64,000 bases of DNA from Azolla caroliniana (Eukaryota; Plantae; Polypodiophyta): NCBI GenBank assembly GCA_043228905.1, contig JBHGNT010000002.1:15872001-15936000 (forward strand), in the 5' to 3' direction. The first letter of the stretch is position 1, and every line of letters begins with the position of its first letter. Positions 1 through 64,000 of the stretch are shown here, piece after piece. The position numbers were made by a program, and so were the translations under genes. The notes beneath the pieces were generated by a model. That model worked only from the letters and a program-made list of their open reading frames with translations, made no database searches and was not told the origin of the DNA.

Positions 1-2543
1 TTCGGCAATCCCGTTTTGCTCCGGACTGTGTGGTGCCGTAAATTCTCGTCGGATGCCGCGTTGTCGGCAGAATTTGACGAATTCTTCAGATTTAAACTCT
101 CCCCCATTGTCTGTCCGAAGGCATTTCAGCTTTCGGTCGGTTTGATTTTCTACCATAGCGAGCCAATCGGTGAAGATCGAGAAGACCCGATCTTTGGTGC
201 GAATTGGATAAGCCCACACCTTTCGAGTCGAATCGTCGATAAAAGTGACGAAGTAAGAGGCACCACCGAGAGACTGATGCGGCATTGGGCCACAGACGTC
301 CGAGTGGACCAAATCGAGAGGTCTCGATTCTCTTGGTGCTGATGTCGGGTGTGATGTGGCTGCTTGTTTGCCATACTGGCAATGCTCGCAGAATTGATGG
401 TCGGCGAAGGAGAGTTTGGGGATGTATCCGGCTCTAGATAGGTGCGTGATGCCGGCCTTGCTGAGGTGTCCTAATCTTCGGTGCCATAGTGATGACACAG
501 GAATATCCACCAAAAACAGGTTACCCTCTCTGAGCGTAACATGTAACGGATACAGGGAGTGTATCTTGGGTCCTCTAGCAAGCAGGAGGTTCCCCCTGTG
601 GAGTGTCCACCCTCCCGAAGAAAAACCGGCACGAATGCCGTCTTCATCTAGTTGTCCGACTGAGATCAATGGCCGTGAGAGCTCGGGTACATGTCGGACA
701 TTGTGGAGTACAAGTGTAGAGCCACCTGCAAGGTTGAGCTCTACTGTGCCGATTCCGATGATGTCACAGTGTTGCGAGTTACCGACCCGAACTGAGTCGG
801 AGTGACGGATCGTGTATTGCCGAAATTGGGATCGATGAGGAGTCACGTGAAACGACGCGCCCGAATCCAAGAGCCATGTGCTCGATTCTTCAGTCGTGAG
901 CAGAACTTCTGAGCCAACTGGATTTTCGATTGATAGTATGTTCGGGTCGTCTGGTAGCACATCAGCTGAGAAGCTGACGTAATTGATCTCCTCATGCCGG
1001 CCACTCTTCTTGTTGTTCTTGTTCTTGAGTGCGCGGCAGTCGGCTTTGATGTGTCCGGGTTTCTTGCAGTAGTTGCAGATTCGGTTATCCCGTGACTGGC
1101 TCCGTCTTCGCTGATTGTTCGGCGGCCGTGAGGAATCTCTTCCTCGTATGTTCGATCGGTCTGTCGAACCTTGTACTACGTAAGCGTCGTCTGTTGAGTC
1201 TTTGGCGAAAGACTTTCTCCGAGCTGCTTCGGTCAGGATTGCGCTCGTGACTTCGGAGTATTTAACAGCCGTGGTTGACGCGTTGCACACGGTTGTGACG
1301 AAAGTTTCCCATGATGAGGGAAGGCTGCTCATGAGTATCATTGCTCTGAGTTCATCCTCGATTGCCGTCCCCTGTGACGAGATTTGGGAGCTTATGCTTT
1401 CGTACTCATTGAGGTGTGCTTGAACCGAGTCGGATTCTTTCATCCGCAAGTTGTAGAGGCGCCGGATCAGAAACATCTTTGTTGCGGCGACCTTCTTTTC
1501 GTAAGTGTCCGACAGTGTTTTCCACAGTTCAAATGCTGTCGTACACGATTGCACCGTAAAGTATACCGATTCCGATAGGTGCATCCGAATCGTGGCGCGG
1601 ACGATTCTGTCCAGCTTCTGCCACTCAATTGGTTTGTATCCTTCTGGAGGTTCTTCATTTTCGATGGGATCGATTTGCCCCTTGACTATGAGATAGTCTT
1701 GCATTTGTTCCTTCCAGAAGTTGAAGTTCGATCCATCGAACTTTCGTAGACTCATTTCTGACGAGCCGGATGTTGATGCCATCAACTTTGGTTTCGGTTG
1801 GCGAGGCTCGGTTCGAAGTTGACTACGAACCTTGAAGGAGTGCAGCCGGTTGGCTCACCCGATATCGTTCTAGTCGGATTTGAACCCGAGTCGGTTCGGC
1901 TTCGGAACTTGCTCGAATTGACTTCGGTAGCTTGAGGGACAGAGCCGACTGGTCTTCCCGAATGTTGCCGAGTCGGAGTGAGCCCGGTTCGCTTCGGATA
2001 TATATGCCGAATACCGATTATTAAAACCGATTATCTGGACCGATTCTGCTTCGGGTGACTGCAGCAACGAGAGAGATGGATCTAACTGATCCTCTCGAAT
2101 GTCGATCAGCCTGATGAAGCACGAATTTGGGGTTGTTGTCTTGAGACCGATCTGCACCGAGTGGTTACAGCGAGCGGCGTTTGATGACCTCTTCGGATGC
2201 CGTTTAACCGAATGGAGCACGAATCGTGTCAATGTTGCACGAGGGGATTTCACCTCGAGCGGTTACAATCACAAGGAACGGAGTACAGCCTGCTGGCTTA
2301 CTCCAAACAAAGATGATCTAACGCGATGAGATGCAAACCTGGTTTTTTTTTTTTTTTCTTCTTCCTCTCTCTTCTTCGAATGACGCAGGAAACCGAATGC
2401 TGAGACGACGGCCGACAGCGGATTGAGGGACCGACTACTGTGCAGGCTCTGATACCAGATGTTGGAAGCGAGGTCGTCAATGCGGAAGATCTTGAAGCAT
2501 TCAGTTCTGTTCTTCTCCTGCGTATGACAGAATGTAGGTCGTT

Positions 2544-2585
<42 letters not shown>

Positions 2586-2753
2586 AAAAGAGTTTCTTAT
2601 TTCATAAAGCAACAATACAACAACCAACCTTACAAAAAGGTTACAAGGTCAATATATATAGTGACCGACTTAGGGCAACTACCCTTTATGCTAATTACAT
2701 AAATGGCCCAAAGGGATAGTGTGAATACGTCCATTATACACATGTATTCGACA
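1..2753 (-). mobile_element. Ty1/copia element, family A: 5' LTR, leader, gag-protease-integrase; runs off the window start
   Basis: LTR 2460-2753 (TG...CA); tRNA-iMet PBS TGGTATCAGAGC at 2446-2457 (-); gag ATG at 1782; CNYCKKPGH zinc knuckle, WLLDSGAS protease and integrase core on - strand; similar to 15731-21237. Confidence 0.92.
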
Positions 2754-2885
2754 GCAACCCTCTACATGCACTAAATGCCATTATGACCTAGGTTTATTTA
2801 TTTTCATTTTTACAAGTATTCGTGAAATGTGTGTGGATCCTCAATTTTTGACTTTTTCTCGTACTAGACATGCCACATCATGACA

Positions 2886-5636
2886 GCGTGAACCGTCTCC
2901 TCGGTTCCTTGCGCGGGGAGTGCACGGCAAAGTCTCCACTAATCGTCGGTTCCTCATCGGACTGGTCAGATTAACTCAGTCTCTCGTTCGGCCCCGTCAA
3001 CCGAAACGAATCTGGACTCTCATCCTGAGTCCCCGCTTCATCATCATCTACCTGGGCCGGTTCAGGCTCACTAGCCTCATCCTCGGCATCGGGTTGGATT
3101 CGGAAGTCGGAGTCGGTAAGGAGTACCACGATGCTGATTCATCGAACTCGACATCTCAACTAACTCGGACCTGCGCTGTCCGGGGGTTATAACACTTATA
3201 ACCCTTTTTCTCTTGAGTATAGTCGACTAAGATGCATTTTTTCGATTTTGCATTTAGCTTCCTCCGCTTCTCATCCGATACATGCACATATGCAATGCTA
3301 TCGAAGATCTTAAGGTGTCTCAAATTCGGCTTGCGCTTGAAATACAGCTCGTGAGCTGACACCTTGTCACCGATCTGGTTCTGGATGTAGACAGCCATTC
3401 GAACTGCCTCCACCTAGTAGAATTTAGGCATGCTCTTCTCCTCCAACATTGCCGTTGCCACATCAATAAGCGACCAGTTCTTCCTTTCGGCAACACCGTT
3501 CTGTTGCGGTGTGTATCTGCAGCTGAACTCTTGCCAAATTCCCTTTTGCTGCAGATAACTATTGAATTGGCTGGAAAAGTATTCTTTCCCGCCATCCGAC
3601 CGTAGGCATTTGATCTTCCTCTCCGATTCCCGTTCCACCATGCTTTGGAGACTCCGAAAACATTCGAAGACTTCACTCTTCCGCTCAATGAGGTAGATCC
3701 ATGTGTGTCGCGTATAGTCGTCAATGAAGGAGACGTAATATCGACTCCTGCCAAGACTAACGTTCTGTGCCGATCCCCACACATCTGAATGGATAAGGTC
3801 GAGCTTGTTATAGCTCCGGTTACGTTCGATAGGGAATGGAAGCCGGTGTTGTTTCCCGAGTTGGCAGGCTTCACATACTTGGGCCTTCCGGCCGCTGAAC
3901 TTCGGCAAACTGAAAACAACTTGTTTCGTTTGCAGGTCTTGAAGTCTCCGGTAATTAACGTGGCCTATCCGCTTGTGCCACATGTCGATGTCTGATTCGA
4001 CCTTCTGTCCTTTTGCAAACAGAGCGGTGCCGACATCATTAGTGTCGAGGATAAACATCATCCCATCTCTGCGCCCTTGCGCCCCTTGGTCGACGATCTG
4101 TCCGACCAACACCAGGTTCTTCGTGATTGTCGGAACGTGTAATACGTTCATCAGCTTCCCCTTCTGTCTGACGTGGCTCAAAGGGACTTCTCCGACATGC
4201 ACGATTGGGTGAGGAGTGTCATCTCCGGTTTCGACTAGTCCTGGTTGATCCGGTTTCTCCAAAAACGAGAACCACTCTTTGTGGCTCGTCATGTGGTTCG
4301 ACGCACCAGAATCAACATACCACACTTCCTCCGATTTGGAAGTGGTCTTCTTCATCGAGTTCGCCTCGTGCTTCATCACCAAGGCTGGCCCGTTACCGTT
4401 CTTGGATCCTCCCGATCCCTTCGCGTAGTGCGAGCTTTGTCGGCCATCCTTGTCGGCCTTGTCAGATCCGGATTTGTCCGAATCGGTGCGTTTTCTCTAG
4501 CACTCGCTTTCTCTGTGGCCCTTTTTGCCACAGTACCAGCATTCCGTTGTAGTCTTCTCTTGCCATCTTCCGGTGCCGCCATGACTCCCCCTACTCCCGG
4601 AGGGTCCGGAACTGTTGTCGGCACGTTCTTTGTGCCTTTGTTCCTGGTCTTGCCGGCCGCCTGCATTGCATGCCGAGCCGCCTCAGCCACCACGCCCACG
4701 GAACCGATCCGCTTCCGTGTACAACATCCGGTTGTCAATGGGTGCGCTAGTTGACGCACCGGCGTGGTTCTCCTCTACAAGGACCATCGACTGTAAGTCG
4801 AAAAATGACGGCGTATTCTCCCTTGTACATACCATCGTTCAGAACACTCTGAACTTAGATGCGAGGCCCCGAAGACAAATCTGTACCATCTCGTCCTCCT
4901 TTACGATAACGTTGATAGAGGCAAGCGAGTCACAGATCTCTTTGATCCGGGCCGTGTAATCCGCCACCGACATGTCCTTCTGTCGGACATTGCTCAACTC
5001 CTATCGGAGTTCCAGCTTCCGGGCTATAGTGCTCGCGGTGAAAACCTTCTTCAGGTTTCCCCAAGCCTCCTTCGTCGTCTTGGCGTCTCGGATGTGGCTT
5101 AGCAGCTGGTCTCCGACACTGGACACGAAGCAGTGCATCACTCTGCTTGCCGATGGTTCTCACACTGGGAAATCCTTATGTGCCACATAAGGTGCTGTTT
5201 CGTTGGCTCCTTCGACGAAACTCCAGTAACCATGCCCAAGCAGGTAGTGATGCATCTTGTACGCCCAAGATGCGTAGTTGGATCTGTCGAGTTTCTCCAC
5301 AGGGAGTGAGCTAGCCATTCCTCTATCCATCACTTCTCTGTCTACTGTTCTTATGACCTGTTAGGGTTTTCTTTCAAGCGTTTGTCAGTTGCAGAGGTTC
5401 TCAACCCTCACACTCTAATACCATGAAAATGATTATTTGCGGAAGCGTTAGAAAACAGAGAAAGCAGAGAATACACAGAGTACACGGGAGAGACAGAGAG
5501 AGCAGAACATTAAAAGCTATATTCAAAACAATATAAACACTCTACACTTACAACTATGCTCAGTAGCACTATTTATACAAGTCCTCGTGGGACTGACAAA
5601 AGTACCGCGTACTTCAGTTGAGCTTGCCGCTCAACA
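2886..5636 (-). mobile_element. Ty1/copia element, family B, 3'-truncated (gag-PR-INT only), LTR internally deleted
   Basis: LTR 5424-5636; PBS 5412-5423; gag ATG 5330; ORF 3414-4382 has WYVDSGAS, WHKRIGH and HSDVWG; homologous to 55422-61094; ends in the INT-RT linker. Confidence 0.9.
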
Positions 5637-6252
5637 ATTACTCAAGATAGAGATCCGAGAAAGATATCTTAGCTATGTTTGCCCCCATGGTTTTTAAAAC
5701 ACCATAGCGTTACCATAGTTATCGGATCTCAAATCACATCTCATATGTCTAGAGGGGTAAAGACGTGAGATGCTTTCTTGGTAACGTTCTTCCAATCAAA
5801 ATTTCAAGCATTCATTTTGCTTGTGTATTTTCTAAACCTCCTTATTTATATTGCATAACCACAGGTTGCATCATGGAACAAGTTTTGAACGTTGTTCGAG
5901 CAATCTCTCGGTCCGAGACCTCTCAACTCCAATCCGTATCTCGCACACAAGCTGAGATCACTATTGAGCAATTGCTCACTACTACCTTGAAACAATTGGC
6001 CGAAATGAGGTAGGCTAGTATGGCATTGGAAACGAAATTCCAAGAATTGACTATTGAGTCCAAGAAAGAAGGTGAGCCTTCTTTCGTAGTAACACCATTC
6101 AAGGGAGATAAGAAAGAAAGAACCAAGGACGCCATTAGCACTTAGCTTGGTCGTTGGGAGTCTCACTTTGAGCTCCACCCCAAGCTCGATGCTGTAAAAA
6201 TTGGTTATGTTGGTCGTGCGTTAGGTGGCCAAGTTGTTGCTTGGTGGCACAG

Positions 6253-7090
6253 TGTCGTGAAGATCCGTCACTACTCGCAGATCGTGAGGCGGAACCGCCG
6301 GGGTTCTGGACCGGAAGGACTTGAAGTTGGCGCAAGCTTTGGCGAGAAAGTACTTAAGCTAGATTGAAAGAGAGAGAGAGCTTGAGATAGAATAGAATGC
6401 TTGACTTTAGATTGAGAGAGATTAAGATTGAACTCTTGATTTTAGATTTTAAGAAACAAGTTACACGATCAATTCGATAATAAATTCTCTTCTTCTTAAT
6501 TTCATCACAAAAAAAAAGCCTAACCCTTCTTCTTTTTCATCCCTTCTTTTATAGATGCTCTCATGCATATGATGCATGTGAGGGTACAAGACATGCATAA
6601 AATGCATGTTCGCCATTTGGCGCTCATGTATTACATGTGGTGCATGATAACCATGTCACTCATTTTAGCTCTCATGTATGAGAATTTACATGTAAAAGTA
6701 CAATGACAGAAATATAAATTCAACTAAATGTCATGGCTTAGTGGTAAGCCTACTAACTCTTAACTAGGAGGTGCAAGGTTCGAATCTTCACTTGCCCTCC
6801 TTATTTATTTATTAATTTGGTCGCTGGATGTCGGATGCCGGTCGCCGTCGTTTGCCGGATGATGCTGGTTCACCGTCGCCGGCCCGTCGAATGTTGATAC
6901 CGCCGGATCATCGGCTCCGTCGGATGTCGATACCGCTGGATCACCGATCGCCGGTTACCGTCTAGTTCCGTTTTGGTTGGCCAAAACCTTTACGAGTGGC
7001 TAGGCCACCTCCACTCTTAGTTCAAGTTACCTTGAACTCTCTATGCTCCACACATAAACACAAAGATAATAGGTTTTGCTCTACCTTATA
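6253..7090 (-). mobile_element. Solo-LTR-like insertion in the gypsy gag
   Basis: gag frame breaks at TGTCGTG (6253); non-coding; TATA-like motif on - strand near 6550; right end (7054 or 7090) uncertain; no matching TSD. Confidence 0.55.
6729..6797 (+). other. Degenerate tRNA-like sequence (Lys-CTT-like) with Pol III A and B boxes, inside an LTR
   Basis: A box TGGCTTAGTGG 6734-6744; anticodon-loop-like ACTCTTAA 6756-6763; B box GGTTCGAATC 6777-6786; acceptor stem does not pair. Confidence 0.5.
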
Positions 7091-10000
7091 TATGATGAGA
7101 GCCGTATTTGTCGTCGTCTTGAGAGGAAGTCAATGAACAAATATACGAGTCACACAGGTGAGTCTTTTGATGTTGTTGAAGTCCATACCAACCACTTAAG
7201 TTCGTGTGAATGCACTTTTCCTTCACATTTACTTGGACCTAATGATTTTACTCCGAGCAGTCAGGTATATCAATGGAACACAAGCACATTTCTTGTTTGA
7301 TTCCGGTAGTTCTCACAATTTTCTTAATGATCACTTTGTGCAGCAAATGGAACTCCACATAAACGCAAGTGATCATATCTATCAAGTTCACATGGCAAAA
7401 TGGAAGCCTTCAATACATTAGTGGCATTGTTTGTCAACTACCAGTTCAAATAGATACCTATTTGGAGAAGCTTGATTTTCATGCTATGAAACTACAATCC
7501 GCAGATGTCATTTTAGGATACCCTTGGTTTTTTAATAAAAACCCTTCTTTATCCATTGATTAGGTTAATCACTCAATCACATTTGAACTTAATAATTGTA
7601 AACATTTTATTCAATGTTCCAAACTTCCTTCTCGTTCACTTGTGTCTTCTAAATCTTTAAGTGAGTATTCTAGTTCATTAATTTATTCGTGTGTAATTGA
7701 TCCTGCGCTTCAATTTTATTATTTTAATATTGACGCCACACCATTACCACATTATGAACAACGATTACTCAACTCTATTTTAGATGATTTTCAAGACGTG
7801 TTTCCTAACGAATTGCCACCAAAACGTAATGTGGACCATCAAATTGAACTTATCCCCAGTGCTGCTCTTGTGAGCATTCCACCTTACCAACTTAGTCGAT
7901 TAGAAGAGGATAAAATCGCTAAATAACTTAAGGAATACTTGAGTCTAGGCCACATTAGGTATAATAAATCACCTTGGGGTGTGCCAGTTCTATTAGTAAA
8001 GAAGAAGGAAGGTTCATGGCAGATGTGTATCAATTATCACCGTTTGAATAAAATGACAATTAAAAATGCATATCCATTACCTCGTGCCGATGATTTGATT
8101 CATCTTTTGCATGGGGATTGATATTTTACGAAAATTGACTTACGAACAGGTTATCATCAGATTCGCATTGTCGACGAGGATATTCCTAAAACCGCTTTTC
8201 GTACACGCTATGGCCATTATGAGTTTTTATTCACGCCTTTCGGGTTTACTAATGCTCCAGCCACATTCCAACAAGCGATGAATGACGTTTTACAAGATCA
8301 ACTCGGTGATTTTGTTGTCATCTTCTTCGATGATATTTTGATATATAGCCATACCTTGCAAGATCATGTTCAACATGTTCGATTTGTTTTACAAAAGTTG
8401 TGTGACAACTCTTTCTATGCAAAACATTCACATGTGATTTTTTCCAAAAATTTATTGTGTACCTAGGTCATTTAATTACGGAAAATGGTGTTGAAATTGA
8501 ACATTCTCATATTGAAAAGGTTAAACTTTGGCCCATTCCTCATAATATTCGTGAATTGTGATCATTCTTAGGGTTTGTTGGATTTTTACGAAAATCAATT
8601 CGTAACTATTCCAAATTGACTATGCCATTAACTAACCTTTTAAAAGGTCATCCACGTAAGTCTGTCAAACCAATTGCATGGAATGAATAACTTGACAAAT
8701 CATTTGAGACACTCAAAGAGCATGTGTGTCAGGCTCCTACTCTTCTATTACCGGACCCTTCTAAGCTAATCGAAACCAAGGCTAATGATTATGTTGTTGG
8801 TGTCGTTCCTTATCAAGGCGTTCACCCTATTGCTTTTGTAAGTAAGAAGCTTGATGTTGCTCAATCTCGGTATTCGGTTCAAGAGAAAGAGTTGTTTGCG
8901 GTAATACATGCACTTAAAACATGGAGGCACTATCTCTATGGAAATAAATTTGTGGTTACAGTTGACCATCAATCGTTAAAGTATTTTTGTGACCAGCCAA
9001 ATCTTGTTGGTCGTAAAGGCCGTTGGGATGACCTTATGCAAGATTTTGATTTTTCCATACGGTATCGCGAGGGTTCTATGAACACTGTTGTGGATGCTCT
9101 TAGTCACATTAAAGAAGTTAACATGCTTAGCTTCACAGAAATAAATTCTGATCTTTTAGATCACCTTTGAGGGAAATACCTTGATGACAATTATTTTTCG
9201 AAATACTGGACGAAAGCTGAATCTGGTTTAGATGTCGATACTAGCACCCTACCCTCGAAGGTGACCTTTCACATTACAAACGGTTTGCTCTACCCCAGTG
9301 GAAAGGTCTGTGTTCCAAATTTACCAAGCGTAAAACAGAAAATTCTTCATGAATGTCATGATGCACCATCTGTTGGTCATCCTACAATACAACGCACACT
9401 CATTCTCATCTCGAGTACTTTTTTCTGGCCTAAGATGCGCTCTGGCATGCATAAATACGTAGCTCAATGCTTACAATGTCATATTAATAAGTCAGAACGA
9501 CTTAAAGCTGTGGGTCTTTTACATCCCTGAGATATTCCCAACAACAAATGGGAAAGTATCTTGATGGATTTTATTGTTAGTTTACCTCGTACACAGAGGG
9601 GTCATAATGCCATTTGGGTTGTCGTTGACAGACTAACAAAATTGGCGAGATTTATTCCTACCAAAACCACGGTAACCGCTCAACAATTGGCTTATCAATT
9701 TATTGATGAGTTATTTTGCTTTTATGGATTACCGATGGATATTGTTGGAGATCGAGATTCCAAGTTTACTAGTGACTTTTGGACTCAGGTCTTTAAGAAA
9801 CTAGAAACTACGTTGAGCATGAGTTCCGCAAATCATCCTAAGCCTAATGGACAAACTAAACGAGTTAATCAAATTATTGAGGACATGCTTCGAGCTTATG
9901 TAGCAAAAACCCCTTCTAAGAGGGAGCAATACCTTCCTATCTTAGAATTTGCCTATAATAGCTCTAAACATACATCCAGTGGATATAGTCCTTTTATGTT

Positions 10001-13000
10001 GATGTATGGTTTTCAGCCACGTGCCCCAGTTGATGTCACGATTCATCAAGATACATTAGACAGTACACGCAATTTTTTGCAAGACATGAACCAAATGTTG
10101 CATATTGCCAAAGAGAATGTCAAGACGGCTCAAGATCGTGCTCGATTTTATACTGATTAGGATAGACATCCTCCTGCATTTACTATTGGTCAAAAAGTTT
10201 TTCTGCGTGTCCCTACTGACTCTACGTCATTGTCTACGGGCACGTGCACTAAGTTAGCCCCACGATATTGTGGCCCATTTGAGATCCTTAAGCGGATTGG
10301 GTCATCTGCTTATCACCTTGCCCTACCCCGTAACGTTGGTATTCATCTTGTTTTTCATGCCAGTCGTCTAAAACCATTTTTAGGCTCTGGTGATAACACC
10401 ATGACAATCCAAGATCTTGTAACATTAGAGGATTTTTCGTAAAAACCTCATGTTCCTGAACAAATTCTTGATTCACATACTAAATGTTTACATTCTAAAG
10501 AGATTAGGCTATTCAAGATCAAATGGATGGATAAAGCTATTGATGATGCCACATGGGAACGCGAGCATACTCTTAAGGCACAATTTCCTCACTTTATATT
10601 GCAAGAGTGCAATCTTTTGAAGTAGGGGAGTATGTTATGTACACATAACGTTGGTGAGGGTAGGTCACTAATGTTTACATTAGTGAAGGGACTAATGATT
10701 GGATAGAAGGAATGATAGGTGCATGCACTATCATGATTTGGACAACCAATGAATGGAAAGCCTTTTAGAAAGGCACATCTATTCAAGGGGCCTAGGAAAA
10801 GGTATAAATATGAGGCTTAGCTACCCTCATAAGGACATCACGTCGGAAGACAGCTGTCTTAGACACCGGTGGTGCGGGCTAGGCTTTCTTCTCGATGATC
10901 GTTTTTATCTCTTCCAAGGTATTAGTCTAGATCATAGGTCAGTGGTAGGTTGGCTATGTCTAGATCATAGGTCGGGGGTGGTCGGGTTTTTCTATCCAAT
11001 CTATTTTCCTTCCTTTACTTTACTTTGGTCTATTGATTAGTAATAGACTCTTAACAAGTTGTATATGTGTCATGACAATTTTGGACTACTCGAAGGCGAC
11101 AAAAACTATTAGGAACATACAAGAGCTTCTTAAAGAATAATAATCCATCATGACATTCGAATTGTCGATAATCCGTACCTGGTGTTGCGACTGTGAACAA
11201 GACGCCCGAGAGGGATCAATTTGTGCTAGAATGGCTTGAGCGAAAGCATCTGTCTTCAAGTCCTCACGTAGGGTATCGATATTGTGGGAATCCAATGGCA
11301 TATCGAAAACCTGCGTTGCTTGCAGTCGTGCCGGTTCCAAGATTACTTGCTTTTGGTTATCGAATGTTGGCTCACTACAACGCAGTGCTAGATACGAGCA
11401 CCGATAACGCATCTGCCTTCCCTTGCTACTTCCCGAGACAATATGTAATTTTGATGTCGAAACAAGTGAGGAATTGGGCCCACCGAACTTGGCGTCGATT
11501 TAATACACAAGCATTCTGGAAGTAGTCAAGATTTTTGTGATCACTAAATACGGTGACTTGATGAGAAGATCCCTTTAGGAAATGCCTCCATTGCGTAAAA
11601 GAGTCCACTATTGCTAATAGCTTTTTATAGTGAATTGCATAGTTGATTTCGGCGCGTTAAACTTGCATGAGTGGAAAACCACATGACGTAGCTTTTCATC
11701 ATCGCCTTGTTGTGAAAGAATGCTACCCAAGGCGAAATCCAACGCGTCTGCCTCAATGATGAATGGTTTTGCCAGATCAACATGAGCTAGAATAGGAGCT
11801 GATGTAAATGCCTTCTTAAGAATCTCAAAAGCCATGTCCACTTCTTTAGACCAAACAAACGACTGCCCCTTGTTGGTAAGGTGTGTGAGAGGCAAAATAA
11901 GCTTTGAGTAATCTTGTATAAACTTGTGGTAGAAATCAGCAAAGCCTAAAAAGCATTGCACATCTCGCAATGAACGTGGAGTCTGCAACTCTACCACAGT
12001 TTTGACCTTAGCTGGATCCATAGAGATGTCTTCCGAGGAGATGACATAGCCCAGAAATTCCACCTGGTTGCACTCGAAGCTACATTTTTCTAGTTCTGCA
12101 TAAAGACCATGTTCTTGAAGCCGTTTTAGTACTAACAGTACATGAGAATCATGCTCATCTTGGTTCTTCGAATAAACCATTAGATCATCCAAATGGATAA
12201 TGAAACAAACATCCAAGAGATCTCGGAATATATACTATTTGCCATGTGTTGGAAGACTGTTGGTGCATTAGTGAGACCGAATGGCATGACCATATACTCG
12301 GAGTGCCCATATCTGGTGCGGAACGCGGTCTTCCATTCATCTCCTGATCAAATCCATACGAGGTTATATGTTCCTCATAAGTCGATCTTTGTGACGAACC
12401 TTGCACCATTGATCTGTTCTAAAAGACTTGAGATAAGGGGAAGTGCATACCTATTCCTAATGGTGACCTTATTCAAGCCGTGATAGTCTACGACGAGACG
12501 AAGTGATCCATCTTTTTTCTTGACGAAGAAAATGGGTGCGCCGACTAGAGATTTCGAATGTCGAATGAACCGTTTGCCAAATTCTCCTCTTTATAGGCTC
12601 GAAGGACTTCTAGCTCGGTTGATGACAAATTGTAGATCGGTCCCCATGGTGGCTCTTTTCCCAGTTGTGAATCAATGGGGCAATCATACAGTCGATGGTC
12701 AGGAAGCGTATTGGATTGTACCTTATCGAACACATTGGTATACTAACGATAGTTCTCTAGAAGTTGAACTGTGGATTCCTCTTTAGTAGTGTTGGAAGGT
12801 TTTACTGATACAACTAAGACAAACATTGCTTCCTTGCGTCCTTCCTCACGCAATTGATGTAGGGAAATGGTTGCAATCTTATAGGTAGATCCTCGCATTT
12901 GTCGATACCAAATTTCTCTTGTTCTCCAAACTATGTTTGGGTTATGTAATTCGAACCATGGTAACCCCAAGACAATTGGATGATCTAGACTACTAATTAT

Positions 13001-15199
13001 ATTAAATGATACTACATACACCAAGTTATCTAGGACAACTTGAATCGACTTTGACTCCTCTATGATTTTTCTAGAAGCAATGGGACGACCATCAATAACT
13101 ACTACAGATGTTGGGCAAGAAAGTTTTATTAGGGATATCCGATGAGCTTGGGCAAAATTCCTATCCATGAAGCAAGAGTTGGCTCCGGAATCTAAGAGTG
13201 CTAAGACATGTATTGGAGGAGTACTTTTAGTACCAACCATTACTTGTGCTAAGAACACTTTGCTAACTTGCTTAGAGGAAATTGAACCACTAATGGCTAC
13301 ACAGATCTAGACTTAATCATTTAACTCTTATTCTAGTTGCCTAAGGATTTCAAATTTGTTTGAAAGGCTTGGGCTATTAGGACTATCAGTCACACCTAGA
13401 GAAATATACTCGGGTTTAGTACTATTAGTACTAGCGGTTATTTGACTTACCTGCCTTCTTGGCTGATGGGGACAATTCACTGCAATATGCCTTGGTCCAC
13501 CGCAATAAAGACATAATCGATTTGCTCGGCGCTACTGCTTTTCTTCTTCCGATAGTGGTCTGCAACGACGTGTGGTGTCAATTTCCATTGGAGTCGGAGT
13601 ATTTGTTGGAGACGTATTAAACGACTCCCTTGGGAAATGCTTTGCTACAACTGAAGCATAGGTGGGCTCCGATCTTCCCCTCGGCATTTGAAATTGGCAT
13701 TCCGAACGTCGTTTGAAGAGGCGGTTACCGCATCGTACTACGCAATTGATTGCTTCTGTCAATGACTTTGGTTCTTCGAGGAAGGTCAAGAGTAAATCCT
13801 TGACATCATTACGTAGGCCATAACGAAATTGCTCCATTAATGCTTGGTCATCCCAAGGGATATTGGACGCGAGTAGACGGAAATGCAGCGTATGTGGAGG
13901 CTGGACGGTCACCTTGACGTAATCGTCGAATTTTGTTGATTGTTCTCCTTATGCTATCAGTATCTCTCCAAAATAGGCTTTAAACTCACTTAACACGTTA
14001 ACGTTCAAAAGTGGAAGGATCACGCATTCCACTTTTAGATTCCCTTTGTAGCCACACAATTTTAGCCTGTTGTGAAATCGGACGTGCACCAGTATCACAT
14101 GATCAACCAAAGATGGTGAATTTATTGATTTATTAATCCGATGCATCTCTATACCTAGAGAACATGCTATTTATTGGGCAAAATATAAATGTATGAGATT
14201 TATTTTTGCAATGTTTACAAATTTAGGGTTGGGGTTTACCGCGCATTCATTTGATACAAATTAGTTATTTGAGGAAAGCATTAACAAATAGGGATTCCAT
14301 TTTCGTGAGATGTAAAGTGCAAAGGTTTACAATGGTTAATCTTTCCAAGACACGTGTATATGCTATTTGAGAAATTGATATTTACATATTATTGAATACA
14401 ATACATCGCAATTAATCCTTAGTAAACATCATTAGGATATAATACCAAATGTATATGTTCATGACAACACATGAAAATTAGAAGTAGAAAACGTACTCAT
14501 AACTATTAGTTTGCATGACATTAGACATAAAAGAATATACCCAAAACATATATGACAATTATTAAGGCATAGGCAGTGCTAAACTTTTGGGTGCCAAAAT
14601 AGAGACAACACTACAGTAGTAACGTTGAAGCATGTATTAAAATTTTCATTTTATTGTCTACACATAAACACTAAATCAAGAAGTTAAACACATATATACA
14701 AATGAAGTACTAATAATCTATACATAACACACATTGATAGCCCTCCATACATCCAGTCCAGACAACCATCAACCATAGAAACATGATTGTTGTTGTATAA
14801 TCCCCTTCAATAAAGCAAATACTCCCCAATATCTACAAATGCCTCCTTCAATCCCACTATATGTTATGTATCATAAGAATTTATCATAGTTATTCTATAA
14901 GTATAATAAATTCAAAAAGTGACTGACAATAACAAATATTGGTATAAGTTTTACAAACACAATTGATGGGTAAATATGAAGGATAAACATACATTTTGTT
15001 TGATCTTAACTATAAACGAAAATGATGGTCCAACGAATTTAATAGATATGTGCAACAAGATATAAACATATCAACACATTAATTAAAACATAATATAACA
15101 CCATATAAACACATAGATTGGATCATATTAAGAAATAGAATTGATTAAAAGATAGTTGATCAAAAGTAAAAACATCAAAAGTATTTTTATAAAGTCTAA

Positions 15200-18100
15200 C
15201 TACATCGCTAGAAGAGTATCCATATCATTGGTTTCATCATCAATCGGTGAACTATCATCCACATTCAGCGCAGTAGTATCCACTCCAGATAGACTGGCTA
15301 CTTTGGGGTCCTTTATTAAATCATCGTCAAGCTGTACGAGTTCCCCAGGTTCACCAGCCAAAGGAGGGATCGGTTCACGAGACGTAGGCTAGAAACGTTC
15401 AGTATCTGCTATATGCTTGGCCCCTACCTCCTCGTCTTGATCGGGGCATTCCCAAAGTGCTCGAAGCCTCATGTTGATGAAGTTCACCTACTCCTCGTCT
15501 TTCTCCAATGCAAACGAATTTCAGAAAAGCTTCAAAGCACATGCCGAAGTGGTCCCTAAACACCATTAATAAGAAATAATGAGTTTTATAATAGGTCTGA
15601 ATATATATAAACCTTCAACACATTGGGAAAATTAATCGAACATATACATGTGCCAGAAAACAAGTCCAATATCCAGTCATCTTCATTCAAGAACATCTCC
15701 ACAAGGACAATCATTAAACGTTGTGGCTTCTGTTGGGGAAGAAAGTCGTCAATGCGGAAGAACAAACAACATTTGTGATGGTGAAGAACCTCCAATGTAT
15801 GCAATGAGCAATATACAAAGAGAGAGAGAGAGATAGGCACAAAAGAAACGTTATATTTCTCAATATCAACAGTTACAAAATGACAGCCAACAACCTTTAC
15901 TAAAGGTTACAAAGTCACTGTATATAGTGACTAACCTAGGGTAACTGCCCTTTATGCTATTTACAGAAATAGCCCAAACTTGGACTGTCCATAAAGGAGA
16001 GTGTGAATACGGCCATTATACACTCATATTTGACACTCCCCCGTAATGGGTGTATACATGGGTTATACTAAAGTTACAAGTATGTACAAGGTTGTTGGAC
16101 AGATCAGTTTTGTTCGAGTCGGCAGGTTCTTAAGACTGAAGCCCGAACCGGCTAAAGCCCGTATCGGAATAGCTAAAGTTGATCCTCAAAGAACCGATGT
16201 CTATTGTTCGAAACCATCCTGTGTTGTGTGACCGCCTTTAACGATCCACCGAAAGGCACCGGAAACGATCCACCGAAAGACACTTGGTCATTCCATTTGC
16301 GACATTATCGGTTGTGGATATTTTCTCGAGACCGATTTTCCCTGAAATGATGCAGTCCCGAACAAAGTGATATCGAACGTCGATATGCTTGGAGGCATTG
16401 TGGTGAACCAGATTCTTTGACAAAGCAACAACACCCTAACTGTCATTGTAGACAACTGTAGTCGAGTCGAGGTCGACCTGTCGAAACGTCTGCGCCAGCC
16501 GACCGAGCCATAAAGCTTCTTTTGCCGCGTCGGACGCAACTACATATACCGTTTCGGTCGTTGAGGTGGTTGTGCACTCCTAAAGTTTCGACTTCCACAA
16601 GAATGCTCCATTGCCGAATTTGAAACAATATCTGGTTGTTGATTTCCGATTGTCCACGTAGCTGATGAAGTCCGAGTCAGTGTAACCGACTACGCCTGAG
16701 GTTGAGTTCGGGCCAAAAAGAATGTCATGGTCTTTTGTGCCAGCTAGATATCTGAACACATGCTTGACTGCGTTCCAGTGTGATCGGCCTGGGTTGTGCA
16801 TGAATTTGCTGACGACTCCTACGGCGTGAGAAATATCAGGCCATGTCGTGACCATCGCGTACATAAGGGAGCCGATTGTCGGTGCATACGGTACCAACTT
16901 CATATCTTCCCCCCCCGGACTGGATGTCGGGCACTCTCGTTGAGACAGCCAAAGGTTATTGGGGAGCGGGGTCGAAGCATACTTGGCCGAGTGCATGTTG
17001 AAGTGTTCCAAGACACGTCCGATATAGTCGGTTTGAGACAAGAAAAGTTGTCATTTATCGCGATGCCGACTAAACTTCATACCAAGTATGTGTCTTGCCG
17101 AACCGAGGTCCTTTATGGCAAACTTCAACCTCAGTTTCCGAACGAGTTCGGTGAGCTCTCTGGCATGTCGGCCGGAGAGTAACATGTCGTCCACGTAAAT
17201 GATGAGGAAGACGGGAGACCCTTCTTGAGTTGTTTTAGTGAAGAGACAATGGTCCTCATCGCTCTTGGAGAAGCCGACCGACTGGATGAAGTCATCGAAC
17301 TTTTTGTACCATTGTCGGGGTGCCTGTATCAGGCCGTATAAACTCTTCCTGAGTCGGCAGACTAGATGTTCCTGGCCAGATGCCACAAAGCCTTTCGACT
17401 GCTCCATATAGATTTCCTCCTGTAGGTCACCGTGGAGGAATGCCATTTTTACATCTAGCTGAATCAACTCCAAGTTGTCGGCGGCCACGACGCCGAGCAT
17501 GAAACGAAGGGTTGTCATTTTCACCACTGGTGACAAGATTTCGTCGAAGTCGACGCCATATTCCTGTCGAAATCCCTTCGCAACTAATCGGGCCTTGTAC
17601 TTTGGGTTGGTCGAGTCGGACATCTCATTTAATCGATAGACCCACTTACACGGAAGAGCACGTCGATTCTCCAGTAATTCGACCAAATCCCAAGTCTTGT
17701 TTGCGCGAATGGAGTGCATTTCCAACTCCATTGCCAGATGCCAGGTGGCTGAGTCGGCAGATGCCGATGCTTCTTCGTAAGACATCGGTTCGCCCGCGTC
17801 GGTAAAGAAAACTCCGGGATAGTACCTGGCCGGAGGTTGCGACAATCTCTCAGATCTTCGAGGTATGACTGGACTAGTCACACCGGGTATAGATGTTGGA
17901 TGGTTGGAAGCCGAGTCGCTCGGCTGTGTTGAATCGGTGGATTCAATGTGGGAGGTGTCGGTTACCCGTGAAACCGATCTCGTGTTGTGGGTTGGGCCTT
18001 CATGAAAGGTTGGCACTTCGGAGAATATTACCCTTCGGACTTCAATAGGCCTTTTGGCTGTTTTATGCATAGCCAACTCGTTGAACACGACGTCCGAACT

Positions 18101-21005
18101 TTGGACGATTTGTTTGTGCTCGGAGTCCCAAAGTTGGTATCCAATCTCGCCGTCGGGTCCATATCCAAGGAAAACGCATTTCCTTGATCTTGGTTCGAGT
18201 TTCCGGCGATTGTCTTTCAGTATGAGGGCATACGCCTCGCAGCCAAAGATCCTCAGCTTGTCATAATTCGGCTTACTGCCGGTCCATGTTTCCTGAGGTA
18301 TTTTAAGTCCTAGAGGTCTACTTGGCAACATATTTATTATGTGTATTGCTGTAAGTAGAGCCTTCGCCCAAAAGCCATCTGACAGTCCTGAGTGTTGGAG
18401 CATGGATACTATGCGTTCTTGAATCGTCCAATTAATGCGTTCTGCAATTCCGCTCTCCTCCGGACTATACGGTGCCATATATTCACATCAAATGCCGCGT
18501 TCCCAGCAAAACTTGACGAATTCTTCAGACTTGAATTCTCCTCCGTTGTCGGTTCGAAGACATTTCAGTTTCCGACCGGTTTGATTTTCGACCATTGCAA
18601 GCCATTCGGAGAAGATCAAGAACACCCGATCTTTGGTTCTGATGGGGTAAGCCCACACCTTCCGAGTCGAGTCGTCAATAAAACTGACGAAGTACGAAGC
18701 ACCGCCAAGAAACTAATGTGGCATCGGGCCACAGACGTCCGAGTGGACCAAATCGAGAGGACTCGATTCTCTTGGTGCTGATGTCGAGTGTGATGCGGCT
18801 ACCTGTTTGCCGTACTGGCAATGCTCGCAAAATTGGTGATCCGAGAAGGAGAGTTTGGGGATGTAACCGGCTCTGAATAGGTGCGTTATGCCAGCCTTGC
18901 TGAGGTGTCCAAGTCATCCGTGCCATAACGATGACACGGGGATATCAACCAAAAATAAGTCACCCTCTTTGATTGTGACATATAAAGGGTACAAAGATTG
19001 TACCTTTGGTCCTCGAGCAAGCAGGAGGTTCCCTTTGTGGAGTGTCCACCCTCCTGATGAGAACCCAACATGGATGTCGTCTTCGTCAAGTTGTCCGACT
19101 GAAATCAAGGGTGTTGAAAGCTTAGGAACGTGTCGGACGTTCTGTAGTACGAGTGTAGAGCCACCCGGAAAGTAAAGCTCTACAGTGCCGATTCCGATTA
19201 TGGCACAGTGTTGCGAGTTCCCGACTCGAACTAAGTCGGAGTGCTGGTTCGAGTATTGCCGAAACTGAGATCAGTGAGGTGTCACATGATATGATGCGCC
19301 CGAGTCCAGGAGCCATGTGCTCGATTCCTCAGTCGTAAGTAGAACTTCTGATTCGACTGGGTTCTCTATGCACAGTATGTTCGGGTTGGTCGTCAAAATT
19401 TCGGCTGAAGAGCCGACGTAGTTGACTTCCTCATGCCGGCTACTCCTCTGATCCACACTCTGAGCTTTGTCCGTTTTTGCTTTGAGTGCCCGATAGTCGG
19501 CTTTGATGTGTCTCGGTTTCTTGCAGTAGTTGCAGATTCCGATGTCCCGGGACTTGCTCCGGTTTTGCTGATTGTTCGATGGTCGGGAAGAACTTCTTCC
19601 CCGGTTGTTTGATCGGTCGGTCGAACCTTGTACTACGTAAGCTTCATCTGTCGAGTCTTTGGCGAAATACTTTCTCCAAGCTGCATCAATCAGGATTGCG
19701 CTCGTGACTTCAGTGTACTTAACGGCAGCTGTTGAAGCATTGCACAAGGTTGTAACGACAGTTTCCCATGAAGAGGGGAACCTACTCATGAGTATCATTG
19801 CTCTGAGTTCATCCTTGATTGTCGTCCCCTGAGACGAGATTTGGGAGCTTATGCTTTCGTACTCGTTGAGGTGTGCCTGAACCGAATCGGATTCTTTCAT
19901 CTGCAAGTTGTAGAGGTGCCAGATCAGATACATCTTCGTCGCGGCGACATTCTTTTCATAAGTTTCCAACAGTGTTTTCCATAGTTCAAAAGTTGTCGAG
20001 CACGATTGCACTGTGAATTACACTAACTCCGATAGGTGCATTCGAATCGTGGCACGGACGATTCTGTCCAGCTTTAGCCATCTGTTTTCCTTGTATGCTT
20101 CTGGAGGATTTTCATTCTCAATCGGGTCTATCTGACCCTTGACTATGAGATAGTTCTGCATTTGTTCCTTCCAAAAGTTGAAGTTCGAACCGTCGAACCT
20201 CCTTACACTCATCTCCGATGAACTGGATGTTGATGCCATCTGCTTCAGTTTCAGTTGGTAAGACTCGGTTCGAAGTTGACTACGAACCTTAGTGGGGTGC
20301 AGTCAGTTGGCTCACCCGATATCGTTCTAGTCGGTTTTGAACCCGAGTCGGTTTGGTTTCGGATACTTGTTGCCGAACTTGCTCGGAGTGACTCCGGTAA
20401 CTTGAGGGACAGAACCGGCTGGTCTTCCCGAATGTTGCCAAGTCGGAGTGAGCCCGGTTAGCTTCTAATTGTATGCCGAATACCAATTATAGGAAACCGA
20501 TTGTTTGGGCCGACTTTGCTTCGGATGACTGCAGCGATGAGAGGGACGGATCCAACTGATTTTCCCGAATGTCGATTAGCCGAATGAAGAAAAAATTTGG
20601 TTGTTGCCAGGAGACCAATCTGCAGCGGGTGGTTACAACGAGTGAATAGTGTCCGGTGATATATTCGGATGTCATTTAACTGAATGAAGCACAATTGGGT
20701 CGGGTGTTGCACAGGGAGCTCGCCTCAAGTGGTTACAATCACAGGAACAGAGTATAGCCGGCTAGCTTACTCCAATTAGTGATTTAACACAGTGAGATGC
20801 AAACTTCTTGTTTATCTTCTCTCTTCTCTGTTCTTCAAGAAGTTACAAAAAACAAAATGTTGTTGTGTATGATGACGACCGGCAGCGGGTTGAAGAACCT
20901 CCAGCGCTCTGATACCAAATATTGGGGAACAAGGTCGTCAGTGTGGAAGAACAAACAACATTTGTTATGGTGAAGAACCTCCAACGTATGTGAATGAGCA
21001 ATATA

Positions 21006-21041
<36 letters not shown>

Positions 21042-23666
21042 CAAAAGAAATGTTATATTTCTCAATATCAACAGTTACAAAATGACAGCCAACAACCTTT
21101 ACTAAAGGTTACAAAGTCACTATATATAGTGACTATCCTAGGGCAACTGCCCTTTATGCTATTTACAGAAATAACCCAAACATGGGATGTCCATAAACGA
21201 CAGTGTCAATACGGCCATTATACACTCGTATTCGATAGCTTCTGGTAGGGATTCACAAGCCCGCGCTCAATCGTGGTCACATGTCGAAGCTTCCATGTCA
21301 CAGCTGGATATACGAGCAGGTTTGAGCATCCCACCTCATTCGAATGCTCCTTGATTCTTTGCTTCTTAATCTCATTGTAATAACCAACTATAATTACTCC
21401 ATTGCATTAACGAACCGAAAAGTTGGTTCCCTATTTACGTTGGTTTTAATCATGTTCATTGACAAAAGAAGGTATAAGCAGTTTAAATTACAATATATAA
21501 TTCCTATTGAAATAGTGCACTTTCGATATAATCCTTACCAAGAAAGGTTCTCTATTCCATGGCAATGAGACCTCAACACTTGAGCCACGGAATATCCCTG
21601 ATCCATGCTATGAAAGATTACAATCCTCCACAAGGAAGTGGTGGTCAAGTCGGCGAAATCTTTTACCATTTTTTCCAATTGCTTGAACCTAAAAGGTTCG
21701 TCATCGTAAATCGATCCAACCATAAGAAAACCGTAAGGAATATCGGCTACCATTAACATATACTCTTTCTTTGGCAGCTTCTGGATCATGTCAACCACAT
21801 CACCACAATAAACATTGTAGTACAGATCTCTAGTGATGTCTTTTTTGTGGGTTGATCTTCTTGAAGGTGTCGTCGTCTTCCACCTCAAATGCTCTTACCA
21901 AGCGTTGATCCTTCTCTTTTCTGGCCCTTTCAAGATGTGCAAGAAAGGATGTTGGGAAGTCATGTGTATCCTTAATTTCACCCGGCCTCTAACTCCAACA
22001 TGGTTTCTAAAAAAAACAAGACATAAACAAAGTTATTGTCGGTACACGGGATGGACCGCCACAAATTGATCAGACAAAGAGTTATACTCACCCAATCCTT
22101 AAATTGATCAGACGAAGACGTTATCGGATATTCTTCAGTCACTTGTTTCCACGATAAGCAACCTAGTTTCTTCATCATCACTTCTTGTATTTTCATATAG
22201 ACTTTGTGGCTGAAAATTTATAGACCAACAATAGAAATCATGTCTTAACACAAGATAAACCATGAAATATTTAGTAAGAACTTACTTGTTGAACTCAATG
22301 ACCATTTCCTCTAAGCTCATCTCCTTTGCTAGAACTCTTCAAAGCACAGATACAAGAAGCTACTCATCTTTGATCCCTTGCATTGCCCTCCATAAAGACA
22401 GCTTCATATCATCTTCCGCTTCCTCAATGGTAAGCTCGATCTTCTTGGTAAGCTCGATCTTTGTGGTGAAAAAATCTAATGCGTTCGATGGACGACATCT
22501 TCTATCGGTAGTCATTGTCATTATTGTGGTCCCATGCTAACAACTTTGCCTCCTCAGTTGTTAGCCCCACATAAATTTTGCATTCCGCATATTTGAAGAA
22601 GAAAGTTGTGGGATGCTCGCGAACTAATTGTCGTCTTGCCTCCACCAAGTGCGATCCGCCAATTACAAAATAATTGTATTGGTCATGATTCTTAACATCA
22701 AAATCCTCTATCTTAGAGCACTCAAGAGGATCCACCATTACTATAAAAGGCACGACCGTTGCATGTGGATTTATTTTCATCTTCTTCTTTAAGTTTTGGA
22801 CGTGCAGCTTATGTGGTTCTCTGATCTCCAAAGGACGACATCTTGTATTCTCATCCAGAGGGGGGCGATGAATATGGTTTATCGGAAGGTTAAAAACTTG
22901 ACCCTTCCGCACAAGCTTTCAATGGATGATGTCCCTTCTTATTTTATTTAGTTCCGATGACAACACACCAGACGCAAGCTCTGCTCATGGTGTACATCGA
23001 GCCTCATTATCTTCTGTTGAACTCGATGACTTAGAATCTAACATTCTTGTCACCTTCTTTTTTTGAGACCTGGACTGCACAACAGATTTCTTTATTGGTG
23101 CTTTAACAGGCGATAAAGAGCTTGCCTTCAATTTAACATGGCCTTGAATGCATGGCCTCAATATTGTTAGCAGGTTGCTACTTGTCTCAATAGCATTCCG
23201 GAAGAATTCTGGCCCGCATGAATCCTTCAACAAGTAGTCTTCGGAGACGATGATCTTACGAACTCCTTTTGTACAATTGACTAACACAATCAAATTAGTT
23301 GAGTCCGCGTCTTCATAGTCAAGCTGCAAAATTTTGTCATAGCTAAATGACCGATCTTGGGCAAACATCCCACATCCAGCAAGGCTGGTAACTAAGAGTA
23401 CTACCTTCTTTTTCGATTCGACATATTGCAATGCCCACTCGTGTCCAGTTAAGTCTTTGTCCAGCTGGTCTTCAGCTCCTCCAGCCGTGACAGATGTCTT
23501 CTGACTAACTTCGTCAGACGGCTTCCTCACGACTTCATCCTCAAACACGAGTTTCTTTCCCTTTTGCGGATACGTGACAATAGGGATCTTTGTTGTCTCT
23601 AGAGGAGAGCTTTGAAACTTAATCCGAATTCTTTTGAGTGGCTTCTCCTCCATAGGATCAGTCGAC
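15200..23666 (-). pseudogene. Intron-containing ParB/Srx-like domain + beta-class N4-C/N6-A DNA methyltransferase fusion gene, disrupted
   Basis: Exons ~23666-22286, 22209-22092, 22006-21539, 21451-21238 joined to 15725-15648, and 15555-15200. Motifs: YFVIGGSH (ParB-like); YCGDVVDMIQKLP...VADIPYG (motif IV); NPYQKP (motif X); WILDLFSGTxTTSACALKLFxNSFALEKD (motifs I-II). Has stops, frameshifts and a copia insertion. Confidence 0.85.
15731..21237 (-). mobile_element. Full-length Ty1/copia element, family A, inserted in the methyltransferase gene
   Basis: LTRs 15731-16035 and 20920-21237; TSD GCTTC at 15726-15730 and 21238-21242; PBS 20906-20917; PPT 16036-16042; gag-pol 20239-16238 with YVDDML RT motif, broken by stops. 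Confidence 0.96.
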
Positions 23667-24347
23667 CTACATGAAATAATAGAACAATGAACCTAAACCT
23701 ACATTCTCTCAAATAATAATGTATTGTCAGATGGTAAGGTTTGGAAAATGAGAATTCAAAAAATAGTTTGGCCTCATTAAGCTCTTGCCTAACAACTTGT
23801 GTAAGGGACATACTTAAAGGGTGTACTAATAAGTTCGAGAACCTAGTAAGAGGCACTGGAAAGGGAGTTCAGATAACGGAATAGTGAAACCTAAACCTAT
23901 ATCCTCCTAGCTGGCAATGGTGGTAAGGTTGTAAGGTGTATGGTAATGTTTTGCCCTCACTTCAGTCTTACAATATGCACATTCCTAGTAAGTGAAGGTG
24001 GTATGGTGTGCCAAATTAGCAATTGGGCCTCATTTCAGTGTTACAATAAGCACATTCCTAGTAAGTGGTGTAAAGGACTTGTGGGATGGGGGAAACAGGG
24101 TTAGAAACCTAAGAACTTGATTACAGGGCAAGATAAATGTATCTCTAAGTTCTCTAAACCCTCAAATTACTAGAATTTACACATCCCCATCAGTGTCCAG
24201 ATCTCAGATCGCAGGCCAAATTCTACTGTATTTTGACCTTAATTCAGAATTTCGTTTCTACTTCTTATTTTTAGCCTAATGTTTGCTTTCGCGTTTCTAT
24301 GTACATTCATAGTGTGGTCTAACTGCCCTAGTGGCTCTGTGACCCTC

Positions 24348-24690
24348 AACTCGATACGGTATATCGAGTTGGGGGTCCCAACTCTTTATAGTGTATCGAG
24401 TTCTGGTGTTAGGAGCCTCAACTCGATACGGCGTATCGAGTTGGGGATCACAACTCAATACGCCATATCGAGTTGAGGCCCTAATACCAGGAACTCGATA
24501 TGATGTATCGAGTTCTTACACTTAACTCGATACATCATATCGAGTTCTAGCCCTTAGGTCAAGAACTCCATATGATGTATCGTGTTAAGTGTCAAAACTC
24601 GATACCTCGTATCGAGTTCTTGCTCTTGGAGCCACAACTCGATACATCGTATCGAGTTGTGACCTTCAAGTTGATACATTGTATCGAGTA
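24348..24690. repeat. Array of ten 23-bp palindromes AACTCGATA-N5-TATCGAGTT with alternating 9/17-bp spacers
   Basis: Copies start at 24348, 24380, 24420, 24452, 24492, 24524, 24564, 24596, 24636 and 24668. Confidence 0.95.
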
Positions 24691-24701
24691 GGGGTCACAA
24701 G

Positions 24702-25802
24702 TGTTACATCTCATATGGTGGTGAGCGAAATGCCAAAGTGTTAGCACCATTAAATAATATAAGTTTCAACCACGTATTCTTAATAATAATAAATGATCAT
24801 AGTGACTGTACATTATTATATGCAAAGCAGTATTCATCCTCCCCCCAATGGGAGCCTGAAGGCGGGTGTCAGTTTCTACTTCATATGCCTTCTACTTTTG
24901 TTTATGGTGCAGGACAAATGCCGATTGAGACTAAAAAAGTGGTCACCAATGTACTAGCTAATAATCAAAAGGATGTTTGGATGCAAGCGCTACAAGACAA
25001 ATGCAAGAACATTGACAATGCGAAGAAGTATGTTGGGGAACAAGACACGTCATGGTGGGATGTGTTCTTTATAGATCAAGAACAAATTGTTGACAATTGT
25101 GTCCTTGGTACTTGGACCATGCAAATCCCCTTCACATGGAATATACAACAGTGTCGTAATTCTCAGACTTCTCCTCTTGCAACTAATGTGATTAATGATA
25201 GCTTGCTCAATCTACCACAAAGGGACATATATGTTGGACCCAGGCTAACGAAAATAGCGGAAACGAGGTGGCAAGGAAACTTGCAAGAATTGGAGGTGGG
25301 TATGTTAGTTGCTACACCTGCTGATGATAATGAGCTGGGACATCAATTTTGGATTGGTAAGGTTTTAGATGTGGTGATGCATGAGAACCAAAGACAAATC
25401 TAGTCTATAAAGGTGCATTGGTACAACACTAGAAGTAGAAATGCCTTTATCGGCAAGTATGCATTAAAGATGATGGAATGTCCATGGTCAAGGGGGATTA
25501 GAAAGAGGAAAAGAAATATTTGTAGCACTTCATGCCTAGACATTGGTGACGTAGATATTATTGTTTACGACTTCACACGAACAAAAGTTGGACATCTCAA
25601 GAAGTCTACAATAGATATCATCAAGGAGAAATTACCTATTCTACAAGGGGTCTCAAGTCGAAGGCAAACAAGATCGTCAACACATAACATGGAATGTCAA
25701 CATCTAGTTTTAGATGAAGACAATGCCTTAATAGGTACATCCGAAGATGACGAGGAACAATCCACATTGTATATTAGTTATAGTAGCGACTCTGGATCAT
25801 GA
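24702..25802 (+). pseudogene. 5'-truncated ORF, probably the C-terminal half of the element's transposase, ending in a Tudor/SH3-like barrel
   Basis: ORFs 24738-25403 and 25413-25802 are one frame split by a TAG; HVF...YAKQYSSSPQWEP segment and VGMLVA...FWIGKV...VHWY barrel; acidic tail; no DDE core visible; lies inside the TIRs. Confidence 0.5.
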
Positions 25803-27626
25803 TACGAGTGATTTTTGTAAATGTTACACTCGTCAATGTAATTTTGGTATCTATTGTAAGAGAGTGCCATTTGTAATACTCGAAAGATGCAAAAGTTATG
25901 TTTAGAAATATTATTGCTTTGTACAAACATTATTTGTTATAAAATACATTACTTCTTGACTTCTCAGTGATAGTGAACATTGTACCATTTGGATTATAGC
26001 ATAATTTTAACGTTTTTTCAAGTTTAGGAAATGATGAATTTTTTAGCTTTTCCAACAGTATTTTGAGAACACGTGATACTGGCATCATTATGTTTTGTGA
26101 ATAGAGCACCTAAACCCCAAAATTAGAAGGAATATTCCTTATTCTTCCATTTTTGCGCGATCCTTCCACTTCTAAACGCGAATGTGTTACTTATAAACTC
26201 TTCAAAATTGTTTAGTAATGGAGATTCCTTTTCTAACAACGGAGCGAACCATGCCAAAGCTAAGCCACTTAACAACGTGCCTACTAGACCCACTCGTGAT
26301 GCATCGGTGGGATATCGGGAAGGATGCCTTTGAATGACTAATTGTACCTGATTAAGGAATCCTCTAAACTGTGATCGCATTCCATCGTATTTCATAGGAA
26401 GGCCGAACTTGGATTCTTTATGAATCCCTTGCGTACTTGGTGCTTGTTGTTGCAACGCTACAATGGTCGCTTCGAGTTGTTGCACGTGTAACGCTAGTTC
26501 CCCATGTTGTTGTTGCGTCTGGTGCTTCTTATATATATGTACAGAACAATAGAATGCAACACATGCTTTGTGCCAGACTGAACGGACTAGATTACAACAA
26601 CTGTTTTCCACCAAATCCACGTCTCGGGTTGGACGCACCGAGTGGGGTCTTTGAAAAACTCCTCGAAATTATGCAGTAGAGGAGAGTTTGTCTTTAGTAA
26701 TGGAGCAAACCGTGACAACGTTATGCTAGTCAATAAGGTGCCCACTAACCCGACTCGTGATGCATCTGTCGGATAACGCGCGGGATGCATTTGAATTACC
26801 AACCACATTTGATTCAAGAAACCTGAAATGCGCCCTCGAACCATCAAATTTAGCTGGGAGGCTGATTTTGGGCTCCTTGATAATTCCTTGACCTTCGACT
26901 CTTTGTTGTTGTAAAACTACGATTGTCGATTCTAATTGTTGCATCCGTCGCGTAAACTCCTCTTTGTTGTTGTTGCTTCTCCATACTAACCTTTTGTATA
27001 TCTCCAAGAAGACGTTGATTCTATAATTCAAGAGATGCAAACTTGGATTTACGATCCTCCATTTCTGCAACAAGGGTGAGATATTCTTCTAAGTTGATGG
27101 CGGCCATGGTATCATGATGTTTATAAAGGAGGATAAAGGAGAGAGAGATAAATTTGAATCAAACTGTTAGAACCAAGAGAAAAGATAGAGTGACAAAAGA
27201 AAGATATAAAGAGATCACAAGAAGAGAGGAATGAAATGATAAGAGAAGAATGAATGTATTAGAATGAGAATGGATACAAGATAGGTGATGAGAGCTTAAG
27301 ACTGGTGTTTATTCGAATTGGTTTGAGAATAATTGTATGTTTATATTTATAGGTTCCTGTAGAATAGCCTAGAGATTTCTATAATGTTCTAGAATGTTCT
27401 AGACCTAGAATATTCTAAGATGTTCTAGGATATTCTAGAATGTGCTAGGATATTCTAGAATGCTCTAGAATGTTCCAGAGTATTTACAATAATTAGTGTA
27501 TTATAAGAAGTAGCTTTATCATCTTATATGATCGTAGGCTATTTTAATGGGTAGGTTCTTAATCATGTATTACAAGGGCTTGGGTTCAAAACCAAGTGAA
27601 GCCATGATGTTCATGTATTCATGACT

Positions 27627-27783
27627 GTGGTAGTTCTTAATGTCATCCTCTACTTTCGTGTCATTCATTAGAATGGTATTCGCATTTGATTCCTCCGTAG
27701 TCTACCTCTTTATTTTCACGAGAACCACAAGGAGATCGTGGAACTCTTTCTTTGCTATTTTGAGCAATTCCCGGAGAGAAAAT
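27627..27783 (-). mobile_element. Gypsy gag fragment, continuation of 47574-48300
   Basis: Removing 27784-47573 and one AAAAT gives the in-frame LYSRVEFSLRELLKIAKKEFHDL. Confidence 0.75.
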
Positions 27784-27999
27784 TGTCGAATACGAGTGTC
27801 TAATGGTCGTATTCACACTGTCCCTTTGGACAGCCCAAGGCTGGGCTATTTGTGTAAATAGCACAAAGGGCAGTTGCCCTAAGATAGTCACTATATAAAG
27901 TGACTCTATAACCTTTAGTAAAGGGTTGGTTGGTTGGTTGTCATTTGTAACTATTGCTATTAACAAAGAAAACGGTTTCTTTGTGCCTATCTCTCTCTC

Positions 28000-28054
<55 letters not shown>

Positions 28055-28991
28055 CTTGTTTTATTCTCATACACAGGTCCTTCAACATCACAGATGTTGT
28101 TTGTTCTTCCGCACAGACAACCTTGTCACCAACATTTGGTATCAGAGCGTTGGAGGTTCTTCAACCTGCTGCCGGCCGTCATAGTACACCACACAACACT
28201 CTATTTCTGTTTTTTTTCTTGAAGAACAGAGAAGAGAGAAGACAAACAAGAAGTCTGCATCTCACTGTGTTAAATCACTAATTGGAGTAAGCTAGCCAGT
28301 TGTACTCTGTTCCTGTGATTGTAACCACTTGAGATTGGTCTCTAGGCAACAACCAAATTCGTGCTTCATTCAGTTGATCGACATTCGGGAGGATCAGTCG
28401 GATCCGTCCCTCTCATCGTTGCAGTCATCCGAAGCAGAATCAGCCTAAACAATCGGTCTCGTGTGATCGGTATTCGGCATACAATAAAAAGCTAACCAGG
28501 CTCACTCCGACTTGGCAACATTCGGAAGGACCAGCCGATTTTGTTCCTCAAGTTACCGGAGTCACTCTGAGCAAATTCAGCAACAAGTATCCGAAACCAA
28601 ACCGAATCGAGTTCAAAACCGATTAGAACAAAATCGGGTGAGCCGACAGGCTGCACCCCACTAAGGTTCGTACTCAACTCCGAACCGAGTCTTACCAACC
28701 AAAACCGAAACAGATGGCATCAACATCCGGCCCATTGGAGATGAGTCTAAGGAATTTTGACGGTTCGAACTTCAACTTCTGGAAGGAACAAATGTAGGAC
28801 TATCTCATAGTCAAGGATCAGATAGACCCGATTGAGAATGAAAATTCTCCAGAAGCATACAAGGAAAATGACTGGCTAAAGCTAGACATAATCATCCACA
28901 CCACGATTCGAATGCACTTGTCAGAGTCAATGTACTTCAAAGTGCAATCATGCTCAACAGCTTTTGAACTATGGAAAACACTATCAGAAAC

Positions 28992-29566
28992 TGTTGAGCG
29001 GCAAGCTCAACTAGAGCCGGATCGGCTGAATAAGCCTGAGCCGGCAAGCGAGGCGGATCGGTAAGCCGTGAGCAACCGAGCCAGCAAACAACACAGCCGG
29101 TGGGCTGGGGAGCCGGTTAGCCGGATCCAATCGGTAACCGGAAGCCTAGTATTAGTTTAGACTACTAGGCAATTATAGTCTCGTAGTAAGTGTCAGAAGC
29201 TCGTGTGAGCATTGAAGTACGCGGTACAATCGGTAACCGGAAGCCTAGTATTAGTTTAGACTACTAGGGAATTATAGTCTCGTAGTAAGTGTTAGAAGCT
29301 CGTGTGAGCATTGAAGTACGCGGTACTTCTGTCAGTCCCATGAGGACTTGTATAAATAGTGCTATTGAGCACAGTTGTAGATACAGAGTGATTATATCAT
29401 TTTGAATATAGCTTTTACGTTCTGCTCTCTCTGTCTCTCCCGTGTACTCCTTGTATTCCCTACTTTCTCTGTTTTCTAACGCTTCCGCAAGTAATCGTTC
29501 ACATGGTACCAGAGCGCGAGGGTTGAGAACCTCTTCAGCCGACAAACGCTTGAAACTTCATAGAGG
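28992..29566 (+). mobile_element. Family-B copia LTR with PBS and short leader, truncated; contains a 99-bp tandem duplication
   Basis: TGTTGAGCGG...TTCACA 28992-29503; PBS-like TGGTACCAGAGC 29504-29515; duplication units start at 29128 and 29227. Confidence 0.85.
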
Positions 29567-30930
29567 TTAATATGGGGAAGGCCCATGTGGCACTCCTTCA
29601 TCAACTAATCTCGCCTCGCCAACCACATTATAACGAGAGCCTTTCAGGGGGAAGTAACCAATGGCGAAAAATACTGCGTTGTCCTTGCTTGTGGAGACTT
29701 TCACCCACATAAAACGAGCTTCTGGGTTTGTGCTCAGTATTTCTATCCTATTATGTAGCTCCCTCCGAAACAATATTGCGACACCTCTAGATCCCCTAGT
29801 AGTGCATCGACGTGAGGTTTGTTTAAAAGTCGACTCCCAACGAAATCCTTCGACTCGTGGGAGTCCCCTATTTGGGCTTTGGTGTGTTTCTACTAGGCAA
29901 ACTATATCTGATTCCTTTAATATCTCCTCTAGGCGGCCGGGGTGTGTCCAGAGTGTGCCGTTACAATTCCGTAAGGTCATCCTAAGTGTGTTTTCTGGCA
30001 CATGGGCCACACGCCGTCAATTAGTAGTGCGATCATTTATGATCACTCGCCCATCTCAATAAAAGGCATGATGCCCTTCTTTACGAGCTTGCATAACCTT
30101 TGGCATACAACTCTTGCGATGCTCAATTTGCATCTTGGTGAGGTCTTCATCGAGATAGATAGGGTCCCCACCCAATCCTCGAAGAATTGGTCTCTTCTTA
30201 AAGAAAGTGATTCTAGAGTCTAAGTCTTTAAATTGAAGAACTAAGGCTCTCTTCCTGGTTGTGTCGCGTCTGGCCCTCCAAGCTTTGGTGATAGGTAGGG
30301 TCGTTGTGTACCCTAACATTTTCCCGAGTGTTTGTGCATCCTCGTCCGGGGATGCACCTTCCTTGAGCCCAGTGACACACACATTTAGGCATCGGGCCTG
30401 ACGCATTTTCTCCTTTTCGAGGGTGGTATTAACAATATTTTCATCTTTTATTTCTTTTTTAATGTTTCTTTTAACCACATCTACCCAACCTGTTTTTGCT
30501 AACTCTATGTTATTTTTAACCTCCTCTTTAACTTTTTTGATCTCATCTTTTATATCCTCTATGGAGGATATTTCACCGTCCTCTCGGGATACCTCGATGT
30601 CATTAAGTTGTTGTTTGAGGTTTGTGTTTTCCTCTTTAAATTTTTTCTATTTCGGCCTTGAGGGCATCTTTTTCCTCTCTATCTTTTTTCTTGTGGGTTT
30701 CGGCGTCTTTCACCCATTTTTTCATATCCATCTCTATTTTTGTGAAACGGTTAAACATATCTAAAAAGTCCTCCTTAGTTATAGCCTCGTCTTGTGTATC
30801 CTTATGTTCCTTTCGTTTACACATTGTAGTGTCAATAAGAGAAAAAGATAAAATAAATGGGTTCGAGACTTAGCCGAGTTTGTGTGTATGTCGCAGTCAC
30901 ATCGACATTTTGCACGCGACGAGCACGCTA
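29567..30930 (-). mobile_element. Non-LTR retrotransposon (LINE) 5' half: ORF1 and start of ORF2 AP endonuclease
   Basis: ORF1 30824-30056: coiled coil, NVCVTGLKE, IYLDEDLT; ORF2 30010-29567: NCNG, DIVCLVETH, GSRGVAILF. Confidence 0.8.
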
Positions 30931-31129
30931 AAAGAACAAGGATGCGCCGCCAAGAAAAGAAACATGGCACTCGGCAACGTCAAGAACAAGAAGGAGAAGA
31001 ACACGGCAACGGCAACGGCAACTATAACAGACGATGACGAATGGCAGTAGGTTGTCCAACACGCAGACGGCAGCGCGGCAATAGACGGCGACGGACGTCA
31101 GAGGCGGCATCACGGCAACAGACGACAAC

Positions 31130-31363
31130 ACGATGGGGGGGAGAGAGAGAGAGTGCAGCACGGTAGCAGGCGGCGACAAGCTTCGCAAACGGTAGCGACG
31201 ACAACGTGGCAACAACAGCATGACCGTTGCAGAGAGGCAGCACGACTGTCGCAGAGAGAGAGAGAGAGAGAGAGACTACACAGAGGGGAGACAGAGAGAA
31301 AGAGGAGCGACGACAGCGTGGCAACAGCAGCACAACCGTTGCAGAGAGGCAACACGACCGTTG

Positions 31364-31420
<57 letters not shown>

Positions 31421-31680
31421 ACGCCATAGCTGTGTGAGTAACAGCAGACACGAAGAGCCTTGTGCGGCTGATACACTCGACAGAGTGTTGTATTCCTCTT
31501 GGTGTTGTATATCCACTTTGTATAGTGAAGATTTTGTTCACCCGTGGTTTTCCCCATTTTAGGGTTTCCACGTAAATCTCTGTGTACATCTGTTTATCTT
31601 GTCTTTCGTGGCAAATCTCTGATTCGTATTTCAGCGCGTAGTTCGTTTATTGTGATCTATTCCGCAACGATTTCTCTACA
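31130..31680 (+). mobile_element. LTR fragment (family E) with (AG)n tracts
   Basis: 31418-31680 is similar to 63298-63540 (reverse) and 63950-64000; ends in CA. Confidence 0.65.
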
Positions 31681-31793
31681 CGATCAAGCAAGTTGAGAAC
31701 TTGAAAAGATGAAAAGTTGATGTATTGGAAATTTGTAAGGTGGCCTATTCATGGATTGCTACAATAGCGAATAAAATTTTTTGTCATTGATTT

Positions 31794-32219
31794 TGTAAAA
31801 AGAATAGCATGCGGAAGCAATTGAAAACCAAAAAATAGAAACGCAGGTTTAATGGAGAGCTTGAATATACACAATACGTGGGAGAGAGAGAGAGAGAGAG
31901 AGCAGAACAACCAAAAACTATATCAACAACTCTATAAAATTCTCTATGTATACAACGTGCTCAACAACACTATTTATACAAGTCCTAAGAGGACTGACTG
32001 ATGTACGGTGTACTTCAATGCTCACATGAGCGTTTGACACTAACTATGAGACATTAACTACCTCGTAGTCTAGGCTGCTACTAGGCTTCCGGTTACTGCT
32101 GGATCCGGCTAACCGGCTGCCCAGCTCACCGGCTCACCGATCTAGCTCATCCTTCCGGATGCCGATTTGGCTTAGGCTTATTTAGCCGATCCGGATCCGG
32201 TTGAGCTTGCCGCTCAACA
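31794..32219 (-). mobile_element. Solo LTR, copia family B-related
   Basis: TG...CA; homologous to 28992-29503; near-TSD GATTT/AATTT. Confidence 0.8.
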
Positions 32220-32539
32220 AATTTCTTAACCAAGAATGCACGAGAAAATTTTACGTGGAATGCCCTTGAACTATTTTGGCAACATGATACAACCAAAAAG
32301 GTCTTTATGTAAAGTCAAAAGAGTTATGTATTTAATGCTTGTCTAGTTCACAATAGCTTGAATACACATATCCATGACTTTGTTTCAAAAGTGATTTTGT
32401 GGCTCAAAACAATATTGGAAGCAAATACTAGTTAGTTTGTAGAAATTCAAATCAAAGAATGGTCTCCTTAATATGTTCCTATAGCAAAAGAATTAACAAT
32501 GTTGTCATCATAGGGCCCCCATGCATCCTTGTGATTTGC

Positions 32540-34157
32540 TCACTCCTTGTGATTGAGAATGCATTATTATTCACTATCAAATGGACAAGAATGTTTATCC
32601 TGGGGTGGACTAGCCACAAACATAGGGTGTCCTTCTGGAACACTTCACCAAAGGGGTGGTTATGGGAATTATGTTATTTGACACCAATTCGATTCTAATC
32701 CGATTGTCTCTGGATTGGTTCTGGGATAACACCGATTGATTAACACGCGTAAGATATAAAATTAAACATAGTACGGTAAGTAGACAAGTACACAATACTT
32801 AAATCCAAACTCAAACTTATATTACTTCCGTTGTTCATTACAATGCTTTCCGGATCCTTTTATAGACCTCCGGTTCCAATTACAAAACGGTGTCATACCG
32901 GAAACCGGCTATGAATCGGTCCGTATCCGAATCGGTTCAACTATTCTGGATCCATCTATTCCTATAGTATTTCTAACTAATTACGAATCTAATAATAATA
33001 TTCGTTCCCGACTCGTCCCTTTCCCCACATATCATCTGGACCATACTTTGGCCAACACATGGCACACCCGTGGGACAATGTATTGCACGTCGAACCCACG
33101 GTTAGCTTCGTCCCTCCTCATCGAGTATGTCCAAAATGATCTGATCCAAGGGTTCAAGCGGTACTTCACTCTTCTGTTGTTCTCCGACTATTTTTGACTG
33201 ACGTTGTTCTTGTCTTGCTCCGGCTCCAACGTTCTCTCCATTTTCAACTTGCTCTGCCTATTCCGTGTCGGCTTCTTCCGTTCGATCCTTACCGGCTCCA
33301 TCTGGTTGCTCCACTCTGACTTCCTTCGACTGCAGGTTCAGTTGCTCTTCTAGTTGTTCCTCATCGTTGATATTTATGGCCGCTATTTTTTTCTCCGCTT
33401 CTAATTGTTGGTGCTCCCGCACGTATCGCTCGAATTGTAATTGTGTTCCGAGTTGATCATCATTGAGCCTTTCAATCAGCCTCCGGACAGCTTCGAGGTG
33501 AGTGTCGGCCAAGGAAAAGAAATTGTCCGACAATTCCTCCCGGATGGTGACAATATTTTCTTCGTCCATTTTGTAGAAATTGTCGTCGTCCTTCTTCCGG
33601 TTTTCCGCATCAGCTCGGAGGATCTATAGTTCTGCCGCTTGCTGCGACCATTGATTCCATACTTTTGCCGAACACTCATCAATATTGGTCTTCATCCAGT
33701 TTTTCCATATCGTGACTATTAGCCAGTTTCACTCGACGTTGAGCTTCGTGTTGTTCTTCGTGACTTGCTTCTCGTCCTTAAGTTGTTTTATGAGGGTGGC
33801 GGTGGCATTAGCTTGCACTTCATATTCTAGCAATTTGGTTTGGTAGGTTGTTTGAACCTTGTCCAAAACCATATTTGCTTGTTCTGTCTCCTCATAGTGC
33901 TTTGTGGTGAGCTGTGTCCGTTCCCTCGCCACTTCTTCCATCATTTGTGCCATGGATGCAACCATCATCTTCTACTCATCCGCCAACGTCTCCATTTTCT
34001 TTGCCAATTCCATCCGGACCTCCAATTTTTCTGGCTGCCAGTCGAAATTTTTCCTCTAGCCGCTTCTCTCTTTCCTCCTTCAGCCGGTGGTTGTTCAATG
34101 GACTCTTCCAGAGACATTCCTCCGTCCTCTATTTCTCTTCTTCAGCTGCCTTTTGTT

Positions 34158-34208
<51 letters not shown>

Positions 34209-37200
34209 GTGTTAGCATTTCCTATTCCCGCTCAACGTCTTTTATCAAGGCTGTGTTGGCCTCCGGTTGTGCATCCGCTTCGTGAGCTTCCTTTTGTAGA
34301 TTAGGTGGTTCTATCGGCTTTGTTCCAGAGGTTGTGTTTTGGCCCATCTTTGACATGAGAACCCCAAACTCCGTAGCCCTTGCCAGCTCCTCCTCCAAGC
34401 TCTGAATCTGACTTTTGGCCTTATCCAAATCGTTGGTTATTGTTAGCAACCGTTGCACTCGTCGTCGCTACACCCGTTGTTCTTCATCCATCTAGTCTGC
34501 CACACTGGATACTTGCTTGCCAAGCCATTCTAACCATTGTCGGCAGGTTTTGTACTGTGTGAGTGCAACAAACTATTCTATTGGCTCCGGTCACAGTTCT
34601 TCATCCTCCCTGAGCCATCGTGCAAACACCGCTTCTTGCTCCGGTGTCCTCTCCAGTTGACGTTCCTCTTGTTGCTGCCCTAGAAGACCTGCTGAGGTAA
34701 GTCTTTCTGTAACCGATTCCTGCTGAACTGTTGCCACTGCTTCTGGTCTTGTTACCGGCTCTTCCTCCGCCCTGGGTTCCAACACCGCCGAGCGGGACTT
34801 CGGGGTACTGTCCTTCTACGAACCTGATCCTTCCTCCTCACTATCGTGCTTCCTTGGGCGACATTGGAGGGTTTCAGCTGGTTCTTCTTCAACCTCCTCC
34901 TCCGCAGTTTCCTGGTTGTCCTTGCATACCAGTTCCTCCTGTTCTTTGTCATGCCGGCGCAACTTTATCTTGATCGGTTTTGCCGTCTTTTCTGGAACTT
35001 CCTCGACCGGTTCCTATCTCCAGTTCACCAACACTTGTTCTTCCCGCCGAGATGAGTCTCCTGGTGTCCATCCGAGGGTGTGCTTTGATAGGAGTTGTTG
35101 CCGTTTGGATGACTTATTCGGTGTGATTTCCGGTCGAGCTTGCTTCTTCGGCTTGAGGGCGTGTGTTGGGGGTACCAATAATGTTGGAAACTATGCTAAC
35201 CCGCACCATGCTTTCTTCCCGTCCACTATGGACACGATACTTGCCCGTAGAGAGTCAGCCACAATCACCGGCCAGTCCACCTTGAGGCCTTCGAATGTTG
35301 CGATGATGAATCCGGCCCTGTTTTTCAGCATGGCGGGTGGTCGAGGATGCGCAAATCCATATTTCAATAATTACCTGAGGCACCTCTCAGAACAAGGGAT
35401 CCTCTCCGCCCTGTTCCGGTAAGCTTTGCTGGCTATGAAGTACTCCCCGAAGTATTCCGTTAAGATTTCGGTGGAGGGGTTTTCGATGGAGCATAGTCCT
35501 CTGGCAGGCAATCCGACGAGGGTCTGCATTGTGCCCTCAGAGATTTCTTCGAGATCGATCGTTGATGCAACTTTCCTTGGTTCTTCGTGTGGTGGGGCTT
35601 CAGGTACCCGGAGGAATCCTTCAAGACCGTTCTTGCTGAGCCAGTCTCAGGTAACGATTGAGAGTGCCATTGGGCATGTGTCTTCTTTGTCGGCTTTGTT
35701 GTTGCGGTTGTGCGCTTGGGCTTGGTTGGTTGCCTATGCTCGTCCGGAAGCCTATGTGCTCCGTTGTGCTCTCAAAAGCCTTCATTCACGAAATGACAAT
35801 CCTTCCTTCGTCTAGAAGCTTTGTCCCCCCATTTCTCTCAACCGCCTCTTCTTGATTCCTGGGCATGCACGTCATGTACAATAATAGCATGAGTACGCCG
35901 TGTGGTGTGCTTTAAATGGCTGACGTCACACCTTTTCATTATGACCGTTCAAAATTTCAAATGATATCTTTTTTTTTTATGGCCTAAGGTACTAAGTGTC
36001 TGTTGTACTCGGTTGTACCGGCTCCATTGTTGTTGGAGAGTCCTTGGCTATTGTTTTTTTTTTTCCTTCAGCTCCCCATTGGTCCACTAGTTCTTTGAAC
36101 AAGTTCTTCAGCATCGGTCTTTGTATGGTTTCAACCGGAAACCATTAACCCATTTGTCCAGTATCTCGTTGGCCAGCATGCCAAGTTGGTAAGACCCTTT
36201 GAACTCAATGGTCCGGTTGACCAGAACTGCAACTTCCTTGGCATGTTGCCCATCTAGGTCTGGAATACCAATACCGGCCTTTTGATGCCAAAATCCTTCT
36301 CATTTCTGTGCCTATGCCGGTCCACGAAATCTTTCCGTTGTCTTTGCTCCAGCTCCAATTGCAACAAGCTAGCTATCCGGTGTTCCTCTAATTTGCACAG
36401 TGTCGCCAACCGGATCTTTTCAGACTCTTTTTCGCTCAATCACTCCCAGACTTGGATTCGTAAGTTGGGAATCTGGAACTCCAGAGGCATGACGACCTCC
36501 AGCCCGAATGGCAATCGGAATAGGGTTGTCTGGATACTCGTTTTATACACCGTCCGATACGCCCATAGTGCATTGTGTAACTTGGTGTCCCAGTCCATCC
36601 GGTTTTCATTTACAATTTTCCGGAGAATGTTTTGGAGCTTGTTCGTTGACTCCACCAATCTATTCCCTTGTGGGTAGTATGGCGTACTACATTTATGAAC
36701 TACCGCATAGAATGTCGTTAGGCTTTCCGCAATGTGACCAAGGAAATGTCCTCCCTGGTTGTTGATGAGCTCGATCGGGCATCCATACCTGCACCATATA
36801 TACTCATACAGAAATTTCGCCGTCGATGTCGCCGTGTTGTCCTGGAGCGCTTTTGCTTCCACCCATCTTGCACAATAGTCTGTGGCTACGATGATATACT
36901 GATTTCTTGTGCGCATAGTCGGTGTCTTAAATGGTCCCACAAAATCTAACCCCCACTTTTGGAACAGTTCTAATGTCAACATTGGTTGATGGGGCATCCG
37001 GGCCTGCTCTGTTGGTTGACCTAACCTCTGGCAGAGATCACACTCTTTACAATATCAGATTGCATCCTTGAGGGTTGTCGATCACCATAACCCACTTCGC
37101 CAGATTTTTTGGGTGGTGACATCTTTGGCATAATGCCCACCGACAACTCCGCAATGGGCCTCTCATAAGATCGCTTCCTTCTCGTTGCTCTGTATCGCGC

Positions 37201-37707
37201 GCCGCCAGATGCCGTCGGCTCCCTTGTGGTACAATGCATCCTGTATCAAACAAAAATGGAGACTTTGAACCACCAGGCTTTTCCGTTTGTCCCGGTTCAA
37301 CTCTTCCGGAGGTAGTCCGCTACTTAGGAACTGGTGCGTGTCGGTGATCCATTTGTCTTCTCCGGCCACTATCTTATCTATTGCCGTTTCCACTGTAACC
37401 TTGAATAGCTCGGCATCTGGGAACTCATATCGGACTCCATCCCTTGCTTCTTCAGATTCTAGCCGGCTCAAGTAGTCTGCCACCGCGTGTTGGACGCCCG
37501 ATCGGTGGTATATCTTGAATTCCAACTCTTGCAATAGTAGTGTCCGCCTAGCTAACTTACTGGTTAATGATGCCTTGGATACCAAATAGATTAGTGCCAA
37601 TTGGTCAACATGGAATGAAAACTTGCATCCTAGCAGATAGTGGTGGTACTTTGTGATGCTATAGACCATCCCCAGGGCTTCTCTCTCTATTGTGGAGTAA
37701 TTTCGTT
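32540..37707 (-). mobile_element. Athila/Tat-like gypsy 3' half: RNase H, integrase, long extra ORF, probable 3' LTR
   Basis: RNase H 37163-37707 (NYSTIEREAL); integrase 36440-36997 (KWGLDFVGP); degenerate ORF ~35870-33100 with coiled-coil segments; left boundary approximate. Confidence 0.75.
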
Positions 37708-38130
37708 GATAAAACTTCATAATACATGTTAATGGACACGGATGTCATAAACTTCACATGGTTTTTCTCTACTAGACTTGTTCACATAAGCATATTTATA
37801 AATTTTAAGACAAAACAATGATTTCTCATTATAAAGGTAATACTTACAAAAAGCGTAAATTTTTATATCAAGTGCCAAGCACATTTCTTTTATGTGTGCT
37901 CTGAAATGTACCATTCAATTTGGCATAATTCATATGCGCATATAAAGTCGATAGGTAGGTTTTGAAGATCAATGGATGAATACATACATATATTTGGACA
38001 TGATAATCTATTCGTATATCAATGTTAAGTGTTTGTGATATCCTATTGATCCAATATCCCCATCCCTTAGGCTAGTCAATGCAATTTAAATAGTGCATGC
38101 AATGTAGGAAATTTCCTTCATAGAGCCATT
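37707..38130 (+). repeat. ~420-bp direct duplicate of 41983-42407
   Basis: Near-identical AT-rich sequence TGATAAAACTTCATAATAC...GAGCCATT. Confidence 0.9.
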
Positions 38131-40374
38131 TATCTTTCCCATTTTTAGTAGACCTGTAGTAGTACTTGTGAATCTTTCCAAAACTCCACACATGATTGAT
38201 ATATCTTACAATGCTATATTCTTAGGAATCCATAGACATCTTCCTCGAGCCCCCATGTTATGATTAGAGAGAGAGAGAGAGAGAGAGACTAGGAGTTTGA
38301 GAGAAGTCTAGATTCCTTCGCAATTGTGATTGTACACTCACATTTGTTGAAGCATAATGTTGTCCATATATAGTGCCCAAAGCCATGCGGGTTTAAAGAG
38401 AAGGATTGGCCCTTTGAAGTTGGTGCATGTTAACAAATATGTCCTAATTAGGGGTACCATCTAGTAGTACCACAAGATACCTGACACTTTGATTCAAATG
38501 GTTTACTATAGAACCTGAAGACATCTTGCATGAATTGAGTTTGATTATGACTCATGAGTTAGAAGCCTTTAACACATCGGGCATGTTGATATGAAACCAC
38601 AAACAATAAGACTTAGGGGCTTGACAAGACTCGAGATGTGAATGCAAAGTGATGGTAACCAACATATTTCAACGTTCCAACAACCTTCATAACAAATCTT
38701 ATTGGGGACTATATATCGCTCATTCAAGAGTCAACTCAAATTACCTTCTTGGGTGGTCACTCTTTGAAGAGTGTGGTGGGAACATCATTTTGTAGATTTG
38801 AATTTTGAATATCAATTGACAATGTAGTGAGTTTTGGAAATGGTTAAAAGATAAATGTAAAGGTTGTAGAATGGAAGGTAGCTTCGGAAAATGTGGTATT
38901 AAAAGTTGTTGAATAAGTTGTATTCTATATTAAAACAACACGTCAAGCTCCAACTTACAAGCAAACATTTTAAGGGAAATGGTTGAATATGGTTAACAAT
39001 AATCACAAATATTCTCATCACCCATAAGCCCATAGAAGTGAGGATGGGCAAATATTTCATGAACCAAGGTTCGCTAATCTTGAAAACTTAATGTAAGGCA
39101 ATATAAATTGTAGAAGTATATTGATAACAAATTAAAATAGGTAAAGTTAGAAATTTTGGTATACATGTTGAATTATTTTGAAAACTCCTTGCTCATGTGG
39201 GAAATTCCTTTTAGGTTTCGAAGTATCATGTCTAAGAGCTAGGATAGGGTACATTTCTATTGTGGATGCAAAGACTGTTTTACTACTTATCCTTAAGTGA
39301 ATATTGTAAAAAAACCCTTGGATATGGAGTAATATTGATTTATTCCTCTTATGTTTTATAACTTAAAACTACCTTTAATCTACTACTATTTCCGAGATAA
39401 AATGGAAACAAAACTATGAAATATGCACGTTATTGAAGGGAGATTTGTTCAATTAAGGCAACCTCATTACATTTTCACGCATGATCGAACTAATTAATGA
39501 GGTAATCTTAATTATATGCTTTACATAAGTCATTTTCCTTTTTAGCTTTAATAACTTGGAGTTCCCACCTTAATGACACACATTGATCCTCCTCTTTTTT
39601 TACTTAAAATTAAGGTCTAGATGAAATAAAAGAGTCCCTTAGTCTTTGTACGGTTTTGTCTACTCACCGTTTTCACTATATGCAAAATAGGAGGGCCTAT
39701 TATTGATGTTCTCAATTATACGAGAGGGGTATTTGTGATATTTTCCTATCATCAATAATGGCTCATTTTCTTTTGCCATTTATTCTCCATAACATGTGCA
39801 CATACACAAAACACTTGAATGCTTTGTTAGTAAAATACACAATGTGGATAGCTTCAACTACACGAATCTTATATTGTATATTATAATAGAGTCTCTTCTT
39901 GATAAATGGAAAAGCAAATGCAATATCATAGATGAGAAATAGCAATTTCTAGTGGTTTGAATTGATGAAAAAGATTGTGAAGGCAATATGTTTTTTAGTC
40001 CTACATAAACTTTACAATCAACGTCGGTCCTTTTTACTATACATTAAGGTTTGAACCTCATGACATATGGATTCATTCAGTAGAAATTAATTTCGTTCTA
40101 AGATCAATATTGTTGTAACGAGTAAAAAAAATCACTTTGCTTTGGGGGTTTTATGCAAAGATAGTAGGCTTCTTGGCAATGCACTATCATGAACGTCGGC
40201 CCTTTCTATCAATAGTGTTTGAAATTCCAAACCTTTTGCATGTTTTCTTATCAACATATACTAAGGGACAAATGTAACTTTAGATGTAGTATAGGAATAT
40301 GGGGTGGACATAGAAGCAGGCGGGGAGCTTTTTTTTCCAAATAAAACTCTTTCCATTAGTTATAAACTTTTAAG

Positions 40375-41482
40375 GTTGGTGACCGAGTATGGTTGCTTCG
40401 TCATCACATCAAGACTACCCGACCATGTGCGAAGCTCGATTATCAGCGCTTAGGACCTTTTCTCATCACAACGCGGATTAATGATGCAACATTTCGTCTT
40501 AATGTTCCAGCACACATGCGGCTTCACCCAATCTTTCATAGCTCTCTTTTGGAACCTTGTCGCACATCTTCCATTGTTTTGGAACTTGCTGATGGCCCCA
40601 AATATGAGGTAGCTACTATTCCCGATTCTAAGATTGTGCGCAATAAGCTCTATTATTTGGTTGATTGGGTAGGCTATCCTCCAAGTGATTGCACGTGGGA
40701 ACCCATCAATAATGTTTCTAATGCTCAAGCTCTTGTCGATGACTTCCATCATCGTTATCCAAACAAATCGAGCCCTACATTGTTAACACCAATTTCCACT
40801 CGTCGTTCTCGAAGGGGAGATAGTGTCATGATTACATAAACATCATGGCTTTACCTGGGCTTCAACCCAAGACCTTGCAATACATAATCAAGAACCCAAC
40901 CATTAAGGTAACATGTGGTCATATAAAATTATTATAAAAGTTACTTTTTTTAATATACTGATTATTGTAAATACTCTAGAACATCTTAGAATATTCTAGG
41001 TGTAGAACATTCTAGAACATTATAGAAATCTCTAGGCTATTCCATAGGAACCTATAAATATAGACATACAATTCTTCTCAAACCAATTCAAATCAACACC
41101 AATCTTAAGCTCTCATCACCTACATTGTATCCATTCTCATTCTATCTTAATACATTCATTCTTCTCTTATCATTTCCTTCTTCTTTTCTTGTGATCTCTT
41201 TATATCTTTCTCCCGTCATTCCATCTTTTCTCTTAGTTCTGACAACTATTTGGTTCTTTTGAGAAGAATTGTATGTCTATAAATATAGACATACAATTCT
41301 TCTCAAACCAATTCAAATCAACACCAATCTTAAGCTCTCATCACCTACATTTTATCCATTCTCATTCTATCTTAATACATTCATTCTTCTCTTATCATTT
41401 CCTTCTTCTTTTCTTGTGATCTCTTTATATCTTTCTCCCATCATTCCATCTTTTCTCTTAGTTCTGACAACTATCTGGTTCT
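40375..41482 (+). mobile_element. Tcn1-like chromovirus 3' fragment: integrase end, chromodomain, PPT, 3' LTR and a duplicated LTR end
   Basis: ORF 40393-40839: GPF motif and YEV...YYLVDWVGY...TWEP chromodomain; PPT 40811-40823; LTR 40824-41244; partial copy 41277-41482. Confidence 0.88.
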
Positions 41483-41489
41483 ACCAACT

Positions 41490-41750
41490 CTAATTTCGCA
41501 CAAGCATCATAATTGCTTCTTCCTACCCAAATAAAGTTTTGAACCAATTGTTGAACCTGCAACAAACAGGATCTAGAGAACAAACATGTGGATGTGATAT
41601 ACCACATAGATGAAAGAAGAACCTGATTAGCTATCATAACTCTACCTGCTAAACAAAACTCTGTAATGTCCCAAATTAGCAACTTTTTCCTAAACGATAA
41701 CGATAGAGGAGCATTCGCTCCTTACGAAAATTTATACCAATTTGACAACC
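41490..41750 (-). mobile_element. L1/Tx1-like LINE ORF2 fragment
   Basis: LAGRVMIANQVLLSSMWY...RNFIW-type post-RT motif. Confidence 0.7.
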
Positions 41751-43457
41751 TAAACAATCCCTTATGCTTTACCTAGGTTCCAAATATTAAACACCACTCA
41801 TATCAAGAATAATAAAACCATTCTTATTAAATGAGAAATGACCAGTTCTACCCTTAGTAGAGAATGGTAATGCTATTTATGTTAATATAATGATGATTAG
41901 GTGCCAAAAGTTCTCGGTCGAAAATAATGTATGTGAATGAGGTGGATTGTGTCCCACATGTTGTCAATATGACAAATAAATATGATAAAACTTCATAATA
42001 CATGTTAATGGACACGGATGTCATAAACTTCACATGGTTTTTCTCTACTAGACTTGTTCACATAAGCATATTTATAAATTTTAAGACAAAACAATGATTT
42101 CTCATTGTAAAGGTAATACTCACAAAAAACGTAAATTTGTATATCTAAGTGCCAAGCACATTTCTTTTATGTGTGCTCTGATATGTACCATTCAATTTGG
42201 CATAATTCATATGCGCATATTAAGTCGATAGGCAGGCTTTGAAGATCTATGGGTGAATACATACATATATTTGGACATGATGATCTATTCGTATGTCAAT
42301 GTTAAGTGTTTGTGATATCCTATTGATCCAATATCCCCATCCCTTAGGCTAGTCAATGCAAGTTAAATAGTGTGTGCAATGTAGGAAATTTCCTTCATAG
42401 AGCCATTGATCTATATTTTATGGCCTTGACATTTTGCAAAATATTTGTTGATAGGGTCCAAACTCATTCCAAATACAATAACATTCATGAGGAACTTCGA
42501 TATGAATTTCTTACTTATGATACATTCTTGAGCTTCATTGTTTGTGACTTAACAATTGACAAGGATATGATATGAGAACAATGATTTCTTTCTAAAACCC
42601 ACTTCTCCTTGTAAAGTTGAATCTTACAAATATTAGATCATTTCTTTTTTATCAATACAGGGGATTTGCCGAGGTGAAGTAGATGGCACCTGCACGGATG
42701 AGTGCGAGGCTGAATGTTTTTGTTACAAGCTTATGGGGGCCACATGAAGGTCAGATGTAATCATAGGGTGTTGTTCTCACATAAAATGGGTGGTTGAATG
42801 AATTTCCTACAAGGAATATTGCATAACTTTCAGATTTGAATAGCCTTTGTAACATTATACATCAAGTCATCAAGGGTAAATGAGCTTGACCAATGAACAT
42901 CAACTCACAAAGACCAAAATGTAGTCACAATAAGCAAATAAGAGGGCTGGATTACGGCAAACCATTATTTAATTTTGGGAATTACACAACCCTACAAACA
43001 ATCCATATTGAGACCTATATGCCCTACTTCTCCATAGTGGTTCCTTGTGTGAGAGAGATTATAGCAACACATAATGCAAACATTAAAGATGTGAAATTAT
43101 AAGTTGAGTCGCATTTCGTGATCGAGGGAACCTCTCTAACTCGGACACTTTGTTTCTAGCACGAATAACCAACTCATATTTAAAGACGAACGATACCTTA
43201 CGGTGGGCTCGTTACATATAGATTGTCCTGGGCAGCGTTGTAATTTAGATAGTTGTATTGATTGGTCATGGAATGAACCCAACTAAGAGGAGAGGTGACT
43301 ATGATGTCTGCCCATGGATAATACCATTAGACATTAACATAATATACAAAGTTTAACAAGGAAAAGGTCAAGTTAAAAAGGAAATGTTCGTTGTTTTAAA
43401 TTTGATTTGAAAAGTTCACAAGCGTGTGATGTATGTATGTTTTGGAATATGAAACCT

Positions 43458-43464
43458 ATATAAA
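43458..43464 (+). promoter_or_regulatory. Probable TATA box of the PPO gene
   Basis: TATATAA about 180 bp upstream of ATG 43636, followed by a (TTCA)n-rich leader. Confidence 0.45.
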
Positions 43465-43635
43465 CAGACACAGGAAGAGAGCCCATTCACTTCATTTTAT
43501 TTCAATTCCTCCATTCATTCATTCATTCATTCATTCATTCATTCATTTCATTATAGCACACTCTCTTTAGTTGTAACTCTAATTCAAAAGGTAGTTAAGC
43601 TCTCATTCTGTCCCATTGTGACACCCAACCTTCCC

Positions 43636-43975
43636 ATGGCTCCCCATAACCTAGCTGTTGCTGCAGCATTCGGCTTCACACTCATCCTCAATGCAGCCGC
43701 GGCGGCCTACTTGGCGTCGGCGGATCCCCTCAAGGCCCCCGACCTCCGCCTCTACCAAAAGGTCGTCGCCACCGCACCCAACCCCGCCACCGACGACACC
43801 ACCATGATCCTCGATTGCTGCCTCCCCAATGATCGCCCCCTCCGCGACTTCTCCTGGGACGATTACCCCATCCAACAACAAAAGATCTGTCGCCCCGCCC
43901 ACAAAGCCGATGCGGATTACATCGCCAAGCTCAACCGTGCGTACAAGCTCATGAAGGCGCTCCCCGATGACGCCT
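43636..43975 (+). pseudogene. PPO: Polyphenol oxidase (catechol oxidase) 5' fragment with signal-peptide-like N-terminus, truncated before CuA
   Basis: DPLKAPDL...DCCLP...RPAHKADADYIAKLNRAYKLMKALPDD is the typical PPO N-terminus; GC-rich codons; frame runs into retroelement filler. Confidence 0.85.
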
Positions 43976-46900
43976 TCATGAGCTTGGATCCTAGATTAGT
44001 GCCAATTGGTCAACATGGAATGAAAACTTGCATCCTAGCATATAGTGGTGGTACTTTGTGATGCTATAGACCATCCCCAGGGCTTCTCTCTCTATTGTGG
44101 AGTAATTTCGTTCATCGTATCATATGACACCTCATTTATCTCAGTTTCGGCAATACTTGGACCGGCACTCCGATTCAGTTCGAGTCGGAAACTCGCAGCA
44201 CTATGTTATAATCGGAATCGGCACTGTAGAGCTCAACCTTTCGGGTGGTTCTACACTCGTACTACACAACGTCTGACACGTTCCTGATCTCTCAAGGCCC
44301 TTTATCTCAGTCGGACAGCTTGACGAAGCCAGCATCCGTGCCGGTTCTCATCAAGAGGGTGGACACTCCACAAAGGGAACCTCCTGCTTGCTCGAGGACC
44401 AAAGGTACATTCCTTGTACCCTTTATATGTCACACTCAAAGAGGGTGACTTTTTTTTGGTTGATATCCCCGTGTCATCGTTATGGCACGGACGACTTGGA
44501 CACCTCAGCAAGGCCGGCATAACGCACCTATCCAAAGCCGGTTACATCCCCAAACTCTCCTTCTCGGATCACTAATTCTGCGAGCATTGCCAATACGGCA
44601 AACAGGTAACCGCATCACACCCGACATCAGCACCAAGAGAATCGAGTCCCCTCAATTTGGTCCACTCGGACATTTGTGGCCCGATGCCACATCAGTCTCT
44701 TGGCGGTGCTTCGTACTTCGTCAGTTTTATTGACGACTCGACTCGAAAGGTGTGGGCTTACCCCATCAGATCCAATGATCATGTGTTCTCGATCTTCTCT
44801 GAATGGCTTGCAATGGTCGAAAATCAGACCGGTCGGAAACTGAAATGTCTCTAAACCGACAATGGAGGAGAGTTCAAGGCTAAAGAATTCGTTAAATTTT
44901 GTCGGGAACGCGGCCTTCGACGTGAATATACGGCACCATATAGTCAAGAGTAGAACGGAATTGCAGAACGCATGAATCAGACGATTCAAGAACACGTAGT
45001 ATCCATGCTCCAACACTCCGGACTATCGAATGGCTTCTGGGCGGAGCCCCTACTTATGGCAGTACACATCAAAAATATGTCGCCAAGTAGACCTCTAGGA
45101 CTTAAAATACCTCAGGAAACATGGACCAGCAATAAGCCGAAATATGACAAGCTGAGGATCTTCGGCTGCGAGGCGTATGCCCTCATACCGAAAGACAACC
45201 GTCGAAAACTCGAACCAAGATCAAGGAAATGTGTTTTCCTTGGATATGGACCCGACGGCGAGATCGGATACTGACTCTGCCCCGAGCACAGACAAACCGT
45301 CCGAAGTTCGGACGTCGTGTTCAACGAGTCAGCTATGCATAAAACGGTCGAAAGGCCTATTGAAGTCCGAAGGGTAATATTCTCCGAAGTGCCAACCCTT
45401 CATGAAGGCCCAGCACACAACACGAGATCGGTTTCACGGGTAACTGACACCTCCCGCACTGAATCCACTAATTTAGCACAACCAAGTGGCTCAGCTTCCG
45501 ACCATTCGACACCGATACCCAGTGCGACCAATCCAATCATACCTCGCAGATCTAGGACACTGTCGCAACCTCCGTAAAGGTACTCTCCCGGAATTTTCCT
45601 TACCGACGCTGCCAAACCGACGTCTTGCGAAGAAGCATCGGCATCTGTCGACTCATCCACCTGGCATCTGGCGATGGAGTCGGAAATGAACTCCATTCGT
45701 GCAAACAAGACTTGGGACTTCGACAAGAATATCGCGTCGACTTCGACGAAATCTTTTCACCAGTGGTGAAAATGACAACCCTTCATTTCATGCTCGGCGT
45801 CATGGCCGCCGACAACTTGGAGTTGATTCAGCTAGATGTAAAAACGGCATTCCTCCACGGTGACCTACAGGAGGAAATCTAAATGGAGCAGCCGAAAGGT
45901 TTTGTGGCAACCGGCCAAGAACATCTAGTCTGCCGACTCAAGAAGAGTCTCTACGGCCTAAAACAAGCACCCCGACAGTGGTACAAAAAGTTCCACGACT
46001 TCATCCAGTCGATCGGCTACTCCAAGAGCAATGAGGGACACTGTCTCTTCACCAAAATAGCTCAAGACGGGTCTCCCGTCTTCCTCATCATTTACGTGGA
46101 CGACATGCTCCTCTCCAGCCGACATGCTGGAGAGCTCACCAAACTCGTTCGGAAACTGCGGTTGAAGTTTGTCATGAAGGACCTCGGTCCGGCAAGACAC
46201 ATACTTGGTATGAAGATTAGTCGGCATCGCGATAAACGACAACTTTTCTTGTCTCAAACCGACTACATCGAACGTGTCTTGGAACGCTTCAACATGCACT
46301 CGGCCAAGTCTACTTCGACCACGCTCTCCATTAACCTTAGGCTGTCTCAGCGAGACTGCCCGACATCCGGTCCGGAGGGGGAAGATATGAAGTCGGTACC
46401 GTATGCACCGACAGTCGGCTCCCTTATGTACGCGATGGTCGCGACACGGCCTGATATTTCTCACACCGTAGGAGTCGTCAGCAGATTCATGCACAACCCA
46501 GGCGGATCGCACTGGAACGCAGTCAAGCATGTGTTCAGATATCTAGCTGGCACAAAAGACCACGGCATTCTTTTTGGCCCAAACTCAACCTCAGGCGTAT
46601 TCGGTTACACCGATTCGGACTTTGCCGACTTTGTGGACAGTCAGAAATCAACAACTAGATATTGTTTCAAATTCGGCAATGGAGCAATCTAGTGGAAATC
46701 GAAACTTTAGGAGTGCACAACCACCTCAACAACTAAAGCAGAATATGTAGCTGTGTCCGACGCGGCAAAAGAAGCTTTATGGCTCGATCGGCTGGCGCAC
46801 ACATTTCGACAAGTCGACCTCGACTCGGCTCCATTTGTCTACAGCGACAGTCAGGGTGTTGTTGCTTTGTCAAAAAGTCCGGTTCACCACACCCCCTCCA

Positions 46901-47445
46901 AGCATATCGACGTTCGATATCACTTTGTTCGAGACTGTGTCATTTCAGGGAAAATCGGTCTCGAGAAGATATCCACAACCGATAATGTCACAGATGGAAT
47001 GACCAAGTGACTTTCGGCAGATCGTTTCTGGTCCCTTCGGCACCAGATGGGCGTAACGAAAAATCAGTCTGGTTAAAGTCGGGCACATAGCACGGGATGG
47101 TTTCAGACAACAGACATCGGTTCTTTGAGGATCGGGCTTCAGCCTTCGGATCCTACCGACTCGAACAAAACCGATATGTTCGACAACCTTGTATATACCT
47201 GTAACCTTAGTATAACCCATGTATACGCCCATTACGGGGGAGTGTCGAATACAAGTGTATAATGGCCATATTCACACTGTCCCTTTGGACAGCCCAAGTC
47301 TGGGCTATTTCTGTAAATAGCACAAAGGGGAGTTGCCCTAGGATAGTCACTATATAAAGTAACTCTGAAACCTTTAGTAAAGGGTTGGTTGGTTGGTTGT
47401 CATTTGTAACTATTGCTATTAACAAAGAAAACGGTTTCTTTGTGC

Positions 47446-47493
<48 letters not shown>

Positions 47494-47573
47494 CTTGTTT
47501 TATTCTCATACACATGTCCTTCCAGATCACAGATGTTGTTTGTTCTTCCGCACTGACGACCTTGTCACCAACA

Positions 47574-48627
47574 AAAATTCCACCCGACTATAAAGGATTC
47601 TCTCTTCGAACACCTTCTTTAGGTTCGTCTGTTGTTCGATGTCCGAGGTGAGTTTGAATGCCAGAGTCATTTTTCATTTTCCTTTCCCTTCAAAATTCCA
47701 GCTCTCTGGCGTTTTCAATGGTCCAGCCACATCATCTGTGTCGTCAATTCTCATCTACATACACCTCATGTAGTTGACATCAGGCATATATGCTATTTTT
47801 ATCTACGGGGCACTCCCATCCTATAGCTTCTCGGATACCTTCCGCGGTGCTCCAGATTTCTTCAAAGTCAGTTTTCTCTGAGATATCTAGCACCTCCAGC
47901 CAGAAAGTCAACTTTGCTTTAGATGTCTCACCCACACATATTCCCGTGGTTGTCGCATAATTACTTTTTGTTGCTACCTCCTCCTCTAGGACCTTCTTCA
48001 TGCCGCCTTTCCAAAATTTTGGTCAGAGTGACTTCCGAGAATCCATCGAATGGATCTAATTTCCCTCATACTAGATGAGATCCCATCGTAGAGACTCCTT
48101 GTACTCATCGCAATCTTTCCAATCATGTTCAGTGTTGTCGTACCGTATGCATCAACGGTCCATATACTTGGAACTTGTGGGATGGTCTTCCAACTTCTTC
48201 ACCATCACGATTTTGAGATTCTCCATCTCCTTCAGCAACTGCTCCACCGTGGTTGCATTGATTCCCTTCTCGGTCGTAGTCTCCCTATTACCCGTATAGG
48301 TGTACGGGAGGGTTACGTGTAATGTGGAAGGTGGTGTGTAAGGTGTAATATGAAATGTGAATGTGTGAGTGTTAGGTGGGGTAAGTAGGTGTACCTACGT
48401 CCATTCAGCTTTTTGTAATGATTAGATCTTTTACTATATAAATCCCCACTCGTGGGGCATGAAGAAAGAGAAATATATTGACATTACCCCCTCATCTGTG
48501 TCTCGACTCTTCCTCTCTCTCTCATTCTTCTCACTCTTTGTGCATCTCTCTCTCCCCCCTCTTACATTCGAACCCCCTAGGGAGGGGGGTGGAGCCGATC
48601 ACCCATCAACACTTCGCACGCCCTACA
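47574..48627 (-). mobile_element. Gypsy gag and leader fragment, host of two copia insertions
   Basis: Degenerate gag-like frame ~48300-47574 that rejoins 27783; leader continues beyond 54051. Confidence 0.55.
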
Positions 48628-48965
48628 TGTTGGGATTACGGTCCCTCCGGATGGGATGGTCGGATGTCCGGGAATCGGGAATGAAGACCCGAATGAGGAG
48701 TACCCGGTATCGGAGCCGGATGATGAAGACCCCGGCTACGGAGCCGGATGATGAAGACCCCGGCTACGGAGCCGGATGACGGATGTACCCCGGAGAGAGA
48801 TCCGGATGCGGGGACATATTTGTGAATATGTTTGCCAAGGGCCCTCGTGGCTATATCTGTAAATAGCCCGAAAGTCATATGTGTATAAATATGACTTAGG
48901 GCAAACAGTTTTGTGGTTGTTACTCATTTTTCTGGTTTTCCACTTAGTGGGAGCTAAGTGAGCAG

Positions 48966-49030
<65 letters not shown>

Positions 49031-52000
49031 GAAGAGGTCGTTGCCTCTGTGTATTACCGCCGCCTGTGGCGAAGACAGTGAGCTCAAGGTTGTTGCCTTG
49101 TGGCTTCACCATTGTACATCTCTGTTTATAGTGATAGTTGGAGTTTGAGGACTCCCGTGGTTTTTCCCATTCAGGGTTTTCCACGTAAAACATCCTGTGT
49201 ACTCTTCTCTCTATTGTCTTCGTGCATTTTGTATTTCCTGTTTTCTGTGAGTTGATCCTATTCCTCGGTTGTGGCCGAGCACGGTGTTTAACAAACTGGT
49301 ATCAGAGCAACGGTAACACAGAAAATGGAAGGCGGCGGTAGTGGGCCTCCGGGCATGATGGTGTTGAACTCACAGAACTACGCCGACTGGAAGATAAAGA
49401 TGGAAGACCTTCTCATCGTCCGAGACCTGTACGAACCGATCGACAATGCCGAGATACCCAAGGGGGTAATAGAGTCGGAGTGGAAGCTCCTGAACCGGAA
49501 AGCCGTAGCGACGATCCGGCAATATGTCGATGTAAGTGTTCTGCAACATGTGGCGAACGATACGAACGCCTATGAGATGTGGCAGAAGCTGTCCGGACTG
49601 TATGAGAGGAAGAATGCTCTGACCCGGACCTCCCTGATGAGGAAGATAGTGAATCTTAAGTACCGGGACGGCGAGAGCATGGTCGAACACGTCAGCACGT
49701 TCATGGGATTCGTGAACCAGCTTGCGGCGATCAAGTTCCCGTTGGATGACGCAATGCAAGCCATCATGCTGATGTGTACCCTTCCGGAGAGCTGGGAGAA
49801 CTTGGTAGTTACTCTCAGCACCTCCTGTAAGGAAGAGAACTTGTCTTTACTTACGGTAAAGACAAGTATTCTAAATGAAGAAGCGCGTCGGAGAGATAAA
49901 GAACCGGCCTCCGACTCGAAGGCGCTGCTTACCGAATCGGAACGGGGAAGACAACGGAACCGGAGTCCGCAAAGACGGGAGAAGTCGGGGACACGGTCGC
50001 AGTCGAGGGGAAGACCTACATGCTTCTACTGTGGGAAGCCGGGGCACTTCCAGAAGAACTGTCGGCATTTCCGGAAAGACAACGGAACCGACGGTACCGA
50101 TTCGAAGAAGTCACCGGAGCGAAACGGTGCATACCGGGGAGCCACGGACCGGAGAGGTCCGGATCGGCGAGGGCAGGACCGGAAAGGAACGACGGCACTC
50201 GCGGCAAGTGAAGAAGAGATAATGCTCATTACCGAAGAGAGGGAGCTGAACCTTGCCGGTGAAGAGATGACCTGGGTGGTCGATTCCGGAGCATCGTTCC
50301 ACCTGACCCCGGAGAAGAAATACTTCTCATCCTACACAGCCGGTGAGCACGGCTGTGTCCGGATGGGAAATGAAGGTACATGCCGGATTGCCGGCATAGG
50401 AGACGTGTGGCTGATGACATCAACCGGATGCAAGATGCTGCTGAAGGATGTCTGACACGTTCCGGAGGTTCGATTGAACCTGATTTCGGCCGGGAGGCTA
50501 GACGATGAAGGCTACACGGGTAGCATCCGGAACGGTGTCATGAAGTTCAGCAAAGGGAGCCTGATAGTGGCTCGGGCCCGGAAGGTCAACACACTGTACC
50601 TGATGAATTCCCGGCTATGTCCGGAGGAGCTGAACGTGGCAGCTGACACTACCGGTGAGCTGTGGCACAAGAGACTGTGCCACATGAGCGAGAAGGGGAT
50701 GAAGAGGCTTGCCGAAGACAACCTGATACCGGTAAAGCACGTACACCTGGGGAAGTGTACCGACTGTCTGGCCGGTAAGCAAAACCGGACCTCCTTCCGC
50801 TCAAGACCACCGATGAGACGTAGTGTACCATTGGAGTTGGTCCACACCGATGTTTGTCAGGTAGAAACGAAGTCACATGGCGGAGCCCAGTACTTCGTAA
50901 CATTCATAGATGACCATAGCCGGAAGCTGTGGACGGCACCGTTGAAGACAAAGGACCAAGTATTGTCCGTCTTCTAAGAACTCCACGCGAGAGTGGAAAG
51001 AGAATCCGGCAAGAAGCTGAAAGCACTATGAGCGGATAACGGAGGAGAATACCGAGGGCAATTCGAGGAGTACTGTCGCTCGAAGGGAATCCGGCTCGAG
51101 TTTACTGTGCCGAAGACGCCGGAACTGAACGGGCTGGCCGAGAGGATGAACCGGACCATAATGGAGAGGGTCCGGAGTATGCTGGCGCATGCGAAATTAC
51201 CCAAGGGGTTTTGGGCTGAGGCAATGTCGACGGCGACTTACGTGATAAACAGATCACCCTCAGTACCTTTGGACGGAGACACGCCGCAGAGAGTGTGGAC
51301 CGGTAGGGAAGTATCCTACCGGCATCTGAAGGTGTTCGGGTGTCTCGTATATGTGCATGTGGCAAAGGACCGGAGAGGAAAGCTAGATCCAAAGACCCGG
51401 CCATGCATATTCCTCGGTTACGGCGATGACGAGTTCGGCTACCGAGTATGGGACCCGGTCGACAAAAAGATATTCCGGAGTCGCGATATCATCTTCATGG
51501 AGGACAAGACACTCGTCGACTGGGAGTCGGAGAAGAAGATGAAGAGCTCCAAGTCGACCGGTGAGGATCAACTCTACGAGGAGCAGTCCAGACCGGCAAG
51601 GGACCGGTTAGCACTCGAGGATCCGGCCGAAGACGGTGAAGAAACAGAACCGGCCGAGGAAGATGAAACTGATACCGGAACCGGCCCCGATCCCAAAATG
51701 GATTCGGATGAAGAGGAAACGGAGGAGCCGGTTACCGAAGCTCCGGAACGGAGATATCCTCTAAGAGAGAGAAGGGCCCCCCGGAGATTTCCGGAACCAG
51801 AGCACATGCTGCTGACTGACGAGGGGGAGCCGGAGAGTTTTGAAGAAGCAAAGCTTGACACCCATAGCCGCAGGTGGTTAAGTGCCATGCAGGAGGAGAT
51901 GGATTCCCTGCATGAGAACCACACATATGAACTTGTGGAGTTGCCGAAAGGAAAGCGGGCACTTCGAAAAAAGTGGGTGTTCAAGCTGAAACCGGGAGAT

Positions 52001-53746
52001 GCCGGAAACCCCCCGAGATACAAAGCCAGGATCGTGGTGAAGGGGTTCCAACAAAAGAAGGGCGTCGACTTCGACGAGATATTTGCCCCGGTAGTGAAGA
52101 TGACCTCCATCCGGACGGTGCTGAGCATAGCGACAAGCATGGACCTCGAGGTAGAACAGATGGACGTGAAGACGGCATTCCTTCACGGTGACCTCGAAGA
52201 AGAGATCTACATGCAGCAACCGGAAGGATTCGAGAAGAATGGGAAGGAGCACCTGGTATGCCGGTTGAAGAAGAGCCTTTACGGACTGAAGCAGGCTCCC
52301 CGGCAATGGTACCGGAAGTTCGACTCTTTCATGACCGACGAAGGGTACTACAAAACACAGTCCGATCACTGCGTGTTTGTGAAGAAGTTCGAAGGAGGAG
52401 ACTTTCTAATACTCCTCCTGTACGTGGACGACATGTTGATCGTCGGACGGGACCAGGTCAAGATACGGATGCTGAAGAAAGCGCTTCACCGAACCTTCTC
52501 AATGAAGGACCTGGGTCCGGCGAGGCAAATACTAGGGATGCACATCATCCGGGACCGGATGAAGAAGCAGTTGTGGCTGTCACAGGAGAAGTACGTGACA
52601 AAGGTGCTTCACCGGTTCAACATGTTGGAAGCAAAACCGGTCGGGTCAACCCTCCCGGCAAACTGCAAGTTGTCCAGCAAGCAAAGCCCCAAGACAAAGG
52701 CTGAGAAGGAGGACATGATGAAAGTACCATATGCCTCTGCCGTCGGAAGCTTGATGTACGCAATGGTGTGTACAAGACCGGACATAGGATATGCAGTCGG
52801 AGTGGTGAGCCGGTACATGAGCAATCCCGGCAAAGAGCACTGGAACGCGGTCAAGTGGATACTCCGATACCTGAAGGGCACGGCAAACGTGTGCCTCCGA
52901 TTCGGCTCCGGTAAGCCCGAACTCGACGGCTTTACTGATTCGGATATGTCGGCTGATGCAGATACCAGCCGGTCCACATCAGGGTATGTGATGACGTATG
53001 CAGGGGGAGTTGTTTCGTGGCAGTCGAGGCTGCAGAAAACGGTTGCGTTGTCAACCACGGAGGCGGAGTACATGGCGGCTGTTGAAGCCGGCAAGGAAAT
53101 AATATGGATGAAGGACTTCATTAGAGAGCTCGGTATCCGGCAAGAGGAGTACCGACTCTACTGCGATAGTCAGAGTGCCATCCACCTTGCGAAGAACGCG
53201 GCCTATCACTCCCGGACGAAGCACATCCAGCGAAGATATCACTGGATCCGGGAAAGGATAGAAGACCAGGAGTTCGTGCTGACGAAGATCCACACGGACG
53301 AGAACGGGTCAGACATGCTGACCAAAGTGCTCACACCCGACAAGCTGGAAGCGTGCCGGAAGAGGGTCGGACTAGAAAGACATCCCATGCCGAAGTGAAG
53401 GGGGAGTTTGTTGGGATTACGGTCCCTCCGGATGGGATGGTCGGATGTCCGGGAATCGGGAATGAAGACCCGAATGAAGAGTACCCAGTATCGGAGCCGG
53501 ATGATGAAGACCCCGGCTACGGAGCCGGATGATGAAGACCCCGGCTACGGAGCCGGATGACGGATGTACCCCGGAGAGAGATCCGGATGCGGGGACATAT
53601 TTGTGAATATGTTTGCCAAGGGCCCTCGTGGCTATATCTGTAAATAGCCCGAAAGTCATATGTGTATAAATATGACTTAGGGCAAACAGTTTTGTGGTTG
53701 TTACTCATTTTTCTGGTTTTCCACTTAGTGGGAGCTAAGTGAGCAG

Positions 53747-53783
<37 letters not shown>

Positions 53784-54046
53784 GAAGAGGTCGTTGCCTC
53801 TGTGTATTACCGCCGCCTGTGGCGAAGACAGTGAGCTCAAGGTTGTTGCCTTGTGGCTTCACCATTGTACATCTCTGTTTATAGTGATAGTTGGAGTTTG
53901 AGGACTCCCGTGGTTTTTCCCATTCAGGGTTTTCCACGTAAAACATCCTGTGTACTCTTCTCTCTATTGTCTTCGTGCATTTTGTATTTCCTGTTTTCTG
54001 TGAGTTGATCCTATTCCTCGGTTGTGGCCGAGCACGGTGTTTAACA
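48628..54046 (+). mobile_element. Young full-length Ty1/copia element, family D
   Basis: LTRs 48628-49293 and 53409-54046, nearly identical apart from two substitutions seen and (AG)n length; TSD CTACA; PBS 49297-49308; PPT 53397-53406. Confidence 0.97.
49325..53398 (+). pseudogene. copia gag-pol polyprotein, one frame with three premature stops
   Basis: CFYCGKPGH, WVVDSGAS, VHTDVC, YVDDML, SDMLTK; stops near 50453, 50975 and 51028. Confidence 0.92.
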
Positions 54047-54837
54047 CTACAGCCTACCCTCCCTTGAGGAGAAGTCTCTCTCTCCCTCTCTCTCCCTCTT
54101 TGTTCCTCTATGTGTCTCTAGGTCTGCATCTTTATGCTGTGTGTCTTTTGTCACTCTCTTGCTTGCATGCAGGAGGAAGAAGCAGATTCAGAAACTGATA
54201 AACCGCAAGGAACTAACAATCGAAAACCTTCTAAATCACTCAATCAAGAGAAACATGGCAAAGTTTGAAGCAAATGGAAACACTAGCCATAGCTAACCTA
54301 TTCTGGAATAGTATATAGTGATGAAGTCACTTATATATCTGGTTTGGTGGCAAGATCTGCCAATGATCCAAGTTTAGAGAAAACAGGAATGCAAGTCATG
54401 AGCAAGGAAGATAAAGTTGCATATGATGGATGTATCGATAGAGTGCTTGTGCTCCAGTAATGGTCTCCATTGATTCTCATGAAGGGTTTGTGGTAGAACC
54501 AAATAGTGCGATCAAGTATTTAACCATTGTAGTAGAGTATATAGGTGATTTAGATTATATAAGCAAACGTAACAGAGACAATGGAGTTAGCATTATTATG
54601 GGTTTACTCCTTACAAATTCTCTAGGTAAGGACCGGGTCATATGTCCTAATAAAAGAGGCCACATTGCTCGATTTAAAACAAGTATCATTAACAATTCAT
54701 GAGAGGAGCCGAACGGATGGAGAGCCGGTTGGTGGATAAAGACGAGCAGTAAGGTAGTCCACCAAGCGACGGCCGAGAAATGGCCGAGAGACAACCGGCC
54801 AAGCGCTAGCTGAGGGACGGTTGCGAGACAAGTGACA

Positions 54838-57800
54838 TGTTGGGAATATGGATCCGAATCGAGATTATTTAAACTTCAAACACAATTACCACTTGATGAA
54901 ACCACAAGACGAAAATGAGAGTACACCAAAATTTTAAGTGGAAAACCCAAAATAGGGAAAAACCATAGGAACCGTAGGTTCCAAACAACTTCACTATATC
55001 TTTGAGTACAACGGAATACGACCTCAATAGAGGGGTGTATCTACCTCAAGGCAATGGCCTTGGTTACAACCTTCACCCAATCGGGTGGATAGAATGACAA
55101 GGATTACAAGCTGCGTACGAACTCTCTAGGTTTTGACTAGAGAAATGTCCTAGCCTCAAGGCAACAGCCTTGGCTACAATCTTCACCCGATTGGGTGGAT
55201 ACAACAATGACCCAGATTATAATTCCTCACCCAACTAGGTGGATAGAAAACCAAAGAAAAAGGAAACTAGAAAAGCATAAAACGAAGAAACCTGAAACAA
55301 GTAGACAGGACAGGTGTTGTTCAATCGTGGTTCTTCGATAGCACGAACAACCACTCGTAGATCTCTATATCTGTGACACTAGTTCACTCTTCCTCTTGCT
55401 CACTCTTTCGTTTTCTAATTCTGTAGAAAGCAACGTGCGGAAGCAAGTATGAAGACCGAACAAAAGGAAGGAAACTCAGGTTCAATGGAGAGCTTGAGCT
55501 TACACGGTATACGCGGGAGAGACAGAGAGAAGACACAAAAAGCTATATTCAACAATAATACTCAGTCTGTACATAAGACGTGCTCAGTGCACATTTTTAT
55601 ACAAGTCCTAGAAGGATTGACCGAAGTACTGATAGTACTTCAATGCTCATCAAGAGCTCCTACACTAACTCCCAAATATATTCCTCACGGAATATCTTTC
55701 CTAACGACCTCCCGGTGTACGCACTCGGCCTAACCGATCGGTCCCAACCGATCCGGTCCTCGGCTTCTTCAGCCGAACCAGCCGATGTTGAGCTTGTCTC
55801 TCAACACTCCCCCTCAAGCTCAACTCGAGGCTCTTCGGGATCCTCGGGCTCACAGCTCCGGTTCCTCCTGGCTTCACGCCTCGCTCACGCTCCTCGACCT
55901 GTTCAACTTCGCGCGCTTCGACCCTTCCGGTCGGCTTGTCTGCTCATGCGGCCCTTAGCTCTTTTGCTGTTGCAGTGTTGACGCTTCTCCTGCTGCCTTT
56001 TCTTCCGCTTGGGCCTCGATTGATTCAGCGTGTCTGAATCAAACATCCGAACCGACTCGGTTACTTCCGATCGGTTTTCGCCCTCGTCCGAGTTGGCTGT
56101 CTCCAACTCGTCTTCGGTCTTCTCGTCCTCGATTGCGTCATCTCCCCCATGCGTGGTTGGCTTCGTCTCTCTCCTTAGGTTGCTCCCCTTCTGTCCGCTT
56201 TCGGACTTTTCCGGGGGTCCGCCCTCGGCTTCTTCAGCCGATCTGAAGTCGAACTCGACAACCGAGTCAACCGACTCGAACTCGGTGTCGCGGTCTCCGC
56301 TCCTTTCCTGTTGCCTTGCTTGGTCGTTCGGGACTGTTCTCCCCCTCAAGTATGGCACGTCAAGGTGACGCAACCCGAGCGCACCTGAGAATTGCCGCAA
56401 CTTGTCCAGACCAAGAGGCTTGGTGAAGATGTCGGCAGTCTGCCGAGCCGTCGGCACGTACTGAAGTTCGACTTCACCGGAAAGGACACGCTCACGGACG
56501 AAATGGTAGTGCACCTCAATGTGCTTGGTCCGTGCATGGAAAACGGGGTTCTTTGCGAGCTGGATGCTGTTGAGGTTGTCGCAGTAGATCGTCGTTGGAT
56601 CTGACACCTCCACTTGCAGATCCTTAAGTAGCCGCTTCAACCATATGGCCTCTCATGTCACGACAGCCGCTCCTCGGTACTCAGCTTCGGTGCTCGACAG
56701 TGCAACTGTCGGCTGCTTCTTACTGCACCACGCGATCGCGGCACTCCCGAGGGAGAACGCGTATCCAGACGTGGATCGGCGATCGACGGCGTTGCCATCC
56801 CAATCAGCATCGGTGTAGCCGACTAACTGGGCAACTGCACCAGTCCGATATAGCAGTTCGCGGTCCTTAGTGCCGCTTACGTACCGCAGTACGCGTTGCG
56901 CACACTGAAGGTGCTCCTCGGTAGGTCGTGCCATGAACTGACTGATCACCCCGACCGGATAACTGAGGTCCGGTCAGGTGATGGTCAAGTATATGAGGCT
57001 TCCGACAATTTGTCGGAATCTCGTCGGGTCGCATACCTTTCCCGTATCGGGACAAAGCTTGATGGTTCTGTCCAGAGGAGTCGAGACGGACTTACAGTCG
57101 GCCATCCCAAGTTTGAAGAGCATACTCAGCACGTAATGACGTTGGCTGATCAATATGCCTTCGGGGGTACGGATCACTTCGATCCCAAGGAAGTAATGAA
57201 GGTCTCCCAGGTCCTTCATGTCGAACGATGCCGCAAGTTGGAGCTTCACACGGTCGATTTCACCTAGGTCGGCGCCGGTGATGACCAAGTCATCAACATA
57301 TAGTAAAATACTAACCGGTCCGAGTCGACCTTTCCGGATGAACAGGGAAGAGTCTGATTTTGACGTGACGAAGCCCATCCGACGCAGTTGTTGCGTGATC
57401 TTCGCGTTCCAAGCACGCGGGGCTTGCTTCAGTCCGTAAAGGGACTTCTTTAGTCGGCATACTGCCGAGGAGTTTGTTCCAGAGTGAAATCCGAGGGGCT
57501 ATACCATGTACACCTGTTCCTCAAGGTCACCTTGCAGGAACGCATTCTTTACATCCATCTGATGTAAGTGCCACCCCTTGGTCGCGGCTACTGCGAGCAA
57601 GACACGGACGGTCATCATTTTCGCGACCGGCGCAAATGTCTCATCGTAGTCGATGTCGTGCTTCTGCGCGTAGCCCTTTGCCACTAGCCGAGCCTTGTAC
57701 CGGTTGACCGAGCCATCGGTGTTGTACTTGACCTTGTACACCCACCTACACCCAATCGGTTTTACCCCTATTGGTGCGTCAACCAGGTCCCAGGTCTCGT

Positions 57801-60800
57801 TCTCCACCAATGCGTGCATCTCTTCCTCCATCGCAGCACGCCAATTCGCGTCTTTAGCCGCTTCTACGTAGCTCTCCGGCTCACGCACTTCCGCTACACG
57901 GGTCATGTACGCATAATGATGCGCCATGTACTCGTTGTAACCGAACCGCACAACTGGGTTCTTTTGGCGGGTAGATCGGCGTAATCTCACATTAGCCGAT
58001 CTCGAGGCCTTCTCGGTCGACGCGGTCTTCATCTTTAAAGACCTATCACCAGTTTCCTCGGAGTCGGACTCGCGTCGATCTGACTCGTTCCTTTCCGTGC
58101 CAGAATACGACACCTTCTTCTTCCCTTTCTCTTTGCGCGTAAGCCGTCTCCTCGGCTTCCTGCGCGGGTAATGCACGGCTGAGTCTCCACTACTCGCCGG
58201 CTCTTCATCGGACTGGTCGTACCGACTGAGTCGTCCAATCGGTCCACTTAACCGGAGTGAAATCGGACTCTCTTCGCGGGTCTCGATTTTGGGCTCATCC
58301 GGAGGCATCTCAGCTTCACTGACCTCATCGTCAGAGCTCGGATTGGAGTCGAGGTTCGTAGTCGGGGGCAGGTACCAGGACGCGGACTCGTCAAACACAA
58401 CGTCGCAGCTGACACGCGCTTGTTTGGTGCGAGGGTTATAACACTTATAACCCTTCTGCTCGTCCGAGTAACCGACCAAGATGCATTTCTCGGCCTTTGC
58501 GTCCAGCTTCCTCCTTTTCTCCTTCGGTACATGCACATACGCAATGCTACTGAACACCCTCAAGTGTCGCAAGTTCGGCTTCATTTCGAAATATAGCTCG
58601 TGCGCCGACACTTTGTCTCCGATCCGGTTTTGGATGTATACCGCGGTCCTTACCGCCTCAGCCCAGTAGAACTTGGGCAAGCTCTTCTCCTCCAGCATTG
58701 CCCATGCCGCTTCCACAACTGGCCGATTCTTTCTCTCGGCCACGCCGTTCTATTCTGGCGTGTATCTACAATTGAATTCGCGGCGAATTCCCATTTGTTG
58801 TAGGTAACCGTTGAATTGACCGGAAAAGTACTCTTTCCCGCCATCCGACCGCAAGCACTTGATCTTTCGTCCCGTTTCGGCTTCCACGAACCCTTTGAGG
58901 TCCCGGAAACAGTCAAAGACTTCGCTCTTCCTCTCAATGAGGTAGATCCACGTGTGCCGCGTGTGGTCGTCGATGAAGGAGACGAAATATCGGCTCCCGC
59001 CAAAACTAACGTTTTGTGCCGGTTCCCATACATCGGAGTGTATAAGGTCGAGCTTGTTCCGGCTCCGGTTTCGCTCGTTGGGGAAAGGAAGTCGGTGTTG
59101 CTTCCCGAGCTAGCAAGCTTCACAAACTTGTGCCTTTCGGCCACTAAACTTGGGCAATCCGAACACTACCTGTTTCGATTGCAGATCTTGAAGCCGTTGG
59201 TGGTTGACATGGCCTATCCGCTTGTGCCACAAGTCGATGTCTGACTCGGTCTTTTGTCCCTTCGCGAACATTGCGGTGCCGCCGTCAGTGGAGTCGAGGA
59301 TGAACATCCTCCCGTCTCTGCGCCCTTGCGCAATCACACGGCCTTCTTCCTCAATGAAGCACCCGAGGTGTGTAAACCGAACCTCCATCCCTTGGTCGAC
59401 GATCTGTCCGACCGAGACCAAGTTTTTCGTGATTGTCGGGGCGTGCAGCACGTTCATGAGTTTCCCTTTCTGCCCGACATGGCTAAGGGGAACTTCTCCA
59501 ACATTCGCGATCAGATGCGGAGTGTCGTCTCCTGTTGCGACTACTCCAGGTTCTATCGGTTTTTCAAGGTACGAGAACCACTCCTTATGGCTCGTCATGT
59601 GGTTTGACGCGCCGGAGTCTACGTACCACACCTCATCCGATCCCAGGGTGTTTTGTTTCATTGAGTTTACTTCGTGTCTCATCACGAAGGCAGGCCCTTC
59701 TCCGGCTCTCCCAGAGTCTTCGGCGTAGTGCGATCACTGCCGATTTCCCTTGTCGGTATGTCTGGAGCCGTTTCCAGAACCAGTTCTCTCCGAATCGGTG
59801 CGCTTCTTCTAGCACTCACTTTCCCTGTGGCCTTTCTTGCCACAGTACCAGCACTCCGCGATGGCCTTCCCTTGCCGGTTCTCATCGCTTCGACTCCCTC
59901 TGTTTCCGGAGGGTCCGGAGTTGCTATCGGGATCACTTCGGTGCCTTCTTCCTTGATCTCGTCGGCCGCTTCCATTGCGTACCGACTCGCCTCGTCCACC
60001 ACGACCACGGGGCCTTTCTCCCTCCGTGTACAACATCTTGTTGTCGGTGTGCGTGCTCGTCGACGCACCCGCGTGGTTCTCCTCTACCATGAGCATCGAC
60101 TGTAAGTCGAAAAAGGACGGTGTATTCTCCCGGGTACACACAGCCGTTCGGAACGCTCCGAACTTCGACGCCAAACCTCCGAGACAGATCTGGACCATCT
60201 CGCTCTCCTCAATGTTCACCTCTATGGAGGCGAGGGAGTCGCAGATATCCTTGATCTTCGAGGTATAGTCCACCACCGACAAGTCGCGTTGTCGTAGGTT
60301 GCTCAACTCCTGTCGGAGCTGAAGCTTCCTGGCTGTGGTGCTTGCGGCGAAAATCTTCTTCAGATTTTCCCATGCACCCTTCGGCATCTTTGCATCCCGA
60401 ACATAGCTCAATAGTTGTTCTCCCACACACGACGAAGCAATACAATACCCTGCTCGCCGATTGCTCCCACGACGGGAAGTCTCTGTGTGTCGATTCGGGT
60501 GCCGCGTCATTAGCTCCTTCGACATAACTCCAGTAGCCGTGCCCGAGCAGGTACTGGTGCATCTTGTAGGACCAAGACGTGTAGTTGGTTCTGTCGAGCT
60601 TCTCTATTGGAAGCGAGCTCGCCATGCCTCTATCCATCGTTCTTCTCGTTCTTCTTCGTCAAGCTGTGTCGGCTGCAGAGAGGTTCTCAACCCTCGCGCT
60701 CTGATACCATGTAGAAAGCAACGTGCAGAAGCAAGTATGAAGACCGAACAAAAGGAAGGAAACTCAGGTTCAATGGAGAGCTTGAGCTTACACGGTATAC

Positions 60801-61300
60801 GCGGGAGAGACAGAGAGAAGACACAAAAAGCTATATTCAACAATAATACTCAGTCTGTACATAAGACGTGCTCAGTGCACATTTTTATACAAGTCCTAGA
60901 AGGACTGACCGAAGTACTGACAGTATTTCAATGCTCATCAAGAGCTCCTACACTAACTCCCAAATATATTCCTCACGGAATATCTTTCCTAATGACCTCC
61001 CGGTGTACGCACTCGGCCTAACCGATCGGTCCCAACCGATCCGGTCCTCGGCTTCTTCAGCCGAACCGGCCGATGTTGAGCTTGTCTCTCAACAAATTCT
61101 CTCTCTCTGTTTTCTGTTCTTCCCACAGTTTTCAATTTTTGCTCTCTGTTTACTCTCAGAAAATTAGGTCACGTTGTCTCTCTTTTTCTTTTTCTGTTTT
61201 TCTCCTATTGTCTTCTTGTAGTCCAACGTCTATATCTGTGTTCACACACACACACAAAAGACACACACCCAAAAAACATACAAAAAGAAAAAAGGCATAC

Positions 61301-61335
<35 letters not shown>

Positions 61336-63297
61336 AAACTAATTATAACTTACCTTAAGCCTATTCGGCGTTCAGCCGACTCAATGTTGTGGGCTCCACT
61401 TGAGTGGACAAGCCCCAACAATTCTCCCCCTCCGTCTCAAGTGGGGGGCACAACCAAGTTTGCCTTTTGTTTGCAAACTTGAAGCTTCTCCCTTGACAAA
61501 CTTTTAGTCATCATGTCGGAGCCATTCTCATTGGTATGTATCTTCTCAATGTGCATTTTCTTTTCTTCAAGCACATATATAATCCAATGGTATCTAACAT
61601 CAATGTGCTTTGACTTAGAGTGAAAGGAAGAATTCTTACTTAAGTGGATAGCACTTTGGCTATCATAATACAAAATGTACCTTTCTTGGGTCAGCCCCAA
61701 CTCTTGTAGGAATTTCTTTATCCATAACAATTCCTTATTAGCTTCTGTGGCAGCAATATACTCGGCCTCCATTGTGGATAATGCCACACATTTTTGCAAT
61801 CTCAATTGCCAAGAGATAACTCCCCCTGCAAAGATCATTAGGTAACCAGATGTAGACTTTCTGGAGTCAACATCACCAGCCATATCGGCATCTGTATATC
61901 CATCTAATATAGTTTGGTTCTCACCAAATTTTAGACAAACTCTTGAGGTACCCATTAGATATCGCAGGATCCATTTCACTGCTTCCCAATGATCTTTTCC
62001 AGGGTTCGAGAGAAAACGGCTCACTACACCAACTGCATGAGCAATGTCCGGCCTCCTGCATACCATAGCATACATTAAACTACCGACTGCAAAGGGATAT
62101 GGTATTTGTTTCATTCCTTCTTGCTCTTCATCACTCGTAGGGCATTGAGTTGAGCTAAGTTTAAAGTGACCCACGAGTGGAGTGTTGACCAGCTTACTCT
62201 TAGCCATGTTGAATCTCTCAAGTACCTTCTCAATGTACTTTTCTTGAGACAACCAAAGTCTTTTGCTTGCCTTGTCCCTGGTTATCTTCATCCCAAGGAT
62301 TTGGTTGGTCGGTCCCAAGTCTTTCATGGCAAAAGATTTGTTGAGTTCCTTTTTCAACTTCTCAATCTTGTGGGTGTCTTGACCAACAATCAACATATCA
62401 TCAACATACAAGAGCAAAATGACAAAATCCCCATCTGGGAATTTCTTAACAAACACACAATGGTCTGTGTTTGTTCTATTATACCCATGGTTCAACATAA
62501 AGGAGTCAAACTTTTTGTACCAAAGTCAAGCAGCTTGTTTTAGGGTGTACAAGCTCTTCTTTAACTTGCATACTAGGTTTTCCTTATCTTTGACTCCAAA
62601 CCCTTTGGGTTGATCCATGTAAATATCTTCTTCCAAATCGCCATGGAGGAAGGCGGTTTTTACATCGAGTTGCTCGATTTCTAGATCGAGACTAGCTGCG
62701 ATCCCAAGTACAACTCTGATCGAGAACATCTTCACCACTGATGAGAAAATATCCTCGAAATCAATTCCCTTTTTCTGGTTGAACCCCTTCACAACCAATC
62801 TTGCCTTGTATCTTGGCTATGAGCAATGTTCCTGAGTCTTGAGCCTGTAAACCCATTTGTTTTTCAGCACTCTTTTGCCCTTAGGTAGCTTTACAAGATC
62901 ATAAGTGTGATTGTCTTGCAAAGACTTCATCTCATCATTCATGGTGTCAAGCCATTCCTCCTTATGATCATTTGCCATAGCTTCTCTAAAGCTTTCTGGC
63001 TCTCCTCCATCTAAAAGCATCACATATTCATGTGGGTTGTATCTAGTAGAAGGTCTTCTTTGTCTCATAGACCTTCTAACCTCTTCCTCTTCTGGAGGAG
63101 CTGCTGAAATGTCACCTAGAGTATGATGGTCATGATTCTGCCCATCATCATAGTCGGCTGCATCATCAACCATATCATCATACTCCTCGGTATCTCCCCC
63201 ATGTCCTTGTGTGTCTAGGGTGGGCATTGGGTGTTCGGTGACTAAAAAATCAAGGGTGAGATCCGGCATTTCATTCGGCTCCAGATCTTGTAAGTTT
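54838..63297 (-). mobile_element. Ty1/copia element, family F: 3' LTR (54838-61420, interrupted) and RT/RNase H; 5' part lost
   Basis: LTR termini TGTTGGG...CCCAACA; PPT 61424-61433; ORFs 61437-62498 (YVDDML) and 62526-62798. Confidence 0.85.
55422..61094 (-). mobile_element. Full-length Ty1/copia element, family B, nested in the family F LTR
   Basis: 385-bp LTRs 55422-55806 and 60710-61094; TSD AATTC; PBS 60698-60709; PPT 55807-55816; gag-pol 60637-55903 with stops and frameshifts. Confidence 0.96.
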
Positions 63298-63863
63298 TGA
63301 GAAATCGATGCGGAATAGATCATAATAAACGAACTACACGCTGAAATACGAATCAGAGAAATGCCAGAAAGACAAGATAAACAGATGTACACAGAGATTT
63401 ACGTGGAAACCCTAAAATGGGGAAACCCACGGGTGAACAGAATCTTCACTATACAAAGTGGATATACAACACTCTGTCGAGTGTATCAGCCGCACAGGGC
63501 TCTTCGTGTCTGCTATTACTCACACAACTATGGCGCGGCTCACTCTCTCTATTGCACACACTGTTCTCTGCACACACATAAAGTTTTCCCTAGTTGTATA
63601 TATATACTTACACAACTTTTTGGCTATTTTACATACATAGCCCTCATGGGGCACACTCTTAAACTATTTACAATTATAGTCTCCCGAGTTGGCTATATAC
63701 ACGATTTTGGTTTCGGCCTCGGCCTCAACCGAGTCCCTCATCAACTCGGCTCCTCTCTCTCAAGTCTCCCCATGAGGGCGATGTATGTAAATAGCCAAAA
63801 AGTTGTGTAAGTATATATATGCAACTAGAGCAAACTTTATGTGTGTAGAGAACAGTGTGTGCA

Positions 63864-63951
<88 letters not shown>

Positions 63952-64000
63952 CCACGCCATAGCTGTGTGAGTAACAACAGACGCGAAGAGCCCTGTGCGG
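63298..64000. mobile_element. Family-E LTR sequences in head-to-head inverted arrangement
   Basis: 63768-64000 is the reverse complement of ~63491-63652 with expanded (AG)n/(GT)n. Confidence 0.75.

Follow-up and report, generated by a model that had tools for sequence, protein, structure and literature searches.

The DNA analysed here, called the window, is a stretch of 64,000 nucleotides from the fern Azolla caroliniana (contig JBHGNT010000002.1, assembly GCA_043228905.1), and all positions are counted from its first letter. It holds a DNA transposon bounded by imperfect terminal inverted repeats (TIRs) of about 34 bp. The repeat at the methyltransferase end (13992..14025, forward strand) begins with AACAC, and the one at the transposase end (26155..26188, reverse strand) closes with GTGTT. 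The two agree at 28 of 34 paired positions, against 20 for the runner-up 34-nt inverted match in the whole window, and they share 30 and 32 of 34 positions, respectively, with the TIR of a related locus, L004. A target-site duplication, ACTT, flanks both ends (13988..13991 and 26189..26192, forward strand). Contigs with loose ends at 26189 read into the far flank, which shows that the empty target site exists; these empty-site contigs number at least 16 in run X1, at least 18 in X2 and at least 10 in X3, while X14 has none among the matches listed, so that the empty site is found in three of the four runs. An earlier interpretation made from the letters alone (the sequence-only reading) had proposed both the TIRs and the 4-bp duplication, and both are confirmed. 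The element interrupts a host gag gene of Ty3/gypsy type, whose 5′ part occupies 26193..26668 on the reverse strand and continues at 13987-13532; in Pfam, the gag piece matches DUF4939 above the cut-off and Ty3_capsid weakly. Excision had been expected to restore the gag frame: the sequence is indeed restored, but the reading frame breaks again eight codons further on.

Nested within the element is a Ty1/copia retrotransposon (15731..21237, reverse strand), framed by a GCTTC duplication (15726-15730 and 21238-21242) and carrying long terminal repeats identical at 281 of 304 positions (92%). It has no counterpart in L004 and is a later insertion that forms no part of the transposon family. Once 15731-21242 is taken out, the element measures 6,685 bp, in agreement with the nested copia and the length of about 6.7 kb given by the sequence-only reading.

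The reverse strand carries the remains of a gene for a ParB-like protein fused to a DNA methyltransferase (ParB-MTase), whose exons were predicted by mapping to the gene model of L004. Predicted exon 1 (22286..23666) encodes a small beta domain, a ParB/Srx-fold domain (22505-22918; the fold of the related protein P0002 matches ParB, Noc and PadC) and a helical region, and has suffered a deletion of 257 nt and five stops. Predicted exon 2 (22092..22209), which matches the continuation of the Ceratopteris protein P0020, has a 21-nt deletion, and predicted exon 3 (21539..22006), with the catalytic-type motif ADIPYG (D codon starting at 21744), has a 1-nt insertion and a stop. The copia splits predicted exon 4 into a 5′ part (21243..21451), where the acceptor AG has become AT and one nucleotide is deleted, and a truncated 3′ part (15648..15730; KP...DLFSG) whose match to Pfam N6_N4_Mtase (E 6e-5) reaches 23.5 bits, below the cut-off of 26.7. 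Predicted exon 5 (15200..15555), encoding the end of the SAM-binding region and an acidic tail, contains three premature stops, and the methyltransferase gene as a whole contains nine.

On the forward strand lies the C-terminal third of a transposase (DUF7869; 24698..25802), with one internal stop and 92% DNA identity to L004; its homologs carry PF25273, and the remnant itself had no match in the Atlas. Between the two genes stands an array of palindromes (24347..24691), which abuts the junction (24692..24698) of an internal deletion of about 2.2 kb corresponding to L004 1483-3686. Lost with it are the N-terminus and catalytic core of the transposase, the region of the divergent promoters and the methyltransferase gene's ATG mini-exon; contigs spanning the junction show 0 differences in X1 and 6 in X3. 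The window copy is dead, internally deleted and unable to act by itself. What the sequence-only reading had called a transposase-like ORF is a genuine piece of transposase, limited to the C-terminal third and lacking any catalytic residue; both domain parts of its ParB-like/amino-MTase gene are real, but the window copy is a pseudogene.

A multi-copy family with a paired cargo gene

Eighty related loci were found, and a complete member of the family measures about 8 kb. In it, a DUF7869 (Sola-like DDD) transposase, a domain that we take to be the Sola transposase, stands head-to-head with a six-exon gene for a ParB-MTase of 975 aa. All 12 loci that extend at least 3.5 kb upstream of ParB have the divergent transposase and, with L075 (at least 3.3 kb), so do 13 of 13 testable loci, always on the opposite strand, as the sequence-only reading had described; downstream, the DIPY exon occurs in 43 of the 44 loci that reach 1.7 kb or further. 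The family accounts for 3,800 to 5,600 contigs in each of three runs; contig depths are not copy numbers.

From other loci 23 termini were recovered, all with different flanks. They read AACAC in 19 and a one- or two-base variant of it in 4, and the base just outside is A in 11, T in 8, G in 3 and C in 1. Given the different flanks and the variable outer base, the element must end at AACAC and its duplication be 4 bp long. TAACAC ends with a CT duplication of 2 bp fit the window copy alone and are excluded by that same variable base. Both ends were found in L004 (where one end is cut), L035, L043 and L075. A matching 4-bp duplication flanks two of four two-ended elements, the window copy (ACTT) and L035 (TGTT); L043 and L075 have none, and contigs without matching flanks may here be collapsed repeats. 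L046, a tandem or chimeric arrangement, does not enter the two-ended count but contributes to both the trees and the 23 termini. The mobile, multi-copy family suspected from the window is therefore real: TIRs and gene recur at many loci, a second copy has its own 4-bp duplication, and apparently intact versions of both genes exist elsewhere.

Transposase ORFs of 873-916 aa, stop to stop, occur in 8 of 14 loci examined, and L004 supplies the open six-exon frame of the second gene, although the loci were assembled from high-copy repeats and may resemble a consensus, which inflates apparent intactness. The transposase motifs IDGMD (12 of 12 loci), QLDNT (13 of 13) and GHTHDHID (14 of 14) are conserved, and D383, D464 and D503-506 presumably constitute its DDD catalytic triad. 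A single-sequence fold model of the transposase had a pLDDT of 34, too low for a structure search; a profile of nine transposases found no match among PDB sequences, and PHROGs returned nothing for the transposase or for predicted exon 1. A chromatin-reader role for its C-terminal domain, suggested by its BAH-like look, was dropped for want of Pfam support.

Both genes are under purifying selection, as judged from coding sequence: median dN/dS is 0.04-0.05 for the two main methyltransferase exons, 0.07 for ParB and 0.07-0.16 for the transposase, in comparisons restricted to dS 0.1-1.5, with 3 to 109 pairs per segment and the most distant subfamilies unrepresented. Transposase and ParB trees contain the same three groups, and the identities of the two proteins are correlated (Spearman 0.83 over 91 non-independent pairs), with C-terminal transposase parts as little as 48% identical between subfamilies. 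We regard it as practically certain that this is a real family with a stable, selected cargo.

The ParB-methyltransferase protein

The six-exon model of L004, whose introns are GT-AG, gives a single open frame of 975 aa. In the 14 other loci tested, out of the 43 with a DIPY exon, exons 2-5 are likewise open and bounded by GT-AG in every case. A 345-nt contig from X15 skips exactly the predicted 93-nt last intron, a weak indication (depth 3.6) whose RNA nature is a guess; as 38 nt of exon 4 are missing from this contig too, it is no normal transcript of an intact copy. The motifs ADIPYG (44 of 47), PYQKP (38 of 40) and DLFSG (38 of 39) are highly conserved and are ordered along the protein with DIPY at 692, QKP at 830 and DLFSGTG at 852. 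In amino-methyltransferases of the beta class, the catalytic D/S-P-P-Y-type motif precedes the SAM-binding F-x-G-x-G motif. Exons 4-5 of L004 match N6_N4_Mtase (PF01555) with 42.1 bits against a cut-off of 26.7, and by profile score and motif order the enzyme is classified as a beta-class DNA amino-methyltransferase. Its best solved relatives are RsrI and CcrM, which we take to be adenine methylases; structural and phage matches are weak (about 24% identity), the phage proteins are named adenine-specific methyltransferases, and relatives of the enzyme match PHROG 67 and 498 (E to 1e-27). A D-x-P-Y motif was found in 13 of 17 distant relatives scanned. The family and these relatives have DIPY, DVPY, DAPY, DLPY or DFPY in place of the SPPY of MpDN4MT1/N4CMT-type enzymes. 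The D-x-P-Y motif does not itself decide between adenine and cytosine.

The N-terminal part has a ParB/Srx fold according to its predicted structure, for which the top Foldseek matches are Noc/ParB (E 9e-6). Structure alignment gave Z 9.4 with VIA PadC (rmsd 2.5 over 95 residues) and Z 8.0 with pNOB8 ParB over 204 residues; in the Atlas, P0020 retrieved ParB rows below threshold only. The helical region that follows aligns loosely with pNOB8 ParB, KorB and Spo0J (Z 4.6-8.3, from a model of moderate confidence), and the small N-terminal beta domain, with weak PH-like/SANTA matches (Z 3.6-5.8), is left unnamed. In CTP-binding ParB proteins the equivalent of the GGSH(S) motif contains an arginine. 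Here, 76 of 81 sequences have GGSH, and no arginine comes after it, which makes clamp-like spreading doubtful.

The palindrome array

The array in the window consists of ten in-phase units of the form TCGAT-N7-ATCGA (24351-24687), eight of them with at most one mismatch, and their spacing alternates between 32 and 40 bp; the phased array noted in the sequence-only reading is thus upheld. In complete relatives, the array lies within predicted intron 1 of the ParB-MTase gene, and in ten loci a TATA box, the ATG mini-exon and a GT donor lie just upstream of it. Units are concentrated in this zone, with 206 in the 60 kb upstream of ParB against 10 in the remaining 276 kb, and 140 exact matches have a spacer of 7 nt, against 4 with any other length within 3-12. 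Spacings cluster at 31-33, 40-43, 50-54, 63-64 and 71-73 bp, that is, at whole helical turns, with a phase concentration R of 0.76 at 10.3-10.4 bp for units that are not independent. The candidate site can be written TCGATR-N5-YATCGA, and its core is almost invariant across subfamilies with 72-94% ParB identity. The array is not universal: among 17 loci with an upstream zone of at least 1.5 kb, 11 have at least one unit and 9 at least three, and L059 and L060, with full-length transposase ORFs, have one variant palindrome each.

Between the window copy and L004, C-to-T differences fall on 56 of 303 CG, 41 of 221 CHG and 71 of 1554 CHH sites, a pattern that indicates that the host silences these elements. 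In the window array, transitions affect 2 of 40 CpG positions against 56 of 303 (p 0.04), a comparison between units selected for matching the palindrome and a reference set that also contains subfamily divergence. Across consensus contigs, 32 of 206 units have C-to-T variants at array CpGs.

Relatives, proposed role and alternatives

Among 30 clusters looked up, relatives occur in Chara, Riccia, Diphasiastrum, ferns and Ginkgo. Ceratopteris, where the loci include KP509_18G011500, KP509_1Z236600 and paralogs, has both the transposase and the ParB-MTase gene, with identities of 77% for ParB and 62% for the transposase; transposase identity is 36-50% in Riccia and 38% in Ginkgo, and the DIPY exon in Chara is 29% identical. 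In Riccia, the methylase R1sor_020633 and the DUF7869 protein R1sor_020635 are two locus tags apart. Identities drop with host distance, which fits old vertical descent and lends no support to the earlier suggestion that such enzymes spread among plants by horizontal transfer. A recent transfer from phage was likewise rejected, the best phage matches being about 24% identical (E 1e-3) with no close donor found.

The family was not recognised as described in the sequence-only reading, yet the available text of a 2025 study already reports a Sola transposon with ParB-like and methyltransferase cargo, Sola1-1_Ec32 of Ectocarpus, in which a ParB-like protein with an N4C/N6A methyltransferase is encoded opposite the transposase strand and self-binding and self-modification are proposed (PMC12477816). 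The two resemble each other in Sola type, 4-bp duplication, AAC termini (AACCG in Ec32, AACAC here) and a cargo fusion opposite the transposase (1104 aa and 975 aa; a likeness of arrangement). They differ in host and size, Ec32 being a brown-algal element of 21.5 kb with 282-bp TIRs as opposed to about 8 kb and 34-bp TIRs in land plants, and its main text makes no mention of a palindrome array. Its best listed blastp match is the moss element Sola1-1_PPa, and its target is listed only as biased towards ending in A (PMC12477816). In red algae, Plavaka (EnSpm) elements of Bostrychia with PAG2/PAG3 carry a methylase (PF01555), a ParB-like protein and tandem inverted repeats to which that protein is proposed to bind, but belong to another transposase superfamily, measure 17-19 kb and carry methylase-SET and ParB-2OG-oxygenase as separate genes (bioRxiv 10.1101/2025.02.11.637652). 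As far as these texts extend, the ParB-MTase cargo design is known from Sola1-1_Ec32 and in parts from Plavaka. The literature searched contains no land-plant description, and Repbase, Iyer et al. 2011 or the Ectocarpus and Bostrychia supplementary data might mention such elements.

DDD-type motifs, 4-bp duplications, TIRs, sizes of 2-9 kb and reports from moss connect the family with the Sola superfamily as described in PMC10741241 and PMC3845634; the second gene and the array set it apart, and the likeness is one to published descriptions. The Sola1 subgroup is reported to prefer AWWT targets (PMC3845634). AWWT flanks occur at 2 of 23 termini, and the window's ACTT is not AWWT, for which reason the family is not filed as Sola1. 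Arabidopsis VANDAL elements likewise encode an accessory protein, VANC, predicted to act via tandem motifs in non-coding DNA, but under VANC DNA methylation is lost and related elements differ in its targets, whereas the present protein has a methyltransferase domain and its core palindrome is conserved (PMC5735166). Marchantia MpDN4MT1 and rotifer N4CMT are also prokaryote-type amino-methyltransferases in eukaryotes; they are 4mC-writing host genes, with TSPPY and no extra domains in Marchantia and a chromodomain fusion in rotifers (bioRxiv 10.1101/2021.02.12.428880, PMC8885841), whereas the present enzyme, with D-x-P-Y and a ParB fold, is carried by a transposon. DAM-carrying elements, too, bring prokaryote-like adenine methyltransferases, with raised 6mA and transcription, but are retrotransposons, and the main text of that report names neither ParB nor Sola and uses 'plant' once, for VANDAL (bioRxiv 10.64898/2026.05.21.726589). 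ParB-associated amino-methyltransferases of phage terminase loci have moved into algae and fungi; the available text lists no such clade in land plants, which are said to show few N6A methyltransferases (PMC4738411).

From sequence and by analogy, it is fairly probable that the palindromes, phased with the helix inside predicted intron 1 of the gene, are bound by the fusion protein that this gene encodes, and that the protein methylates in cis. By analogy with ParB-parS, the palindromes would be recognised by the helical region after the ParB domain, and the bound enzyme would methylate nearby element DNA. The mark is probably N6-methyladenine, a non-5mC modification, adenine being on sequence grounds the better supported of the two candidate bases. 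Such a mark would keep the shared divergent promoter usable under host 5mC silencing; we infer that the enzyme is active and that its effect is anti-silencing rather than self-repression. For the complete statement, a dead copy of a Sola-like family whose cargo binds its own element, marks it with 6mA and counters silencing, we consider the chances even. Only tentatively, we extend it to an ancient streptophyte transposon lineage, from Chara through liverworts, lycophytes and ferns to Ginkgo, that may run its own bacterial-style epigenetic circuit, in which a parS-like array, a ParB-like reader and a fused enzyme would direct 6mA to the shared promoter and hold off host 5mC.

Known examples of transposons that modify their own chromatin are few. 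In the algal reports self-marking is proposed only; the present system is compact, abundant and seemingly intact in many copies. If the proposal is true, vascular plants would have in this family a defined enzyme that produces non-5mC DNA methylation, VANC would have a counterpart that works by writing a mark, the high numbers of these elements in large fern genomes would be easier to understand, and the finding would bear on whether land plants have enzyme-written 6mA/4mC outside Marchantia sperm. Epigenetic engineering would also gain from a site-directed amino-methyltransferase that functions in plant nuclei. The precise candidate site, repeated in helical phase within intron 1 of a compact system, allows a direct test of the proposal, including in the model fern Ceratopteris.

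An operator within its own first intron suits self-repression equally well. The fusion protein, bound to palindromes about 70-170 bp beyond the start-exon donor, might repress the divergent promoter by binding or methylation and cap the output of both methyltransferase and transposase. Autoregulated bacterial methyltransferases cap their own output. The position of the array directly downstream of TATA box and start exon in ten loci, a phasing suited to a cooperative nucleoprotein block, the alignment of the helical region with the ParB-family repressor KorB (Z 8.3, rmsd 10.7), and a near-constant core at 72-94% ParB identity, not diversified like VANC targets, all agree with such a switch. 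Pure repression, however, needs no catalytically conserved methyltransferase at dN/dS of about 0.04, and the family is abundant in all three runs with contig counts; we consider a self-limiting switch unlikely.

The rest of the proposal could also hold with N4-methylcytosine as the mark, placed on the palindrome CpG or nearby cytosines and occupying the base that host 5mC enzymes target. PF01555 spans both chemistries, each conserved palindrome arm contains one CpG, and C-to-T variants are rarer at one cytosine of each CpG than at the other (7 against 25 units; 6 against 19 loci, not independent), an asymmetry that may come from binding constraints alone. The nearest solved and phage relatives, named or regarded as adenine methylases, point the other way, and the D-x-P-Y of the family and of most distant relatives is not the TSPPY of Marchantia 4mC enzymes (bioRxiv 10.1101/2021.02.12.428880). 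The choice between N4C and N6A is left undecided for Sola1-1_Ec32 as well in the available text (PMC12477816), and we judge the cytosine version improbable.

The protein might instead serve transposition, either by loading on the array and condensing or tethering the excised element, or by placing a mark on donor ends that couples their cutting to replication. The ParB/Noc fold and co-divergence with the transposase would suit this role. Dam methylation times the transposition of some bacterial insertion sequences to replication. The palindrome, however, is not found at the TIRs and is scarce outside the intron zone (the 10 units in 276 kb), the GATC of the window TIR is not retained in other subfamilies, and the window's deletion derivative, which lacks the start exon, still has matching ends and a duplication, although the deletion may postdate the insertion, so a transposition role appears very unlikely. 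A one-off Pack-type capture, in which a host or bacterial gene was picked up once and serves the element in no way, would suit the window copy, a non-autonomous pseudogene carrier, but is scarcely credible given the same gene pair at all 13 testable loci across subfamilies with widely diverged transposase C-termini, the strong purifying selection, the congruent groupings and the neighbouring Riccia locus tags.

Structure and decay of the window element

The element at 13992-26188 is real and represents a variant of a recently recognised transposon design. The terminal inverted repeats (TIRs) described in the sequence-only reading hold up, with 13992-14025 matching the reverse complement of 26155-26188 at 28/34 positions and no other inverted 34-mer pair in the window exceeding 20. 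The 4-bp duplication, ACTT, is likewise confirmed: it flanks both ends, and among the matches listed, contigs of three public sequencing runs pass directly from 26189 into the left flank (16 in X1, 18 in X2 and 10 in X3), showing the empty site in copies of the gypsy-type host gag that the element has not interrupted; the matches listed for run X14 contain no such contig. Removal of the element was also said to restore the gag frame, which is correct for the sequence but not for the open frame, since the joined flanks read through eight in-frame codons before a new break. A nested copia occupies 15731-21237, with a GCTTC duplication and LTRs identical at 281/304 positions, and its excision leaves 6,685 bp, in agreement with the earlier estimate of about 6.7 kb.

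The window copy of the transposon is dead. Compared with L004, the reference relative, it lacks 1483-3686, a deletion that took the promoter region and mini-exon as well as the transposase N-terminus and every one of the three conserved aspartate motifs. The ParB-methyltransferase (MTase) and transposase genes read from the sequence are present in part, but the transposase has lost its aspartate motifs, and the MTase gene carries nine premature stops in the L004 frame, a 257-nt deletion, two 1-nt indels and a lost acceptor, with the copia interrupting exon 4. C-to-T differences from L004 affect 56/303 CG, 41/221 CHG and 71/1554 CHH sites, against 146/3261 A/T transitions; the excess at CG and CHG is the signature of host 5mC, and the host methylates the element in both contexts.

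Similarity to L004 is uneven, at 92% (dS 0.16) over the transposase end (24698-26179) and 86-87% (dS 0.26-0.55) over the MTase region (21243-23686), with no alignment in the 3' part of intron 1, so that the window copy could derive from recombination or belong to a sister subfamily. At 14817-15019, in the MTase 3' region, about 270 nt have no counterpart in L004.

A mobile family with two divergent genes

The ParB-like piece of the window has 36 relatives at 62-94% identity, one of them named (Ceratopteris richardii), and a metagenome contig scan provided 80 loci, retained from 161 matching stretches. The element thus belongs to a multicopy mobile family, as had been proposed, rather than occurring once: 23 termini, 19 beginning with AACAC and four with a near variant, adjoin 23 different flanks, which fixes the element end and implies many separate insertions. 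Two of the four two-ended elements show a 4-bp duplication, namely the window copy and L035 (TGTT, a new duplication); the flanks of L043 and L075 mismatch, possibly because these contigs are collapsed repeats. Full-length elements measure 7.7-8.6 kb, with L075 shorter at 6.0 kb. In L046 (4040-6332), the 3' part of a transposase and then a second TIR come immediately after a TIR of the MTase side, which may reflect copies in tandem, nested copies or a chimeric assembly.

The divergent layout originally described is general, as a DUF7869 transposase lies upstream of ParB in 12/12 loci with at least 3.5 kb there and in a thirteenth, L075, with 3.3 kb available, and the DIPY exon lies downstream in 43/44 loci with at least 1.7 kb. 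Transposase ORFs of 873-916 aa, measured stop to stop, occur in 8 of the 14 transposase-bearing loci examined, and that of L004 has a single stop close to the N-terminus. The motifs IDGMD (n=12), QLDNT (n=13) and GHTHDHID (n=14) are invariant, and their aspartates may constitute a DDD triad; a structure-sequence search found no solved relative of the transposase.

In L004 the cargo gene follows a TATA box and starts with a mini-exon of 11 codons that supplies the ATG; GT-AG introns join this and five more exons into one open frame of 975 aa, with GGSH at 348, DIPY at 692, QKP at 830 and DLFSGTG at 852. In all 14 further loci tested, picked by closeness and coverage from 43 with the DIPY exon, exons 2-5 are open and bounded by GT-AG sites. 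The C-terminal part matches N6_N4_Mtase (42.1 bits; cut-off 26.7). An exon 1 model built from P0002, a related protein, matches Noc and ParB best (E 9e-6), with PadC at Z 9.4 (rmsd 2.5, 95 residues) and pNOB8 ParB at Z 8.0 over 204 residues; it also includes an N-terminal beta domain to which no name was assigned. In run X15, considered RNA by guess only, one contig (depth 3.6) omits precisely the 93 nt predicted as the last intron, while a second ends at the predicted exon 3 donor, weakly hinting at cargo transcription; the hint is weak because the first contig also lacks 38 nt of exon 4.

Palindrome array, shared promoter and proposed function

The array unit is TCGATR-N5-YATCGA; allowing at most one mismatch, the 60 kb upstream of ParB contain 206 units and the remaining 276 kb contain 10. 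Exact arms are separated by 7 nt in 140 cases and by all other spacers of 3-12 nt together in four. Unit spacings cluster at 31-33, 40-43, 50-54, 63-64 and 71-73 bp, each an integral number of helical turns at about 10.3 bp per turn (R 0.76), and the core is retained across subfamilies whose flanking non-coding DNA appears unrelated. The array is not universal, with at least one unit in 11/17 loci with sufficient sequence and one variant unit only in L059 and L060. In the window copy, array CpGs changed less (2/40, p 0.04), but these units had been selected by match, so that protection is at most a possibility. Across the palindrome units of L001-L080, C-to-T variants in arm CpGs affect the outer cytosine in 25 units (19 loci) and the inner in 7 units (6 loci), which may reflect a binding constraint or strand-specific protection.

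A reader-like fold is fused to an intact-looking writer, both under selection, beside a phased palindrome adjoining a shared promoter. On this arrangement we put at about even odds a model in which the cargo protein would bind the palindromes as phased dimers and methylate nearby DNA, most likely at adenine, thereby keeping the shared promoter usable. Self-repression through an intron operator is an unlikely alternative; of the 11 loci with the mini-exon pattern, 10 have the array bracketed by the mini-exon donor and exon 1, and 9 offer a splice that would leave the frame open through ParB. A 4mC version of the same system is also rather improbable, adenine being favoured because of the D-x-P-Y motif and because RsrI and CcrM are the nearest solved relatives. 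Transposase and ParB identities correlate across non-independent pairs (rho 0.83), and the two trees recover the same three groups, internal support in the ParB tree being weak; a role of the cargo in transposition is nevertheless given very little probability. Neutral capture is scarcely credible: median dN/dS, for pairs with dS 0.1-1.5, is 0.041 and 0.048 in the main MTase exons, 0.074 in ParB and 0.07-0.16 in the transposase, and ADIPYG (44/47), PYQKP (38/40) and DLFSG (38/39) are retained.

The zone separating the transposase start from the TATA box of the MTase gene holds repeats of a second palindrome, AACY-N2-RGTT, often TAACYRYRGTTA (L001 3452-3548, L004 3326-3422, L014 3193-3344, L043 6332-6452). 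With limits drawn by eye, 2.7 kb of this zone give 27 matches in 10/12 loci, and the other 92 kb give 7. The palindrome, deleted from the window copy, may be where a host factor or the transposase binds in the shared promoter. A further conserved motif, usually CTGTACGGACA, follows the first-intron donor by no more than about 45 nt across diverged subfamilies (L001 3711-3740, L004 3585-3615 and nine other loci) and itself belonged to the search pattern.

Distribution, precedents and surrounding sequence

HMMER searches with the DIPY exon return 108 relatives, those looked up including Diphasiastrum, Ginkgo, Chara, Riccia and Adiantum; named transposase relatives occur in Ceratopteris, Riccia and Adiantum. 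The family's nearest relatives with a species name come from a fern. The Chara protein has GGGH motifs plus methylase motifs. Two Riccia proteins, R1sor_020633 (methylase) and R1sor_020635 (DUF7869), are probably encoded by neighbouring genes, judging from locus tags two apart and contigs of the same listed size. Identity drops as the hosts become more distant, a pattern consistent with old vertical descent. Phages yield remote matches (about 24%; PHROG 67 and 498), pointing to an ancient prokaryotic origin, and no donor was identified among them. P0136 (Diphasiastrum O6H91_23G046600), annotated as a cytochrome P450 ending in the DIPY exon, probably results from annotation joining a gene to an inserted element, and P0160 (Chara CBR_g41648) is a 1,825-aa model with two tandem ParB-MTase units, the second apparently complete.

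The family had not been recognised as a described one, but its design is published: PMC12477816 describes Sola1-1_Ec32 of Ectocarpus, with a 4-bp duplication and a ParB-like plus N4C/N6A methyltransferase gene opposite the transposase. Its authors propose that the gene product binds the element that encodes it and modifies that DNA. The two differ in length (21.5 kb versus 7.7-8.6 kb), termini (AACCG versus AACAC) and cargo (1104 versus 975 aa). No published account of the land-plant lineage, its compact form or the conserved operator in intron 1 was found; a literature search that stopped short of Repbase, Iyer et al. 2011, the 2009 Sola paper and part of the supplements gave no land-plant description, and the available part of PMC4738411 lists no such clade in land plants. 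The Sola superfamily is characterised by DDD motifs together with 4-bp duplications and has been reported from moss (PMC10741241), and Sola1 prefers AWWT targets (PMC3845634), whereas 2/23 flanks here agree; Bostrychia Plavaka elements combine arrays of inverted repeats with two genes, one encoding PF01555-SET and the other ParB-oxygenase (bioRxiv 10.1101/2025.02.11.637652); and the Marchantia enzymes carry TSPPY (bioRxiv 10.1101/2021.02.12.428880) in place of D-x-P-Y. VANC (PMC5735166) and DAM retrotransposons (bioRxiv 10.64898/2026.05.21.726589) are functional analogues. The family makes the self-modification proposal directly testable and is relevant to non-5mC methylation in vascular plants.

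Nested LTR retrotransposons make up 1-13900 and 27000-64000, among them several copia copies akin to the one inside the element. The ORFs at 34727-35422 (+, 231 aa) and 30056-30646 (-, 196 aa) lack a Pfam match and sit in compositionally skewed DNA. A gypsy piece with a chromodomain lies at 40366-40839, a young copia with near-identical LTRs at about 48600-54050, and an inverted relative of the nested copia at 45714-47037, matching 16253-17576 at 91%.
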